Shown: positions 1-64,000, numbered from the stretch's first letter. The stretch: 64,000 nucleotides of DNA from Thermoguttaceae bacterium (GCA_017407125.1 JAFQXE010000025.1:92591-156590), one strand, 5' to 3'. Numbers and translations: made by a program. The notes: generated by a model from the letters alone, not told the origin.

Positions 1-286
1 AGTCTTTTTTCATTTTGTACTTGTTGGCGGCGTCCCAAAGAATGGTGTCTGCAATAGGCGTCAAACCGAACAGACGAAACGACGTGGCGATAATATCAAC
101 GTCGCCCAGTTCGGATTCGTCCATGCCGTACTGAGTTCTAAGCTGAGCCAGCTTGCCTCCGGGCGAGCCCGCCTGACCGTCTTTGCCGGGACTGGCGGGC
201 TGGCTAAGCAGGAACATAGGATACAGCAAAGCCGCCAATATAATAACGTATATGATTTTTCGTCTGAAAGATGCGTTTTTGTTCAT
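1..286 (-). CDS. hypothetical membrane-anchored protein, N-terminal part only (gene runs off the left edge)
   Basis: ATG at 284-286 overlaps the TGA stop of the upstream permease gene (ATGA coupling). The frame stays open to position 2. N-terminus is MNKNASFRRKIIYVI.. followed by a hydrophobic stretch. Absent from the ORF track because there is no stop inside the window. Confidence 0.5.
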   Translation of the reverse strand, partial: MNKNASFRRKIIYVIILAALLYPMFLLSQPASPGKDGQAGSPGGKLAQLRTQYGMDESELGDVDIIATSFRLFGLTPIADTILWDAANKYKMKKD

Positions 287-2193
287 GCTGCGATCTCCCT
301 GAGTTTCATGCAAAGGTAGCCGAAAATGTAAAGTGGAATAAAGAACGCCAGAGCCGTCAAGGCGTCAATGGTCATTAAATTCCACGGGATGTCAAAACCG
401 CTGGCAACGTATTCGGAATTGGCAAACTGATTCATGTCTGGAGCCAGATATCCGACAAATCCAATGATATAGTTAATAACCTGGTCCGACATGCTGATAA
501 CGTCGCCCAGAACGTTGTCCGGCAGTTCCGTAATCATGTTGTCCTGCCGAAGCAGACGATACATGGATTCCAGAACCCCGCCGCCTTCGGTCAAACCGTT
601 AGCCAGTTGGAGAACGTAGTTGTGGAAGACGCCGGTAATCATGATGAAAATCGTTCCCAAAATGGCAATCGGCGCAGAGAGTAACGAACTGAGCGTTACG
701 CCGTAAACAATAATCAGGAACATTTCCAGCCAGATGCATACAAACCCTTTTACAAAATTAAGTGCAAAAGGAGCGTCGTATGCGCGAATGTACAGGTCAG
801 GCTCTGCGGCGCCGAAGTATTGCATCGGATCCAGACAGCGAACCCAGATCTCGACGCGGCCGTCTGCGGTTACAAGGTCTTTGAACAGGTCAAATTCTGC
901 TTTTTGAGCGTACGCCTGATTGAGCTTGTTTTCTGGAATGTCGTGAACAACGTTTCCGTTTGAAAGTTTTGTTTTGGACGAAATAACCTGCGGTCTGCTG
1001 GCGGGCTTGATTTTAAGCGGAACAAGCAATCGCTTTGTATTGAATTCGACGGATTCAAACAGGTGCGTTTCGACCATCAACCCGGTGTCCGGATTGCGAA
1101 TAGCCAAACCGCCCATAACGCCGCGTTCGATGTTGCCTTTGTGAGTGCGGAAGACGCCCAGAGTCATTTCGACAGGAAGTCCGTTTGGGAACGAACTCTG
1201 TTTAATGTTTTTGAAAAGCCAAATCAACGCCGCCGGCGAGTTGCCCTGAATAAAGCTGCGGTACTCCCATTCATCGCCAACGTTGATGCCTTTATTGGTG
1301 TCAAAATTGGTTGTGTCGCGGAATCGGAGATTTCCATAAATCGGGACTCGGGCGGTAAACATGTTTTTAACGCCAGAGAGCTTGTACTGACGATCTTTCC
1401 CTTGCCCGACAATCGTAATCTGGTGAGTGTGACCATTTGTTGGCTCCGTCATAACGGTTTTACCCGCCGGATCTTTGAGGATTTCCGGAGACAAATAAAC
1501 AGAGTGTTTATGTTCTTTAACCGTAGACGTTTTCCCTTCAAGAGCCTGTGCGCCTTCCTGCGTTGTGGCGACATATCGCAAATCGTCTGACGTCAGCTTA
1601 TGAGTATGGGCAACGGAACGGATAACAAATCCGTAACTGAGAACTCCCATAACAATCAGCATGGCAGAACACATAAGCGTAAAGCCAAGGATTCGTCCCA
1701 GGACAATTTCACCCGATCGAACCGGTTTGGTCGCAAGGGTATAAATCGTTTTATATTTGAAGTCGTTTGGAATGCTAAAGGAACTGATAAACAGAGCTAA
1801 CAGCAGAATCAGGACGTTATTCACCCAGAAAATAAAGTTGATGTACAATCTGGCGGGATCCTGACTGCTGGGGTCCAGGAACATGCCGGCAAAGAGCAAT
1901 ACGATGATAAAGACGACAAAACCGATGAGGATTTTGCGTCGAATCGCCTCTTTGAACGACAACATCGCCACGGCAAAAATTCTTTTAAACGACAAATGCG
2001 CCAGGTCTGAAAAGGCGTTTTTAATCGCTCCCTTGACGATTGCCCAGGAACGTTTTGGCCCCATTCGAACGCCTGTAATGAGAAATCCCAAAGCAAGCGC
2101 AATTAAACAGAAGGACCCAATCCGGATAATCCAGGCTAATGCCGCTGGTTTAAACCATTCAGTTAAAGAAGGGAATTGTGTTTCCAATACCAT
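283..2193 (-). CDS. ABC-2-type transporter permease with a large hydrophilic (probably extracytoplasmic) insert
   Basis: 636-aa ORF starting 4 nt after the ABC ATPase stop, with an AAGGAGG RBS inside the ATPase 3' end. Multi-span hydrophobic blocks at both ends flank a ~300-aa hydrophilic middle. Confidence 0.8.
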   Translation of the reverse strand: MVLETQFPSLTEWFKPAALAWIIRIGSFCLIALALGFLITGVRMGPKRSWAIVKGAIKNAFSDLAHLSFKRIFAVAMLSFKEAIRRKILIGFVVFIIVLLFAGMFLDPSSQDPARLYINFIFWVNNVLILLLALFISSFSIPNDFKYKTIYTLATKPVRSGEIVLGRILGFTLMCSAMLIVMGVLSYGFVIRSVAHTHKLTSDDLRYVATTQEGAQALEGKTSTVKEHKHSVYLSPEILKDPAGKTVMTEPTNGHTHQITIVGQGKDRQYKLSGVKNMFTARVPIYGNLRFRDTTNFDTNKGINVGDEWEYRSFIQGNSPAALIWLFKNIKQSSFPNGLPVEMTLGVFRTHKGNIERGVMGGLAIRNPDTGLMVETHLFESVEFNTKRLLVPLKIKPASRPQVISSKTKLSNGNVVHDIPENKLNQAYAQKAEFDLFKDLVTADGRVEIWVRCLDPMQYFGAAEPDLYIRAYDAPFALNFVKGFVCIWLEMFLIIVYGVTLSSLLSAPIAILGTIFIMITGVFHNYVLQLANGLTEGGGVLESMYRLLRQDNMITELPDNVLGDVISMSDQVINYIIGFVGYLAPDMNQFANSEYVASGFDIPWNLMTIDALTALAFFIPLYIFGYLCMKLREIAA

Positions 2194-2196
2194 GGA

Positions 2197-3132
2197 TTAG
2201 CCCTCCTTCTTTTGATTCGCTTCAAAAGGTTTGGAATCGCCAGTCGCCTGTTCAGACGCCTGATAGCGTTTGCCGGGATGCGTTTTACCTTCTTCCACGA
2301 CTTTAAGGAACAATTCTTCCAACGAAGCGGAGGGCGCGCCATACGATTTGACTTGTCCGCCAAAACGTTCGACAACCCGGCGAATTTCAGCCTCCGCTTC
2401 CGGCGGAAGCTTGGTCGTCTGAATGTCGGTAACGTCTCGAACCTGAAGCAGATCGGAAACTCGCCCCATTTCTTTCAGTTCGCCCTGATACAGAATTCCG
2501 ATTCGGTCGCATACGTCTTGAACGTCTGCCAACAGGTGCGAACACATGAGAATCGTCTTTCCCTGTCGTTTGAGATCAAGGATAAGGTCTTTCATTTCCC
2601 GGCAGCCAATCGGGTCCAAGCCGGTTGTGGGTTCGTCCATGATAATCAGTTCCGGGTCGTTGATCAACGCCTGCGCCAAACCGATTCGACGGGTCATACC
2701 CTTTGAATATTCCTTAAGCTGACGTCGTTTTGCCCAACCCAGTCCAACCATCTCGATTAAATCGCGAACGCGCTGACGTCGAACGTTAGTCGGCAAACGG
2801 AAAAGCCGTCCGTAAAAATCCAGCGTTTCTTCTGCGTTGAGAAACTTGTACAAGTACGATTCTTCAGGCAGATAGCCAATTCTCTCGTTTTTCGAGACGT
2901 CGTCAGCAGGATTGTTAAAAACCAGAGCTTCTCCGGAACTCGGAAAGAGCAAGCCCAGCAAAAGTTTGGTGGTCGTGGTTTTCCCGGAACCGTTTGGTCC
3001 CAACAGACCAAAAATTTCGCCTCTATAAATTTTCAAATCCAAAGCGGATAACGCTCGGACTTTTTGTCGTCCCCAAAAATCGCGATACGTTTTTGTCAGG
3101 TTACGCGTTTCGATAATGACGTCGGTTTCCAT
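2197..3132 (-). CDS. ABC transporter ATP-binding protein
   Basis: Walker [10 protein letters not shown], signature-like YSKGMTRR, Walker [14 protein letters not shown]-loop CSHLL. Start set at ATG 3130-3132 ([12 protein letters not shown]); the ORF-track start at 3216 adds 28 non-typical residues. Confidence 0.9.
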
Positions 3133-3398
3133 GTTCGTTATTAAATGAGTGATAAAGAAAAATGTTGAGCGGTTTGCGCCCAGACTCTGGGAGCTCTCGC
3201 CTTTGAGGTTTCCCAAACGGTTAACTGCTACATACCCTCTATTATATATAGAATTCCAAGAATTTAAAGCCCCCTGAGAAAGAATTTAGAGAAGGTCGTT
3301 CATCTGTATTTTTCTTTCAATCAACAGATCCGCCATGAAAGGTCGACTATATGATGATTTATGCTGTTTTATATGACTATTATGTCAACCGTTAAAGC

Positions 3399-3464
3399 AA
3401 TTACGTCCCTTTGGAGCGTCCGATACTCGAAAAAAGGCTTGCTCCTTGATAAAGGGACGTAATT
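3399..3464 (-). terminator. long hairpin downstream of the DUF502 gene (terminator-like, no clear U-tract)
   Basis: Perfect 14-bp arms aattacgtcccttt / aaagggacgtaatt (3399-3412, 3451-3464) with an inner ggagc/gctcc stem. Confidence 0.35.
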
Positions 3465-3491
3465 ATTTAAAAAAGACGCAATAATTAAATT

Positions 3492-4211
3492 CTATGCGTT
3501 ATGGGTTTCTTCTGCGTTCTGACCGTTTGCGTCGTTCTGAATATCTTGTTTTGGCGAATCGCCTTGTTTATCATCTTGATCAATGCGCAGCATGCCCGCC
3601 GAAGTATAATAAGCGACAAGTTTGTCGACAGGAATGCTTGGATCCGGGAAAATAACGTCTTCTTCGGGAACCATCAGAACCGCGCCTCCAAAAGGAACCG
3701 GGGCGGTTGGGATAATTGCTGAATAGTACGCTTTGCCGTTGATTGTAGTTTTATTTAAAGTTGTCAACAGCGCCAAAACCATTGTTGACCCCAATCGGCA
3801 ATAGACTGGCGTCATTTGTTTAAATTTGCTTTTATCGAGCGTGCTTACCAGCTGACAAGCCGTTTCATAGAAAGGTCCGATAATCGGAATTTTCTTGATA
3901 AAATCGTCGACTTTTTTGATTAATGGATCAACCCAGGTAATTTCAATGAACGCCCCGACTGCAATGATAATTGCCAGAACAATCAACAAGCCAATTAAGT
4001 AGGATAACAACGGGTAATTGGTTTGAAAATAATACAGGCCGTAAAACAGGCCAATTTGCTCCAACCATTTTCCGACAACTGTATTTGGTCCAAGATATTG
4101 GACGACTAAAATCCCTAACCAGATAATAGCTCCAATGGTGATAACAAACGGCAACAGGAAAATAGTTCCTGTTATTAAATAACGAAAGAGTTTTTGAATC
4201 AGTTTTATCAC
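3492..4211 (-). CDS. DUF502-family membrane protein
   Basis: Two N-terminal TM spans and a C-terminal IPTAPVPFGGAVLMVPEEDV block, typical of DUF502 from memory. GTG at 4209-4211 has an AGGAG about 9 nt upstream; the ORF-track TTG start at 4232 is the alternative. Confidence 0.7.
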   Translation of the reverse strand: MIKLIQKLFRYLITGTIFLLPFVITIGAIIWLGILVVQYLGPNTVVGKWLEQIGLFYGLYYFQTNYPLLSYLIGLLIVLAIIIAVGAFIEITWVDPLIKKVDDFIKKIPIIGPFYETACQLVSTLDKSKFKQMTPVYCRLGSTMVLALLTTLNKTTINGKAYYSAIIPTAPVPFGGAVLMVPEEDVIFPDPSIPVDKLVAYYTSAGMLRIDQDDKQGDSPKQDIQNDANGQNAEETHNA

Positions 4212-4364
4212 AGGTAATTCTCCTATTGACAAAAAGATAAAAAAATACTAATTTAAACTGTCAGCAGTCAACAGATGTTGTTTGAAATAAAAAAGCAATA
4301 GTCTGTTCTGTTAGTCAGTTTCCAATTACTGTTTAATATACCCCAAAAAATCAGAAAGTCAATT

Positions 4365-5504
4365 ATGACCGCAAGCTCTTTGCCAACCAGAGTTCCGCTG
4401 CTGGACCTTAAACGTGCGGAAAGACCTCTCCACGACGAGATGAAAGCCGCCTTAGAGAAAATTGTCGAAAGCGGAATCTATATTTTGGGACCAGAAATTC
4501 AAAAATGCGAAGAAACGATCAGCGCGTATTGTCAGGCAAAGCATGGAATTGCGTGCGCTTCCGGCACAGACGCTCTTCTGCTGGCTCTGATGGCTTTGGA
4601 CGTCCAACCGGGCGACGAAGTCATTCTTCCCAGTTTCACGTTTTTCGCAACGGCAGGGTCGGCGGCGAGACTGGGCGCAACCCTTAAATTCGCCGACATT
4701 CTTCCGGATTCTTACTGCATTGACCCTGCAAGCGTTCGCAGTTTGATTACCGAAAAGACCAAGGCGATTATCCCGGTTCATCTGTACGGACAAAGCGCCG
4801 ACATGGCCTCGCTGACGGCGATTTCCAAGGAATTCAATATTCCGATAGTTGAAGACGCCGCTCAGTCGATTGGCGCGCAATGGGAAGACAAACGCGTTTG
4901 CTCTATGGGAACGTTTGGTTGCTTGAGCTTCTACCCGACTAAAAACCTCGGAGCTGCCGGCGATGGCGGCATGGTTATTACCAACGACGACGCCTTGGCG
5001 GAAAAAGTAACAATGCTTCGCGTTCACGGCATGAAACCAAGATATTACCATCAGATTTTGGGAATCAACGGTCGTCTGGACGCCTTCCAGGGCGCAACGC
5101 TCAACGTTAAGTTCCCACATCTGGATACGTGGACGGGCATGCGTCAGAACAACGCCAAGATTTACGGAGAGTTGTTTGCCGCGGAGGGACTGGATAAAAT
5201 TCTGACCTTGCCCAAACAGGTTCATCCGGGCAGACACGTTTGGAATCAGTACGTTATTCGCGTTCCAGACGGCAAGCGCGACGCCTTGCGAGCGTTCATG
5301 ACAGAAAACCAAATCGGATCGGATATTTATTATCCTTTTGGAATTCATAAACAGCCGTGCTTTGTCAACAAGGGCCTGCATTGGGACAATCTTCCGGAAA
5401 CCGACAAAGCAGGAACGGAAGTCCTTGCTCTGCCAAACTTCCCCGGCTTGACAGAAGAAGAACAGCAGGCGGTCGTCAACTGCATTGCGAAGTTTTTTAA
5501 CTGA
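4365..5504 (+). CDS. DegT/DnrJ/EryC1/StrS-family PLP-dependent sugar aminotransferase
   Basis: Family-typical blocks ASGTDALLLAL, VEDAAQSIGA and FYPTKNLGAAGDGGMVITND (PLP lysine context). Confidence 0.9.
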   Translation: MTASSLPTRVPLLDLKRAERPLHDEMKAALEKIVESGIYILGPEIQKCEETISAYCQAKHGIACASGTDALLLALMALDVQPGDEVILPSFTFFATAGSAARLGATLKFADILPDSYCIDPASVRSLITEKTKAIIPVHLYGQSADMASLTAISKEFNIPIVEDAAQSIGAQWEDKRVCSMGTFGCLSFYPTKNLGAAGDGGMVITNDDALAEKVTMLRVHGMKPRYYHQILGINGRLDAFQGATLNVKFPHLDTWTGMRQNNAKIYGELFAAEGLDKILTLPKQVHPGRHVWNQYVIRVPDGKRDALRAFMTENQIGSDIYYPFGIHKQPCFVNKGLHWDNLPETDKAGTEVLALPNFPGLTEEEQQAVVNCIAKFFN

Positions 5505-5523
5505 AACTCGCAACTTTTAACCA

Positions 5524-6021
5524 ATGGATTATTCAATCAAGCCTGCCGCGCGCTGTTGTTGTCAAACCGGGCGAGCGTTTCAGCCCGGCGAGACGTTCTT
5601 CAGCGCAGTTTTTTTTGACGAGAAGAAGTCGTCGCTCATTCGACGGGACTATTCTCGCGAAGCGTGGCATGGACGTCCGGCAGACGCTTACGCCTGTTGG
5701 CGATGTGAGATCCCGCCTCTGGAAGAAGAGGTCGGTTCTAAACCGGCGACGAATGAACAGTTGCTGGAATTCTTCGATAAATTGCGAGACGACCCGACTC
5801 AGGCGGACATGCTCTTTGTTATGACGCTGCTGCTGATTCGTCGACGACTGTTCAAGGAAGACGATTCCCTTGATTTCTCAGACGACATCGACGAGTCGGC
5901 ATTTGTAAAAGTATACTGTCCTCGAAGAAACGAGTCGTACACGATTGAAATCGTTGACATTCCTCTTCCGCGCCAGGATGAGATTCAGGCGATTTTGGAA
6001 CGATTGGTCTTTGGAGAGTAG
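5524..6021 (+). CDS. hypothetical protein (Cys pairs CCCQ / CWRC)
   Basis: 165-aa ORF with protein-like composition, 20 nt after the DegT stop. No family recognised. Confidence 0.55.
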   Translation: MDYSIKPAARCCCQTGRAFQPGETFFSAVFFDEKKSSLIRRDYSREAWHGRPADAYACWRCEIPPLEEEVGSKPATNEQLLEFFDKLRDDPTQADMLFVMTLLLIRRRLFKEDDSLDFSDDIDESAFVKVYCPRRNESYTIEIVDIPLPRQDEIQAILERLVFGE

Positions 6022-6030
6022 TTCCTCGCG

Positions 6031-6066
6031 CCCCCCTCTTGCAAAGAAGTTCAAAGACGATATATT
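6031..6066 (+). promoter_or_regulatory. promoter-like motif CCCCCCTC-TTGCAA-N16-TATATT
   Basis: TTGCAA at 6039-6044, 16-nt spacer, TATATT at 6061-6066, preceded by a C6 run at 6031-6036. The same 14-mer and geometry recur at 33356-33391. Confidence 0.45.
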
Positions 6067-6067
6067 T

Positions 6068-6239
6068 GTAGTTGTAATTAGCAATTAGCAATAAGTGGTT
6101 AGTGGTTAGTACGCAAGCTCTCATCTAACTAACCACTTACTCCGTGGGTTAAAACCCACGGCTATTAATATTAAACAGCTACGCGGTTTTAGAAGAACGC
6201 TGTCGCGTCCGATTTAAAATCTTACAACTTACAACTACA
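6068..6239 (+). repeat. heptamer word arrays and nested palindromes forming the glucokinase 5' leader
   Basis: Six consecutive 7-nt words at 6068-6109 (gtagttg taattag caattag caataag tggttag tggttag). Perfect palindrome ccgtgggttaaaacccacgg at 6142-6161. Cttacaa repeated at 6221-6234. An 11-bp long-range complement links 6067-6077 and 6229-6239. Confidence 0.5.
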
Positions 6240-6247
6240 ATATAATC

Positions 6248-7276
6248 ATGTCAGAATCGAATAATTGCATTAGTCTTGAACAGGCGAAAGCTCCCTTTTT
6301 CGTTGGAATTGATTTGGGAGGAACCAATACCAAATTTGGCGTTGTTGACGACAATGGGCAGACCATCGCTCGTTTGAGCATTCCGACTCGCGTTTCCGAA
6401 GGACCTGATCAGGCGGCGACTCGTATTGGCGAAGCGATTCTGGAAGTCGCTCAAGCCGCGGGACTGACAAAAGATCAAGTTAAGGCCGTTGGACTGGCGT
6501 CAGCGGGTACAATGGACATTCCCGGCGGTCGATTGATGGTTCCCGCCAATCTCGGTCCGCTGTGGAACTATTATCCGATTCGAGACAGAGTTTCCGCCGC
6601 CTGCGGATTGCCGGTCATCTTTGCTAACGACGCGGACGCCGCCGCTTACGGCGAATACTGGATTGGACCCGGCAAAGAATATCAAAGCATGATTATGCTT
6701 ACTCTGGGAACAGGTTTGGGCTGCGGAATTATTTACAATGACATGATTATTTCCGGCGCTCATTCTCACGGCGGCGAGTACGGACATACTTTGGTTGACC
6801 TCCTTCCCAACGCTCGCGTTTGCGGCTGCGGAAAGGCTGGGCATCTGGAAGCGTACGTTTCTGCAACGTCGGTTATCAAGCGAATGAAAGAAGCCATCGA
6901 AGCCGGAAAATCGACGTCTGTCGCCAAACTGCTCGAACAGGGCGCTCAGCTTGACGCCAAGCTCGTTGGCGACGAGGCGGCGAAGGGCGATCAGGTTTCT
7001 TTGGAAATCGTCATGGACGTTGCCCGCTATCTGGGCGTCGGCATGATTAATCTCATGCATACGATTGACCCGGAATGCATTCTTATCGGCGGCGCCATGA
7101 CGTTCGGAAAGAACGAAACGGAACTGGGTCGCGCTTTCAAAGAAAAAGTTCGTCAAACCATCAACGAGGGCGCGTACAAGGTTCTTGCTGAAAACACGGT
7201 TATCGAATACGCAGAACTGGGCGGCGACGCAGGGTATATTGGCGCCGCGGGCATTGCCAGAGCGGCGGTAGAATAA
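6248..7276 (+). CDS. ROK-family glucokinase
   Basis: N-terminal ATP-binding motif GIDLGGTNTKFGVVD and the ROK zinc motif CGCGKAGHLEAYVS. Confidence 0.85.
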   Translation: MSESNNCISLEQAKAPFFVGIDLGGTNTKFGVVDDNGQTIARLSIPTRVSEGPDQAATRIGEAILEVAQAAGLTKDQVKAVGLASAGTMDIPGGRLMVPANLGPLWNYYPIRDRVSAACGLPVIFANDADAAAYGEYWIGPGKEYQSMIMLTLGTGLGCGIIYNDMIISGAHSHGGEYGHTLVDLLPNARVCGCGKAGHLEAYVSATSVIKRMKEAIEAGKSTSVAKLLEQGAQLDAKLVGDEAAKGDQVSLEIVMDVARYLGVGMINLMHTIDPECILIGGAMTFGKNETELGRAFKEKVRQTINEGAYKVLAENTVIEYAELGGDAGYIGAAGIARAAVE

Positions 7277-7355
7277 TTAGCAATTTGTAATTAGCAATTA
7301 GCAATTATGCAATTCGTCACAACAATTGACAATTGCTAATTGATAATTGCTAATT
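7275..7355. repeat. inverted pair of AATTAGC heptamer arrays (possible bidirectional terminator between convergent genes)
   Basis: The left arm (7275-7306) and right arm (7324-7355) are 32 nt each and complementary except for about 5 positions; the loop is 7307-7323. The 18-mer taattagcaattagcaat is also present at 6075-6092. Confidence 0.55.
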
Positions 7356-7364
7356 TGATTTCTG

Positions 7365-8384
7365 CTACCAGAGCAGTCCCTTTTTTTCTACCGGTCGATT
7401 GAGCTGAAGATAGATTTCAAATCGATGATACAGCTGATCTGATTTAATAACCATCGGCGCGCGGGCTTCCATAATGTTTTTCGGACCTCGGTAGCTTTTA
7501 GGCGTCTCAAAAATGGTCAGGCTGGGGTCGTTGACAATGCGTTGACTCATGTGGAACTGCTGGCGAAGCATTGCTGTAAGACGTCCCAAATGTCCCGTCG
7601 TTCCCTGGAATTGAATCTGTTGTAATTGTTTATGGTTGTCGAAATAGTACGTTAAAACGCCAGTCAGGTCGTCTGGGGAAGACCCGGTTACCAGAGAAAC
7701 GCGATATCCCCGCAGATTCATCGGACCAACGCTGGCGGTAACGAAATCCCAGTTCTGTTCTATCCATTCGGGAGTAATGTCAAACCGGAACCAGAATTCC
7801 AACCCTGTCATGTTGCGTTGAACGACAGCATTTTGCGGAACGACAACGTTTTGCGGGATAACAACATTTTGCGGAACGATAACGTTTTGCGGAACTGGTC
7901 CCGAAACAATTTCAACGCCTTGAGGAATCTGAACAACCTGACCAGGAACTTCTGAATAATATACAACATTTGACTGCGATTGGGGTTCGAGAATCGAAAC
8001 CGGACCGTGTCCCGCCGTTGAAACAGACTGCTCTGAATAAACCGGCTCAGGGGGAGGATACGCTGCCGGTTGAGGTTGTTCGATAGGCGCGTACCCGACA
8101 TGATGAATCGTACTCGAAGCGTTTGCAGGCGCCTTTTTCCACTTCAATTCGGATTTGGCCGAACCGTTTAATTCCGCATTTTGACGTTGAGTCAGGTCGT
8201 TGAGCTGGTTTACCGAATTAGCGTATGGAACCTGCTGCGGAGCCGACAACCCAGAAGTTTGAGTTGTCGAAGACGGATCAGTTACCGAAAACAGGGAGCT
8301 TGTCTGCGGTATATAGCTCAACAGCGGCGGAACGGCTGCCGCTACGGCTATTGCTGTCAACAGTACAGAAAATTTGGGCGCCAT
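7365..8384 (-). CDS. hypothetical secreted protein with a PQNVxV hexapeptide repeat
   Basis: 339-aa ORF with the signal-like N-terminus MAPKFSVLLTAIAVAAAVPP, a Pro/Gln/Ser-rich low-complexity first half and a globular-looking C-terminal half. Confidence 0.7.
   Translation of the reverse strand: MAPKFSVLLTAIAVAAAVPPLLSYIPQTSSLFSVTDPSSTTQTSGLSAPQQVPYANSVNQLNDLTQRQNAELNGSAKSELKWKKAPANASSTIHHVGYAPIEQPQPAAYPPPEPVYSEQSVSTAGHGPVSILEPQSQSNVVYYSEVPGQVVQIPQGVEIVSGPVPQNVIVPQNVVIPQNVVVPQNAVVQRNMTGLEFWFRFDITPEWIEQNWDFVTASVGPMNLRGYRVSLVTGSSPDDLTGVLTYYFDNHKQLQQIQFQGTTGHLGRLTAMLRQQFHMSQRIVNDPSLTIFETPKSYRGPKNIMEARAPMVIKSDQLYHRFEIYLQLNRPVEKKGLLW
7815..7895 (-). repeat. coding tandem repeat, 18-nt unit, about 4.4 copies
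   Basis: Units gcggaacgacaacgtttt / gcgggataacaacatttt / gcggaacgataacgtttt encode PQNVIVPQNVVIPQNVVVPQNAVV. Confidence 0.75.
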
Positions 8385-8509
8385 GTAATTCTACTTGATT
8401 TTTTTGAGATTTTAGTTATTATGGTTTATCGCTGGGTATAACGATTAGAATCCTCTTAATCGTTAAACATTAGTATTATAGCTTAACAATCAACAGATAA
8501 TTATCAGCC

Positions 8510-9547
8510 ATGACGACACAATCGGAAAATTCCGACCTTCAACGTTCAGATTGTAACGAATATTCGGATAATAGCGAACAGCCTACTTCAAACGAGCAAA
8601 AGAAAATGTCGTTTTTTGGCGTTTTTTTCAGAGGCTTGTTGATGGGATCAGCCGACGCCGTTCCCGGCGTTTCAGGAGGAACGATCGCGTTAATAGTTGG
8701 TATTTACCAACGACTTATCACCGCTATTAGCCATTTTGACTTTCATCTGGTCAAAATGCTGTGTACGTTTCAGATTCGCAAAGCTCTGGTTTATACGGAT
8801 TTCGGTTTTCTTTTTCCTTTGATTTGCGGAATTGGAACGGCTCTGGTTGCGGTTTTAAGTTCGATGAATTATCTGCTTAACGAACAGAGAGTGTATGTTT
8901 TGTCGGTCTTTTTTGGACTCATTGCCGCCAGCTGTATTCTCGTGTTAAAAAAAATACATCTGCATAAGATCAGCAGTTGGGTTCTCTTTGTTTTGGGCGC
9001 GGTCTTTGCTTTTTGGCTTGTTGGCCAGCCGTTTATGCAGGGGTCGGATCATGCGTATTTGTGGCTGTTTGTTTGCGGCATGATTGCCATTTGCGCCATG
9101 GTTCTGCCGGGAATCAGCGGTTCGTACATTCTGCTGATTTTAGGTGAGTATACATTCATGTCCGGACTGGTAAAACAGACTGCTTCCGAACTTCTTCATG
9201 GACATTTTCCAGCGACGGAGAACATGATTTCTGTCGCGGTTTTCCTTTGCGGCTGCGTTGTGGGAATTATTGGTTTTACCAAAATTTTGAAAATCTTGCT
9301 GGCTAAATTTGAACAGCCAACGCTGGCGCTTCTGTGCGGTTTTATGGCGGGTTCTTTGAGAAGTCTGTGGCCTTTTCAGGAAAAGAATATCCTTCAGCCG
9401 GCAACCGAAACAACAAAAGAAATCGCCCAGTATATAAATGTTTCTCCAGCGGACGTTCAAATCGCGTTGATTGCCGCAGGAATTGCTATTGGGGCGATGA
9501 CAGCGCTTTTACTTATTGAATTTGTCGCCAGGAAGCGCGACAAATAG
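8510..9547 (+). CDS. DUF368-family membrane protein (putative undecaprenyl-phosphate translocase family)
   Basis: Duplicated DUF368 signature: GSADAVPGVSGGTIALIVG and MVLPGISGSYILLILG. The true start may be the internal MSFFG at 8606. Confidence 0.8.
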   Translation: MTTQSENSDLQRSDCNEYSDNSEQPTSNEQKKMSFFGVFFRGLLMGSADAVPGVSGGTIALIVGIYQRLITAISHFDFHLVKMLCTFQIRKALVYTDFGFLFPLICGIGTALVAVLSSMNYLLNEQRVYVLSVFFGLIAASCILVLKKIHLHKISSWVLFVLGAVFAFWLVGQPFMQGSDHAYLWLFVCGMIAICAMVLPGISGSYILLILGEYTFMSGLVKQTASELLHGHFPATENMISVAVFLCGCVVGIIGFTKILKILLAKFEQPTLALLCGFMAGSLRSLWPFQEKNILQPATETTKEIAQYINVSPADVQIALIAAGIAIGAMTALLLIEFVARKRDK

Positions 9548-9871
9548 TTCTGCATTGATATGATTGAGCGAGCAAAAAGGATTCAGAACGGTTCAAATCG
9601 GCGGCTGCATGCATTTTGAACGAGTTCAAATCGCTTATTCCAGCAAATGCTGAAATCCTGCTTGACTTCTTTTCTACAATATGAGCATAAAGGCGCGATC
9701 GTTGTGATTGTGCAAAACTTTTCATGAGAACGTCTGGCGTTTTAACCGTAGGTCAATCAGATTGTCGCGTTTTGTTTTAATAATCTGAACGTGGTTTCAG
9801 ACAGACGGAATCAATCTGAAGACGCTATGGACGATTGATGACGTTCCCTTTTTGGAATAAAGGAGTTAATA

Positions 9872-10069
9872 ATGAGTTGCTGTACTAAAGACAATACGAA
9901 AGATAAAGTTCAAGAGGAAAAAAAGTCCTGCTGCGATTCGGAGCAGACCGAGAATTTGAAAACGACCTCTGGAGAACATTCCGCCGAAGATTGTACGGAC
10001 GGTTCCTGCAAGATTCATCACACAGAGGAGTCGGAACAGAAATCTGATTCCAAAGGGAGCTGCGATTAG
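9872..10069 (+). CDS. small acidic Cys-rich protein (65 aa)
   Basis: AAAGGAG RBS 7-8 nt before the ATG and a strong hairpin terminator 45 nt after the stop. Contains 8 Cys (CC, CC, C, C, C) plus a His pair. Confidence 0.55.
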   Translation: MSCCTKDNTKDKVQEEKKSCCDSEQTENLKTTSGEHSAEDCTDGSCKIHHTEESEQKSDSKGSCD

Positions 10070-10112
10070 AAATTTGTTTTGATAGACGTCAAAAACGTTT
10101 TATGCAGAAAAA

Positions 10113-10143
10113 ACCGGGAAGATTCCATCTTCCCGGTTCTTTT
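10113..10143. terminator. bidirectional rho-independent terminator
   Basis: Perfect 11-bp arms accgggaagat / atcttcccggt (10113-10123, 10127-10137), an A-run upstream and a T-rich tail downstream, sited between convergent genes. Confidence 0.65.
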
Positions 10144-10171
10144 GGACATCACTCTCTAACAGGAGTTTCGT

Positions 10172-11566
10172 TTAGCGGTTAACTTCCAGACCGACTGTAA
10201 ATCCATGGACTATGCTGTTGCCTTTGTTGTTGTCCATGTTGATTCCCATTGCAGGAGAAGTTCCAGTAATGCTGTAATCAACCATTTCAGCGGACCGGGC
10301 AATATTGCCAACGTACATGCAGGTATAACCCATTCTCACGTTGACAAGTTGAGTAACTTGAAGTTTGGCATTGAATCGGAACTCAACAACCGGTGAGAAC
10401 AGGGCGTCTGTTCCATGATGGTTAAATGTGAAGGATGTTGAGTTGATGTATCCCGGATACCCCTGCATGCCAATGTATTCGTAATAGGTGTTTTCGTAAG
10501 TTGTTTCACCGTTTCCATCGGTAACTTCATTTTGAACCGTTTCAAAACGAGTGCTCAGGTTTGAACCCAGAACGCCGTTCTGACGGATTGACTGGTTGTT
10601 GACAGCCGCCATGAATTTAGTCTGGAAATCGAAAGTCCAACGACCAGCGGTGCGGAAGTAACGAGCGGCAATTTGAGGACCGATGAGGTTGTTCTGAGAG
10701 GCTGTATTCCACCAGCTGTCACCCAAACATCCGCCTTTGCCATAGACGTTGAATTCTTCACGGAACTGGAAGTAACGAACTCCAAAGTCCAATTCCCAAA
10801 TTCCATAACGTCTGCCGAAACAGTCGCTGGGCATGAATCGATAGGTGTAATTCAATTCAACGCCGTTCGTTTCAGTCTTGTTGGTTACGTCCAAAGAATT
10901 GAACTTGACTCCCAGTTCATCGTAAACATAAACGGAGTTTACGTCGTTTTCGTTGTCGGGGAAGACGACGCTTTGAGTTCCCTGGACGGTTGTGATGCCG
11001 TGAAGCCAGGATTGATCAGTACCCGGTTTGTCCGCAACGTCGAAGGCAACTTTGGCGTTTTCCATCGTAAACGATTGCGTGTAGGGATTGATGTCGTAAA
11101 TACTGACGCCAATTCCATGATGACCCCACATATAGCCAATGTCGTAACGGCGTCCGCAAACCCAGCCGCTGGTAAGCATGCTGGTGTCATAAGAACTGAC
11201 ATCGTTGCTGCGAATGACTTCGAATGCGCTGTTAGGGTTGACTGTAACAGTTGGAGTCATGATGTACGTATCTGGCGTACCTTTTTCCGTCTGAGTATAC
11301 GTGACAGGACGGTCTACGTAGTAAACCATTCCACGCCCTTGATCAGACCCAATTGTAGCTACTCCAGGACGGCTGATCCAAGCCGCCATAAAGTCGATTC
11401 CAAAATAGAACCCTTCGTTAGGTCGAGTTCCACCTCCATACGTTGTAGGAACGACCATGTCGAACGGTTGCATCGTTTCCAGGTTTTGTCCGAAACCCGT
11501 ACCTGCGGACGCAATAACTAACGCTATTACCAGCAGGGTTTTCAATGTCCTTAGTGTGTGATACAT
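10172..11566 (-). CDS. putative outer-membrane beta-barrel protein (BBP7-like)
   Basis: Signal peptide MYHTLRTLKTLLVIALVIASAGTGFGQ. Alternating aromatic/Gly-rich beta-strand-like composition, and a C-terminal ..HGFTVGLEVNR. Start moved to ATG 11564-11566, which has a GAGGTG RBS. Confidence 0.7.
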   Translation of the reverse strand: MYHTLRTLKTLLVIALVIASAGTGFGQNLETMQPFDMVVPTTYGGGTRPNEGFYFGIDFMAAWISRPGVATIGSDQGRGMVYYVDRPVTYTQTEKGTPDTYIMTPTVTVNPNSAFEVIRSNDVSSYDTSMLTSGWVCGRRYDIGYMWGHHGIGVSIYDINPYTQSFTMENAKVAFDVADKPGTDQSWLHGITTVQGTQSVVFPDNENDVNSVYVYDELGVKFNSLDVTNKTETNGVELNYTYRFMPSDCFGRRYGIWELDFGVRYFQFREEFNVYGKGGCLGDSWWNTASQNNLIGPQIAARYFRTAGRWTFDFQTKFMAAVNNQSIRQNGVLGSNLSTRFETVQNEVTDGNGETTYENTYYEYIGMQGYPGYINSTSFTFNHHGTDALFSPVVEFRFNAKLQVTQLVNVRMGYTCMYVGNIARSAEMVDYSITGTSPAMGINMDNNKGNSIVHGFTVGLEVNR

Positions 11567-11814
11567 TCTAAACACCTCGGGGAGAGAGTGATAATCCATA
11601 AACCAGTCGGGAGTGTTTCCCTACACTATTTTCCTACGACATCGCAGGAAAGAACAGGTTGTATTATTTTTATCGGCTCTTTACCCTCAATAGTTGAATA
11701 AGAATAATAAACTTTGCAGAAATCAAAAATTTTTTTGAAAAGAGAGTAAAATTAGATAAAATAAAACGGCGGTACAGGGCTAGAAAGAATCCAAAGAAGG
11801 CGAAAAGGAGATTG

Positions 11815-11857
11815 AGGCAATAGACAGCAGGGATTTTTAAACTAATGTCTATTGCCT
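11815..11857 (-). terminator. hairpin 15 nt downstream of the HAD hydrolase gene
   Basis: Perfect 12-bp arms aggcaatagaca / tgtctattgcct. Confidence 0.45.
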
Positions 11858-11871
11858 AATGACTTCTATTT

Positions 11872-12540
11872 TCAATTGTAATCTCTTACCAAAAGATTAC
11901 AGATTTCCACAGGGGCGTCGACAATAGCGTTGGCGTTGTTTTCTTCCAGTTCCGCTCGGGTGCGGAATCCCCACGTTACGCCGATGGCGAAAAAGTTGGC
12001 GGCGTGAGCGGTTTGCATGTCTGTAGCCGTGTCTCCAACGTAAAGTACAGAATCCGGCTTAACGCCGAGCTGATCCAAAATCGCGAATGCGCCGTCTGGA
12101 GCGGGTTTTCGAGGAGTGTCGTCTCGACCGCCGCGAACGGCGGAAAAGAGATTTTCGCCAAAGAAATGATCAATGCAGCTTTTGGTGAACTCGTCAGGCT
12201 TGTTGGAAAAGACGGATAAAGTCGCTCCCGCCGCCTTGAGCTGATGAAGGGCTTCAACCATGCCATCGTACGGGCGCGTTTTATTATGCCATCGATTATT
12301 ATATTGCGCCGTGTATTTGGATAAAAGCGTTTTGCCGAGTTCAATATTATTAATCTCTTCCGGCGGAAGAAGGCGTTTCATCAGCTCGTGAACTCCGTTC
12401 CCGACAAAGTAGCGATAACATTCAACCGGGTGAACTGGCAAACCGAGCTCTTCCAATGCCGCATTGCCGGAATCCGCCAGGTCTTCAAGCGTGTTGAGCA
12501 GCGTGCCGTCCAAATCAAACATGACGTGCGAATATTTCAT
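11872..12540 (-). CDS. HAD-superfamily hydrolase, phosphoglycolate-phosphatase-like
   Basis: HAD motif I FDLDGTLLNT, motif II SNKP, motif III/IV K..VGDTATD. Confidence 0.85.
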   Translation of the reverse strand: MKYSHVMFDLDGTLLNTLEDLADSGNAALEELGLPVHPVECYRYFVGNGVHELMKRLLPPEEINNIELGKTLLSKYTAQYNNRWHNKTRPYDGMVEALHQLKAAGATLSVFSNKPDEFTKSCIDHFFGENLFSAVRGGRDDTPRKPAPDGAFAILDQLGVKPDSVLYVGDTATDMQTAHAANFFAIGVTWGFRTRAELEENNANAIVDAPVEICNLLVRDYN

Positions 12541-12588
12541 GATTATGCAGTAATTATTGTAAATATCATAAAGATATGAGGTTGCGTC

Positions 12589-13239
12589 TTATTTCTCGAA
12601 ATAGCAGCGATAAACAGGCTGTCCGTTTTCGCGAGTTCGTTTCTCAAAATGGGTTCTGTAGTCCATCGGGTCGTTAGCTGGGGCTTCTTCAACCGGGAAA
12701 GGCCCTTTAAACTGGGAGATTTCTTTAATCAGCTCCAGAGCGGTCTGATAGTATTCTTCAACATCCGTCCAGAAGTGGAATTTTCCGCCAACGCGAAGAA
12801 CCCTATATATATTATTGACAATAATCGGATTGATAATGCGGCGTTTGCGATGTTTTTTCTTCCACCACGGGTCGGGGAAGTAAATATGAACCGCCTCGAC
12901 GGAATCGTCTTGAAGATTGGTTGTAAAGATGGGCGTTGCGTCGCCGGAAATCATCATTGCGTTGGATACGCCCTGTTCATTATTGGTTTTTGCCAGCTGA
13001 AGAGCGCAATAAGCAGCGTAATTATGAGCGACTTCGATTCCCAAAAAATTGTGATTTGGCGTTTTTACGGACTCGTGAGCCATGAAAAGACCTTTTCCCG
13101 AACCGATTTCCACTTCCAGCGGCTGCTGAACGGGGAAAACAGACTCTGCGCGCCAGTTTTCGTCCAGTTCGCGACCGTTTAACAGGTATTTTTCAAAGTC
13201 GAGTCGGTGGGTAATTCTACGTAAATATCGGCGAGGCAT
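12589..13239 (-). CDS. trmB: tRNA (guanine-N7)-methyltransferase
   Basis: SAM motif EIGSGKGLF and the TrmB block VHIYFPDPWWKKKHRKRR. Confidence 0.9.
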   Translation of the reverse strand: MPRRYLRRITHRLDFEKYLLNGRELDENWRAESVFPVQQPLEVEIGSGKGLFMAHESVKTPNHNFLGIEVAHNYAAYCALQLAKTNNEQGVSNAMMISGDATPIFTTNLQDDSVEAVHIYFPDPWWKKKHRKRRIINPIIVNNIYRVLRVGGKFHFWTDVEEYYQTALELIKEISQFKGPFPVEEAPANDPMDYRTHFEKRTRENGQPVYRCYFEK

Positions 13240-13354
13240 AGTTTAAAATGGCGAAGTTGTAAGGCGAGTATAATAAAACCGTTTAGCTGTTGAACGATTC
13301 CCGGATCGTTCTATATAATTTCAAAGTATTTTACCAGAAGCGGAAGAAATAACA

Positions 13355-13389
13355 AGCCCCAGCATGATACGCAATTATCAACTGGGGCT
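13355..13389 (-). terminator. hairpin downstream of the 13423-14610 gene
   Basis: 8-bp arms agccccag / ctggggct, with an A/T-rich tail on the minus strand. Confidence 0.4.
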
Positions 13390-13422
13390 AAGCGGAATTC
13401 AGAATTATTATTAAGAATCTGA

Positions 13423-14610
13423 CTATAATTCTTTGTTTTCAGCAGCGGATGGAACCGAAGAACGTCGCCACGATCGAATGTTGTTAAACTTGGATCGAAT
13501 CGGTATCGATCTGTTTTTAGAGCAGCTAAAACCGTAATCAACCAGATAGCCTGTTGTCTGACCGATTAATTCTCCCTGGGGCGAGTATTGCCGCGTGTCA
13601 AAGGAGACGGTTTCTCCAGGAACTGCAAGACTTATCAGGGAGGTCGTTACCATTTTCCCTTGAGAAGACTCTTCCGTTAGTTCGTTTTTCCAAACGTGAT
13701 GGACTTTTCCCATTACGGAATAAGGAAACGACGTCGGCGAGAGCTGATAAATCGAATTAACCAACAGACGATCCTCTTCCCCCTCCTTTTTCAGGTAAAT
13801 TTTGCGTTCCCGACGTAAAATCGAGGGTAAATGAGCGCAGGGGTCGCTGCGCCATGTTTTAATTTCAACTCGTTTGCTTTCGTTTTCAAAAACAATCAGT
13901 TCCCAGGAGCAGGGATAGGACGCGCCTTCGATTTCCAGAACCAGGTCGTCCTTGATTTTGAAACTGACCGGTTTCATGTCGACGCTTTCTTCCCAGTAAT
14001 TAGATCCGGTTATTTGAGGCTGAGGGGACCATTTTCTCCCATTTCCACTCAAAGCGGATTCTTTGGTCAGAGTGTACTGATCCGGGAGTATTTGAGAAAG
14101 GGTTAGCGTATATTCCGCTGCCGATAAACGGGAATTGATTCTGGATGCGGTTCCGTAAGAGTTGTCAGGACGAATGACTCGGAATCGTATCCAGGAACCT
14201 TCTGGAAATCGTCCCCAATGATGAGAGGAGGCGATTTGATAAAGATAATTCTCGGAAGCTACTGAATTGAAATCGGAGTGGAGTGAAACGTCGCGTATAA
14301 ACGAAGGGGGTTCAACCAATGAACTTTTGCCTTGTTTGGAAAGCCGATGAAGATCATTTTGACGATGCTGCAGAAATCGTAATCGCGGCGAAGGAAGATT
14401 CAAATCGCGAACGGTTGAAGCCGGTACAAGTTCGATATTTGCGGGTTCCGGAGCCTTTGGAGCCTCGCCTGTATTGGCGACATCGATATCGGTTTCTTCC
14501 ATAAACGGGACTTCCGCGTCAGATTCGATTTGCGCCGAGAGCTTGCCAGAAGCCAATAATAACGCCATAAGCAGTAATATCGACGTCAATAGAAAATGGA
14601 GTCGAGTCAT
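13423..14610 (-). CDS. hypothetical secreted protein
   Basis: 395-aa ORF with signal peptide MTRLHFLLTSILLLMALLLASGKLSAQ. No family recognised. Confidence 0.7.
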   Translation of the reverse strand: MTRLHFLLTSILLLMALLLASGKLSAQIESDAEVPFMEETDIDVANTGEAPKAPEPANIELVPASTVRDLNLPSPRLRFLQHRQNDLHRLSKQGKSSLVEPPSFIRDVSLHSDFNSVASENYLYQIASSHHWGRFPEGSWIRFRVIRPDNSYGTASRINSRLSAAEYTLTLSQILPDQYTLTKESALSGNGRKWSPQPQITGSNYWEESVDMKPVSFKIKDDLVLEIEGASYPCSWELIVFENESKRVEIKTWRSDPCAHLPSILRRERKIYLKKEGEEDRLLVNSIYQLSPTSFPYSVMGKVHHVWKNELTEESSQGKMVTTSLISLAVPGETVSFDTRQYSPQGELIGQTTGYLVDYGFSCSKNRSIPIRSKFNNIRSWRRSSVPSAAENKEL

Positions 14611-14834
14611 GGCTTTTGGCGTTGTTTACGTTTGTTGCACAGTCAGCAAAACGTCAAGACAATTCGTTCAAGACGTCTGTTCTGACGAAAAATAAAAAAT
14701 ACAGTCTATCACAGGTATCGGAAAATCAGGCGGGATAATTTAGCGAATTTAGAGGTGCGAAACCCTCTATTAATTATTATTACCGTTTTCTGAAAGATTT
14801 CAATAGGGGGACTCCTCCTCCCAAAACTTTTTTA

Positions 14835-14931
14835 AACACGAAAAACGCAAAATTGACGAAAGTCACGAAAATATAAACATTTGAATTTAAAACATTTTCG
14901 TCTTTTTTGCTTATTTCGTGTATTTTGTGTT
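14835..14931. repeat. inverted pair of nonamer (nnnACGAAA) word arrays
   Basis: The left arm at 14835-14872 (aacacgaaa aacgcaaaa ttgacgaaa gtcacgaaa) is imperfectly complementary to 14894-14931. Lies downstream of the hydrolase gene. Confidence 0.5.
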
Positions 14932-14976
14932 AAAAAATCGTGTTTCCCGTGATAAAAAATCGCGCTTGCGAAATTC

Positions 14977-15693
14977 CTAATTGCCTCCGCCCGCAATTCG
15001 CTGACGGATAAATCGGTTGACTTCTTCCGGACAGAGAAGGGCAAGGACGTGTCCGGCGCCTTTGACGATTTCGTCCGGATGAGTGTATCGAACCGGCAGG
15101 AGACGGTCAGCCGACCCGTGCAGATGCCAAATCGGAAACGGGTAATCCGCCGGCTTGTCGCGCCAGGCGCAAATCATCTTTAAAACGTAGTAGCTGCGCT
15201 TTACCGGGCTGTCGATAAGCTGGTTAAGAACATTTTGAGCAAGAAAAGTAATCCGTTTCCCTCGAACCCAGATCTGGTATCGCGCCCAGAGTTTTACCAA
15301 ATCCCAGTTGCCGTTTGGCATCCAGCAGGAGAACTTCCAAATGGCTCGGGAAACCGGCGGGATTTCCGTTCCGCCGCGGATGGACGCCAGGAGAAAACAG
15401 CCGCGAACGTCGACGCCGCGTTCCACCAAATACCCTCCGATAATCGGCGAAACCATTCCGCCAAACGACAGCCCGCCAACGTAACAGGCGTTTTCCGCCG
15501 CCCCGTTTTCCGGGTCAAAATACTGTTTATAGACGTCCTCCGCCCACCTCAGAGCAAACTCTTTGAGCGTTTCCCCCTTCTGAGGCTCAATCCATTTGGG
15601 GACGACAACGTCAACGACGTCGCTCAACGCCTGCTTCTGCAAGACAAACAAATCTTCAGTACACCCCAGCCCGGGGAATAATAACAACTTCAT
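14977..15693 (-). CDS. alpha/beta-fold hydrolase
   Basis: Nucleophile elbow GLSFGG and a late HGSAD/GAGH block. Start set at ATG 15691-15693 (MKLLLFPGLG); the ORF-track TTG at 15708 is less likely. Confidence 0.75.
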   Translation of the reverse strand: MKLLLFPGLGCTEDLFVLQKQALSDVVDVVVPKWIEPQKGETLKEFALRWAEDVYKQYFDPENGAAENACYVGGLSFGGMVSPIIGGYLVERGVDVRGCFLLASIRGGTEIPPVSRAIWKFSCWMPNGNWDLVKLWARYQIWVRGKRITFLAQNVLNQLIDSPVKRSYYVLKMICAWRDKPADYPFPIWHLHGSADRLLPVRYTHPDEIVKGAGHVLALLCPEEVNRFIRQRIAGGGN

Positions 15694-15928
15694 GTGTATT
15701 AATGGCAAAAAGATTTCTTATTAAATCCCAATTATTATTCCTTATTTTAGTTATTATGATTGTTTATGTCAAGGTATAATATTTTATCAAATGCTCATTC
15801 AATATGATTGTAACCCAATGATACATTTTTTGTAACGTTATTTGGTTACGTTTTTACAGTGAAGAAATCATTTAATTTTAAAAAAAATCTTAAAAAACTG
15901 TTCCAAAATATAGCATTTAATAAAATCT

Positions 15929-15938
15929 GTGATATAAT
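15929..15938 (+). promoter_or_regulatory. extended -10 candidate (TGATATAAT) for the island operon
   Basis: tgatataat lies about 115 nt upstream of the ATG at 16051. The region is so AT-rich that false positives are likely. Confidence 0.25.
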
Positions 15939-16050
15939 ATGAATTTAACAAGTTGCATAATATATATGTTACCCCAAAAATAAAAAAACATTTTTCGTTT
16001 ATTAATAGCAAGTTACCCGAGGATTGATCTTGACGAATTAATTACACAAA

Positions 16051-17514
16051 ATGAAATTTGAAAATGTACAACCTTCCGCAGCGTCATTAATGGAGTCTAC
16101 ACGTTCTATTGGTTACTCCCTTGAGTCTGCAATCGCTGATATAATTGATAATAGCATTGCTGCAGATGCATCTAATATTCAAATTCGATTTCTACCTGAT
16201 GAGAATTCATATATTGCAATTATGGATAATGGGTGTGGCATGACCTATAACGAATTAAAGAAAGCAATGCAATATGGAAGTCGAAGCCCTTCGGAAAAAC
16301 GCGCTGACAATGATTTGGGGCGATATGGTTTGGGACTAAAAACAGCGTCGTTATCACAATGTAAAACATTGACAGTAATTTCTAAAAAGAATTATAAAGT
16401 AACTGCTTGTCGTTGGGATTTGAGTTATATACAAAAAAAAGATGAATGGTTATTACAAATATTAGAAAAAGATGAAATTAACAACCTTCCATGTTTCAGT
16501 TATTTAGAAAATCTTAAATCTGGAACAATTGTTCTCTGGCAGAATTTGGATCGTCTTCTGGCAACTGGAAATCCCCATAGGGATATTCTAGGTTCAAAGA
16601 TGATAAAAGTACGTGAACATCTGTCTCTTGTTTTTCATAGATATTTGGAAGGAGCAGATGTACCACGTAAAATCTCTATTGACATTAATAACATGGAAGT
16701 ATTGCCGAAAGATCCTTTTTTATCGAAGCGTTCTACAAAGGCAATGGCGGAGGAAGTAATTACAATTGAAGGTCAGCAAGTTGTTATACGACCATATATT
16801 TTACCGCATATTTCAAAATTGTCTAAAAGCGAACTGGAGAGTTTAGGAGGGTCGGATGGACTCCGTAAATTGCAGGGCTTTTATGTTTATCGCAATAAAC
16901 GATTAGTTGTCTGGGGAACGTGGTTTCGTATGATGGTTAAAGGCGATTTATCAAAGCTTGCTCGTATTCAGGTCGATATTCCAAATACTTTAGATGAATT
17001 ATGGACACTTGATATAAAAAAGTCTTCTGCTATTCCCCCTGAATTAGTTCAACAAAATCTAAAAACAATCATAGAAAAAATTGCAGAGAAGAGTAAAAGA
17101 ACATGGGAATTTCGTGGTAAAAAAGAACAAGATAATAAGTTTGGGATATGGGAGCGCTTACGAACGCGTGATAATGGTTATACATATCAGATAAATCTTA
17201 ATTCCCCGATAATTAAAGAACTCTTGGCTAATTTCCCTAAAGCCAAAAGATCATTAATTGCTGTTTTTTCATTAATTGGTTCGCGTCTTCCATTAAACAG
17301 CCTTTATTTGGATTTAGTACAAGAGCAAAAAATTCAAAATAATGACGAACAAGAGAATGAAACTGTATTGCAACAGATGCAAGAATTATTATCTATGTGT
17401 AAATCTATAGATGATAAACGTAAAATGTTGAAAGATTTTTTGAACCTTTCACCATTTAGTGAACATAAAGATTTCATTACCCAAAATATAGAAAGGATAT
17501 TAAAAAATGAATAA
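16051..17514 (+). CDS. MORC/MutL-like GHKL (HATPase_c_3-type) ATPase
   Basis: Bergerat-fold motifs: N box DIIDNSIAADA, G1 MDNGCGM, G2 GRYGLGLKTAS. First gene of the island operon. Confidence 0.85.
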   Translation: MKFENVQPSAASLMESTRSIGYSLESAIADIIDNSIAADASNIQIRFLPDENSYIAIMDNGCGMTYNELKKAMQYGSRSPSEKRADNDLGRYGLGLKTASLSQCKTLTVISKKNYKVTACRWDLSYIQKKDEWLLQILEKDEINNLPCFSYLENLKSGTIVLWQNLDRLLATGNPHRDILGSKMIKVREHLSLVFHRYLEGADVPRKISIDINNMEVLPKDPFLSKRSTKAMAEEVITIEGQQVVIRPYILPHISKLSKSELESLGGSDGLRKLQGFYVYRNKRLVVWGTWFRMMVKGDLSKLARIQVDIPNTLDELWTLDIKKSSAIPPELVQQNLKTIIEKIAEKSKRTWEFRGKKEQDNKFGIWERLRTRDNGYTYQINLNSPIIKELLANFPKAKRSLIAVFSLIGSRLPLNSLYLDLVQEQKIQNNDEQENETVLQQMQELLSMCKSIDDKRKMLKDFLNLSPFSEHKDFITQNIERILKNE

Positions 17515-20233
17515 CAAAGAAATGTTATTAGATTATATTAATCTTACAATTGCCAAAGATAATAAAACACAAACAGAAGAATCAATTCGTAATCTTGCTC
17601 AAAAGATTCGTAGAATAATGCAGAATGATTATCCGGTAGCCGATTCGGAGTTTGAATGGATAATAAAAAAGATTCAGTCAATGCATCCAGTTAAAATGGA
17701 TATTGGGGTGTATATAGAAGATAGACAGGATAACTATGCTCCATGGTATCATCAAAGATTGTCTGAAATTGAGCAACCTTTTTGGCAACGATATCGTCAA
17801 TATCTCATTTGCGATAAAAAATGGAGTTCACAGGTTGTCAATTCAATAGATTTGGTTTCAAAGACCATTGTTGGATTATTAGGCGATCCTAATAATCCAC
17901 GACCATTTAGTCGAAAAGGACTTGTTTTAGGAGATGTTCAATCAGGGAAGACTGCAAATTTTACAGCAATATGTAACAAAGCTGTGGATGCTGGTTACCG
18001 TATTATTATCCTTCTTTCAGGTTTAACTGAATCATTACGAAAACAGACTCAAAGTCGTATGGATTTAGAGTTTGCAGGATTTGATAGTATTAATCAATTT
18101 CATCAAAAAACTAATTGTAGTAATTCAGGGGTAAGCAAATATGGTAAAGATGTGCAAGTTGCCTCATTTACAACAACGCGTTCTGATTTTGATGCACATT
18201 CATTAGATGTGAATAATATGTCTATTAAAGCTGTCAACTCAAACGTCCCAATATTGTTTGTAATTAAAAAGAATGTTAGTATTTTAAAAAACTTGTTGAA
18301 TTGGTTGAGTAAATCTCAAGAACTTGTAAGTGATAGAGAGCATATTGATTTTCCTGTATTGCTAATTGATGATGAAGCAGATAATGCATCCATAAATGTC
18401 AATAGTGAGGATTCCGATCCAACTAAGACCAATGCAAAGATAAGAGAGCTTTTGAAACTATTTAGCCGTGTTTCATATCTGGCTGTAACAGCCACGCCAT
18501 TTGCTAACATTTTTATCAATCCTGATTCTGAGAATGAGATGTATGAAAACGATTTATTTCCAAGGGATTTTATTTATGCTCTTTCTCCGCCAACTTCGGA
18601 TCAGGATTTAAGGGATAATGCTGCTTATATAGGTGCATCCCAAATATTTGGCGATACCCATATTCCAGGAATGTTGGAAGAAATTGACGATTTGGAATTG
18701 GTATTACCCCATAAACATAAAAAAGATTTTTTATTTTCCGATTTGCCAGAATCATTAAAAGAGTCTATTGTTTATTTTTGCTTGGCTAATGCAATACGCG
18801 ATTTACGTGGAGATAAAACTAGCCATCGATCAATGTTGATTCATATTTCACATCTAACCGCGATTCATAAACAAATAGAAAAAGTAGTTAATTCATTTGT
18901 TCTTGAGATTCAAAATGCAATATTAGATTATTCAAGATTACCAGAAAATGAGGCTGTGAAGAATTCTTATATCGGCTTTATTAAGAAAGTTTGGTATAAA
19001 TATGATTTTCAACAAAAAATTGATAAAACCTGGTCTGAGATTTTGCCTATCTTGAATTCTTCAATTGCTCCAATCGAAGTTCGCGTTATTAATTCAAGAG
19101 GTGGAAATTTAGATTATACAGATAATAAAGATACTGGTCTTCGAGTTATTGCAATCGGTGGAAACTGCCTCTCTCGCGGTTTAACGCTTGAGGGTTTGAT
19201 GGTCAGCTATTTTCGAAGAAATACTCAAATGTATGACACTCTTTTACAAATGGGGCGTTGGTTTGGTTTTCGACCTGGATATGCTGATTTATGCAAAATT
19301 TGGATGCCAACAGAAATTAAAGAATGGTTTGAACAAATTACAGAAGCTTATGTTGAATTGAAAGGTGAAATATATGAAATGAGCGAATTAGGATTAACTC
19401 CTAAAGATTTTGGTTTGAAAGTTCGTAAGCATCCTGGATCTTTGTTGCCAACTGCTCGCAATAAAATGCGCTCCGGCGCTCAAATTATGAAGAGACCTAT
19501 TAATATCTCTGGTCGTCTTCTTGAAACGCCAAGATTACTTGTTGATAACATTAAGAAAAATGAAAAGACAATAAAATCGTTTGTTTGTAAACTTGATCGC
19601 ATTGGAAGACGGGATGACAGTTTTCCTTCCCCATTTTGGCATGAAGTATCATCGGAGGAAATTTCAAATCTACTAAGGAACTTTCCTACCGACCCATGGA
19701 ATTTAACGTTTCTAGGACGCGATATTGCAAAGTATATTGATGAACATCCTCAGCGATGGGATGTAGCAATTATGCAAGGTGATGGTAGCGAATATATCTT
19801 TTCAACTGAATCAGGAAGTCTTTCGATAAAGTCTGAAGTTCGAAAGGTTCAAAAAGATGATTCTCAAAAAATATATAAAATAATGGGGTCTAAAGCGCGA
19901 GTTGCTTCCGGCGGTTCTGCAAAAATCGGTTTATCAACACAACAATTAGACCTTTTAAAGAGTTCATATAATGAACTAAGAATTCGAAAACCTGAACTTG
20001 AACTTGGAAGTAATATTCCAGATGATTGGTATTTTAAAATCAATAGACCACCTCTATTAATGATTCACACAATTGAGTTTAAAGACAATCCTGGCAATTT
20101 TATTTTTGCAATTGGTACAGGATTTCCAGGGAATAAAGACAATGAAGAGTATGTAGAATATGTTGTAAATCTTGTTGAATGGAAAAAACATTATCAAGAA
20201 CAAGAAGATTATAGTGACGAAGAGGAGGAATAG
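17507..20233 (+). CDS. Z1-domain P-loop NTPase (helicase-like)
   Basis: Walker A GDVQSGKT, DEAD-like LLIDDEADNAS, and a Z1 signature block GGNCLSRGLTLEGLMVSYFRRNTQMYDTLLQMGRWFGFRPGY. The start overlaps the upstream stop by 8 nt. Confidence 0.85.
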   Translation: MNNKEMLLDYINLTIAKDNKTQTEESIRNLAQKIRRIMQNDYPVADSEFEWIIKKIQSMHPVKMDIGVYIEDRQDNYAPWYHQRLSEIEQPFWQRYRQYLICDKKWSSQVVNSIDLVSKTIVGLLGDPNNPRPFSRKGLVLGDVQSGKTANFTAICNKAVDAGYRIIILLSGLTESLRKQTQSRMDLEFAGFDSINQFHQKTNCSNSGVSKYGKDVQVASFTTTRSDFDAHSLDVNNMSIKAVNSNVPILFVIKKNVSILKNLLNWLSKSQELVSDREHIDFPVLLIDDEADNASINVNSEDSDPTKTNAKIRELLKLFSRVSYLAVTATPFANIFINPDSENEMYENDLFPRDFIYALSPPTSDQDLRDNAAYIGASQIFGDTHIPGMLEEIDDLELVLPHKHKKDFLFSDLPESLKESIVYFCLANAIRDLRGDKTSHRSMLIHISHLTAIHKQIEKVVNSFVLEIQNAILDYSRLPENEAVKNSYIGFIKKVWYKYDFQQKIDKTWSEILPILNSSIAPIEVRVINSRGGNLDYTDNKDTGLRVIAIGGNCLSRGLTLEGLMVSYFRRNTQMYDTLLQMGRWFGFRPGYADLCKIWMPTEIKEWFEQITEAYVELKGEIYEMSELGLTPKDFGLKVRKHPGSLLPTARNKMRSGAQIMKRPINISGRLLETPRLLVDNIKKNEKTIKSFVCKLDRIGRRDDSFPSPFWHEVSSEEISNLLRNFPTDPWNLTFLGRDIAKYIDEHPQRWDVAIMQGDGSEYIFSTESGSLSIKSEVRKVQKDDSQKIYKIMGSKARVASGGSAKIGLSTQQLDLLKSSYNELRIRKPELELGSNIPDDWYFKINRPPLLMIHTIEFKDNPGNFIFAIGTGFPGNKDNEEYVEYVVNLVEWKKHYQEQEDYSDEEEE

Positions 20234-20234
20234 T

Positions 20235-21167
20235 ATGTTATACAAAGATTTTTCAAACAGGTTTATGTTGTTAATGAAAGACGAGTTGTCATTTTCAATA
20301 ATTGATCCTGATCATCCATTGTATATTTATGGGGGGTATAACAATAATCGGCAGCCAACATTTATGATTCTTAATGAACAAGCTGTTGATACACGTTATA
20401 TTAAATCAACACAGGGTATAACGGTTAAGAATATACAACGAAAAGATGGCAGGTATGCTTTGCAGTTCTCATTTTCTGGAAAAGATTGCTCTCTTTTTTT
20501 AAGATTATGTTATGATTTGCTGGAATCTACAAGAAATATTTCGCCAGACGTAGCCTTTCAACGATTAATCAGTCGTTACCAAGCATGGTATAATATGCTA
20601 TCAGGAGTTCGTCCAGATATTCTATCTCCAAATCAACAAAAAGGTCTCTGTGGCGAATTGTTGTATTTGTTGGAAGAGATAGATAATATTGGCGCAGAAT
20701 TAGCGCTTGAATCTTGGAGAGGACCGCATGGTGCAGATCAGGATTTTATTAATCAGAATCACTGGACAGAAGTTAAAAGCGTTGGTCTTTCTTCGGATAA
20801 TGTTACGATATCAAGTTTAGAGCAATTGGCTCCTTTGACGTCTGGCTTTTTAGCTGTTTATAAGATTGAAGAAACAACAAATATAGATTCTGAATGTTTT
20901 TCATTATATTCGCTAGTTCAACGAGTTGAACAGAGAATTGCTCAGTCTGTAAACGCAGGTCTTTTGTTTGCTGAAAAACTGTATTTATCAAATTGCATTA
21001 TTTCAGAACCGGTTTATAAAGATACATATTTTGTTGTAAAAGATTTTGCACTATATGAAGTGCGTGATTGCTTTCCTAGACTTACCGCGGAAGTTGTTCC
21101 TTCGGGAATTACGTCGGCAAAATATTCAATTAGTTTAGCGTCTATAAACGAGTATAAAGTGGGGTAA
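20235..21167 (+). CDS. PD-(D/E)XK-motif protein (putative nuclease)
   Basis: The HGADQDFINQNHWTEVKSV stretch gives D-x11-E-V-K. The ATG at 20235 has a GGAGG RBS and sits 1 nt after the Z1 stop; the ORF-track start at 20172 lies inside the Z1 gene. Confidence 0.7.
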   Translation: MLYKDFSNRFMLLMKDELSFSIIDPDHPLYIYGGYNNNRQPTFMILNEQAVDTRYIKSTQGITVKNIQRKDGRYALQFSFSGKDCSLFLRLCYDLLESTRNISPDVAFQRLISRYQAWYNMLSGVRPDILSPNQQKGLCGELLYLLEEIDNIGAELALESWRGPHGADQDFINQNHWTEVKSVGLSSDNVTISSLEQLAPLTSGFLAVYKIEETTNIDSECFSLYSLVQRVEQRIAQSVNAGLLFAEKLYLSNCIISEPVYKDTYFVVKDFALYEVRDCFPRLTAEVVPSGITSAKYSISLASINEYKVG

Positions 21168-21169
21168 AA

Positions 21170-23269
21170 ATGGAGTTTGAAGATTTCCGTAATGAAATAA
21201 TGGAAGATGTTAAAGTTGAATCTGAAATCTATGGCGAAGGTTCTGTTGCATCATTCCTTAAAGTATTTTCTGAAAAAATGATAAGTTCAGAGATCATTCA
21301 GGACGATATTACCCTCGCTTTCTTTGAAGGCGAGGGACGAAATAAACGAAAATTGCGTGTCGATGGGTATCTCTATGATGATATTGATCATACTATGAAT
21401 CTTTATATAGTTGATTATGATGCAATATCCAGAGATTCTCCGATGGTTAGATCATTAGCAGAGAACTTTTTTAAAAAAGTTCAGTTTTTTATTGAAGAAT
21501 CTTATGAATCTAACTTAAGTAAGACCATTGAACCTAGTACGCCAGCTTCAGATTTGGTAGATAATTTAATTTCAAAAAGACAAGAGATTAGCAAATTCCG
21601 GTTTCATTTGTTGACAACAAGAGATATGGGAATCAGAACAATCTCTTGGGATGTTAAATCAATCAATAAAATTGATAATAAAACGGTTGAGTATCAGGTA
21701 TGGGATTTAAGACGTGTTTTTTTAATTTGCAATACTGATTTAGGTCGAGAAAATATAGAGATTGATTTTAAACAATATACCAGTAAAGGAATACCATGTA
21801 TTGAAGCAACTGGCATGGATGGAAATGATTTTAAAAGTTATCTTTGTATAATACCAGGTGATGTTTTAGCTCAGATTTATGATGATAAAGGAAGCGTATT
21901 GCTTGAAGGAAACGTTCGTTCATTTTTATCTACAAAAGTTGCAGTCAACAAAAAAATTCGTGAAACGATTTTACGGGATGCAAGCAAGTTTTTTGCTTAT
22001 AATAATGGAATATCTGCTACAGCAATGAATCTTAGGTTTGAAAAGAATTCATCAGGTTTGTTCATTACATACGTTGAGGATTTCCAAATAATAAATGGTG
22101 GACAAACAACAGCAACTTTATCAAGTACAAGACAAAAAGACAATGCAGATTTATCAAATGTTTTTGTTGCCATGAAACTAACAGAGATTGATTCTAATGA
22201 TGCGTCTGAATTAATAAGAAACATTTCTCGTTCATCAAATAGTCAAAATAAAGTTAGTGATGCAGATTTCTTTTCAACTCATCAATTTCATGTTCGAATG
22301 GAGAAATATTCCAGATCGACCCTTGCCCCTGCAACAGGCGGCTCGCAATATGAAACACATTGGTTCTATGAGCGTGCTCGAGGTCAATATTTTCAAGAAC
22401 AAATGCGACTTACAGCACAGGAAAAGAAAAAATTTTTGCTGAAAAATCCTAAAGAACAGCTTGTTACTAAAACAGATTTGGCAAAGTATAGAAATTCATG
22501 GGATGAATATCCACATATTGTTAGTAAAGGCGCTCAAACTAATTTTATGAAGTTTGCCGAGCAGATTAGTGCGTCATGGGACAAAAATGAAAATCTTTAT
22601 AATGACAAATATTTCAAGGATTCGATGGCGTTGGCTAAGTTGTTCAAGGAAATTGAAAAACTTGTTACAAAACAACCATGGTATCAAAATGGTTATAGAG
22701 CAAATATAGTTACATACTCAATTGCAGTTTTTCACCATTTAATAAAAATGAATATGCCAGACCATGTTTTTGATTTGTCATATATTTGGAAAAAGCAACT
22801 CGTTCCTCAAGAAGTACTTGAAGTATTTACAAAAATAACACTATTTGTTCACAACTTCATAACTACAACAGCTTCAGAAACAGCCAACGTTACTCAATGG
22901 TGCAAAAGAGATAAATGTTGGGAAAAAATGAAAGAGGCAATTCCTCAACAAAACTTTAATTGTAATAACATATTACAATTTTTGAAATCGAAGGAGGATG
23001 AAAAGGCTGAATCGCGAGAGGCTAAAAAATCCCAACATGAAGATAATGATATCAGCGCTCAGTCAATTGTCGTTAATTATGGATGTGCTTTCTGGCAGAA
23101 GTTGCAATTGTTTTGTATAGAACATGATTTGGAAAATGCTGTTTTAGAAAAAGCGTTTTATCCTGCTGTTCGAATCCCTACAAAAATTCCGTCTCCTAAA
23201 CAGTCGAAAGTTTTGTTAGAAGCATTGGAGATGGCAAAGAGCGAGGGCTTTGTTTCTGATAATAAATGA
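21170..23269 (+). CDS. AIPR (abortive-infection phage-resistance) family protein
   Basis: 699 aa. The central block FFAYNNGISATA ... IINGGQTTATL is reminiscent of the AIPR family (from memory). Starts 2 nt after the upstream stop. Confidence 0.75.
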   Translation: MEFEDFRNEIMEDVKVESEIYGEGSVASFLKVFSEKMISSEIIQDDITLAFFEGEGRNKRKLRVDGYLYDDIDHTMNLYIVDYDAISRDSPMVRSLAENFFKKVQFFIEESYESNLSKTIEPSTPASDLVDNLISKRQEISKFRFHLLTTRDMGIRTISWDVKSINKIDNKTVEYQVWDLRRVFLICNTDLGRENIEIDFKQYTSKGIPCIEATGMDGNDFKSYLCIIPGDVLAQIYDDKGSVLLEGNVRSFLSTKVAVNKKIRETILRDASKFFAYNNGISATAMNLRFEKNSSGLFITYVEDFQIINGGQTTATLSSTRQKDNADLSNVFVAMKLTEIDSNDASELIRNISRSSNSQNKVSDADFFSTHQFHVRMEKYSRSTLAPATGGSQYETHWFYERARGQYFQEQMRLTAQEKKKFLLKNPKEQLVTKTDLAKYRNSWDEYPHIVSKGAQTNFMKFAEQISASWDKNENLYNDKYFKDSMALAKLFKEIEKLVTKQPWYQNGYRANIVTYSIAVFHHLIKMNMPDHVFDLSYIWKKQLVPQEVLEVFTKITLFVHNFITTTASETANVTQWCKRDKCWEKMKEAIPQQNFNCNNILQFLKSKEDEKAESREAKKSQHEDNDISAQSIVVNYGCAFWQKLQLFCIEHDLENAVLEKAFYPAVRIPTKIPSPKQSKVLLEALEMAKSEGFVSDNK

Positions 23270-23279
23270 TTATAATATT

Positions 23280-24902
23280 ATGAAAAATAAAGACGTAACT
23301 TTTAGATTGGGCGAGTTGTTTTGCGGTCCGGGAGGATTAGCGCTAGCTGCTGCTCTTGTTGGGGAAAGAGGAGTTAAATCAGATGATAATAGATCTTTCT
23401 ATATTAATCATCTTTGGGGGGTTGATAAGGACGTTGACGCGATAGACACATACAAAAACAATATTGTAGGCAGGTTTGGTGGTGAGGCAATATGTAAAGA
23501 TGCTTTTGAGTTTGTTAATTCAATGACAGATGGTCAAAAATCAATCAACGCTTTTGCTTTTGGATTCCCATGTAACGACTTTAGTTCCGTTGGTAATCAA
23601 ACAGGTTTGGGAGGTAAATTTGGCAATCTGTATCAAGCAGGTATTTCTGTAATAAAACTAACAAATCCAGATTGGTTTGTTGCAGAAAATGTCAGCGGTA
23701 TTAATTCTGCTGATGGCGGTAATGCATTTAAACGCATACTTATAGATTTAGCGAATACTGGAAAGGGATATAACATAACTCCTCATTTATATAAATTCGA
23801 AGAATATGGCGTTCCCCAATTACGTCATCGTTTTATAATCGTTGGGATTCGCAAGGATTTAAATCGTACGTTTAAAGTTCCTGTGCCTACTACGCAAAAT
23901 CTTGAAATGCAAATTCCGGTTGAAAAAGCGCTTGAAGGAATTTCTGCGGATTGTGCCAATCACGATTTTCCTCGGATGAGTCAATCAGTTGTAAAACGTC
24001 TTCAGTTGACACCCCCGGGGAAAAATGCATGGTTTTTAGACGAGTTATTATCGATGTCTCCCGATGAACGACGTAAGATTATAGAGTCTTTGCCATGGTA
24101 TAAAGATGTTTTTAAAGACATGACTGACGATGATGTATGTAAGATGATTATGGAATCAAAGCTTAATTGCAAATGCGCCAGAATGAGCCATATATATAGA
24201 CGTCTACAAGGGGGGCTTCCCTCTTATACGATTACTGGAAGTGGAGGCGGCGGAACGCATGTGTATCATTGGTGTGAACATCGTGCTTTAACGAATCGAG
24301 AACGAGCTAGAATACAAACATTTCCAGATTGGTTTAAATTTTCTGGTTCTCTTGAAAAAGTTCGCAAACAAATAGGAATGGCAGTTCCAACGGGCGGAGC
24401 GATTATTATATTTGAATCTATACTAAAAACCTTTGCGGGTATACAATATGATTCAATTGAATCAAATGTTGATACAAGTTTTTTACAATCGTATGTTAAA
24501 ACGTCAATAAATCAGAAATCGTCTATAAGTAAGATACGAAAAGATAATATAATAGAATTAATAAATAATAATTGCAAATTCAGTTATTCTGATAAAGTTA
24601 TTTTAAAAATCAAAGGCTTCAATAACAGAAGTGGCATTATATACACAATCAAAGATATTGATTATCACATAAACTTAAAAGATATTAACCTTGTTTTAGA
24701 GCTATTCAAAAATCAACAACAGATCACAGAAGATTCCTTATCAACATTACTTCCTAACATCTTTTCAAGTAAAGTATCTTCAGTTAAGGATTATAAGGAA
24801 TTCTTTGTCATTGCATTATTTGACGAATTAGGGATAGGTAAAAAATGTCAACCGTATCCCAGAAAAAAAATATGGGCGCTAAAGCCTATTACTGAAGAAT
24901 AG
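23280..24902 (+). CDS. DNA (cytosine-5)-methyltransferase with a ~150-aa C-terminal extension
   Basis: Motif I FCGPGGLALAA, IV GFPCNDFS, VI AENVSG, VIII QLRHRF, IX RERARIQTFPDWF, X GMAVP. ATG at 23280, 10 nt after the AIPR stop. Confidence 0.9.
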   Translation: MKNKDVTFRLGELFCGPGGLALAAALVGERGVKSDDNRSFYINHLWGVDKDVDAIDTYKNNIVGRFGGEAICKDAFEFVNSMTDGQKSINAFAFGFPCNDFSSVGNQTGLGGKFGNLYQAGISVIKLTNPDWFVAENVSGINSADGGNAFKRILIDLANTGKGYNITPHLYKFEEYGVPQLRHRFIIVGIRKDLNRTFKVPVPTTQNLEMQIPVEKALEGISADCANHDFPRMSQSVVKRLQLTPPGKNAWFLDELLSMSPDERRKIIESLPWYKDVFKDMTDDDVCKMIMESKLNCKCARMSHIYRRLQGGLPSYTITGSGGGGTHVYHWCEHRALTNRERARIQTFPDWFKFSGSLEKVRKQIGMAVPTGGAIIIFESILKTFAGIQYDSIESNVDTSFLQSYVKTSINQKSSISKIRKDNIIELINNNCKFSYSDKVILKIKGFNNRSGIIYTIKDIDYHINLKDINLVLELFKNQQQITEDSLSTLLPNIFSSKVSSVKDYKEFFVIALFDELGIGKKCQPYPRKKIWALKPITEE

Positions 24903-24961
24903 CATGATATCTATATAGTAGATATAGAATTTATCTGTTCGTATGTAATTAATAGTATTTT

Positions 24962-25993
24962 CTACGCTCTCCCCCAGTCGAAGGCGAGGACGTCGCGCAA
25001 GTCGTGGGTTCCGAAAGCGAGCATGACGGCGCGGTCGAAGCCCAAGGCGCAGCCGGCGCAGGGCGGGAACCCGGCATGCAGAGCGTCGAGGAGTATCGAG
25101 TTGGGCGGCAGCGGGGCGTGTCCATCTGCGATGCGCTGACGGTTGGTGAACTCGTGACGCCGCGCCAGCTCGTCTGCGTCCGCCAGTTCGTGATACCCGT
25201 TCGCCAGTTCCACCCCGCCGACAAAAAGCTCGAATCGTTCCGCAACGGCGCCGTATGGCGCGTCAACGACTTTTGCCAAGGCCGACTGCGTCGCCGGGTA
25301 ATGGTACAGAACCGTCGGGCGCCATTGATCCGGGGCGTCGTTGTTGAATCCCAGCTTGACCTGAACTTTTTCCGACAGGATTACGTCCAGCCAGGAATCG
25401 CGGTCGTCCGGGTCGAATCCTTCAGGAACGCCGAGGTTTTCCGACTGACAATAGTTTCGAATCTGTTCCATGGACGCGGCAAACGGGTCAAGACCGGCGT
25501 ATCGGAGAAAGGCGTCTCGATAGGAAATCCGCAGCGCCTTCTGAACGGTCAGCCGCTCTTTGAGCAGCGTTTGACACAGTCCTTCCAGAACGGTCATGCC
25601 GGCGCTGAAATCGTCGTTGACGCCGTACCATTCGATAATCGTGAATTCCGGATTGTGACGCTGACCGTATTCCCCGTTTCGAAACGCGGGGCAGATTTGG
25701 TAGATCGACCCCATCCCCGCCGCCAAAAGCCGTTTCATGGCGAACTCCGGCGACGTTTGCAGGAACACCGGCGAGGCAGGGCGCGCTTCGGAAATCTCGA
25801 CGTCCGTTTTTATCGTTATCGGTTCCAGCCAGCGGTCGATGGTTGTATCGCGAGAAATGACCGGCGTCTGAACTTCCGTATAATTCAGGGAATCGAAATA
25901 GCTTCTCGCCCGCTTGAGCAGTTCAGAGCGAAGTTTTAACGCTTCGATCGAGCCGGACGGACGCCAGGAAACAGGGGTGTTCTGAGATGTCAT
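24962..25993 (-). CDS. epmA: EF-P--(R)-beta-lysine ligase (truncated LysRS paralogue, PoxA/GenX)
   Basis: Class II aaRS core without an anticodon domain: FRNGEYGQRHNPEFTIIEWY, ELANGYHEL, GCALGFDRAVMLAFG. Start at ATG 25991-25993. Confidence 0.85.
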   Translation of the reverse strand: MTSQNTPVSWRPSGSIEALKLRSELLKRARSYFDSLNYTEVQTPVISRDTTIDRWLEPITIKTDVEISEARPASPVFLQTSPEFAMKRLLAAGMGSIYQICPAFRNGEYGQRHNPEFTIIEWYGVNDDFSAGMTVLEGLCQTLLKERLTVQKALRISYRDAFLRYAGLDPFAASMEQIRNYCQSENLGVPEGFDPDDRDSWLDVILSEKVQVKLGFNNDAPDQWRPTVLYHYPATQSALAKVVDAPYGAVAERFELFVGGVELANGYHELADADELARRHEFTNRQRIADGHAPLPPNSILLDALHAGFPPCAGCALGFDRAVMLAFGTHDLRDVLAFDWGRA

Positions 25994-26047
25994 GATAAAG
26001 TTGAGCAATAACGGATTGCGAGAATCTGTCGAATTGTAATTTTGCAG

Positions 26048-29000
26048 CTATTTCCACGGCCACAAGTCGGTTACTCGCTGCAAGAACGTTTTCTTTTCCG
26101 GTTCTTTTTTGGGTTCTGGAGCTGGCGATTCTGGCGTCGGCGCGGACTGGCTGGGCGTCGGCACGGCGACGTTCGGATTCTTCCCAAATCCAAACAGGGG
26201 TTTCTTTTGGTTCGTTCCGCTGACCTGGGTGGGTTGAGCGGAGGACGGAGTTTGAGTAACAGGCTGATTCGGCGCGTCGCTGAAAGGTTTTACAGACTGC
26301 CCAATTGCCCCGCTGTACGGAGCGACGGCGGCTAACGGCGCGCTGGGCGCGGTTCTCAGTTCGACGCAGTCCAGGAGGAATTGCGACCAGTAACCTTGTT
26401 GATAGCGCCAGCAGTATTCCAGGTCTCCCTGGGAGAATTTGGCTTTAAGCGGGAGCAGGGTTTTGGATAGTTCCCGCTGTTCGTACTCTGAAAAATACAG
26501 GTCGGAAATGTTAATGTTGTCAATCCACGCTTCGCCCCGTTGAGGAAGTTCAAATCCGATGCACAGATTATCCATGTTTTCCAACGGCAAATCGTTGATG
26601 TGGAAGAAATGCTGACGCCATTCGCCTTGCTGACTGACAACCAAGTCTTCGGGTTCTCGATAAAGGAGCATTTCCCGATAGACGTTTTTGTTACCGCATT
26701 TGGCGCGAACAAAGCATCGCAGAGGCACGTTGGGGTCTTTTTTAATCCACATGCTGATGGTGAATCGACCTGTGGCGTCGGCAACGATTTCTTTGCTGTA
26801 AACCGCAGTCGGCCAGCCGTCGCAGACGAGGTGTAAAGAACTCCGTCCGTTGATTGCACAGCGGTTGTCTATCGAAGCGCCTGACGCCGAATCTTCAGGC
26901 TGATTCGGATTCTTCCAAACGAACCATTTGGGAATAGGCTGTGAGTCGTCGGCGGGCTGTTCGAAGTCCGGGTTGTCGAGGCTTCTCATCGTCCTTGCCG
27001 TTTTGAGGGATTCCGCCCGATTGACCAGATCGACGAGGCTGGTTTTCATCTGGTCAATTGTCTGCGGGCTCCACGAGACAGTTGGATGGCTTAACTGCAC
27101 CGATGCGTTGAATCGAACGACCTGAATTTCAAACGGCGCGAAATAGCTGCGCCAAACCAGCTGATTGTTTTCATAAACCAGTTCCGGAACGTTGTCGATA
27201 AAGGCAGAGCCCTTGTTGTTGAGTTCGGAAAAGCGATATAAAACGTTGTCCAGCGATGGCGGAGCGGCGCCGTTTATCGAGGCCGGGTTGAGTTTGATTT
27301 TTCCTGCAATACGAAACGGCGTTGTGTTCACAGCGTAAGCCCACGTTGACTGCCCGTCGGAAATCCAGCGGCAGACGATCGCTTTGCTTTGATTCTGGGT
27401 GGCGGGTATTACCCGCCCCAAATTGCTTTCATCATTATTTGTCGCGGACAATGTCCGCTCCCCGGAAACTGCCTCGTTGTACTGACGGTTCGCCAGGCAT
27501 CGAAACGCCGCCATCGTATTGACGACAGCCTCTTCTTCCCCGAGAGCTAACGTCCAGCCGCCGTCGAAAAATTCCTGCGTGTCCCACAGGGCAAGACTCT
27601 GGATAAATCGTTTGCGGTTTTCAATTCCCGCCGGAGTGGGAATGCTGTTGAGAAGAGCGTATGTGGGTTTATACGGAGATTTCTTTTCGAAATCCGTCAG
27701 TCGAATTCGATGGCTGGGATGATAAAACAGGCTGGCTTGAATTCGCTGTCCGTTATGAGAGCTGAAAAAGGCGTCCACGTCCGGCATGACGTTCCATTGG
27801 CGTTCCGCCGCGGATTGCCGAAGCGTTTGTCCATTGATAACGCGCTGCGTGTACGTCAGTACAATATTCTGTTTTGAGCCAAAACCGAAGTCTGCGCTCA
27901 GACCGCATTGGAGCATTGCGTATTGAACGCCTGTCGTTTGAGGAATTTTTGGCAGCAAAGCGTTTCTGTGACAGCGAGTAAACAGTTTCGCGCCGGAAAG
28001 GTACAGCTTTCGATTGGTTCCATCGGCTTGAAGTCGATCTCGAAGCTTGCAGTAAAATTCAGACAGTTTGTCGCTTCTCCACTTTAACCAATGCGCCTGC
28101 GCCGGACCGTTGAGAAAACGCGCTCGAGCCTGGAATCGCTCTGCGCCTTCGCCAGGAACGTTAACGCCGGTGTCTGCGGTAAAGCGCCGGATCGTTTCGT
28201 CGTCCATTCCCCACTGCGGCGGCGGAAGAACCAGCCAGGAATTGTCCGTTAATTGCAGTCCCAGTCCGGTAAAAGACGGATGCTCTTTGTAACGGGACGT
28301 CAAATGCGAAACCGTATCCAGAACGAATTGCTGCACTTCCGGATGTAAAATATTGTAGTACATCGCCGCGCCGTTTTCTGGCGGGTAAGCTAACAAAATC
28401 GTTTTGCCGTCCGGACCGATCCATTGCAGACCGGACGTCTGCGGGTCGCGAGATCTAACCTTGGATTCCAAAGCAGGAACCGGCTGAGCTATTTCCATGG
28501 CGGGAATGAACCGCATTTGCTGTCGGTCGAATATTCTCATCAGAACTTCCAGCGCGTCTTTTCGAACCGGATCGGAACAGCTTTGAGAGAACGCGCCGGT
28601 GTCGTATCGCGGCGTTGGCGCCAATTCCGGGCAAGGCCAGATGGCGCTGCCGTCGCTGTTGACGGAAATCATGGCGCCGTTGTATCCGACGAAATTGAGG
28701 TATTCCACCATGCGAGTTGAACCCTCGTAGAACGTTTCCCAGTTGTCCAAAGCCATGGTCGCGTTTTCTGACGCCGTCTTTTTTGCCGAGAACATGGCGG
28801 GAAACTGCGGTCTGTCCATGTACGCCGCCAGCAGTCGCGGAGACGTTCCGGAATACGTTTTGGGAAGTTTTCCAATAACTGACATGACTCGAATCTTGCC
28901 GTATCGGGAAACGACGTCCTCTCGAAGGTTGTAAATTACCACAACAGGCGACTTCGTTCGAGGCCAAAACACGATTTTATGAGTTTTCCAGGTTGGCTTG

Positions 29001-30556
29001 TCGAGCGATCGCTGTGAGTCAAGTGTAACATTGAAACCGGAATCGACGGCGCCGGGCGTAATCGCGCCTGCAACGTTGGGTTCAATGACGCTGATTCCCG
29101 TTGTCTGTTCAGAGTTTGACGGATATTCAATTTCCAGAATATGCGGAATTCCCGTTCTTTCCACCGGGAACGTATACGCTTCCCAGCACGGGTTTTCTCC
29201 AGGACGGTTTGCCGCCAGTTCTGTAATCGGCCCCAGTTCGCATTGAGAAACGCGGGAGTTTCCGTTGCCCAGCGGATATTCCCACTGCTTTCCTCGCAGC
29301 CCCAGAGGGAATTGGGACAAGCGTTCCAGCGGCTCCCACCATCGCGGATTTGCCGGGTCGATTTCCGCCGTCAGACGCGTTTCCATCGGTTCGGATTGTT
29401 CTGACGGCGCGCGCGCTGAGTCGATTACTACCAGCTGAACCTTGCGCGACGCCAGTTCTTTTGCGACCGGCAAATGAGCGTTTTCCAGCTGTTTGTTGAC
29501 GGCGTCTGTTACGCGGGGCAGAATAGGGGCGACTTTTCTGCAGCTGGCTGTTATGATGACGTCGTAAACGCCTTCTTCCTGCGGCAGTGGAATGTTGAGA
29601 AGGATGTCGCCGCCGGTCTGCGGAATCCAGGAATATTCTTTTTCATAGACAACGAATCCTTCTCGAGTATGCTGTAATTTTACTTTGATGGCAGCTGGAT
29701 TATAGCTCGTCAGACCTTCAGCGACAAGCTCGTACGGCGTCAGCCGAGCGGTAAAGTTTTCTCCCGGCGAGTAAACGAGATTGCTGCGGTTTATGTTCAG
29801 ACGAAGGAAGTCGCCTGACGTTCGGCGAAGAGTCGCTTTGGCGTCTGAGACGTTGAACTGAAACGCCTGATAGAACAGATCTTCCCAGTTGATGTCGAAC
29901 GTTTGCGGCTCCTGATTGTCAGCCGCCAGAGTAATTCGGACTTTGCAGCCTTTCTGTCCGGTGGCGCAGACGTTGTATCCGTCGTATTCGCGGCTGGATG
30001 GATGATGGATAAATAAAACGCCCTGTCGAACGGAATACGCTGCCGCCTGATCCGCTTCCAGACCGAGCGAAGTCGCTTCCAGAATTGCTCCCGGCGCTGA
30101 TGGATTGGTCGGATTGACAACCTCAATCTGTCCCCTCCATGTGTGACGTCCTCCCGTCCAGGCAAAACGAAATGTACAGGTCTGCAAGCCTGTTGGAACG
30201 CTTGCCCCTACTGAAAGCGCGCTCGGCTGGGGATAGGATTCTGACGGCGCCGCCTCAGAAGAAGCTCCGTTTCCCTGAGATTGAGCAAGCAAATTCGCCG
30301 GCAGATGAGCTGGTGGGATATCGGATGAACTGGTCAGCTGACTGTTACTGTTTGGATAGGGAACGCTGTTGGATGGCGCGTTGCCGGTTTGAGCGTTATA
30401 CGGAGTTCCCGAGAGATTTTGCGCCTCAGCGACAGAGAGCGTTTGACTTCCAAACATATACAACGCGACCGCGGCGATTGCAATAATCGCCGCGACTGTT
30501 TTCTCGCGTATTAATACGCGCGCGCGTGAAATGTTGAAGTCAAAGCTGCTGTGCAT
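26048..30556 (-). CDS. very large (1502 aa) membrane-anchored or secreted hypothetical protein
   Basis: Uninterrupted ORF with an N-terminal TM/signal segment AAIIAIAAVALYMF, low-complexity Ser/Pro/Gln linkers at both ends, and a Pro-rich basic C-terminus. Confidence 0.8.
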   Translation of the reverse strand: MHSSFDFNISRARVLIREKTVAAIIAIAAVALYMFGSQTLSVAEAQNLSGTPYNAQTGNAPSNSVPYPNSNSQLTSSSDIPPAHLPANLLAQSQGNGASSEAAPSESYPQPSALSVGASVPTGLQTCTFRFAWTGGRHTWRGQIEVVNPTNPSAPGAILEATSLGLEADQAAAYSVRQGVLFIHHPSSREYDGYNVCATGQKGCKVRITLAADNQEPQTFDINWEDLFYQAFQFNVSDAKATLRRTSGDFLRLNINRSNLVYSPGENFTARLTPYELVAEGLTSYNPAAIKVKLQHTREGFVVYEKEYSWIPQTGGDILLNIPLPQEEGVYDVIITASCRKVAPILPRVTDAVNKQLENAHLPVAKELASRKVQLVVIDSARAPSEQSEPMETRLTAEIDPANPRWWEPLERLSQFPLGLRGKQWEYPLGNGNSRVSQCELGPITELAANRPGENPCWEAYTFPVERTGIPHILEIEYPSNSEQTTGISVIEPNVAGAITPGAVDSGFNVTLDSQRSLDKPTWKTHKIVFWPRTKSPVVVIYNLREDVVSRYGKIRVMSVIGKLPKTYSGTSPRLLAAYMDRPQFPAMFSAKKTASENATMALDNWETFYEGSTRMVEYLNFVGYNGAMISVNSDGSAIWPCPELAPTPRYDTGAFSQSCSDPVRKDALEVLMRIFDRQQMRFIPAMEIAQPVPALESKVRSRDPQTSGLQWIGPDGKTILLAYPPENGAAMYYNILHPEVQQFVLDTVSHLTSRYKEHPSFTGLGLQLTDNSWLVLPPPQWGMDDETIRRFTADTGVNVPGEGAERFQARARFLNGPAQAHWLKWRSDKLSEFYCKLRDRLQADGTNRKLYLSGAKLFTRCHRNALLPKIPQTTGVQYAMLQCGLSADFGFGSKQNIVLTYTQRVINGQTLRQSAAERQWNVMPDVDAFFSSHNGQRIQASLFYHPSHRIRLTDFEKKSPYKPTYALLNSIPTPAGIENRKRFIQSLALWDTQEFFDGGWTLALGEEEAVVNTMAAFRCLANRQYNEAVSGERTLSATNNDESNLGRVIPATQNQSKAIVCRWISDGQSTWAYAVNTTPFRIAGKIKLNPASINGAAPPSLDNVLYRFSELNNKGSAFIDNVPELVYENNQLVWRSYFAPFEIQVVRFNASVQLSHPTVSWSPQTIDQMKTSLVDLVNRAESLKTARTMRSLDNPDFEQPADDSQPIPKWFVWKNPNQPEDSASGASIDNRCAINGRSSLHLVCDGWPTAVYSKEIVADATGRFTISMWIKKDPNVPLRCFVRAKCGNKNVYREMLLYREPEDLVVSQQGEWRQHFFHINDLPLENMDNLCIGFELPQRGEAWIDNINISDLYFSEYEQRELSKTLLPLKAKFSQGDLEYCWRYQQGYWSQFLLDCVELRTAPSAPLAAVAPYSGAIGQSVKPFSDAPNQPVTQTPSSAQPTQVSGTNQKKPLFGFGKNPNVAVPTPSQSAPTPESPAPEPKKEPEKKTFLQRVTDLWPWK
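27401..27464 (+). repeat. bipartite palindromic element, copy A (inside the 1502-aa CDS)
   Basis: ggcgggtattacccgcc - 28 nt - gcggacaatgtccgc tcccc. Read in frame on the minus strand as GERTLSATNNDESNLGRVIPA. Confidence 0.75.
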
Positions 30557-30622
30557 GTCCTCTTTCCTGAACCGGGCGACAATGCGGCGCCGCCCTTAGA
30601 TTCTATTCCCAGTCTCCTAAAA

Positions 30623-31294
30623 TCAGATGTCAACGTCGTAACGATCGTGAGGATAAAATTCCCAGCCAATGTGTTCTGCGAGTTTGGAAATGTACTCGCG
30701 GCGGAATTGCGCCCCGTTGACCGCGTCTGAACTGACGGTTCTGTTGGGCGGATAGACGTATTGCGGAATAACCTGGTTGTCGTAGACGACTTCTCCCTTT
30801 TTGCCGTCAATGAGCGTTACAGCATAGGTGGCTTTGCCCTGGTAGACGCCTATGCCTTCCTGGTATTCAAAAGACATCAGGTAGACGCCGATAAGATAGT
30901 CCGCCTCAAGGTCTTTGGCAATTGCAATGAGGTCTTCTTCCCCGGTAATGTTGTCTGGATAGTTATCCAATCGGTTAAGAACTTCCTGCTGGGGAACCAT
31001 GGTAAGCTTGTCTTTTTTCTTGCCGCCGAGTTTCAGCGCGATTTTTTTACTCAGTTCGGAACCGACCATGTTCGCGTTGTCGCTGTCGGTATACGTCAAC
31101 GACGGATCCGTCCAGCATAGAACCGCCACTCTGCCAGTCAATTTTTCTTTGCATGGCGGTTTTTCATCTGTTCCACGAATGAGGATAATTGCTGATGATA
31201 CAAGCTGGCACCCGCCTTGAATCAACACAAAGCAGGCAAATGCCAAAATCAATGGATTTAACCATTTTCGAGGAAAATTTTTGTGTTCTACCAT
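30623..31294 (-). CDS. putative lipoprotein
   Basis: N-terminus ..LILAFACFVLIQGGC has a lipobox-like GGC. 223 aa, immediately downstream of the giant gene. Confidence 0.7.
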   Translation of the reverse strand: MVEHKNFPRKWLNPLILAFACFVLIQGGCQLVSSAIILIRGTDEKPPCKEKLTGRVAVLCWTDPSLTYTDSDNANMVGSELSKKIALKLGGKKKDKLTMVPQQEVLNRLDNYPDNITGEEDLIAIAKDLEADYLIGVYLMSFEYQEGIGVYQGKATYAVTLIDGKKGEVVYDNQVIPQYVYPPNRTVSSDAVNGAQFRREYISKLAEHIGWEFYPHDRYDVDI

Positions 31295-31477
31295 TGCTTT
31301 TTATCTCGATATATGTAATAATAGAAGCGTTTAACGCCCAATGGTTAGTTTTGATTTATCGCCATCGGCGGTGAATAGTCGTGAGAATTGAAAGCTTCTC
31401 ACCTTTTAACATATAATTAACCATGTTGATACTTTAACGATTTTTCCCCAATTAGACAAGAGCAATTTTCAATTATT

Positions 31478-32074
31478 ATGAAAGTAATCGGAATCGTCGG
31501 CGGTATCGCGTCCGGAAAGTCATTTTATACAGATATTTTTGAGTCTGAAGGCGCGGTTACGTTTAAGGCGGACGAAGTCGCTCACGACGTCCTCAACGAG
31601 CGGACAATCAAAGAGAAAATCCGTCAGCGTTGGGGAGAGGAGATTATTAACGACAACGGAACAGTCAATCGACCGAAGTTGGCGCAAATCGTCTTTCAGG
31701 GAACGGAAGACTCCGACATGGAGCGTCTGTATTTGGAATCGTTGATTTTCCCACCGCTGAAAAAGCGTTTTGAACGTTTTCTGGACGAATGCGAGTCCAA
31801 CGACGTGTACTATATTATTCTTGATGCTGCGTTGCTTCTTGAAGCAAGCTGGGACAAGATGTGCGACGCGATTGTCTTTATTGACACGCCGGAAGAGGTT
31901 CGTCTGGAACGGGCGAAAACGACTCGCGGCTGGACGGAAGCCGAGTTCCGTGCGCGCGAAGCGTCGCAGTTTTCGATCAAAAAGAAAAAGAAACGCTGTC
32001 AGTTCACTCTCGACGGGTTAGCTAAAAAAGAGGACGCCGTCCAGGCGGTTGAAGAGCTGTTAAAGCGTATTTAA
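31478..32074 (+). CDS. coaE: dephospho-CoA kinase
   Basis: MKVIGIVGGIASGKS P-loop at the extreme N-terminus; family-typical length of 198 aa. Confidence 0.9.
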   Translation: MKVIGIVGGIASGKSFYTDIFESEGAVTFKADEVAHDVLNERTIKEKIRQRWGEEIINDNGTVNRPKLAQIVFQGTEDSDMERLYLESLIFPPLKKRFERFLDECESNDVYYIILDAALLLEASWDKMCDAIVFIDTPEEVRLERAKTTRGWTEAEFRAREASQFSIKKKKKRCQFTLDGLAKKEDAVQAVEELLKRI

Positions 32075-32104
32075 TGTCAATAAATCAAACTGTTTATAAC
32101 GATT

Positions 32105-33145
32105 ATGAAATTCCATAAAGCAATTTTGTCGTTATTATTTTTAATGCTTTTTCCTCTCTGCGTTTACGCAGACGTCGTTCAGGTTGAAATTATCCAGCTT
32201 GAGGGCGCGTCGATGGAGCATCCGCATACCTGGGGCAGAGAACTGATTAGAACAGACGCGCCCGCCGTTCAGTTTCGCAATCAGCGGCCTGGCGACGCGG
32301 TTTCAATAACGGAATCGGGAACGGAAGCCTCGCCCATCTGGAAGATTATTGGGACAATGGACGCCTACGGGACGATTCTCATGCCGGACGGCGCTCAGTT
32401 TCGCTGCGGAGACGCTGCCGGGTTGGCAACGTGGATTCGGGAATTGCCCGGCAAGATGAAAGCGAAAAAACAGGCGGAAAACGCGCCGGTTCAGGGCGAC
32501 TTTGGGCTGCCGATTCCGCTCCAGCAGCAAATGTTGAACGATTTCAAACAGAATCTGCAAGAGGAAACCGCCGGTTTGACCCCGGTCGAAATCCTCCAGA
32601 AATGCGCTCGCGGTCTGTCCGCTCCGTTTAACATCTCCCCCGCTCAGGTTAAAGCCCTGAAGGAACTGGAACCCATAGACGAAGAGCTTTCTTCGCTTTC
32701 CAAGGGAACGATTATGGCGTACGTTCTGCGTCCGGCGGGGTTGGCTTTGGTTCCCCGCGAGTCGAACGGTCGGTTGTACTATTCTGTCGAAATTGGTCAG
32801 AAAAACGTCAAACCGTGGCCAATCGGAACGAAAGTCGACAAGCTGGAAGTGGACGTTCTGCCGGACATAATCAAAAAGATTCCCGCCAACATGAGGGCGG
32901 TTCCGCTTCGCGACGCAGTCGACTCCATTTCCGAGCGCATTGACGTTCCTATGCTCTATGACCTTAACGCCATGGCGCGGTACGGAATTGACCTCGATCT
33001 GGCAAAGGTTACGGTCTCCTCGGAAAAGATTACCTATTTATCGCTGCTTAACAAGATTTTGAGAACGCATAAACTCAAGGCAGAACTCCGCATGGACGAG
33101 AACGGCGAGCCGTTTTTCTGGATTACGACGACCAGACCATTGTAA
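32105..33145 (+). CDS. hypothetical secreted protein
   Basis: 346-aa ORF with signal peptide MKFHKAILSLLFLMLFPLCVYADV. Confidence 0.7.
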   Translation: MKFHKAILSLLFLMLFPLCVYADVVQVEIIQLEGASMEHPHTWGRELIRTDAPAVQFRNQRPGDAVSITESGTEASPIWKIIGTMDAYGTILMPDGAQFRCGDAAGLATWIRELPGKMKAKKQAENAPVQGDFGLPIPLQQQMLNDFKQNLQEETAGLTPVEILQKCARGLSAPFNISPAQVKALKELEPIDEELSSLSKGTIMAYVLRPAGLALVPRESNGRLYYSVEIGQKNVKPWPIGTKVDKLEVDVLPDIIKKIPANMRAVPLRDAVDSISERIDVPMLYDLNAMARYGIDLDLAKVTVSSEKITYLSLLNKILRTHKLKAELRMDENGEPFFWITTTRPL

Positions 33146-33185
33146 TTTAGGGAATAGGGAGTAGTAATTGGCGCAAAGCGCGAAA

Positions 33186-33304
33186 AAGCTATTAGCTATT
33201 AGCCGCTAGCTGTTAGCTTGTGAAAATTGTAGTTCTTGGCGTTAATCCTTCTAGTCTGAAGCAAAATCAATAAGCTAAAGGCTAGAAGCTAAAAGCTAGC
33301 AGCT
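33186..33304. repeat. inverted arrays of TTAGCT-type heptamer words
   Basis: The left array at 33186-33218 (agct att agct att agcc gct agct gtt agctt) faces the right array at 33271-33304 (aagctaa aggctag aagctaa aagctag caagct). Confidence 0.5.
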
Positions 33305-33355
33305 CCCCTACTGCCTCCTCCAGATTTTTTTGTAAAAAAGGGGGATTATTTCCGT

Positions 33356-33391
33356 CCCCCCTCTTGCAAGAATGCTGGAATGTGGTATATT
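33356..33391 (+). promoter_or_regulatory. promoter-like motif CCCCCCTC-TTGCAA-N16-TATATT upstream of tRNA-Asn
   Basis: TTGCAA at 33364-33369, 16-nt spacer, TATATT at 33386-33391, about 40 nt before the tRNA 5' end. Same 14-mer and geometry as 6031-6066. Confidence 0.5.
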
Positions 33392-33430
33392 GTTTATATC
33401 TTTTGCGAAATAACATTTCGGATAAGATAC

Positions 33431-33503
33431 GCCCGAGTAGCTCAGTTGGTAGAGCAAGCGGCTGTTAACCGCTGGGTCCTAGGTCCGAGTCCTAGTTCGG
33501 GCG
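33431..33503 (+). tRNA. tRNA-Asn (GTT)
   Basis: Manual cloverleaf: acceptor gcccgag/ttcgggc, D arm gctc-agttggta-gagc, anticodon arm agcgg-ctGTTaa-ccgct, T arm ctagg-tccgagt-cctag, discriminator G. No encoded CCA; followed by a T-run. Confidence 0.9.
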
Positions 33504-33769
33504 CTTTTTTATTTCTTGTTGAATTATCTTATTTGCTTAAATCGAAAAATTTGTTTTGATTTTTGTTTTTTTCTGCTTTAAATTTTCTCCCGGGGGCTAT
33601 TATTCTTTTTAATTAAGCGCTATAATAAAAAGTTAGTTGTAAGTTGCAAGCAGGTAGCTTTTTGACAAGTCGTTTGTTCGCTTAAGTTAATAATTAAGCA
33701 TCTTATCGCTGGCAACTGCATAAATCAGTTCCCCCAGTCCTTATTTCCCCAACAAGGAGTACAACGTTC

Positions 33770-35083
33770 ATGACCTATTTTCAAGATATAGAGAAAATTC
33801 AGTACGAAGGTCCTGACTCTGACAACAATCTGGCGTTCCGCTATTATAATCCAGACGAACTTGTCGAAGGCAAGGCGATGAAAGATCATCTGCGGTTCAG
33901 CGCCGCCTTCTGGCACTGCATGAGAGCTAACGGCTCAGACCCGTTCGGCGCCCCGACGATGTACATGCCATGGGACGATGGCAGCGACAGCGTTGCTAAC
34001 GCGAAGAATCGCGTTCCGGTCTTCTTTGAAATGCTGGAAAAACTGCAAATGCCGTTCTTCTGCTTCCATGATCGCGACATTGCTCCTGAAGGCGCAACGC
34101 TTAAGGAAACCAACGCCAATCTGGACGAAGTCGTCAAGGTCTTCAAAGACGAAATGGCGCGAACCGGCAAAAAGCTTCTTTGGGGTACGGCGAATCTGTT
34201 TGGCAACCCCCGATTCATGCACGGCGCTGCGACTTCCTGCCATGCGGACTCCTTCGCTTACGCCGCCGCTCAGGTTAAAAAAGCTATTGAAGTTACCATG
34301 GAACTGGGCGGTGAAGGCTACGTATTCTGGGGCGGTCGAGAAGGATACATGTCCTGGCTCAACACCGACATGAAACGTGAGCTGGAGCATTTGGCAATCT
34401 TCATGCACATGGCGGTTGACTACGCCAAGGAAATCGGATTCAAGGGCCAGTTCTACTTTGAACCCAAACCGAAGGAACCGACCAAGCATCAGTACGACTT
34501 CGATTCCGCCGCGTGCATTAACTTCCTCCGCGCCAACGGTTTGGAAAACGACGTCAAGATGAACATCGAAACCAACCACGCGACTTTGGCGGGTCACGCT
34601 GTCGAACACGAACTGGACTACGCCGGTTCTCAGGGCATGCTCGGTTCCGTAGACGCCAACAATGGCGACATGCTTCTCGGCTGGGATACAGACCAGTTCC
34701 CGACGGACGTCTATCTGACAACCAAGATGATGCTCGTTATTCTTAAATACGGCGGATTCACGACCGGTGGTCTGAACTTCGACGCCAAACGCCGTCGCGA
34801 AAGCTTCCAGCCGCAGGATCTGTTCTACGCTCATATCGGCGGCATGGACACGTTCGCCCGCGGTTTGAAGATTGCTGCTGAAATCCGCAAGTCCGGCGAA
34901 CTGGAAAACATGGTCAAGGAACGTTACAGCTCCTGGGATTCCGGAATCGGCGCGGATATCGAAGCCGGCAAAGTCTGTTTCAACTGTCTGGAAAAGTACA
35001 TGCTCGAAAAAGGCGACATTGCCCCGTTGTCCAGCGGTCGACAGGAACTGTATGAAAACGTTTTCAACAAGTATATTAAATAA
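33770..35083 (+). CDS. xylA: xylose isomerase
   Basis: Class II XylA blocks [44 protein letters not shown]. Confidence 0.95.
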
Positions 35084-35106
35084 TAAATGAGTAGTAAATA
35101 ACGAGC

Positions 35107-35176
35107 AGGAGTTGCGAGAGAAGCGTTTTGGAGCCGCTTCGCGTAACTCCTCACTCCTCATTCCTAACTCCTAACT
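35107..35176 (+). repeat. imperfect hairpin plus an nACTCCT heptamer array between xylA and mqnA
   Basis: aggagttgcgagagaagcg (35107-35125) faces cgcttcgcgtaactcct (35135-35151), followed by aactcct cactcct cattcct aactcct at 35145-35172. Confidence 0.5.
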
Positions 35177-35180
35177 ATTT

Positions 35181-36200
35181 ATGAGAACTCGTCCCCAGCG
35201 AATAGCTTTGTCAAGAATTGTCAATACGGTTATAACGAAGAACGTCTCAGACGCTTCTTCGGCTCTTTCTGCGTCGCCGCTTCCGGACGTTCCGCCGTCG
35301 GCTGAGGAAGAAGTCAATCCGTGGGTTGGCAAAACGATTCGAATTGGTTTCAGTCCTTATTTAAGCCATGTCCCTATAACGCTCAATTTAGAACAAACGG
35401 CTCAGGAAAATGACATTCCAGTCGAAATCTCTCAAGGTTCGCAGGAAGAGATTCGCCAGATGTTTTTTAATGACGAGCTGGACCTGGCTTTGGTTTCGTT
35501 GACAGACTATTTTCAGCGTCCGGAATCGTATATTTCGTCTGACGTCTGTATTTGCAGCGAAGGGTTGGTTCGTTCTGTATTGCTCTACGGCCGCGTTCAG
35601 CAGCCCAATCAGATTAAAACGATCGCCTTGTATCCGACTTCAGAGACGTATGTTCTCATGACGAAAATTCTAATGGCGGAACGTTTTGACGCCCATCCGG
35701 AATTTATCGTTCTGGATAAAACGGATAAATGGGAACTGACGAACGCGGACGCCGTTTTGCTTGTTGGCGATCGCGCGCTGCAGCAGCCGTCTCGCGGCGA
35801 TCGTTTTTCTTTTGTTTGGGATATGGGGCAGCGTTGGACACAGTGGACAGGCATCCCGTTTACTTATAGTTTTTGGCTGGCAAAAGACAAAGCTTTGGGA
35901 CGCTACATCGCCCCGACGTTGTCACAGACTCGAGATAAAGGCGTTGAACAATTGCCGAGTCTGGCGTTACAGGGAGCGCGCCGATTGAAAATTGATCCGG
36001 AGTACTGTCACGATTATTTGAATTCCAAATTGTCGTTCCGTCTGGGCGGCCGACAGCGAAAAGGCGTTGAAATCTTCTGCCGACTGGCGAAAAAACATCT
36101 GCTTATCGATATCGGCGCTCCGATTCCGTTCAATAATCAATATCGATTCCGCCGACGCGAACAGGAACTGGATAAAATCGAACAAACGGACGCCGAGTAG
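35181..36200 (+). CDS. mqnA: chorismate dehydratase (futalosine-pathway menaquinone biosynthesis), MqnA-like
   Basis: Blocks IRIGFSPYLSHVPI, ADAVLLVGDRAL and WDMGQRWTQWTGIPFTYSFWLAKD match my memory of the MqnA (VitK2_biosynth) pattern. The ~45-aa N-terminal extension is uncertain. Confidence 0.65.
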   Translation: MRTRPQRIALSRIVNTVITKNVSDASSALSASPLPDVPPSAEEEVNPWVGKTIRIGFSPYLSHVPITLNLEQTAQENDIPVEISQGSQEEIRQMFFNDELDLALVSLTDYFQRPESYISSDVCICSEGLVRSVLLYGRVQQPNQIKTIALYPTSETYVLMTKILMAERFDAHPEFIVLDKTDKWELTNADAVLLVGDRALQQPSRGDRFSFVWDMGQRWTQWTGIPFTYSFWLAKDKALGRYIAPTLSQTRDKGVEQLPSLALQGARRLKIDPEYCHDYLNSKLSFRLGGRQRKGVEIFCRLAKKHLLIDIGAPIPFNNQYRFRRREQELDKIEQTDAE

Positions 36201-36229
36201 ACGTATATATTATAGTTGAGGACATATCC

Positions 36230-36292
36230 GGGGAGCGGACATTGTCCGCGATAATCAAAGGTTGATTGTTTTTAGGCGGGTAATACCCGCCC
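36230..36292 (-). repeat. bipartite palindromic element, copy B (inverted orientation)
   Basis: ggggagcggacattgtccgc - linker - ggcgggtaatacccgcc. The linker aatcaaaggttgatt matches copy C. Ends 8 nt before the TPR gene ATG. Confidence 0.75.
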
Positions 36293-36300
36293 CCCCTGTT

Positions 36301-38037
36301 ATGCGTATATATTCGATAATTCCGTTTTTAGCGATTCTTGTTTGTTCGTCTTTTGCTTTGGCGCAAAGCGCTCCATCGTTGGATCAGGCGAAAAGTCTTC
36401 AACAGCAGGGGCGTTTCCCGGAAGCGATTGAAGTTTATAAACAGCTTATAGAAAACGACGACGAAAACGTTGCTTTGCAGCTCGGTCTGGCGGACTGCTA
36501 TCTTGGAAATCGGAATTATTCCGAGGCTCTGATGGTTCTGTATTCTGTAATCGCTCAGGACAAAACGGTCTTGCCGGCTTACGCCAAACTGGCGCAGCTC
36601 AATGCCATCCAGCTTCACAACGTCGCCGACGCTCAGACGATTCTCGATAAAATGACAGACGCCAACCCGGAATCGGCGGAGGCGTTTGCTGTCAAGGCGC
36701 AATATCTGCTTCAATGGGGAGAAAAGGAGAAGGCGTTAGCCGCCGCCGGAAAGATGGTTCAGCTGGACAAGTCGCCCGCCAGCGCTCTGCGTCTGTTACA
36801 GATTTTGATTAAAGCCGATAAAATCGAAGAAGCGGAAAAGGCATTGACAGAATTGAAAAAAGAGCCGTTCGCGCCGTTTATGATGGAATTCTTTGACGCT
36901 CAGATTCTTATGGCGAAAAAGAACTGGACGGAAGCGTTGAGCAAATTTGAAAGCGTTCTTAAAGAAGCGGAATCAAAACCGGAATTGTCGCCCATCGCGG
37001 CGCAGACGTATGAGTTTATGGGGTCTTGCTGTGAACATTTGACGCAATACGACCGTCAGCTGGAATGTTTCAACGAGGCGTTGGATTACAACCCCTCGTC
37101 CATGTCGGCGCAGCTGGGGCGCGCGATGGCGTTATATCATCTTAAACGCAATGAGGATTCGTTGGCGGTTTTCAACGAGATTAAAAAGTCGATTGGCGAC
37201 GCAGCGTTTTTCAGCGACCCCCGAATTCGGGCTTTGTATTTGAAGCTGGAACTGGAGCGGCAGAGCGCTCTTTCGCCGGAAGAACGGATCAAGGCGCAGG
37301 AAGAGTTTGTCAAACAGAGTGTCGACGAAGACAACCCGGACGATCCGGTTTCGATTTTAGCGCAGTGCGAACTGCTGCTGCGTCAGGAAAAAGTTGAGGA
37401 AGCCAGAAATCTGCTGACCGCTGCGTTGGATAAAGACCCTCAAAAAGCCGCGTATTGGGCGGCTCTGGCAATGGTCGAACTTAAAGTGAAAAATTTCGAC
37501 GCCGCTTCTCATGTTATTGCAGACGGAAAAAATAAAATTGGTTTTTCTCCTGCGCTGCTCAACGTTGAATTGAAACTCATTTTAAGTCAGGATAAAACCG
37601 CCGCCAAAGAGAAAATTGATCAGTTGGTTAAGGAACTCGTCTATTTGCCGGCAGACCAGAAAGCTTTGGCGTTCAAAACGGTTGCCGAGGCGTTCATTCT
37701 TCTCAAAGAATACGATCGAGTGCAGGAACTGCTTCAAACGGTGGAACAGCTCAATCCCAAAGACGAAATGGTTCCCTTTTTCCGAATGAAAGTCGCCTTT
37801 GCCGCCAACGACGCTGCATTATTGTTACAGCAGTTAGGCAAAGTCCAAAAGACGTTTGGCGTGGAATCGCCGGAATCGTATTTCGGTCAGGCGTTGTACG
37901 TTATTCTTCAGGTGAGAACCGGCGCTGCGCCAAAGTCGGATTTGGATAAAGCCCGAGCGCTGATTTACAAGGCGAAAGAGCTTCGCCCCGGCTGGAAAGA
38001 GCTTCAGCAGTTCCGCTTGCCTGTAAAGACGATGTAG
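36301..38037 (+). CDS. TPR-repeat protein, secreted
   Basis: Signal peptide MRIYSIIPFLAILVCSSFALAQ followed by repeated A/L/Y-rich 34-aa-like helical repeats. The ORF-track start at 36262 lies inside repeat copy B. Confidence 0.75.
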   Translation: MRIYSIIPFLAILVCSSFALAQSAPSLDQAKSLQQQGRFPEAIEVYKQLIENDDENVALQLGLADCYLGNRNYSEALMVLYSVIAQDKTVLPAYAKLAQLNAIQLHNVADAQTILDKMTDANPESAEAFAVKAQYLLQWGEKEKALAAAGKMVQLDKSPASALRLLQILIKADKIEEAEKALTELKKEPFAPFMMEFFDAQILMAKKNWTEALSKFESVLKEAESKPELSPIAAQTYEFMGSCCEHLTQYDRQLECFNEALDYNPSSMSAQLGRAMALYHLKRNEDSLAVFNEIKKSIGDAAFFSDPRIRALYLKLELERQSALSPEERIKAQEEFVKQSVDEDNPDDPVSILAQCELLLRQEKVEEARNLLTAALDKDPQKAAYWAALAMVELKVKNFDAASHVIADGKNKIGFSPALLNVELKLILSQDKTAAKEKIDQLVKELVYLPADQKALAFKTVAEAFILLKEYDRVQELLQTVEQLNPKDEMVPFFRMKVAFAANDAALLLQQLGKVQKTFGVESPESYFGQALYVILQVRTGAAPKSDLDKARALIYKAKELRPGWKELQQFRLPVKTM

Positions 38038-38081
38038 GCTGGATATTCAATTCCTGAATTCCCGATTATTTCCTTTTTCCT

Positions 38082-38114
38082 CCCCCTTGTTTTTTCTTAA
38101 ATAGTGATTATAAT
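38082..38114 (+). promoter_or_regulatory. promoter candidate CCCCC-TTGTTT-N16-TATAAT upstream of rubrerythrin
   Basis: TTGTTT at 38087-38092, 16-nt spacer, TATAAT at 38109-38114, in an AT-rich 215-nt intergenic region. Confidence 0.4.
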
Positions 38115-38252
38115 TTTATAAACATTTTGAGAAAGATTATCAAAAATATTCTTATCAAAAATATTTAAAAGACGGTTTACTTAATTGGAAGATAATTTGG
38201 TACATATTCCAATAATCGTTTTGACCCCCTAATTTTTACAAGGAGTTAGATT

Positions 38253-38807
38253 ATGGCTAAATTTGTATGCCCCGTTTGCGGTTACGTTTATGAAGGCGAC
38301 GCGGCTCCGGAAAAATGCCCGCAGTGCGGCGTTCCCGGCAGCAAGTTCATCAAGAAGGAAGAAGCCGACGCTGGCATCAGCTTCGCGACCGTTCATTCAA
38401 TTGGCGACGGCAAAGTTGACGATCAGGAAATCATGGACGGACTTCACGCCAATTTCACCGGCGAATGCACCGAAGTTGGCATGTACCTGGCGATGAGCCG
38501 TCAGGCGGAACGCGAAGGATACCCGGAAATCGCCGACGCGTTCAAGCGTTACGCTTTTGAAGAAGCTGAACACGCCGCCAAGTTTGCGGAACTGCTGGGC
38601 GAAGTTGTTACCCCTTGCACGAAAACGAACCTTCAGCTGCGCGTTGAAGCGGAAACCGGCGCCTGCGCTGGCAAGTTCGAATTGGCGAAGCGCGCCAAGG
38701 AACTCGGATTCGACGCCATTCACGACACCGTTCACGAAATGGCAAAGGACGAAGCGCGTCACGGAGCCGGTTTCGCCGGATTGCTCAAGAGATTCTTTGA
38801 AAAATAA
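38253..38807 (+). CDS. reverse rubrerythrin (N-terminal rubredoxin-like domain plus diiron ferritin-like domain)
   Basis: [21 protein letters not shown] at the N-terminus, then the ferritin-like E..E..H pairs [26 protein letters not shown] and [19 protein letters not shown]. Confidence 0.9.
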
Positions 38808-38845
38808 GGCGGCAAACCTGCCTTCAAAATGAATTTTTCATTTAT

Positions 38846-38874
38846 GACGCTGTCTGAAGACAGCGTCTTTTTTT
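38846..38874 (+). terminator. rho-independent terminator of the rubrerythrin gene
   Basis: gacgctgtc-tgaa-gacagcgtc followed by T7. Confidence 0.8.
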
Positions 38875-38920
38875 GTTGAATCAGAATAGCGCCTATTTCT
38901 CTGCTTCCCAATAATTACTG

Positions 38921-38952
38921 CCTCTTGACTATTTTTGAATTCTGTTTATACT
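38921..38952 (+). promoter_or_regulatory. promoter candidate CCTC-TTGACT-N16-TATACT
   Basis: TTGACT at 38925-38930 and TATACT at 38947-38952, about 80 nt upstream of the ATG at 39035. Confidence 0.4.
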
Positions 38953-39034
38953 TGTAATAAAATGTAATAGTGACACATTGTCGCGAGTTTAAATGGTTAT
39001 TCACAACACCCTGTTTTACGCGCTATTTTAACAA

Positions 39035-40456
39035 ATGAATCATAGCTTTATTATCCGAACGAATGAGAAACTGGATGCAACTGAGATCCTGAAATGTATT
39101 GCAGAAGAATACCCAATAATTGTTTTCAAAGATGAATTTCCCGAGCTTACTTTCGTATACGCCGGACGTTCTTCTCGCCCAATTCAAATCCTTAAAATAG
39201 ACGACGGATACGAGGTTCGTCTTCTCACGCTTTCTTCGGAATACGATTTTTATCTGGTCGAGGACGTTGTCAAACTTCTTTGTGCAATGACGTTTGCCGA
39301 TGGATATGACGTTTTGGGAGAGGAAGTTGATTATTGCGACGATTTTTTTGTCCCTCAAAATTTTGAACTCCGGCGTCAGGACGACATCCGTTTTATAAAA
39401 AGCGCTCTTGCATCGTCTGGTTCGTTTGTTGAACTTCCAGCCGGGAGATGCAATATATTTGTAGGTTTTGATTTCTTGCGTCGAGCGGGCGTTACTGTAA
39501 CGTCGGAGGACGAACGTTTTCATGACCGCCTGACCGCCGCCATGGCTCAAGCGCTTTTTATGATGATGGTTAAAAGTCACAATGACGACGATATGGAAAT
39601 TCGCAGCAAGGATAATCCGGATCAATACATGAGTCTTTCCTCTTATCGTTATCCTGACGACAATAATATTGACTATCTTGCTTTCGGAGAATTGCTGACG
39701 CTGGAAGACGCGCGTTCAAAAAGCCATGTGGAAATTCTATATAATGATTTTCAAAAGATAGCGCCTGACGGCTGGACTTTAATTGACGAGGTTCAGTACA
39801 AAGTTGTCCCGTTTACAGACCAGTCATGGGAAGATTTATTCAACAAGGCCAAAGAACTTCAGTGGGATGGTTCTTTTGGAAAACGGACGCAAAGCGATAA
39901 ACCGATTTCTGAACCCAGTGCAATGTTTAATCAGCCATCTGAGCTTGTCGGTTCTTCCTTCGGGTACGATTACCACGATGGCTCCCATCAGGATTTCGGG
40001 TATTCAAAAGAAGACGTTGAACTGTTGCTGGAATTCGGCAAGGCGATTGAGTCCGGGACGTCCGATTATTTCAGTCAGGGGTTTCTGGAATGCGACCTGG
40101 GCATATTGTACGAAAAGGGAATTGGCGTCGAAATGGACTGTTACAAGGCGGTTTACTGGTATGAAAAAGCTGCGGCTGACGACAACGACTATGCGCGGTG
40201 CAATCTGGCGGACATTCTCCGCAAGGGAACCGGCGGCGTTGAAGTTGACTGGACGCGAGCGTTTGAAATCTATAAAACCGTTAAACAGCCGTACGGACCG
40301 TTTCGCGTGGGATACATGTACGAACACGGCATGGGCGTAAAAAAGAGCATGAAAAAGGCGATTAAATGGTATTTGAAAGGACATCGCCATTTCCTCGCCG
40401 CTAAACGTCTGCGAGAGCTGGGCATTGACCCGGACTGCGTCGATGATGATATTTAA
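39035..40456 (+). CDS. hypothetical protein with C-terminal Sel1-like repeats
   Basis: 473 aa. The C-terminal ~120 aa show the Sel1 pattern (YEKGIGVEMDCYKAVYWYEKAA.., GYMYEHGMGVKKSMKKAIKWY). The N-terminal ~330 aa are unassigned. Confidence 0.7.
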   Translation: MNHSFIIRTNEKLDATEILKCIAEEYPIIVFKDEFPELTFVYAGRSSRPIQILKIDDGYEVRLLTLSSEYDFYLVEDVVKLLCAMTFADGYDVLGEEVDYCDDFFVPQNFELRRQDDIRFIKSALASSGSFVELPAGRCNIFVGFDFLRRAGVTVTSEDERFHDRLTAAMAQALFMMMVKSHNDDDMEIRSKDNPDQYMSLSSYRYPDDNNIDYLAFGELLTLEDARSKSHVEILYNDFQKIAPDGWTLIDEVQYKVVPFTDQSWEDLFNKAKELQWDGSFGKRTQSDKPISEPSAMFNQPSELVGSSFGYDYHDGSHQDFGYSKEDVELLLEFGKAIESGTSDYFSQGFLECDLGILYEKGIGVEMDCYKAVYWYEKAAADDNDYARCNLADILRKGTGGVEVDWTRAFEIYKTVKQPYGPFRVGYMYEHGMGVKKSMKKAIKWYLKGHRHFLAAKRLRELGIDPDCVDDDI

Positions 40457-40488
40457 GAACCGCTGGCGTTTGATTTCGTTCATACAAG

Positions 40489-40559
40489 GACGCGTTATCA
40501 GATGTAACGCGTCATACGCTTGACAGTAAGACGCAGCGCAGCGCCTTACTGCCTTTTTT
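40489..40559 (+). terminator. two tandem hairpins between convergent genes
   Basis: gacgcgtta-tcagatg-taacgcgtc at 40489-40513, and cagtaag..cttactg at 40524-40551 followed by a T6 run. Confidence 0.45.
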
Positions 40560-42168
40560 AATCTTCAGGCTTTTTGACCAGCTTGGATAAGCTCTTACAG
40601 TATTTGCCGTCGGGACGGAGGGCGTTCGCCCAAAAGTTCTGTTCGCTCAGCGGGGCGGTTTTGACGAATTCCCAATGGCGTTCAACCTGTTCCGAGGCGT
40701 CGTCTTGAGCAAAGAATTCGTTGAGCTTCTGTCCGTCCGCCATCGTCTGACCTCCGAAGCTGAACGGCGGGTTGATTAACTTCTCAAACTCTTTGACGGT
40801 TTGTTTCCCGTTCGAGTTAATCAGTTTTTCTTTGATGAGCGTATTGAGAACGGATCCGGAAAAGGTGTTACAGTTAATCGTTTTGACGTTTTTGTCTGTG
40901 TAGGGGACGGGACTGTAAACCATGCCGTCAGGGAATAGTTTGTCATATTGCTTCCCCAACTCGACAATACGGTTCCACGTTTTGCGATAATCGTCCGTTG
41001 AGAGCTTCATCATTCTCAAAGCCGGGGCGGGCAAGTCGTTGGGAGAATGTCCGTTCAGATAATTTTTCAGCGCGTCCGTATCGAAATCGTAAGCGTTTTC
41101 CTGTGGATAGCAGCGGCTTTGGTAGTTGGTAAACCCGTCCTGATCCGGAACCGCCATGCTGAGCATGTTGACGTAATAGCCGCGTTGGAGTTTGGTAAAT
41201 CGCAGAGCGTTAAGACGCAGAGTTTTAAGACTCAGAGCTTTAAGATCAAATTTTTTCCACTGGGCGTTTTCACCTCTGGGGTCTTTGGTTATTAAACAAA
41301 ATCCGGAATGAGAAAACCCGCCGCAGCGCGACGAGTAAATATTGACGCCTGGAACATTGTAGGCGGTGTCGTTTGTATAGAGATAAACGCCGCTTTCCAG
41401 TTCCTGGTCTTTATAGGGAATTGATGGCTTGCAGAGTTTTCCTGTTCCAATAGCCGTTAAAAATAGAGGGAGAAGAATAAAAAAGATTCCAGTAAAAAAG
41501 CGAACGTCAGAATGATATTTCGATAACGGCGCATAAGCGCTTTTTCTGAGATACCATATATGAAAAGCGATGAGATAAACGATGATAACGGGGAGTTCAT
41601 ATATGAGCAGTTGATGTTTGATGGAAGACGAAGAAGCGTAACTGACATCCCAGCAATAGCCTACAAAAAAACCAACAACAACTGCCGAAAGCGCTGAGAG
41701 AATTATCCAAAACAAAGCAAACAGAATATGAATAAATACATTGTATAATAAAGAATGAGACATTCTTTTTGTTTTTTCAACGGACGGGGCAGAGGATTCT
41801 TCTAAAACTTCCCCATCTTTATTGTTAGACGTCTGCTGATCGGCAATGCCGTTGTGATTATATGAAAATAAAAAGTTTATTATTCCAAGTATTGTAAGAA
41901 ATATAATCGAACACAGTAAACCCGCGCATATTCCCAAACCGACTCCGAAATAACGGGCTAAAAGATCCTTGGGATCAAAAGAAGTCGTAATTTGTTGATA
42001 AAAATAAACTGGCGCCAGGAAAATTACACAGGGGACAATCAGAAGAAGAATTGCAAAAATAGCGCCAGAATAATTTCCGTTAGCCGCTTCTTCTAGCGCG
42101 TCTTGTGGTAGTCTTCTAATAAATGCCCAAAATCCGTTGCTTTTGTTTTTGTTATCCATATTATTCAT
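40558..42168 (-). CDS. hypothetical multi-pass membrane protein with a large C-terminal soluble domain
   Basis: 536 aa. About 6 hydrophobic spans in the first 240 aa, then a hydrophilic ~290-aa domain. No family recognised. Confidence 0.7.
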   Translation of the reverse strand: MNNMDNKNKSNGFWAFIRRLPQDALEEAANGNYSGAIFAILLLIVPCVIFLAPVYFYQQITTSFDPKDLLARYFGVGLGICAGLLCSIIFLTILGIINFLFSYNHNGIADQQTSNNKDGEVLEESSAPSVEKTKRMSHSLLYNVFIHILFALFWIILSALSAVVVGFFVGYCWDVSYASSSSIKHQLLIYELPVIIVYLIAFHIWYLRKSAYAPLSKYHSDVRFFTGIFFILLPLFLTAIGTGKLCKPSIPYKDQELESGVYLYTNDTAYNVPGVNIYSSRCGGFSHSGFCLITKDPRGENAQWKKFDLKALSLKTLRLNALRFTKLQRGYYVNMLSMAVPDQDGFTNYQSRCYPQENAYDFDTDALKNYLNGHSPNDLPAPALRMMKLSTDDYRKTWNRIVELGKQYDKLFPDGMVYSPVPYTDKNVKTINCNTFSGSVLNTLIKEKLINSNGKQTVKEFEKLINPPFSFGGQTMADGQKLNEFFAQDDASEQVERHWEFVKTAPLSEQNFWANALRPDGKYCKSLSKLVKKPED

Positions 42169-42183
42169 GATTTTTTGTGACGT

Positions 42184-43245
42184 TTATCCTAATATTCTTT
42201 TCGATCCTTCGCCGGGAACTTCTCGCGCCAGGCGGGGAACGGCGTAGCCGGGAAGCCGGTTGCGAATCTCAGCGATAAGCTCCATCGCGGTTTTATCGTC
42301 GACAACGAAATGCGCCGCGCCGGCGACGTGGTCTAACAAATGGAGGTAGTACGGAACGACGCTGCAGTTGATGAGTTTTTCGTACAGCGCGCAAAGGGCG
42401 TCGGCCGAATCGTTGACCTCTTTGAGCAGCGTTCCCTGCTGAAGCATGACGGCGCCGGTTTTTCTCAAACGGTCAAACGCCTCAACGACTTCGTCGTCGA
42501 TTTCGTTGGCGTGGTTGACGTGCGAGACGAAAATCAGCGTTCTCTTTTTGTCTACGACTTCCGAAAACAGCCTCAGAAGCTCGTCGTCAATGCGGGGCGG
42601 ATAGTAAATCGTCATTCGGGAATGAATGCGGATTCGCTTGACATGCTCAATAGTCAGCAGGCGGTCGAAAAGTTCGCGAAGCTGTCTGTTGTCCAACCGA
42701 AGGGGGTCGCCTCCGGAGAGAATGACCTCGTTGACGTCCGGCGAATTTTGTATAAAATCAATCGCAGATAGCAGATGCGGAATCTTACTTCCCGCCGCTT
42801 GACAACCGAGAACGCCGTTTTGAGCGGGTTCCCCAGTCTCGTTTTCTTCGCTATTTTTCAACGAAAAGCGTCGAAAACAGAATCGACAGGCGCCTCCGCA
42901 GGCGTTGGAAGCGATGAGCAAAACCCGTCCAGAATATTTTGCCAGTAAATTTTGCCCCCTATACTGTTCTTTTAACGGATTTCTGGTATAATCAGGAGGA
43001 CTGGAAAGCTCACAGGCAGACGGAAGCGTCTGCAAGAGGAGCGGATCGCGCGGGTTTCCCGGCTCAATTCGCCTTGCGAAACAGCGGGTAACTCGCACTG
43101 GCTGCACTTCCGCCGCAGCGTCTAACGCGGCTAACGCGTCGGGCGCGCCGGGAAGCTGGCTTATCTGGTCGGCTGATATGCGCGCGAACGCCAGCAGTTC
43201 AGCCGGAGAACTCAGAATTTCATCAGGATGCGGGAATTGGTACAT
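42184..43245 (-). CDS. epmB: KamA-family radical SAM lysine 2,3-aminomutase (EF-P beta-lysylation protein)
   Basis: Radical SAM cluster motif CGGACRFCFRRF, plus SGGDPL and a family-typical C-terminal half. Divergent from efp. Confidence 0.85.
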   Translation of the reverse strand: MYQFPHPDEILSSPAELLAFARISADQISQLPGAPDALAALDAAAEVQPVRVTRCFARRIEPGNPRDPLLLQTLPSACELSSPPDYTRNPLKEQYRGQNLLAKYSGRVLLIASNACGGACRFCFRRFSLKNSEENETGEPAQNGVLGCQAAGSKIPHLLSAIDFIQNSPDVNEVILSGGDPLRLDNRQLRELFDRLLTIEHVKRIRIHSRMTIYYPPRIDDELLRLFSEVVDKKRTLIFVSHVNHANEIDDEVVEAFDRLRKTGAVMLQQGTLLKEVNDSADALCALYEKLINCSVVPYYLHLLDHVAGAAHFVVDDKTAMELIAEIRNRLPGYAVPRLAREVPGEGSKRILG

Positions 43246-43296
43246 GATTCACGCATATTATAATCAATATTTTTTTTAAGAAAAGGACTACTTACC

Positions 43297-43866
43297 GTGA
43301 CAACGTACAATACCAGCGACTTCCGTAAAGGATTGAAGGTTCAAATTGACGGCGACCCGTACATCATGACCGAATGCAACTTCGTCAAGCCGGGCAAAGG
43401 ACAGGCTCTTTACAAGTGCAAGCTCCGCAACCTCATTCGCGGCACGATTCTTGACCGCACCTGGAAGAGCGGCGACTCCATCGAAGGCACCGACATCGAA
43501 GAAATCGACGCCCAGTTCCTCTACGCTCAGGGCGACACCTACGTCTTCATGAACAACGAAACCTACGATCAGTACGAGCTGACCAAGGATTTGGTTGACG
43601 ACGCCTGGAAGTACCTCAAAGAAGGCATGATTTGCACGATGATGCTTCACAACAACAATCCGCTGGGAGTTACGCCGCCCAACCACGTCGTTCTGGAAAT
43701 CGCCTTTGCGGAACCCGCCGTTCGCGGAAACACCGCTACCAACGTTACCAAAACCGCCAAGCTCGAAACCGGCGCTGACATCATCGTCCCGAACTTTGTC
43801 GAACAGGGCGAAAAGATTAAAGTCGACACCCGAACCGGCGAATACATCGAAAGAGTCAAGGAATAA
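43297..43866 (+). CDS. efp: elongation factor P
   Basis: GTG start. The N-terminus ..DFRKGLKVQIDGDPYIMTECNFVKPGKGQALYKCKLRNL carries the modifiable Lys in KPGKGQA. Confidence 0.95.
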   Translation: MTTYNTSDFRKGLKVQIDGDPYIMTECNFVKPGKGQALYKCKLRNLIRGTILDRTWKSGDSIEGTDIEEIDAQFLYAQGDTYVFMNNETYDQYELTKDLVDDAWKYLKEGMICTMMLHNNNPLGVTPPNHVVLEIAFAEPAVRGNTATNVTKTAKLETGADIIVPNFVEQGEKIKVDTRTGEYIERVKE

Positions 43867-44142
43867 AAAAATTAATGGAAGGCGGTAATGGAGTGAGCGT
43901 TAGCGAACGGAATTACGCATTCGCCGTTAGGCGAACGTGATGCCGGGTACATTTTTTATGGTTCGCCTTCGGCGGTGCGAAGCCGCACGGGCAATAGGAC
44001 AAGGTTTTGTTTCCGAATAAGTTGCTTTCGGCGCATCCCGCTTCCAATCAGGAACCGACCTTGTCGGCTGCGTAACTCCACTCCCGTTGGTCGTTTCGTT
44101 ACCGCCTTTCATCCACCTGTAACTCGCAACTCGCAACTTAAT
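43867..44142 (+). promoter_or_regulatory. 276-nt hairpin-rich intergenic region / gcvPA leader (function unknown)
   Basis: Series of hairpins: ttcgcc-gtta-ggcgaa, ggcgaac..gttcgcc, gtgcg-aagc-cgcac. Ends in the gtaactc gcaactc gcaactt heptamer array at 44119-44139. Confidence 0.3.
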
Positions 44143-45480
44143 ATGTACATCCCATACACTCATTCAGACGAACAGAAGATGCTCGAAGCGATTGGCGTTT
44201 CGAGCGTAGAAGAACTCTTTGCTCATATTCCGGAGGCGGACAAACTTCATCGACCGCTCGACCTGCCGGAAGGCATGACGGAAATGGAAGCGGACGCGGA
44301 CATTCACCGCTTGGCAGCGAAAAACGTCGGGGCGTCGAAGGCGACCTGTTTCCTCGGGGCGGGCTGTTACGATCACTTTATTCCCGCCGTGGTCGATTTC
44401 GTCGCCAGCAGAAGCGAGTTCCTCACGTCTTATACGCCGTATCAGGCGGAAGTCGCTCAGGGTAACCTGCAAGTCATTTTTGAATACCAGACGATGGTCT
44501 GCGACCTGACCGGCATGGACGTTTCCAACGCGGGCATGTACGACGGCGGAACTGCTTTTACAGAAGCGGCTCTGCTAACCGCGGCGGGAAACCCCAAGGC
44601 GAAAACGCTCGTCGTGGCTGGCACGATTCACCCGGAATACATGGAAATTCTCAAGACGTACACGTCTGGACTGGATTTGACGCTGGACGTTGTCGGTTGC
44701 AAAGACGGCGCTATTGACATGGACGAACTGAAAAGCAAAGTCGTCTCCGGCGTCGCCGCCGTTCTGGTTGCCAGCCCCAACTTCTTCGGGATTCTGGAAG
44801 ACGTCCCTGCCATTGCAGAACTGGCTCACGCTGTTGGCGCGGCGTTGGTCGTTGCGACTGAACCGACGTCTTTGGGATTGCTTAAACGTCCTGGCGACAT
44901 GGGCGCGGACGTTGTAACATGCGACGGTCAGCCGCTGGGCAACCCGATGTCGTACGGCGGCCCCCACTTGGGAATTCTTGCCGTTAGAGAGAAGTACTTG
45001 CGCCGCATGCCGGGTCGACTTGTTGGTCAAACGACAGACCGCAACGGAAACCGCTGCTGGGTTTTAACGCTCCAGACGCGTGAACAGCACATTCGCCGCG
45101 AAAAGGCGACGTCCAACATCTGCTCCAACCAGGCCCTTATGACGCTTCGCACGACGGTTTATCTGTCCCTGTTGGGACCGGAAGGACTGAAAGAACTCAG
45201 TACTCAAATCGCCTCCAAGGCAGACTACGCGGCAAAGAAACTCGCTGCTGTCGACGGTTTGGAACTGCGCTTCCCGACCCAGCCGTTCTTCCAGGAATTT
45301 GTCGTTCGCGTCAAAGACGGCGACGTTCAGAAACGTCTTTCTGCCGCGCTGGACAAGGGCATTTTCGCCGGCGTCGATTTAGGGCGATGGTTCCCGGAAC
45401 TGTCCGACTGCTTCATGGTCGCCGTTACAGAAAAGCGTACCAAAGAAGAAATTGACGCTCTGGCTGACGCTTTAAAGTAG
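44143..45480 (+). CDS. gcvPA: glycine dehydrogenase (aminomethyl-transferring) subunit 1
   Basis: The typical N-terminus MYIPYTHSDEQKMLEAIGVSSVEELFAHIP and overall family pattern. The ORF-track start at 43975 adds 56 Arg-rich, non-protein-like residues. Confidence 0.9.
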   Translation: MYIPYTHSDEQKMLEAIGVSSVEELFAHIPEADKLHRPLDLPEGMTEMEADADIHRLAAKNVGASKATCFLGAGCYDHFIPAVVDFVASRSEFLTSYTPYQAEVAQGNLQVIFEYQTMVCDLTGMDVSNAGMYDGGTAFTEAALLTAAGNPKAKTLVVAGTIHPEYMEILKTYTSGLDLTLDVVGCKDGAIDMDELKSKVVSGVAAVLVASPNFFGILEDVPAIAELAHAVGAALVVATEPTSLGLLKRPGDMGADVVTCDGQPLGNPMSYGGPHLGILAVREKYLRRMPGRLVGQTTDRNGNRCWVLTLQTREQHIRREKATSNICSNQALMTLRTTVYLSLLGPEGLKELSTQIASKADYAAKKLAAVDGLELRFPTQPFFQEFVVRVKDGDVQKRLSAALDKGIFAGVDLGRWFPELSDCFMVAVTEKRTKEEIDALADALK

Positions 45481-45559
45481 CGATAAGACGTATTACAACC
45501 GCTCCCGTTGGTCGCTTTTTTTGCCCCCTACCTAAAGTTTTTTGGAAAGGGGAGTTTGA

Positions 45560-45666
45560 GGGGAAGAACCTTTTTTTCAAAAAAGGTTTTCCCCTCATAT
45601 TATTTACTTTGAAAAAACTTCTACAATAGGGAGCCAGCTTGCTGGCGACCGAAAGTTTTTTCAAAG
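45560..45666 (+). terminator. two large near-perfect palindromes downstream of gcvPA
   Basis: ggggaagaacctttttttcaaaaaaggttttcccc at 45560-45594. Perfect 14-bp arms ctttgaaaaaactt / aagttttttcaaag (45607-45620, 45653-45666) with an inner ccagc/gctgg stem. Confidence 0.5.
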
Positions 45667-45844
45667 TAGCTCTTTTTATCGCCATATTTCTTTGCTAAAA
45701 ATCCAAAAATTTTTTAAAAAACTTGAACTAATCTTCGATAAAAATGAATTTTATGCTATAATATATAGAAAAGCAATAATACAATAGTGTAATTGTTGCA
45801 ATATCTATCCGATTTTATTCCCCCATATATTTATACGAATCAAA

Positions 45845-48800
45845 ATGAAAGTTACACTCACAAACAAGGGCGCGGCATTGTTCGCCATGCTGGCGCTTGC
45901 AATCGCAGCGTTTGGATTTTTCGCGTCGACCGCTCAGGCGGAACCGGTTTTGTACGGATACTGGACGTTCGACTCCGACACGACTGAAGGCGGGATTATT
46001 AAAGAATCCTCCGGCTATCAGGCGGAAGGCGTTCACGATGGAACTCTGGTTGGCTCAGGGATTACATTCCAGCCTGTTGCTGATGAACCCGGCAACCATC
46101 TGACTTCCGGAAACTACATCTCCTTTACCTCTGATTCCTACGCGTATATCAATAATTCGAGAGAAGCTGACAGCAATTACAAAAACACCTTTGATCCTGC
46201 GGGAAAAACGTTTTCGATTTCCGCCTGGGTGAAGGGTCTGCCAGACGGCAACTGGGAACCGTACATTGCGAAAAACGGCGAAGGCGGATACGGCTGGCAG
46301 CTTCGACGACGCGAAACCGGCAACACGCCCACGTTTACGTATCGAATTTCCGGCGGCGACGACGACCCTGCTGTTAACATTCCTGGCGTTAACGCTGCGT
46401 TAGACGACGGCAATTGGCACAACCTCATTGCCGTTTACGGCGGAACGTATCGCGAACTGTACATGGACGGTCAGCTTGTTACGCGAATTGTCGATACTGC
46501 CACCTCGGCAGGCGGACAGGGGGAACATGTGGTCTTTAGCGGTCGATATACAGGCGGTAACTATACTGGTTTTGCCAACATTTCCATGGACGACGTCGCG
46601 TTTTATTCCGGTACGCTGCGTAACAATCAAATCACGTATCTTAACAACGGCGGAGATCCAACCAAACTGGTTGCGGCTGAAGCAAATACCATCAATATCA
46701 GCATGGCAACCGGCGGCAACTGCGACAAAAATACAATCGTTAAGCGCTCTGGTAAAACCACCCATACGTGGCTCGACGGCGAAACGACTTTCTACGGTTC
46801 TGCCGGATATTTGACAACCAACCTTCCTGTTGGTTCTGCCGGGCTTAACGGGTCGTTTACCGTTTCTGCCTGGATAAATATGGACGACATTAATGGCGAC
46901 CAGGCAATTATGGGCAATACTACATGGGGAACGAACAATCAGTCGTTACATCTTGTAGTCGCTAACGGCAAGCCGGTATTGGGCTTGTATAACAATGACT
47001 TAACAGCCAATCAAACCCTTGAACCGAATCAATGGTATTATCTTACATTCCAGTATGATGCAGACGCTCAGACTCAGAGAATCTTCCTTAATGGAGAGCA
47101 AATCGCAGAGCGTACAGGCGCAGCAGCGTTTGCTGGCGGCAAGACGTTGGAAATCGGCAGAATGAAAGAAACCGGCAACTCCTATTTCAGAGGGAGAATG
47201 AAGGACATTGCTATTACAGACGCAGCGTTGTCAGCCTCGGAAATTCAATCCATGATGAACGCCGATCGCGGTTCAATTCGCGTAGAAGACTTTTCGTTGG
47301 GTAAAAACACCGACGAATGGTACTCCGGCGGCGGGTCAACGGTTGGCGTTCTTTATGAATATCAGGGTAAAAACTGCTTACATACCTATTATGGCTCCAG
47401 CCAGGACGGAACAGCGTCTAATCTTTACGGTCAAGGAAACAGCGATGCCAATACAACAGTTCTGTGGGGACCTCAATTTACGGTTGCTGATAATCTGCCA
47501 GACGACGCGGCAATTACGTTTTCTGTCGCTGGATGCGCGAACGCGCTCAATCCCGACAGCCGATCTGCCGGCAACGCGGGCGTATCTTTGTGGGATTTGA
47601 CAACTGGCGACTATGTTCGAGACAGCAATGGAAAAGCTCTTTCTGCTAACGGAAGCGGCGCTGCAGCCTGGTTAGACGGGTCGTTCTCTCTCAAAGGGCT
47701 GGAAGGACACAACCTGATGATTATCGCAGCAGACCGTTCCACCAGCGGCTGGGGTTGGATTGCTCTTACCGACTTAACCGCAGACTTAACGCAAGTCAGT
47801 CCGATTGCCAATGCGGCGCAGCATCATCTTGTTCTTAACGACTTCAACTTCGACAAAGCCGGCGATTTCAACGGCTTGTACGAAATCGACAGCGAAGGGA
47901 ATAAGCTCAATACAGTTACCAATTTTCAAAACGGATATTTAGGCGCGAATACGAGAATTAATTACTACGTTGATGAATCCGGTTTAGCGGCGGGAAAAGG
48001 ATTCCTCAGTTCTTCGGATTCCAGTGGCAGCGAGACGGCTACTGGTCGTTTGCGTTCGGACGCATTCCTTGTTCAAGGCGACATTTTAGAATTTCTCATT
48101 TCCGGCGGCAGCGCTGATTTGCATTTCGATTTAATTGACGCTGATAGCGGAGAAGTTTACTTCACCACAACTGGCGAGAACGTCAACGCATTCCGCTATG
48201 ATTTTTGGAACTTGAAAGACATTCAAGACAAGTCTGTTTATATTCAGGTAACAGACGCCAAAACCGCCAGCTGGGCGCACATGGAACTTGACCAGATTCG
48301 TCAAATCAAATTCGCCCCGACCGAAGCCGACGTTGCCGCCAGCGAAAACGTGATTAAATCCGAGAACTTGGAATACAACAACGGTCTGCCGGGCTTGAAT
48401 ATGGAAGCGTATAAGCTTGAAGGAACCGGCATCGACTCCCTGGATGCGTTAGCCAACTATATCACCGGCGGAGCAGAACCGGACGATCAGTTTTATCGAT
48501 TCAACTTAAACAACTTTAAAGCCTCCAGCGAGAACGTTGGCGTTGACGTCTTCTCAACGTTGAACGTCGATTCTGCCGGACAGTACACGCTGGCGGTTGC
48601 TAACGACGAACCGTTCAGAATTATGCTTAACGGCGAGACGGTCTTTGAATCCGAAGGTTCAGATGACCTGGAATTCATTCCGCTGACGTTAAGCGAAACA
48701 GGTCAGTACGCTCTGGAAATGTTTTATCTGGACGAATCCGGCGAAGGCGTTTCCCTTTTTATGGCAGAAGGCGCGTTTGATGCTTGGAACAGCTCTTTCG

Positions 48801-48943
48801 GATTGCTTTCCGGCTTTGGCGCGGGATATTTAACCAGCTACGCCGACTACTTTGTTGGCAGTAACGAAGTTCCGGAACCGTCCACATGGGCTTTGTTGAT
48901 TCTCGGCGCGGTTGGAATGCTGTACTTCCGCAAACGAAAGTAA
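45845..48943 (+). CDS. LamG/concanavalin-like multidomain surface protein with a PEP-CTERM anchor
   Basis: Signal peptide. Two LamG_3-like blocks (FSISAWVKG..GNWHNLIAVYGG..LYMDGQLV, and FTVSAWINMD..WYYLTFQYD..IFLNGEQI). C-terminal VPEPSTWALLILGAVGMLYFRKRK. Confidence 0.85.
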   Translation: MKVTLTNKGAALFAMLALAIAAFGFFASTAQAEPVLYGYWTFDSDTTEGGIIKESSGYQAEGVHDGTLVGSGITFQPVADEPGNHLTSGNYISFTSDSYAYINNSREADSNYKNTFDPAGKTFSISAWVKGLPDGNWEPYIAKNGEGGYGWQLRRRETGNTPTFTYRISGGDDDPAVNIPGVNAALDDGNWHNLIAVYGGTYRELYMDGQLVTRIVDTATSAGGQGEHVVFSGRYTGGNYTGFANISMDDVAFYSGTLRNNQITYLNNGGDPTKLVAAEANTINISMATGGNCDKNTIVKRSGKTTHTWLDGETTFYGSAGYLTTNLPVGSAGLNGSFTVSAWINMDDINGDQAIMGNTTWGTNNQSLHLVVANGKPVLGLYNNDLTANQTLEPNQWYYLTFQYDADAQTQRIFLNGEQIAERTGAAAFAGGKTLEIGRMKETGNSYFRGRMKDIAITDAALSASEIQSMMNADRGSIRVEDFSLGKNTDEWYSGGGSTVGVLYEYQGKNCLHTYYGSSQDGTASNLYGQGNSDANTTVLWGPQFTVADNLPDDAAITFSVAGCANALNPDSRSAGNAGVSLWDLTTGDYVRDSNGKALSANGSGAAAWLDGSFSLKGLEGHNLMIIAADRSTSGWGWIALTDLTADLTQVSPIANAAQHHLVLNDFNFDKAGDFNGLYEIDSEGNKLNTVTNFQNGYLGANTRINYYVDESGLAAGKGFLSSSDSSGSETATGRLRSDAFLVQGDILEFLISGGSADLHFDLIDADSGEVYFTTTGENVNAFRYDFWNLKDIQDKSVYIQVTDAKTASWAHMELDQIRQIKFAPTEADVAASENVIKSENLEYNNGLPGLNMEAYKLEGTGIDSLDALANYITGGAEPDDQFYRFNLNNFKASSENVGVDVFSTLNVDSAGQYTLAVANDEPFRIMLNGETVFESEGSDDLEFIPLTLSETGQYALEMFYLDESGEGVSLFMAEGAFDAWNSSFGLLSGFGAGYLTSYADYFVGSNEVPEPSTWALLILGAVGMLYFRKRK

Positions 48944-48967
48944 ACGATTGTTACGCTTAAGATTTTA

Positions 48968-48997
48968 TGTAGCGCGACGGCAAGCTGTCGCGCTACA
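48968..48997 (+). terminator. hairpin terminator after the PEP-CTERM gene
   Basis: Perfect 11-bp arms tgtagcgcgac / gtcgcgctaca with a weak T tail. Confidence 0.5.
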
Positions 48998-49013
48998 AAC
49001 TTTTCTTGCTATT

Positions 49014-49046
49014 CTCTTGACAAAACGCTCTGTTCTGGTTTAATAT
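49014..49046 (+). promoter_or_regulatory. promoter candidate CTC-TTGACA-N17/18-TAATAT
   Basis: TTGACA at 49017-49022 and ttaatat at 49040-49046, about 65 nt upstream of the ATG at 49112. Confidence 0.4.
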
Positions 49047-49111
49047 ATTAATGCGATATTTTAATTATCGCCATGTAATTTCTTGAAACAGACTAAACAA
49101 GGAAAACGACG

Positions 49112-52100
49112 ATGTCAACTCGCCAGTTCGCGATTACCGTATTCCATTTGATTATATTCGTTTTAACGCCTCTGGCTGTCTTTGCGGACGAACCCGCGGG
49201 AGAGATGGATGAACTGCCGCCCGTTCCGACGTTTACGGTTCCTCCTGAATCAAAGGACGAGACGAAGGTTCAGAGCGAAAAGGTTGCTGATAAACCCGCT
49301 GACGTCGCTCCCGTTGAAAATTGGGATGAACTGCCGCCCATTCCAACATATACTCCTCAATCCAAGCCAAAAGAGGAGACGAAGGAACAGAGCAAAGAAT
49401 CCGACGAAAAACCGGATAATAAAAGAAATCGATTGATGAAAGAAGCGAAGTCCGGCAATGCGGAAGCGGCTTTGGAGTTGGCGAAGGAAGCGGAAAACAG
49501 TAATTTCAAAGAGACGGCGGAACCATGGCTCAAAATCGCGGCAGAGGCGGGGTCGGCAGAAGCCTGGTATAAGCTGGGACTCAAAGCAATCGAGAAAGAC
49601 GACGACAAGACCGCATTTGAGTGTTTGAAAAAGTCGGCGGATGCTGGATATGAAGACGCTAAAATCTACCTGGCGTTTGGATATATCGAAGGGCGAGGAA
49701 CGAAAAAAGACGTCGAGAAGGGCAAGACGCTATTGCTGTCTGTCGCCGATTCCGGGAACGTTACAGCAATTCGAAAACTCGCTAACGCCTATCGTCTGGG
49801 AATAGGTTTTGAAAAGGACGAGCAGAAAGCTCTGGAATTGTTGACTCAATTATATCAAAATGCAAAAGACGACTCTGCGAGAGTTATGATTGCGGCAAAC
49901 CTGTTGGGAATGAATGACAAAGACGGATTAAAACGAGCAGACGAATTGTTGGACAATCTCGATTTATCGTCGATAGAAAACAGCGAAAATGCGCTATCGT
50001 TATTATCCGTTTCTCTTTTAGAGCGCTTTTCCAAAAATACGGATGACGATAAAGCGATCGCTCAAAAACGCTTTTTCCGTCTGATGGACATACTTCTTGA
50101 CGCTGGCAATTGGGAGATTGATGAAGGGACGTTGTATGCTGTTATGAAAGTCTGTGAAGACAATGCAATCGTTCCCGATTCGGAAAAGACGCGGCTGTTT
50201 CAAGCGATGGATCAATTGGCAAGCCGCGGTAATCCTGTCGCCATGCTGTGTCTGTCTTATTTGTATACCAAAGGAATTGGAACGGAGAAAAATCGTTATA
50301 TGTTTGAATACTGGCTGGAAAAATCCGCCATCGCTGGATACGCGCCCGCTCAATTTTATGCGTTTTTTCTTCTAAGCAACGAAGAGCCTGGAATTAGTAA
50401 AAAGAGAATCGATTATTTAAAACTCGCCGGCGAAGCCCAATTCCCCAATGCGAGATACTTACAGTTAATTGGCGGTCTGCGCAGTCATGCGGAATCGTCA
50501 GAGGATATTGAAAAAAAGAAACTTGCTTTAGTAGAGTCTGAAGGAGTAATTGAGCAGTATTTAAAGGACAGGAAAGAGAATAACCATTCAGAAAAAGACG
50601 CCAACGACGCGGCTCTGCCTGTTTCTGACGAGTATCTCAAATGGGGACGGGGACGTATTATTATGGATTATTCCAAAATTCGCGGTAAAGAACTCAAAAG
50701 TTCAAGCTGCATTGATGCGTATAATCCGGATAACATGATAAGCGATCTGTGGCAGTATGATCGCTATGTTAATATTGGCGATTTGATTTTCGCGGTCGCT
50801 TGCTGTTATAAAGACGAGACCGCGGGCTGTTCGTTTGACAATCAGAAAGTTCGAGAGCTTCTTTTGCTGGCAATGGAACATGGAAACCAGCGCGCGTGGA
50901 GCTCTCTAATAGAAGACTATTGGATGTCCGACGAAGATGAAAAAGCGTTTGAAGAGCTTAAAAAAGCGATGGACGACAATATCCCCTGGGCATATTTAGT
51001 ACAATTCAAATATACGTGTTACAACCCCGATGGAACGGAGAACTTCGATCAGGCGTTTCCGTATCTTCAAAAAGCGGTAGAACTCAACGCGGGAAGAGCC
51101 AATAAATATCTTGGATTGTGTTACGTTTTAGGCAAAGGCGTTCAACAGAATGTCAAAAAGGGCGTTGAGATTTTAGAAGATAATAAAGAGTATGTAATGT
51201 TAATGCTCTTATATGGAAAAGGACTGGGCGTTGAACAGGACGCAGGGAAGTCAAAGCGCTATTTTGCTCTGGAATTAGCAAGAAACGATATTACTAACGA
51301 CAGTAAAATTGTAATCGGCGAGATTGATGAAGCCAATTTTTGTTTTAGACGGTACAATTACGAGGAAGCGTTAATTTGCGCTGAGTTTTATTTGTATTTC
51401 AATAAATACTATCTTAAACGGATGGAAAAAGAAGGCGTTTTGCACACGGCAACGTATTGGGGATTATATCAAACAAATGAAAAATCCATGAGAGCAATTT
51501 TGCGTAACGCAGCAAAAGAGGGCGACGCTTTTGATATAGCAACGGCAGGCGGTATGCTGCTGACCAGAAGCAGCGATCGACAATTGAATCAGGAAGGACG
51601 GGAATTGCTTCGCAAAGCGGCGCAATCCGGTCAGACAATGGCGATGGTTGTTCTGGGGCTTCAATCAATCAAAGACGGGGCAAAAGAGGATGACAAAGTC
51701 AAAAAAGTGAAATTATTGGAAGATGGGAGACAATGGCTTAAACAGGCGGCTGACAAGGGGAACATGCTTGACTATTTGGATGTAACAGATATGCTTGTCA
51801 ATTCAGGAATGCCGGTTGATCTCGAAGAATACCATCGTTACCTGGATTTGGGCGTTGAACTCAACTATGCCCAGGCAGCGCTTCTGAAAATAAGTTTTTT
51901 GACACGCACTTCCAAGCCGGAAGATTCCGCTGAAGTTCATCAACAAGTTGAAAAACTCTTACAACAGGCAGCCGATTTAGGCAGTCCACTCGCCATTGAT
52001 TTGCTAAATAAATATAATAACTCTAAAAACCAGACGCCAAATGACGTTAGTCTCCGCTTTTCGGAAATTCTGAGTAAAGACCTTGATTTCAAAGGAAAGT

Positions 52101-52231
52101 ACGACAATCTTAAATCTAACCAGGGGCTAAAAAGCGATTTTGACCTCCCGCCCCTGGAAAAATATTCACCTGACCGTTACAACAATAAAAACAATAATAG
52201 TAATGACCTGATTCCCAAATTGAATTTTTAG
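49112..52231 (+). CDS. Sel1-repeat (TPR-like) secreted protein, 1039 aa
   Basis: Signal peptide, a duplicated DELPP(V/I)PT(F/Y)T.. acidic/Lys-rich module, then many Sel1-type repeats (AEAWYKLG.., AKIYLAFGYIEGRGTKKD.., AMLCLSYLYTKGIGTEKN..). Confidence 0.8.
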   Translation: MSTRQFAITVFHLIIFVLTPLAVFADEPAGEMDELPPVPTFTVPPESKDETKVQSEKVADKPADVAPVENWDELPPIPTYTPQSKPKEETKEQSKESDEKPDNKRNRLMKEAKSGNAEAALELAKEAENSNFKETAEPWLKIAAEAGSAEAWYKLGLKAIEKDDDKTAFECLKKSADAGYEDAKIYLAFGYIEGRGTKKDVEKGKTLLLSVADSGNVTAIRKLANAYRLGIGFEKDEQKALELLTQLYQNAKDDSARVMIAANLLGMNDKDGLKRADELLDNLDLSSIENSENALSLLSVSLLERFSKNTDDDKAIAQKRFFRLMDILLDAGNWEIDEGTLYAVMKVCEDNAIVPDSEKTRLFQAMDQLASRGNPVAMLCLSYLYTKGIGTEKNRYMFEYWLEKSAIAGYAPAQFYAFFLLSNEEPGISKKRIDYLKLAGEAQFPNARYLQLIGGLRSHAESSEDIEKKKLALVESEGVIEQYLKDRKENNHSEKDANDAALPVSDEYLKWGRGRIIMDYSKIRGKELKSSSCIDAYNPDNMISDLWQYDRYVNIGDLIFAVACCYKDETAGCSFDNQKVRELLLLAMEHGNQRAWSSLIEDYWMSDEDEKAFEELKKAMDDNIPWAYLVQFKYTCYNPDGTENFDQAFPYLQKAVELNAGRANKYLGLCYVLGKGVQQNVKKGVEILEDNKEYVMLMLLYGKGLGVEQDAGKSKRYFALELARNDITNDSKIVIGEIDEANFCFRRYNYEEALICAEFYLYFNKYYLKRMEKEGVLHTATYWGLYQTNEKSMRAILRNAAKEGDAFDIATAGGMLLTRSSDRQLNQEGRELLRKAAQSGQTMAMVVLGLQSIKDGAKEDDKVKKVKLLEDGRQWLKQAADKGNMLDYLDVTDMLVNSGMPVDLEEYHRYLDLGVELNYAQAALLKISFLTRTSKPEDSAEVHQQVEKLLQQAADLGSPLAIDLLNKYNNSKNQTPNDVSLRFSEILSKDLDFKGKYDNLKSNQGLKSDFDLPPLEKYSPDRYNNKNNNSNDLIPKLNF

Positions 52232-52295
52232 AAGATCGCTTGATATGGGAAACTAATTGAGAACGCAATTATAAGTTTCAATCACAATAAGAGAC

Positions 52296-52589
52296 ATGCT
52301 AGAACTCACTCAAACGCCTCAGGGCGTAATTCTGCTGGTAAAGGCGCAGCCGGGAGCGCGGAAGAACGAAGTCGCCGGCGAACGCAACGGGCGGCTGCTG
52401 GTCAAGTGTACGCAAGCCCCGGAAAAGGGCAAGGCGAACGACGCGATTATAGAAATCCTCGCCAAAGCGCTCGACGTTCGCAAGTCGAGAATCTCTCTCG
52501 TTTCCGGGCAGACGAACAGTGAAAAGAAATTTCTCATCGAAGACGCGACTATTGAAGAAATCGAGAAACAGTTAGAAACGAGCGAATGA
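52296..52589 (+). CDS. DUF167 (YggU-like) protein
   Basis: 97 aa with the family-typical pattern VKAQPGARKNEV..LLVKCTQAPEKGKANDAIIEILAKAL.V.KS.ISLVSGQTNSEKKFLI. Confidence 0.8.
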   Translation: MLELTQTPQGVILLVKAQPGARKNEVAGERNGRLLVKCTQAPEKGKANDAIIEILAKALDVRKSRISLVSGQTNSEKKFLIEDATIEEIEKQLETSE

Positions 52590-52603
52590 ACGGCGCTTTG
52601 CGT

Positions 52604-53989
52604 CTATTCTTCTATTTCCAGTCCGAGACGTTCGGCGGCGACGGTTTTCCACGGCCCGCTGGGCGTCAAGTCCCAGAATTTCTGCCAGTGAATCAGCGCC
52701 TCGTCGGAGCGTTCCTGTTCGTCTAAAAGCAGAGCAATATGATAATGCGCGTCGGCGTAGTCCGGGAACTGTTCCAGACATCCCTTGAAGGCGGATAACG
52801 CGGCGGAATTGTTTCCCTGACGTTTGAGCAAGCAGCCCAGGTTGAGTCGGGCTTCGAGGTTGTCGGAATCGTATTCCAGCGCGATGAGCAAACGTTCCTC
52901 TGCGGCGTCGAAACGTCCTAATTGAAACAGAATATCCGCCAAGACGACGTTGTCTTCCGATAATTGCTGTAACGAATCCGATCGATACGCCAGCAAAAGC
53001 AGCCGAGCGGCGGCAAGAGCGTTGTCCCAGTCTCCCGCCTGCTGTAATGCAGCGATGTCTTCTCGAATCGTCTGTTCAGATACCGGCAGCGGCGCGGAGT
53101 CGTCCATCAGAGCCATATCCAAAATGGCGGCGAAGTCCATCGGTTCCGGTTCAGAAGTTGTCTGTGACTCCGGTTGATCTACCAGTTCCCACGGAAAACC
53201 GACTGGCGCTGCATTCGGAGAATAAGCTGAATCCTGCTCGTTTGAAGATCCGTTTTGAACGCGAAGCTCATAATCAGGAGCGTCGTCTAAATCAAAATGA
53301 AATTGCCCGCGAGTGTCGACAAGGTCAGAGCCGATTCTAAACAGAGCTTTTTTCCCGGAAAGAAGAATGGAGAGCTGGTCTAAAGAATGAACGGCGGAAG
53401 GAATGTATTTTCCGAGCTGTTCGATTTTTTCTTTAATAAGGGCAGGGGAAACTCCCTTTTCCAACAAATGGGCCAATGAACGCGCACCATCTACTTCCCG
53501 AAGGTCGTAGTAAGGGAGTTTCTTAACCTGCCTGACCGGGTGAATGAGTCCCATGCGGCTCCACTGACGAATTGTCGCGACGGGGACGTCTAGCATGGAG
53601 GCCAGCATGGACGGCGTATACAATCTCGTTAAAGGGACTGGCGCGTTGGTCGAGGCGTCAGCTTGAACGGATTGCGAACCGTTATTTCGGGCGGCGTCAA
53701 ATTCGTATAAACGCTGCCATAGTTCGGTTTCGGAAATGACTTCCAGCTCGCCTCGGCTGAGCGCGTCTGCCATGTCGGGCGTAAGCCAGTTGTCTGTATC
53801 CAACAGCATGGAAAGATCGTCTGCCAGGACAATCAGATTGAGTTTGGCGTCCAGCTTTCGCGACACTTTCGCTCCGTACTTTCGAACCAGCTCGGAAACG
53901 TCGCGGCGCGACATCCCAAACAGACGACCGACGAAGGCGATTCGTTTGTTTTCCAGTTCTCCAGATTGATTGGGAGCAGAGCTTTCCAT
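52604..53989 (-). CDS. BRCT - MerR-type HTH - TPR fusion protein (putative transcriptional regulator)
   Basis: N-terminal BRCT-like IAFVGRLFGMSRRDVSELVRKYGAKVSRKLDAKLNLIVLADD. MerR-like HTH YTPSMLASMLDVPVATIRQWSRMGLIHP. C-terminal TPR-like repeats. Confidence 0.65.
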   Translation of the reverse strand: MESSAPNQSGELENKRIAFVGRLFGMSRRDVSELVRKYGAKVSRKLDAKLNLIVLADDLSMLLDTDNWLTPDMADALSRGELEVISETELWQRLYEFDAARNNGSQSVQADASTNAPVPLTRLYTPSMLASMLDVPVATIRQWSRMGLIHPVRQVKKLPYYDLREVDGARSLAHLLEKGVSPALIKEKIEQLGKYIPSAVHSLDQLSILLSGKKALFRIGSDLVDTRGQFHFDLDDAPDYELRVQNGSSNEQDSAYSPNAAPVGFPWELVDQPESQTTSEPEPMDFAAILDMALMDDSAPLPVSEQTIREDIAALQQAGDWDNALAAARLLLLAYRSDSLQQLSEDNVVLADILFQLGRFDAAEERLLIALEYDSDNLEARLNLGCLLKRQGNNSAALSAFKGCLEQFPDYADAHYHIALLLDEQERSDEALIHWQKFWDLTPSGPWKTVAAERLGLEIEE

Positions 53990-54057
53990 GACAATTCAGG
54001 CTTCTGCAAGTCGAGAAAAATTGTTACATCAAAATCTCTCGACCTGAACAGAACAAA

Positions 54058-55815
54058 TCAATATTCCGCTTCTGCGTCGGGATTCGGGAGGGAATCGTCC
54101 GGAAGAGTCGGGATGGAGTTGGGGTCTAAATCCGTGCTGAGCGGAATGGACGGCGCAGCGTTGGGATCCAAATCCGTCGGGATATCAGCGTTGACGTCTG
54201 GAATGGACGTAGTCGGCTGTTCAGCAGGCGCGCTCAACTCGCGCGGCTGCTCCGGGGCTGGTTCGGTCGGTTCCGGAGACGCCGGCTGAGCAGGAGCGGC
54301 TTTTTGTTCCGCTTGAGCGTTTTGCGCTTCCTGAGCGCTGTTGGCGGAATAAACCTGTTCAAACTTGGCGTCAGCGGTATTGTTTACCGATTCGTCCGTT
54401 GTTGTTGGATAAACGGATTCAGCCGCTGGCTGCGGTGAATAGGTAGTCGGCTGAGCGTCTTCGTTAACTAAAATTGACTTTTCGGACTTGGCAGCGTCGG
54501 CGGTTGAGGCCGCGTTTGGCTCTGAAGTAGCAGCTGGCGCGTTATACTGGGCCGGGGGAATGGCGTCAGCAGCGGGAGCGACGGGCGCTGGCGAGTAAGG
54601 AGTCGGAACCGGGTCGTAAGACGATGGAGCTGAAACAGGAGCGTCAAAAGAACAGCTGGGCGTAACAGGCGCGAATTCGCAGTATGTATACGGAACGGTG
54701 CGCGTTACAACTCGCGGAACGCAAACAGTCTTTGTAACTTCTGTGAACTTGCAGACACGAACCGGATACTGCTCGACTTTTTCTTCCTGAATGGTTTTGC
54801 AAACCGTGTAAGGAACCTGACGGGTTCGGATTTCTTCCCGATATTTGGTTTCGGTAACGGGAATTCGCTTTTCAACGATTTCGCAAACCGGCTTGAGAAC
54901 CTTTTGCGGAACCTTGCGGACTACCTGTTCCTGAACCATTTCCGTGTAGGTGTACGGAACCATTTCACGAACGGTTTGGGGAACCATAATCGTCTCAGTT
55001 TGAGGGACTTGTTCACAGACCTGCTTCATAACAGTTCTGGTCACGGGACGCTGAACAGTAACCTGATTGGGAACCCAAACCTTTTTGACTTCGTACGTTC
55101 CCTTCTTGTTGGCGTCGCGGGGAACCCAGACCAGACCTCCTGGTTTGTGAGCGGTTTCTCCGGTGGCGCAGTCGGTGATGTCTTTTCCAGATTGCCATTC
55201 CAGTCTGGCCGGAAGGATCGGCTGACGTTCTTTTAATTCCAGCTTTTCGACGTAGCAGCCGCGGTCTTCGCAGGTGGTAACCATTGTAGTTTCTTCAACA
55301 GGAACGGTTCGATACTGATTGTGCATAACGGTTTTTGTAACAGGCCGCATCACAGTGTAGACGCGTTCTTTCTGCCCGGTTTTTACAACGGGACGGCAAA
55401 CAGTCTGAACCTCTTCTCGCTCAGACGTCTGCTCAACGTAACGGACTTGCTGAATTTTTTCTACTCTGTAAGAAGTTTCGACGTAGGGAACGCGAACAGT
55501 GTACTGTTCTTCCCGCATGGCGGTTTCTGAAACCGGTCTGTTGACTGTGCAGGTTCGCGTACGCATTTCAGTCGTCCAGGTGGGGACGTATTCTTTGACC
55601 TGCTTTTGTTCGTATACGGTTTCGTACACAGTTTTGTAGGACGTAACCTGTCTTGGCGCGTATTGCGGCGTGCAGCAAACAGGCTGCGGATCGGAGCACG
55701 TAGCGCACGAGCCGCCCCACTGATAAGCGGCGCCGCCAGCAAAGATGACGCTGCTGGCCAGAATGGTCGCCCAAACGGGAGCGGTTCTCCACTTAAAGAA
55801 TCCAAACTTGCTCAT
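54058..55815 (-). CDS. YTV-repeat protein with an N-terminal anchor and a Pro/Ala-rich C-terminal tail
   Basis: Repeated YTV-type short repeats (YTVRVPY, YTVMRPV, PYTYTEMV, PYTVCKT, PYTYCEF), a motif family described for Planctomycetes proteins. N-terminal TM segment. Confidence 0.75.
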   Translation of the reverse strand: MSKFGFFKWRTAPVWATILASSVIFAGGAAYQWGGSCATCSDPQPVCCTPQYAPRQVTSYKTVYETVYEQKQVKEYVPTWTTEMRTRTCTVNRPVSETAMREEQYTVRVPYVETSYRVEKIQQVRYVEQTSEREEVQTVCRPVVKTGQKERVYTVMRPVTKTVMHNQYRTVPVEETTMVTTCEDRGCYVEKLELKERQPILPARLEWQSGKDITDCATGETAHKPGGLVWVPRDANKKGTYEVKKVWVPNQVTVQRPVTRTVMKQVCEQVPQTETIMVPQTVREMVPYTYTEMVQEQVVRKVPQKVLKPVCEIVEKRIPVTETKYREEIRTRQVPYTVCKTIQEEKVEQYPVRVCKFTEVTKTVCVPRVVTRTVPYTYCEFAPVTPSCSFDAPVSAPSSYDPVPTPYSPAPVAPAADAIPPAQYNAPAATSEPNAASTADAAKSEKSILVNEDAQPTTYSPQPAAESVYPTTTDESVNNTADAKFEQVYSANSAQEAQNAQAEQKAAPAQPASPEPTEPAPEQPRELSAPAEQPTTSIPDVNADIPTDLDPNAAPSIPLSTDLDPNSIPTLPDDSLPNPDAEAEY

Positions 55816-56160
55816 TGTTGTACCTCCTGGGTGTGTTGGAAAATTGCTTTGTCAGACTCTCGTCATGATTGAGTTGGAGACAAATGACGTTTTGAGTCTT
55901 CCAAAAAGTAAGGTTTTCAGTTTTGAGAAAACATTTTCGAGGACGAACGATTGTTTCGGAATTGCGAGTTTGTCCGATTATTGCAATTGTTCTGACGATA
56001 CCTGCTGTGCCGGTCAACACGGCTGTATCGAGAAACGCGGTTTTGCCAATGATTACGAACAGTCTGTATATTCCGAAAGTTCCGGCTATTCCAAATAGCC
56101 GTTTGAAACAGTTGTACCGTTTGTCAATCGAAATATTTCTCAAAATATTTAGGTTGCAGG

Positions 56161-56189
56161 TTCGACAACTTCGAAGAACGTGGTATAAT
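56161..56189 (+). promoter_or_regulatory. orphan sigma70-like promoter TTCGAC-N17(TGg)-TATAAT
   Basis: TTCGAC at 56161-56166, a 17-nt spacer ending in TGG (extended -10), TATAAT at 56184-56189. The nearest + strand CDS starts about 500 nt downstream. Confidence 0.4.
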
Positions 56190-56691
56190 TCTCTTAGCGG
56201 TTCCTGTAGCCTTTACATTTTCATTATATACAGAGATGTTGAGTTTATCAATGATTAATTTAACGATTTTTCAGAATATTCTGAAGTTGACGTCGTTATA
56301 ATCGTTATAACCCCACCTATACAACAGGTATAGCTGTCAAAAATAGCCTGAATAACCGTTTTATCCGGTATGATCGTTTCTCTAAAGAATGAGTTTTTTA
56401 AAATCTTTGACCAATTCTGGACAGATCGTCAAGGTTGACAGGGCTATCAACCGAATATAAAAATGTCGTTATAAATCTGTAATAATTGACGCGGCAAGAA
56501 AACGGCTTATATAGATATTAAGGAATAAGAAGCCGTTTGAGTCAATGATGCTGTTTTTTTCAGTTTTTCATGTTTTTTGGAGATAATTCCAAAGTTTTAC
56601 ACAAGTTTTTTGGCGTGCCGTTCGATAATTACAGTAGTAGATTCCGAAGACGATTTGGAAACAAATTTGTATATAAGAAAAGGGTTATTCC

Positions 56692-57261
56692 ATGCAACGT
56701 AAATTTTTACTTTCGATTGGCGTTACGCTCCTTGGCGCAGTAATCTTCAGCGCGGGGTGCTCTTTATGCACCGTTGGCCCGAGTCTGGGAATTTTCTCGA
56801 TTCCGGTTCCGGTAAGCCCTTACTTCCAGCAGGCTCAGGAAGACGCTCACTGGTATAAGGAAAGATACAAGGACGTTCAAATTCTGCCTCCGTTGGTTCC
56901 TGGGGCGCCGTCAGACGCTCTCGACCCGCCCAGCGACGACCAGGTTATGGTTGCTCTGGAAAAAGCTCGACCGGTTAACGGCGGCATTCCGTTCCTCCAG
57001 GGACGTCAGCGCAACAACGTTCGCATCAAGAAGGAAAAGATTGCTGACTACATCGACGAACCGCGCATGTATCCTCTGGCTGGCATGTGCCAGTTGCATC
57101 ATACGCATTGGAAATGCACAGTTTACTTCACCGAAATTACTCGAGTCGGCTGGCCGGTTCCGTATACTGCCACCAATGAAGAAGCTCAGGAAGTCGTCCT
57201 GATTGACCTCGATCACCTCCACATGTGTGGAAATCCGGCTGGCGCCAATCCTACGCCGTGA
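56692..57261 (+). CDS. putative lipoprotein
   Basis: MQRKFLLSIGVTLLGAVIFSAGC lipobox. 189 aa, followed by a strong terminator. Confidence 0.7.
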   Translation: MQRKFLLSIGVTLLGAVIFSAGCSLCTVGPSLGIFSIPVPVSPYFQQAQEDAHWYKERYKDVQILPPLVPGAPSDALDPPSDDQVMVALEKARPVNGGIPFLQGRQRNNVRIKKEKIADYIDEPRMYPLAGMCQLHHTHWKCTVYFTEITRVGWPVPYTATNEEAQEVVLIDLDHLHMCGNPAGANPTP

Positions 57262-57330
57262 TTTCTTAAACAACCTTCAGACGAAAAACTTGTTGTTCGT
57301 CTGACCTGCTGGAATTAGTTTACCCTGAAA

Positions 57331-57368
57331 GACGGAGAATCCGATTGCTGGTTCTCCGTCTTTTTTTT
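57331..57368 (+). terminator. rho-independent terminator
   Basis: gacggagaa-tccgattgctgg-ttctccgtc followed by T8. Confidence 0.85.
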
Positions 57369-57760
57369 GTTTGGATTAGTCCGGATCGCGGCAGGCGCCT
57401 AACGACCTGCGGTTGTACAACGATGAGCCGGCTCGCGGCAGTCCTCTGCCGCATCCCAACTCCCAACTGCCTATAAGAATCGCTGCGCGGTTCTTCCGGG
57501 GGCTTACGCACCCCGGCTCGTCTACCCCCTACTCCCTTTTGATAATCTGTACGGATTATTCCGTTCGTGTCGACATGGTGTATAAATCTATAATTTGTCA
57601 CGTATAAAGTCGATGAAATTATCTGTTAAGCTTAAGAATTCATAGGGGAAATATTTAAAACGCCTCGTATTTTTCGGAACTTGACGTCTCGGTCTGCTGT
57701 CAGACGAGTGAATGTTTTTATATTTGTTTATTTCTATTCTATAACTGAAAGGACGAACTC

Positions 57761-59056
57761 ATGCCTCAAGATAACGACGACAACAATTCACGCAAGAATT
57801 TGGGAGTTCGGAAGCAGGCGCAATGCTCGTTCTGTCATAAAAGCTGCAAAGAAGTCGGTCCGCTTGTCGAAGGGCCGGATAACGTTTATATCTGTTCAAG
57901 CTGTTTGGAATTGTGTCAGTCGATTCTATCCGATGAACGCAAACGCCGTCAGACGGAGTCCCGGTCGCGATTTGTCAACAAGCTCAAGCCGCGGGAAATC
58001 GTCGCCAAGCTGGACGAGTACGTAATCGGTCAGGAATACGCGAAAAAATGTCTGTCGGTTGCGGTGTACAATCATTATAAACGGCTCGAACATGCGGCGT
58101 CTCGCGGCAAAGGCGACGTAGAACTGGATAAATCCAACGTTCTGATGATCGGGTCAACCGGCAGCGGCAAAACGCTCTTGGCGCAAACGCTGGCGAGAAT
58201 TCTCGACGTCCCGTTTGCTATCGGCGACGCCACCACGTTGACTGAAGCCGGCTATGTTGGCGAAGACGTAGAAAATTTGATTCTCAAACTGCTCCATGCG
58301 GCAGACTTTGACGTCGAAGCGGCGCAGCAGGGGATTATCTATATTGACGAAATCGACAAGATCGGCAAGACGAGCCAAAACGTCTCGATTACCCGCGACG
58401 TCTCCGGCGAGGGGGTTCAGCAGGCTCTGCTGAAGATGCTGGAAGGCACGATTGCCAACGTCCCGCCGCAGGGAGGGCGCAAGCACCCGGAACAGCATTT
58501 TATCCAGGTTGACACGTCCAATATTCTGTTTATTTGCGGCGGTACGTTTGCTGGGCTGGAAGAGATTATTGGACGTCGAATGGGCAAAAAGTCTCTTGGG
58601 TTCAACTGCGTTGACGAGGACGTTATCAATATTGACGAACAGCGTTCTCTGCTGCCCTACGTTACCAGCGACGACATCATGGAATTCGGCTTGATTCCGG
58701 AACTGATCGGGCGTCTGCCGATTATTTCTACGCTCATGCCGCTGAACGAAGAAGATCTGATTCGCGTTCTGAAAGAACCTCGCAACGCTCTGACCAAACA
58801 GTACATGCAGCTTTTTGGCATGGACGACGCCGACTTGGAGTTTACGCCGGGCGCTCTGCGAGCCGTTGCGAGAAAAGCGCTGGCAAAGGACACCGGCGCG
58901 CGAGGTCTGCGGTCGATTATGGAAGAAATTATGCTCGATATTCTGTACGAGCTTCCTGATCAGCCCAGCGGCGGAAAGTACATCATTACAGAAAGCATAA
59001 TTGAAGGTCGAGAACGGCTCTTTGACGACGTCCAGACGCGCGCCAAAACCGCATGA
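57761..59056 (+). CDS. clpX: ATP-dependent Clp protease ATP-binding subunit ClpX
   Basis: N-terminal zinc ribbon [18 protein letters not shown], Walker [17 protein letters not shown], Walker [10 protein letters not shown], sensor and GAR motifs. Confidence 0.95.
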
Positions 59057-59269
59057 TGTAAACGAATCATTCTGTTTCCCCCTTTTGTGCGGATCGATTT
59101 CCCATGAACCGTACAAGCCAAAAAGCCAATGCCGCAGGACGCAGCGTCGGCTTTTTGCGTTTCTTGGGGGGATTATTTCTTGACGTTTTTTATAACAATT
59201 CTTCCCAAAACTGTTGATTATTGCGTAGGGATTTGGTAGAATTGAGAGAAATAGGAGTTGCTTACGGGG

Positions 59270-59346
59270 GGCGGGTATTACCCGCCAAAAATAATCAACC
59301 TTTGAGTTCGCGGACAATGTCCGCTCCCCAGATATGTCCGCTCCCC
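59270..59346 (+). repeat. bipartite palindromic element, copy C, with a partial duplication of its right end
   Basis: ggcgggtattacccgcc - aaaaataatcaacctttgagtt - cgcggacaatgtccgctcccc, then agatatgtccgctcccc. Ends about 36 nt before the glycosidase ATG. Confidence 0.75.
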
Positions 59347-59381
59347 AGAAACGAATTCACCAAACACGAAAGGAGTCTCTT

Positions 59382-61274
59382 ATGCATTCTCGAATTATCC
59401 TCTTGTGCGTTAGCCTGTTGGCGCTGTGCGCGACGGTGTCTGCGGAAAACCCGAACGTCGAATCGCCGTACGGCGTTTGCGCTCATCTTGGCGGCGGTCA
59501 GGAGTTCGACGCCATGCCGGCAAACCTGGCTGCCATGCGGGCGGCGGGAATTCGCTGGGCGAGAGCCGACTTCTCCTGGAACGCGGTCGAGCGCGGAAAA
59601 GGGAACTGGCATTTTGAGCATCTGGATCGCGTTCTCGACGAAGCCGACAAGGCGGGGATTACGATTCTGCCGATTCTCGATTACAACGTATCGTGGGCGA
59701 ACCCGGCGTTTCAACATCTGGACGACTGGGGCGAGTACGTCCGCCAGCTGGTAACGCGATACAAAGACAGAATTCGCTACTGGGAAGTCTGGAACGAAGA
59801 GAACATTCCCAACTTCTGGAAACAGCCCAACGCGAAGGATTACGTAACGCTGCTGAAGAGGACGTACGAGATTATCAAGGAAATCGACCCGGAATTGCAA
59901 GTCGTCTTTGGAGGTCTGGCAGGCGTTCCGCACGAGTATTACGAAAACGTCCTCAAAGAGGGCGGCGGGAAGTATTTCGACGTCGTCAACATTCACCCGT
60001 ACCGCGGCGGGATTGTAACAGTGCGTCTGTGCAATCGGTTTCTCGACGACATTAAAAAGTTCCGCGACTTGACGATTAAATACACTGGCGTTGACCGCCC
60101 GATTTGGATAACCGAGATGGGCTGGGCGACTCCGCCAGCGTTCGGGACGGCTAACCGTCAGGTTATCGAAGCGGGCTTGAAACAGCTTTATCCAAACGGT
60201 CTGCCGGGCAAGTTTGCGGCTCTGTACGATTCAAAGTACGACGCCTCGTCACAGTTCCCGCCGGTAATTATGGGGTCGACGATTCCCAGCGGCGTTGACG
60301 TTGACTACGTCTCGCTTGACCAGCTCAAGACGCTTTCGCCCAAAACTCATCCGTGTCTGCTTCTGCCGCCGGGCGAACATTTCCCGACGCCGTATTTTGA
60401 CAACCTGGTTGAGTACGTTCGCAGCGGCGGGACGCTGATTCTCGTCGGCGGGGTTCCGCTGTACTACGTCAGCCAATGGGATGATCACGGGTTTATGACG
60501 CACAGTGGTTTTGCCTCGGACTCCTATCGTCACACGCTGCGAATCGGCTGGGAAGCGTACTGGACGAAAAAGGGCGTCCCGGAACACGCGCGCCTGATTC
60601 CTGTCAAGGAATACGAGGACGTTCTCAAGGTTGCGGTCAAGGACCAGGGAAGCCGGTTCCTCAACGCCGATTTGCTCAAGCCGGGCGACAAACTGATTCC
60701 GATTCTCAACGCGACTAAAGAGGATTACACCGCCCCCGTTGCCGCGGTTATCAAGTACGAAAACGATTACAAAGGCGCTCTGATTGTTTCAACCGTCATG
60801 AACGGCGGGAATACCAACGTTTCGTCCGAACCGAATCAGGGCGTTTTCCTCGCGCAGGCGTATCTTCTCGCCTTTGCCGGAGGAATAGACCGTTACTTCT
60901 GGTACGAATTCCAGGCGGTTGAACAGGACGACGTCGACAAGGAACATCACTTTGGAATGGTTCACCGCGACCTCAGCCCAAAGACCGGCTATCTGGCGAT
61001 GAAGACGCTGACAAAGATGCGCCCGGACGGCTCCGTTCAGAATCCTGGCTGGCGCAGCGACGATTTCTGTCAAATCAGCTGGAAGCGTCCAGATGGAAAG
61101 ACTGTAACAGCCGTCTGGCTGCCCGGATTTGAAGCGGAAAGAACAGTAACCCTGCCCGCGCCGGTCGAATCCGCCTGCAACTGCTTTGGCGAGCCGGTCA
61201 ACCTTCCCGCACCCGAAGGAACGACGTACAAACTCAAGCTGTCGCCGAAAGTCCTGTATCTTGTAACGCCGTAG
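59382..61274 (+). CDS. secreted clan GH-A (GH5/GH39-like) glycoside hydrolase with a C-terminal extension
   Basis: Signal peptide MHSRIILLCVSLLALCATVSA. Acid/base context YWEVWNEEN and nucleophile context IWITEMGW. AAGGAG RBS before the ATG at 59382; the ORF-track start at 59334 lies in repeat copy C. Confidence 0.75.
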   Translation: MHSRIILLCVSLLALCATVSAENPNVESPYGVCAHLGGGQEFDAMPANLAAMRAAGIRWARADFSWNAVERGKGNWHFEHLDRVLDEADKAGITILPILDYNVSWANPAFQHLDDWGEYVRQLVTRYKDRIRYWEVWNEENIPNFWKQPNAKDYVTLLKRTYEIIKEIDPELQVVFGGLAGVPHEYYENVLKEGGGKYFDVVNIHPYRGGIVTVRLCNRFLDDIKKFRDLTIKYTGVDRPIWITEMGWATPPAFGTANRQVIEAGLKQLYPNGLPGKFAALYDSKYDASSQFPPVIMGSTIPSGVDVDYVSLDQLKTLSPKTHPCLLLPPGEHFPTPYFDNLVEYVRSGGTLILVGGVPLYYVSQWDDHGFMTHSGFASDSYRHTLRIGWEAYWTKKGVPEHARLIPVKEYEDVLKVAVKDQGSRFLNADLLKPGDKLIPILNATKEDYTAPVAAVIKYENDYKGALIVSTVMNGGNTNVSSEPNQGVFLAQAYLLAFAGGIDRYFWYEFQAVEQDDVDKEHHFGMVHRDLSPKTGYLAMKTLTKMRPDGSVQNPGWRSDDFCQISWKRPDGKTVTAVWLPGFEAERTVTLPAPVESACNCFGEPVNLPAPEGTTYKLKLSPKVLYLVTP

Positions 61275-61279
61275 AAGCT

Positions 61280-61477
61280 GCGAGTTGCGAGAGGATTTTG
61301 TGCAGGTCAGTCCGTTCACGGATTTGACGGATTAAACGGATTTTCACCGATTGATTAACTTAAATTCATATCTTTTAGTTTAATTCTTTTAAATATCGAA
61401 AGATTATAAAATTTACCCTGAGTAATAAAGTTAACTAATCGGTGTGAATCCGTCTCGTCCGTGTAATCCGTGTGGGA
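61280..61477. repeat. gcgagtt heptamers plus a MITE-like element: ~48-nt imperfect inverted arms of CGGATT nonamer words around an AT-rich core
   Basis: The left arm at 61311-61359 (cacggattt gacggatta aacggattt tcaccgatt..) is complementary, with mismatches, to 61430-61477. The AT-rich spacer is 61360-61429. Confidence 0.55.
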
Positions 61478-61568
61478 CTTATACATTAGCAAATATCCAG
61501 CAGAGAGAAAGGAGATGAAAGATCGCCGAATCTTTTACTAATTGTATATTTCGGTTCAGCTTCCGCTT

Positions 61569-61910
61569 TTAAGGCTCTGTTTTTTTTTGATCAACAGGAA
61601 CTTCGGACGGTTCGACGCCGTTAAAAACGATATGCTCGGTCTTTGTCAAACCATTAGATTTGCGATTGACGGAAACCGCTTGAAACGTTACTTTCCCACA
61701 TTCGGGAGAAGCGAAAACACAGGTTCTGCCTTGGTTGAATACCAAAAAGCAGCCGTTGTACATTTCGGGCTGTACAGACCAGCTGGCGGAGTGGATAGAA
61801 TGAAGTTCTACCAGTTCGCCGTTTTTGCATTTGATTTGAGTCATTTCTGCTCCATAACAAGAAAGGATTAACATGTTGAAAAACAACAATTTAATGAATA
61901 ATGTCAACAT
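61569..61910 (-). CDS. small hypothetical secreted protein or lipoprotein
   Basis: 113 aa with N-terminus MLTLFIKLLFFNMLILSC (lipobox-like). Last gene of the minus-strand module. Confidence 0.5.
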   Translation of the reverse strand: MLTLFIKLLFFNMLILSCYGAEMTQIKCKNGELVELHSIHSASWSVQPEMYNGCFLVFNQGRTCVFASPECGKVTFQAVSVNRKSNGLTKTEHIVFNGVEPSEVPVDQKKTEP

Positions 61911-61911
61911 T

Positions 61912-62169
61912 TTATTCTTTATCGTTCACGTCCAATTCTGGATCGTCCGTTGCGTCGATTTTTACGCCGTCAACAACCGCTCCGGGTTCGACGACCAACG
62001 GGAAAAAGTCCTCAATGATAACGGCTTTTTGTGTGGATTCCTGAATCGTCCCGCCGTTGTTGTAGTTTTCAAACTTATCAACGACAAAGGCAGCGTCTGC
62101 GCCTTTTGACTTAAAAAGGGATGAAATCTTTTCTTTGATTTTTTGTAAAATCATAATCGTTAGCGGCAA
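61912..62169 (-). CDS. hypothetical protein (85 aa)
   Basis: ORF abutting its neighbours (1-nt gap downstream, 10-nt overlap upstream). Confidence 0.45.
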   Translation of the reverse strand: MPLTIMILQKIKEKISSLFKSKGADAAFVVDKFENYNNGGTIQESTQKAVIIEDFFPLVVEPGAVVDGVKIDATDDPELDVNDKE

Positions 62170-62525
62170 GGTTCGCCGCTCTCCATTTTTTGTTTGTGCA
62201 ATTCGTTGTACGCTTGTTGATGTTCCGGCTTGAGGTTAATTCCCAGATGCCTGGGAATTGAACCTTTCAGCCGCGGCATTTCCCCCCCGGGGGATTTATA
62301 ATTGCAACAAGGACAAAAATTATGCACTACGGTAGTTTTCCATAAACGCCCACATTCTGGGCAACGATAGATTTTAGTGTATTTGCGTTTAATCGTTCCG
62401 TTTTTCACTCGAAAAACCGTCGACGGCGCTATCGAAAAGCGTCGCGCAATTTCCCGAATTGAAACTCCCTGATTGAGCAAATTCTGTATCTGTTTGATTA
62501 GACCGTCGGTCAATACCATTGCCAA
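62160..62525 (-). CDS. HTH plus zinc-ribbon DNA-binding protein
   Basis: HTH-like GVSIREIARRFSIAPSTVFRVKNG followed by CPECG..x13..CPCC. Confidence 0.6.
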   Translation of the reverse strand: MAMVLTDGLIKQIQNLLNQGVSIREIARRFSIAPSTVFRVKNGTIKRKYTKIYRCPECGRLWKTTVVHNFCPCCNYKSPGGEMPRLKGSIPRHLGINLKPEHQQAYNELHKQKMESGEPCR

Positions 62526-63120
62526 TTACAAATTGTCTTGTCATTTCGTTAAATCTGGAAGAAACGCGCAAACCGTAAGTTGACGCTATCCAATTGGCGC
62601 TTCTGTTGAGCGTCAGGTTTGAACAGACAACCAAAGGGATGTGTTTTACCTTCCATTCGTCATACAAACGGTAAAGGAAATTTTTAAGCGGCGGATCGTT
62701 TCCATATACTTTTTTATTGGCTTCGCTGCCGAGGTCGTCAATAATTAAACCGTTTCCAAAATAAAATTTGCTAACGCTGATTTCGTTATCTTTGATAACA
62801 GCGTCTTCTATTTCGTTAGCGGTTAAATAGTTGATTTGGCAAACGTTTGAAATAGCCAATGCTAACGTTGTTTTGCCACAACCGGGACATCCGGTTAAAA
62901 ACAATCCTTCATCCGTTTTGTATTCCGGGTTGGTTAAAGCTAAATTGTAGGAAGCGAGGATTTTAAGCAGCGCCTTATACTGGAACGTATCGAGGAACGT
63001 AAAATCCCAATTGAGTTTATCTTTCCAGAAGGAAATAAATTTTACTTTGAAATCCTCAACTTCTTTTGCGCTGGGTTCTTTTCCTTTTGTCGTTTGGTAT
63101 CGCGTATAATCAAAGATCAT
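62389..63120 (-). CDS. DnaC/IstB-like AAA+ ATPase (helicase-loader-like)
   Basis: Walker A GCPGCGKTTLA, Walker B GLIIDDLGSE, C-terminal SSRFNEM...GIDRR. The ATG at 63118-63120 overlaps the upstream stop (ATGA); the ORF-track start at 63165 is the alternative. Confidence 0.75.
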   Translation of the reverse strand: MIFDYTRYQTTKGKEPSAKEVEDFKVKFISFWKDKLNWDFTFLDTFQYKALLKILASYNLALTNPEYKTDEGLFLTGCPGCGKTTLALAISNVCQINYLTANEIEDAVIKDNEISVSKFYFGNGLIIDDLGSEANKKVYGNDPPLKNFLYRLYDEWKVKHIPLVVCSNLTLNRSANWIASTYGLRVSSRFNEMTRQFVIGNGIDRRSNQTDTEFAQSGSFNSGNCATLFDSAVDGFSSEKRND

Positions 63121-63353
63121 AACTTGATTTTCAATTGTTCGTTGTTGTTTACGTTTCTTAACCAAAGCCAGCAGAATTTTTTAACGCCAGAGCAAGTCGC
63201 CTTTCGTTTTTGCGGGTTACAGTCCATGTAACTGCGAATTTCATTAAGTTCTTTCATAACGTCCACGTTGGGAAAATCCTTAATGTAACATTCAATAGTT
63301 TCATTGTCGACAATCGCAAATCCGTTGCCTTTAATTTTGATCTGAATTGACAT
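63117..63353 (-). CDS. hypothetical protein (78 aa)
   Basis: ORF coupled to both neighbours by overlaps. Confidence 0.45.
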   Translation of the reverse strand: MSIQIKIKGNGFAIVDNETIECYIKDFPNVDVMKELNEIRSYMDCNPQKRKATCSGVKKFCWLWLRNVNNNEQLKIKL

Positions 63354-63864
63354 CTATCAACTCCAAATGCGGTTTGTAAAGTTTGCCGTCGATTTCAATC
63401 GGAAGCGTTCCTTTATTGAAAACGTCAACGAAGTTCAGCGTAGGCGGTTTAAGGTTGTTTGGAGTATCGCCCAAAACGGCGCCGGTTTCGCTTTTCTCGA
63501 CTTTTGGCGGTTCGTGTACGGGTTCGTTTTCTTCCATGACGGTTTCAAGCGATTGCTGACCGGGGCAGGGTTGAAAAATTCCCATCGGAATGACGTTAAA
63601 ATAAGCGCTGTAGTTTCTTACAAAATCATTCCAGCATGGTCCATACGAGCATAAATCGCTAATTTCTTTGAAAGTCGGATAATCAACATCCGGTTTAACA
63701 TTCCAGTCGCACTTTTGCGCTTCTTCCAGCGTAGCAATGCCTTTCAATTTCATAAAGGCGAAAAGACCAAAACCGATAAAAGGACGGGCTCCCCATTTTT
63801 CGCCTTTTGAAATACGGCTCGCTTTTTTAAGGTTATATGTCAGCGTTCTTTTATTCATAAGCAT
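63331..63864 (-). CDS. hypothetical protein (177 aa)
   Basis: ORF with protein-like composition, starting 7 nt after the upstream stop. Confidence 0.55.
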   Translation of the reverse strand: MLMNKRTLTYNLKKASRISKGEKWGARPFIGFGLFAFMKLKGIATLEEAQKCDWNVKPDVDYPTFKEISDLCSYGPCWNDFVRNYSAYFNVIPMGIFQPCPGQQSLETVMEENEPVHEPPKVEKSETGAVLGDTPNNLKPPTLNFVDVFNKGTLPIEIDGKLYKPHLELIDVNSDQN

Positions 63865-63870
63865 TCCTTT

Positions 63871-64000
63871 CTAATCCTCCTCAAGGATTTCATCAGGGTC
63901 AATCATGCCGTCTTCGTTATCTTCGTAACTTTCGGGCAGTTCACAAGGCGGCGCTTTGAGCATATCGGCGATTTCCTCGGAAATGCAGCGATTTTCCAGG
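63871..64000 (-). CDS. hypothetical protein, C-terminal part only (acidic tail ..DPDEILEED)
   Basis: Open frame from the right edge to a TAG at 63871-63873. Confidence 0.4.
   Translation of the reverse strand, partial: LENRCISEEIADMLKAPPCELPESYEDNEDGMIDPDEILEED

What the first reader, a model, noticed from the sequence alone, without database searches (positions are those of the whole stretch)
15709..24961. AT-rich 9.2-kb island with a five-gene GHKL ATPase / Z1 / PD-(D/E)XK / AIPR / C5-methyltransferase operon (Mza-like methylation-linked defence cassette)
Seen: composition drops abruptly (hand counts of single 60-nt lines give 27-45% GC inside, 55-70% in the flanking hydrolase and epmA genes). 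Five same-strand ORFs are separated by -8, +1, +2 and +10 nt, so they form one coupled operon, preceded by 342 nt of extremely AT-rich non-coding DNA. Motifs are listed in the feature entries. Established: MORC/MutL-like GHKL ATPases, Z1 and AIPR domains recur next to methyltransferases in restriction-modification-like defence islands (comparative-genomics work by Iyer/Aravind and Makarova/Koonin). To my recollection this gene set matches the cassette named mzaABCDE in the 2020 Gao et al. defence screen. Inference: a horizontally acquired anti-phage system. Several things are not established. It is unclear what the two ATPases sense, which protein cleaves, whether AIPR is an abortive effector, and how methylation licenses self DNA. 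Finding it in a Planctomycetota-like host with very different base composition is notable. I saw no integrase, transposase, tRNA or obvious direct repeats at the borders.
Basis: partly seen in the sequence, partly recalled or inferred. Interest (0 to 1): 0.85.

Follow-up and report, generated by a model that had tools for sequence, protein, structure and literature searches.

The report
Mza-like methyltransferase-linked restriction cassette island
A 9.2-kb AT-rich island in a gut Planctomycete genome carries an intact five-gene anti-phage-type cassette (two ATPases, a nuclease, an AIPR protein, a DNA cytosine methyltransferase); the same cassette is common across bacteria and has been described before, so this copy is real but ordinary.

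Summary
Window 15709-24961 is 33.6% GC against 48.4% elsewhere. It holds five coupled same-strand genes: a GHKL/MORC-type ATPase, a DEAD-Z1 helicase-like ATPase, a DUF4420 PD-(D/E)XK nuclease, an AIPR protein and a C5 DNA methyltransferase. All catalytic motifs are intact. The host is a Thermoguttaceae (Planctomycetota) MAG.

The cassette is only "Mza-like". PADLOC MzaB-E models hit, but NCBIfam equivalog cut-offs are missed by two- to five-fold. MzaA, which the literature describes as sigma-factor-like, is absent. Canonical mzaABCDE has no methyltransferase.

The exact B-C-D-E-MTase order recurs in all 14 complete loci examined: Salmonella, Clostridia, metagenomes and IMG/VR viral contigs. 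The methyltransferase co-diverges with the other genes. This architecture was described as an R-M-type operon in 2008 and as a putative defence system in 2022.

The closest biochemically characterised relatives are CglI/NgoAVII/BceSIV, which combine a C5 methyltransferase, a nuclease and a DEAD-Z1 translocase.

Best reading: an ATP-dependent, methylation-protected restriction system acquired horizontally. It is a new member of a known kind, of modest interest. The roles of AIPR and GHKL, and of an orphan ~140-aa methyltransferase tail, remain unknown.

The parts
15709..24961 (.). The whole AT-rich island, inserted between the 5' end of an alpha/beta-hydrolase gene and the 3' end of epmA.
   Evidence: GC is 33.6% against 48.4% elsewhere. 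GC3 is 0.23-0.26 against a host value of 0.555 +/- 0.07. The same junctions occur in more than 20 independent contigs.
15709..16050 (+). Non-coding leader, 22.5% GC, with no ORF longer than 47 aa. It probably holds the operon promoter. It contains an extended -10-like TGATATAAT at 15930-15938. It also contains a near-consensus sigma-70-like site on the minus strand (15772-15744) that faces the hydrolase gene.
   Evidence: The number of promoter-like sites does not exceed the shuffle expectation, so promoter assignment is inference only.
16051..17514 (+). Gene B: GHKL (MORC/paraMORC, MutL-like) ATPase, 487 aa. ATP-binding motifs are DIIDNS (aa 30-35), DNGCGM (59-64) and GRYGLGLKTAS (90-100).
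   Evidence: PF13589 at 3e-38. PADLOC MzaB at 1.7e-85. NCBIfam MzaB scores 327 bits against a cut-off of 850. The motifs are invariant in 6 homologous cassettes.
17507..20233 (+). Gene C: DEAD-Z1 SF2 helicase-like ATPase, 908 aa. Motifs are Walker A GDVQSGKT (aa 142-149), DDEAD (288-292), TATP (328-331) and motif VI DTLLQMGRWFG (577-587) with QxxR spacing. The N-terminal ~130 aa and C-terminal ~260 aa have no family hit.
   Evidence: PF10593 at 8e-79. PADLOC MzaC at 1e-110. NCBIfam scores 457 bits against a cut-off of 1500. Motifs are shown. The DThhQXuRhFG motif is from Iyer 2008. The unusual QxxR motif VI of DEAD-Z1 motors is from Toliusis 2018. The terminal regions have no Pfam hit and no PDB sequence hit.
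20235..21167 (+). Gene D: DUF4420 PD-(D/E)XK nuclease, 310 aa. The catalytic signature is E141 (KGLCGELL), D168 (GADQDF) and E179-V-K181.
   Evidence: PF14390 at 2e-51. PADLOC MzaD at 2e-17. The signature is invariant in 6 cassettes. The E. coli MzaD homologue cuts DNA in vitro (preprint 10.1101/2022.06.16.496414).
21170..23269 (+). Gene E: AIPR-family protein, 699 aa (AIPR_N aa 29-184; AIPR aa 245-567). Invariant motifs are RVDGY, LEGNVRSF, AYNNG-SATA, INGGQTT, SSNSQNKV, WFYERA-GQ, GYRANI and QWCKR. Its biochemical activity is unknown.
   Evidence: PF22879 at 1e-30 and PF10592 at 4e-100. PADLOC MzaE at 2e-68 and AbiU at 6e-23. Conservation in 50 homologues is shown. The AF2 model has pLDDT 76 and no significant PDB fold match. 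There is no PDB sequence match.
23280..24902 (+). Gene M: C5 DNA cytosine methyltransferase, 540 aa. The core (aa 1-~395) carries motif I FCGPGG (14-19), motif IV FPCNDFS (96-102), ENV (136-138), QLRHR (180-184) and GMAVP (366-370). A ~140-aa C-terminal extension (aa ~400-540, nt ~24480-24899) has no family assignment.
   Evidence: PF00145 at 1e-56. PADLOC MTase_II at 8.5e-93. PDB hits include M.HaeIII and M.HhaI. The AF2 model has pLDDT 86.5, and the tail (aa 420-535) is confidently folded. The tail is conserved only in cassette-linked MTases of this clade; many ~395-aa homologues of 55-62% identity lack it. The tail has no Pfam or PADLOC hit and only 4 hits among 1.84 billion representatives.
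24903..24961 (.). A 59-nt AT-rich spacer between the convergent 3' ends of gene M and epmA. It holds a weak AT-rich hairpin, ATATCTA-TATAG-TAGATAT (24907-24925).
   Evidence: Read directly from the sequence. The scan found no canonical terminator here.
14977..15708 (-). Left border gene, not part of the island: an alpha/beta-hydrolase-like protein transcribed away from the island.
   Evidence: PF12697 gives a weak hit. A relative with an 85% identical gene (L118) has a Gp49/HigB-HTH toxin-antitoxin pair and a host repeat element upstream instead of the island.
24962..25993 (-). Right border gene, not part of the island: EpmA-like class II aminoacyl-tRNA-synthetase paralogue, convergent with gene M.
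   Evidence: PF00152 at 5e-44. The best relatives are all Planctomycetota at 44-51% identity.

Best explanation
This is a horizontally acquired, five-component, ATP-dependent restriction-modification-type defence cassette. It is the methyltransferase-containing sister of the Mza system.

Shown by the analysis:
- It is one coupled operon.
- It encodes a C5 methyltransferase, a DEAD-Z1 SF2 motor, a GHKL/MORC-type ATPase, a PD-(D/E)XK nuclease and an AIPR protein.
- All catalytic motifs are intact.
- The gene order is strictly conserved across distant hosts.
- The methyltransferase co-diverges with the other four genes.

Inferred mechanism:
- The methyltransferase marks a short host sequence with 5mC.
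- On unmethylated incoming DNA, the DEAD-Z1 protein hydrolyses ATP and translocates along dsDNA, as its homologue H.CglI does.
- The GHKL ATPase clamps or loops DNA, or remodels the complex.
- The DUF4420 nuclease cuts.
- AIPR is an accessory DNA-sensing or regulatory subunit of unknown activity.
- The clade-specific C-terminal tail of the methyltransferase probably docks it to the complex or to DNA.
For: - Domains and motifs.
- Translational coupling: gaps of -8, +1, +2 and +10 nt.
- Conserved architecture: all 14 complete loci examined have the order B-C-D-E-M. These are the window, Acetoanaerobium L001, Subdoligranulum L004, Salmonella L101/L102, L103, phage-like L104-106 and IMG/VR L110-114. 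They fall into two clades, and each clade has its own methyltransferase type, so the methyltransferase co-evolves with the restriction genes. A more distant cassette has the order M-B-C-D.
- Characterised relatives: CglI/NgoAVII/BceSIV consist of a C5 methyltransferase, a nuclease and a DEAD-Z1 ATPase. That ATPase is a dsDNA translocase whose ATP hydrolysis is triggered by unmethylated sites and is required for cleavage (PMC4267653, PMC5861437). Gene C carries the family-specific DThhQXuRhFG / QxxR motif VI.
- Validated homologues: the canonical Mza B-E homologues protect E. coli from phage without growth arrest, and purified MzaD cuts DNA.
- Active methylation in a related operon: a methyltransferase in an AIPR+Z1 operon of Prevotella intermedia methylates GCWGC in vivo (PMC5608340).
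- Foreign origin: GC and GC3 differ sharply from the host. The nearest homologues are 44-61% identical and come from low-GC Firmicutes, metagenomes and other hosts in which the cassette is again AT-rich relative to its flanks. A relative carries a toxin-antitoxin pair at the same spot.
Against: - No experiment exists for any methyltransferase-containing five-gene cassette of this type.
- Canonical Mza works without a methyltransferase, so the B-E module does not intrinsically need methylation to tell self from non-self.
- It is unknown which protein reads the target sequence. CglI uses a B3-domain R-subunit that is absent here.
- AIPR has no assignable fold or activity. It has been proposed to be a suicide effector.
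- No Vsr repair gene accompanies the C5 methyltransferase.
- Expression and activity in the Planctomycete host are untested. Population copies are at least 99.8% identical, so selection cannot be measured.
Confidence: 0.68

Rival explanations
1. Two-tier or abortive-infection system. The methyltransferase, nuclease and ATPase part senses foreign DNA, but the protective output is AIPR-mediated killing or dormancy of the infected cell. This follows the 'immunity coupled to suicide' hypothesis.
For: AIPR is homologous to the lactococcal abortive-infection protein AbiU (PADLOC AbiU at 6e-23). AIPR is recurrently linked to R-M operons and has been proposed to be a toxin (PMC3506569; PMC2292703). 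It is the best conserved protein of the cassette, with mean column identity of 71% in 50 homologues.
Against: E. coli mzaABCDE showed no growth arrest at high MOI. The proposed N-terminal HEPN RNase is not evident here. The AIPR_N model is alpha/beta, and there is no invariant Rx4-6H motif. No toxin fold was detected.
Confidence: 0.15
2. Methylation-independent Mza-type defence with a passenger methyltransferase. B-E act like canonical Mza and recognise some phage feature. The methyltransferase serves another role, such as epigenetic regulation, protection of the mobile element against other R-M systems, or addiction.
For: Canonical Mza has no methyltransferase. The P. intermedia methyltransferase was classed as an 'orphan'. 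Close (55-62% identical) methyltransferase cores occur in other contexts, for example with Vsr.
Against: Linkage is strict and the methyltransferase co-diverges with B-E in 14 of 14 complete loci. Two different methyltransferase architectures each stay with their own clade. A cassette-specific C-terminal tail is present. The characterised DEAD-Z1 systems are true R-M systems.
Confidence: 0.12
3. A silent or decaying passenger. The island is a recently acquired selfish R-M-like element that is not expressed, or not functional, in the Planctomycete host.
For: Codon composition is strongly foreign (GC3 0.25 against 0.555). No recognisable host-type promoter stands above chance. Population contigs are near-identical, so there is no evidence of purifying selection in this lineage. 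One variant has an indel at the start of gene B.
Against: All five ORFs are full length with every catalytic motif intact. The island is present in every contig that carries the identical EpmA, across several samples.
Confidence: 0.05

Closest known systems
MORC/paraMORC - SFII(Z1) helicase - RE-fold nuclease - DCM - AIPR operons (Iyer, Abhiman & Aravind 2008, PMC2292703); 'Type II' putative defence system of Miller et al. 2022 (PMC9523054)
   Same: The gene set is the same: a Z1 protein of ~900-925 aa with the DThhQXuRhFG motif, a DUF4420 PD-(D/E)XK protein with an E-D-ExK signature, a cytosine methyltransferase, an AIPR protein and a MORC-type GHKL ATPase. Both sources also report ~20% identity to MzaB-E and a wide, patchy distribution.
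   Different: Nothing essential differs. The 'putative transcriptional regulator' often associated with Type II is absent here. The host phylum, Planctomycetota, and the clade-specific methyltransferase tail are particulars of this copy. The class itself has no experimental validation.
mzaABCDE (Gao et al. 2020; Salmonella enterica / E. coli)
   Same: MzaB (GHKL), MzaC (Z1), MzaD (DUF4420) and MzaE (AIPR) homologues occur in the same order. PADLOC E-values run from 2e-17 to 1e-110.
   Different: There is no MzaA, which is described as sigma-factor-like. A C5 methyltransferase is present here that canonical mza lacks. Scores are 2- to 5-fold below the NCBIfam equivalog cut-offs.
CglI / NgoAVII / BceSIV ATP-dependent Type II R-M systems (PMC4267653, PMC5737866, PMC5861437)
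   Same: Both have a C5 methyltransferase, a separate nuclease and a DEAD-Z1 helicase-like ATPase with the unusual QxxR motif VI. In those systems ATP-driven dsDNA translocation licenses cleavage of unmethylated DNA. tblastn of gene C finds a ~25% identical ORF in N. gonorrhoeae.
   Different: Their nuclease is a PLD-family enzyme with a B3 DNA-reading domain. Here it is a PD-(D/E)XK DUF4420 protein with no recognisable reader domain. They have three genes, with no GHKL ATPase and no AIPR.
AbiU1 / AIPR abortive-infection proteins
   Same: Gene E carries the AIPR_N and AIPR domains and hits the PADLOC AbiU model.
   Different: AbiU acts as a stand-alone Abi gene. Here AIPR is one subunit of a five-gene operon.

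Membership tests
mzaABCDE (Gao 2020) | MzaB GHKL/MutL-like ATPase orthologue | tested here: inconclusive
   The PADLOC MzaB model hits at 1.7e-85 over the full length. NCBIfam equivalog NF041932 scores 327 bits against a cut-off of 850. The protein is a homologue, not an equivalog.
mzaABCDE (Gao 2020) | MzaC Z1-domain ATPase orthologue | tested here: inconclusive
   PADLOC MzaC hits at 1e-110. NCBIfam NF041933 scores 457 bits against a cut-off of 1500.
mzaABCDE (Gao 2020) | MzaD DUF4420 PD-(D/E)XK protein orthologue | tested here: inconclusive
   PADLOC MzaD hits at 2.3e-17. NCBIfam NF041934 scores 89 bits against a cut-off of 420.
mzaABCDE (Gao 2020) | MzaE AIPR protein orthologue | tested here: inconclusive
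   PADLOC MzaE hits at 2.3e-68. NCBIfam NF041935 scores 300 bits against a cut-off of 1050.
mzaABCDE (Gao 2020) | MzaA (sigma-factor-like first gene) | tested here: not met
   No MzaA hit appears for genes B-E, for the methyltransferase tail, or among the 25 best PADLOC hits of the methyltransferase. NCBIfam gave no MzaA-named hit either. The leader has no ORF longer than 47 aa. MzaA is described as a sigma factor, with a PF04546 hit.
mzaABCDE (Gao 2020) | No methyltransferase in the operon (MutL+Z1+DUF+AIPR) | tested here: not met
   A 540-aa C5 methyltransferase is the fifth, coupled gene. The canonical composition is given.
mzaABCDE (Gao 2020) | Anti-phage activity | not testable with these tools
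   This needs heterologous expression and phage challenge.
MORC/paraMORC-Z1-RE-DCM-AIPR operons (Iyer 2008) = 'Type II' system of Miller 2022 | Large Z1-domain SFII protein with the DThhQXuRhFG motif | tested here: met
   The protein is 908 aa, PF10593 hits at 8e-79, and DTLLQMGRWFG lies at aa 577-587.
MORC/paraMORC-Z1-RE-DCM-AIPR operons (Iyer 2008) = 'Type II' system of Miller 2022 | RE-fold / DUF4420 protein with an E-D-ExK signature | tested here: met
   PF14390 hits at 2e-51, and E141, D168 and E179-x-K181 are invariant.
MORC/paraMORC-Z1-RE-DCM-AIPR operons (Iyer 2008) = 'Type II' system of Miller 2022 | Cytosine-C5 methyltransferase in the operon | tested here: met
   PF00145 hits at 1e-56 with all catalytic motifs present. 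The gene is coupled, with a 10-nt gap.
MORC/paraMORC-Z1-RE-DCM-AIPR operons (Iyer 2008) = 'Type II' system of Miller 2022 | AIPR protein and MORC-type GHKL ATPase | tested here: met
   PF10592 hits at 4e-100 and PF13589 at 3e-38, with an intact N-box and G1/G2 boxes.
MORC/paraMORC-Z1-RE-DCM-AIPR operons (Iyer 2008) = 'Type II' system of Miller 2022 | Associated transcriptional regulator (frequent, not universal) | tested here: not met
   The leader contains no HTH ORF. Relatives L104-106 do have an HTH_17 gene upstream.
CglI/NgoAVII/BceSIV ATP-dependent R-M | DEAD-Z1 H/N-subunit | tested here: met
   The Z1 domain, Walker A, DDEAD, TATP and QxxR motif VI are all present.
CglI/NgoAVII/BceSIV ATP-dependent R-M | PLD-family nuclease with a B3-like DNA-recognition domain (R-subunit) | tested here: not met
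   None of the five proteins has a PLD or B3 hit. The nuclease is a PD-(D/E)XK DUF4420 protein.
CglI/NgoAVII/BceSIV ATP-dependent R-M | Type II-like C5 methyltransferase protecting the target site | tested here: inconclusive
   The methyltransferase is present and intact. Its target site and protective role cannot be tested here.

The most novel reading that the evidence does not exclude
The cassette may not be a plain R-M system but an integrated dual-ATPase machine. In this reading the methyltransferase is physically recruited through its orphan, clade-specific ~140-aa C-terminal domain. Methylation (self-marking) and restriction would then be governed by the same GHKL/DEAD-Z1 complex. AIPR would act as a second-line (suicide or DNA-sensing) effector, giving a direct physical coupling of immunity and abortive infection.
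Probability: 0.2. Interest if true: 0.6.

Novelty: new member of a known kind. Interest (0 to 1): 0.3.

Why it matters
The finding adds a Planctomycetota (Thermoguttaceae, ruminant-gut MAG) host to a very widespread but biochemically unsolved family. The family combines a GHKL ATPase, a DEAD-Z1 ATPase, a nuclease, AIPR and a methyltransferase.

The family is worth studying. No structure of a full Z1 motor or of any AIPR protein is in the PDB. The role of MORC-type ATPases in bacterial immunity bears on the origin of eukaryotic MORCs.

This particular copy does not open a new question. Its practical value is as a compact, intact, AT-rich representative of one of two clades. That clade has a distinctive methyltransferase tail that could be used to test how the methyltransferase is coupled to the restriction complex.

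Tried and rejected
- Empty-site search. All contigs with the identical EpmA or flanking proteins carry the island. GTDB relatives of EpmA are at most 51% identical and show no synteny, so they are uninformative. An exact 47-mer from the epmA 3' end found nothing in JGI metagenomes. Only one short contig (L118) was informative, and it showed a different occupant rather than an empty site.
- Border repeats, integrase and tRNA. None were found.
- Promoters and terminators. Site counts are not above the shuffle expectation.
- Canonical MzaA and the canonical mza locus. No such locus was found in PLSDB by tblastn. The Gao 2020 paper is not held in the library, so the composition of mza was taken from three citing sources.
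- AIPR fold. The AF2 model gave no significant Foldseek PDB hit; the best, at E 0.77, were scattered PD-(D/E)XK nucleases such as Can2, an McrBC chain and Shedu. hhalign of AIPR against DUF4420 was negative. Relaxed Pfam scans of AIPR segments gave nothing, so a DUF262/DndB link was not recovered. The published 'N-terminal HEPN' idea is not borne out by conserved residues or by the model.
- Methyltransferase C-terminal tail. It has no Pfam or PADLOC hit. It has only 4 weak hits among 1.84 billion representatives. The fold search was dominated by the methyltransferase core.
- MANTIS/Gao_RL. This dual-ATPase methylation system was considered and rejected as unrelated, because it uses an adenine methyltransferase and an AAA+ ATPase.
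- Selection analysis. Population copies are at least 99.8% identical, so no such analysis was possible.

Full report
**Observation**

The island exists as described. In 500-nt windows GC falls from about 0.51-0.56 to 0.28-0.38 at ~15700 and returns to 0.51-0.62 at ~24900. Over 15709-24961 GC is 33.6%, against 48.4% for the rest of the window, and the 342-nt leader is 22.5% GC. Third-position GC of the five genes is 0.23-0.26. For 26 host ORFs in the window it is 0.555 +/- 0.07 with a minimum of 0.45, so the island genes lie more than four standard deviations below the host.

The five + strand ORFs are 16051-17514, 17507-20233, 20235-21167, 21170-23269 and 23280-24902. Their gaps are -8, +1, +2 and +10 nt. 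The ATG at 23280 is the methyltransferase start that agrees with the N-termini of 49 homologues.

The only tRNA in the window is tRNA-Asn at 33431. No credible terminal repeats were found. No mobility genes lie nearby.

The island is not an assembly chimera. More than 20 contigs from several independent ENA metagenome assemblies carry it with the same junctions at 99.8% identity or better. One is a 438-kb scaffold that is 100% identical to the window over the 21 kb of it that was fetched.

**What the genes are**

- HATPase_c_3 (GHKL), 3e-38
- Z1, 8e-79
- DUF4420 PD-(D/E)XK, 2e-51
- AIPR_N plus AIPR, 1e-30 and 4e-100
- C5 DNA_methylase, 1e-56

I aligned each protein with homologues from five other cassettes, and with 50-sequence sets for AIPR and the methyltransferase. 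All catalytic signatures are intact and invariant:
- GHKL ATPase: N-box DIIDNS, G1 DNGCGM and G2 GRYGLGLKTAS.
- Z1 protein: Walker A GDVQSGKT, DDEAD, TATP and motif VI DTLLQMGRWFG.
- Nuclease: E141, D168 and E179-V-K181.
- Methyltransferase: motifs I (FCGPGG), IV (FPCNDFS), VI (ENV), VIII (QLRHR) and X (GMAVP).

The Z1 motif VI matches two published descriptions. It fits the DThhQXuRhFG motif that Iyer et al. defined for this helicase family. It also has the unusual QxxR spacing that Toliusis et al. showed to be functional in the DEAD-Z1 motor of CglI.

**Host and origin**

The window's own Z1 protein and methyltransferase are deposited as proteins of a 'Thermoguttaceae bacterium' MAG. The best relatives of the flanking EpmA are all Planctomycetota, at 44-51% identity. 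Other window genes carry the BBP7 and YTV domains, which I know as Planctomycete-typical.

The nearest cassette homologues are 52-62% identical and come from uncultured sources. Below them lies a very large group at ~45% identity in Bacillus, Paenibacillus, Clostridia and Salmonella. In Salmonella (36% against 52% GC), L103 (31% against 49%) and L104 (39% against 48%) the cassette is again much more AT-rich than its flanks. This is typical of a mobile cassette that keeps its own composition.

I could not find an empty site. Every contig with the identical EpmA has the island, and distant relatives have no synteny. One metagenomic contig from a relative was informative (L118; hydrolase gene 85% identical at the DNA level). 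Immediately upstream of its hydrolase gene it carries a Gp49/HigB-like toxin, an HTH_3 antitoxin and a host-type AATTAGC repeat element, not the island leader. The position upstream of the hydrolase is therefore a variable spot that holds different mobile cargo in related organisms. This supports horizontal acquisition, although the contig is too short to show what lies beyond the toxin-antitoxin pair.

**Is it Mza?**

PADLOC models MzaB, MzaC, MzaD and MzaE hit genes B-E over nearly their full lengths, with E-values of 1.7e-85, 1e-110, 2.3e-17 and 2.3e-68. The NCBIfam equivalog models are missed by a wide margin: 327/850, 457/1500, 89/420 and 300/1050 bits.

No MzaA is present. Three independent sources show that canonical mzaABCDE is MutL+Z1+DUF+AIPR preceded by a sigma-factor-like MzaA, without a methyltransferase. 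This is a sister architecture in which a C5 methyltransferase is the fifth gene.

That architecture is already in the literature:
- Iyer, Abhiman and Aravind (2008) described MORC/paraMORC GHKL ATPases with SFII-Z1 helicases, an E-D-ExK RE-fold protein, DCM methylases and AIPR, and called them laterally mobile R-M systems.
- Miller et al. (2022) re-found it as a 'putative defence system'. Its Type II form is Z1 + DUF4420 + cytosine methyltransferase + AIPR + MORC, with ~20% identity to MzaB-E and with MzaA mostly absent.
- A Prevotella intermedia operon with AIPR and Z1 proteins contains a methyltransferase that is active on GCWGC in vivo.

**How conserved is the architecture?**

I examined 14 complete loci:
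- the window
- Acetoanaerobium noterae (L001)
- Subdoligranulum (L004)
- a Salmonella enterica AlpA-type island (L101/L102)
- L103
- three phage-like metagenomic contigs (L104-106)
- five IMG/VR viral contigs (L110-114)

Every one has the order B-C-D-E-M. They form two clades.

In clade 1 (window, L103, L104-106) the five proteins are 42-62% identical to the window's. The methyltransferase is a ~395-aa core plus a conserved ~140-aa C-terminal tail.

In clade 2 the B, C and E proteins are 44-51% identical to the window's and D is 33-34%. The methyltransferase there is a different type, only ~24% identical to the window's and with an internal insertion.

The methyltransferase therefore co-diverges with the restriction genes and is an integral component.

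Many ~395-aa methyltransferases are 55-62% identical to the window's core, including the target-recognition region, but lack the tail. One of them sits upstream of a more distant GHKL-Z1-DUF4420 cassette, and another sits next to a Vsr gene.

The tail is confidently folded in the AlphaFold model (pLDDT 82-94 over aa 420-535), with a small sheet followed by helices and a beta-hairpin. It has no Pfam or PADLOC match. It has only four weak hits among 1.84 billion representative proteins. It is the one feature of this copy that is not yet described.

**Mechanism**

The closest biochemically characterised systems are CglI, NgoAVII and BceSIV. Each has a C5 methyltransferase, a nuclease subunit and a DEAD-Z1 ATPase. 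ATP hydrolysis by that ATPase is triggered on DNA with unmethylated sites, drives dsDNA translocation at ~1 ATP per bp, and is required for cleavage.

For the Mza side, an E. coli mzaABCDE protects against T4 variants without growth arrest. Purified MzaD cuts DNA, and nuclease-motif mutants are impaired.

On this basis I propose the following mechanism, as inference. Gene M methylates a short host motif. On unmethylated DNA the DEAD-Z1 motor translocates. The GHKL ATPase loops or clamps DNA, or remodels the complex, as Iyer et al. proposed by analogy with MutL and topoisomerases. The DUF4420 nuclease cuts.

Several points remain unknown:
- Which subunit reads the sequence. The B3 reader domain of CglI is absent here.
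- What AIPR does.
- Why two ATPases are needed.

For AIPR, there is no PDB sequence match. The model (pLDDT 76) gives no significant fold match. There is no relation to DUF4420. The published suggestion of an N-terminal HEPN RNase is not supported by the conserved residues or the predicted alpha/beta fold. From memory, the invariant INGGQTT strand-helix motif resembles the DGQQR motif of DndB/DUF262 proteins. Makarova et al. do link AIPR to the DndB N-terminus. I could not confirm this link, so it remains a lead only.

**Rivals**

- An abortive-infection output through AIPR (0.15). The main evidence against it is the lack of growth arrest in E. coli Mza.
- A methylation-independent Mza-type mechanism with a passenger methyltransferase (0.12). 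Canonical Mza lacks a methyltransferase, which favours this. The strict co-divergence and the cassette-specific tail argue against it.
- A silent passenger (0.05). The foreign codon usage favours this. The five intact genes argue against it.

**Verdict**

The cassette is a new member of a known, very widespread kind: about 8,000 protein clusters of Z1 relatives (E <= 1e-20) and about 8,000 of AIPR relatives (E <= 1e-10) among the candidates scored.

A specialist would not be surprised by it. The Planctomycete host and the orphan methyltransferase tail are modest additions. Interest is about 0.3.

Noticed in passing
L118:1-510 (JAEEGH010236336.1), corresponding to window ~15694 onward: A related organism has a hydrolase gene 85% identical at the DNA level. 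Directly upstream of it are a Gp49/HigB-like toxin, an HTH_3 antitoxin and an AATTAGC repeat element, where the window has the island. The site looks like a hotspot for mobile cargo.
   Followed up: partly
window 7274-7355, 6076-6093 (weaker match at 31449-31478): This is an intergenic element made of inverted arrays of the heptamer AATTAGC/AATTGCT. It gives 7 matches in the window against 0.14 expected. The same element sits upstream of the hydrolase gene in the relative L118. It may be a host REP-like or terminator-like repeat.
   Followed up: partly
window 15744-15772 (minus strand): The best sigma-70-like match in the 9.9-kb scan (TTGACA-17-TAAAAT, 11 of 12) lies inside the island's AT-rich leader but points away from the cassette, towards the hydrolase gene. 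The insertion may have supplied a new promoter for its neighbour.
   Followed up: no
window 16053-16065: Some population contigs (L005, L013, L018) differ from the window by a small indel right after the ATG of gene B. Gene callers then start B at Met14, giving 474 aa. Homologues conserve the longer N-terminus, although one (L104) also starts at the equivalent Met.
   Followed up: partly
window 33150-36000 (tRNA-Asn at 33431-33504): One otherwise 99.98%-identical contig (L012) drops to 93.8% identity with 22 gaps from ~33312 onward, next to the only tRNA gene in the window. This is a strain-variable segment that starts at a tRNA.
   Followed up: no
L006/L017 (ERZ27256811 k141_1831181), left of window ~12476: This contig matches the window up to ~12476. 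It then continues into Firmicute-like genes (Spore_II_R, acyl carrier protein, UPRTase) instead of the BBP7 gene. It is probably a metagenome assembly chimera.
   Followed up: no
L103:7150-7310 (leader of the closest related cassette): Four tandem copies of a ~37-nt unit lie upstream of the GHKL gene. Each contains the palindrome TCTGTCT(C/T)CTAAAAAGAGACAGA. The window's leader has no counterpart. It could be an operator array or a REP-like insert.
   Followed up: no
window 7820-7895 and 14916-14962: Two short tandem repeats were found. One is an 18-nt unit in 4.2 copies inside the ORF at 7365-8384. The other is a 22-nt unit in 2.1 copies in the AT-rich intergenic region just downstream of the hydrolase gene.
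   Followed up: no
window 26048-30556 (minus strand): This is a 1502-aa protein with only a weak central GHL10 glycosyl-hydrolase-like hit. Most of the protein is unassigned.
   Followed up: no
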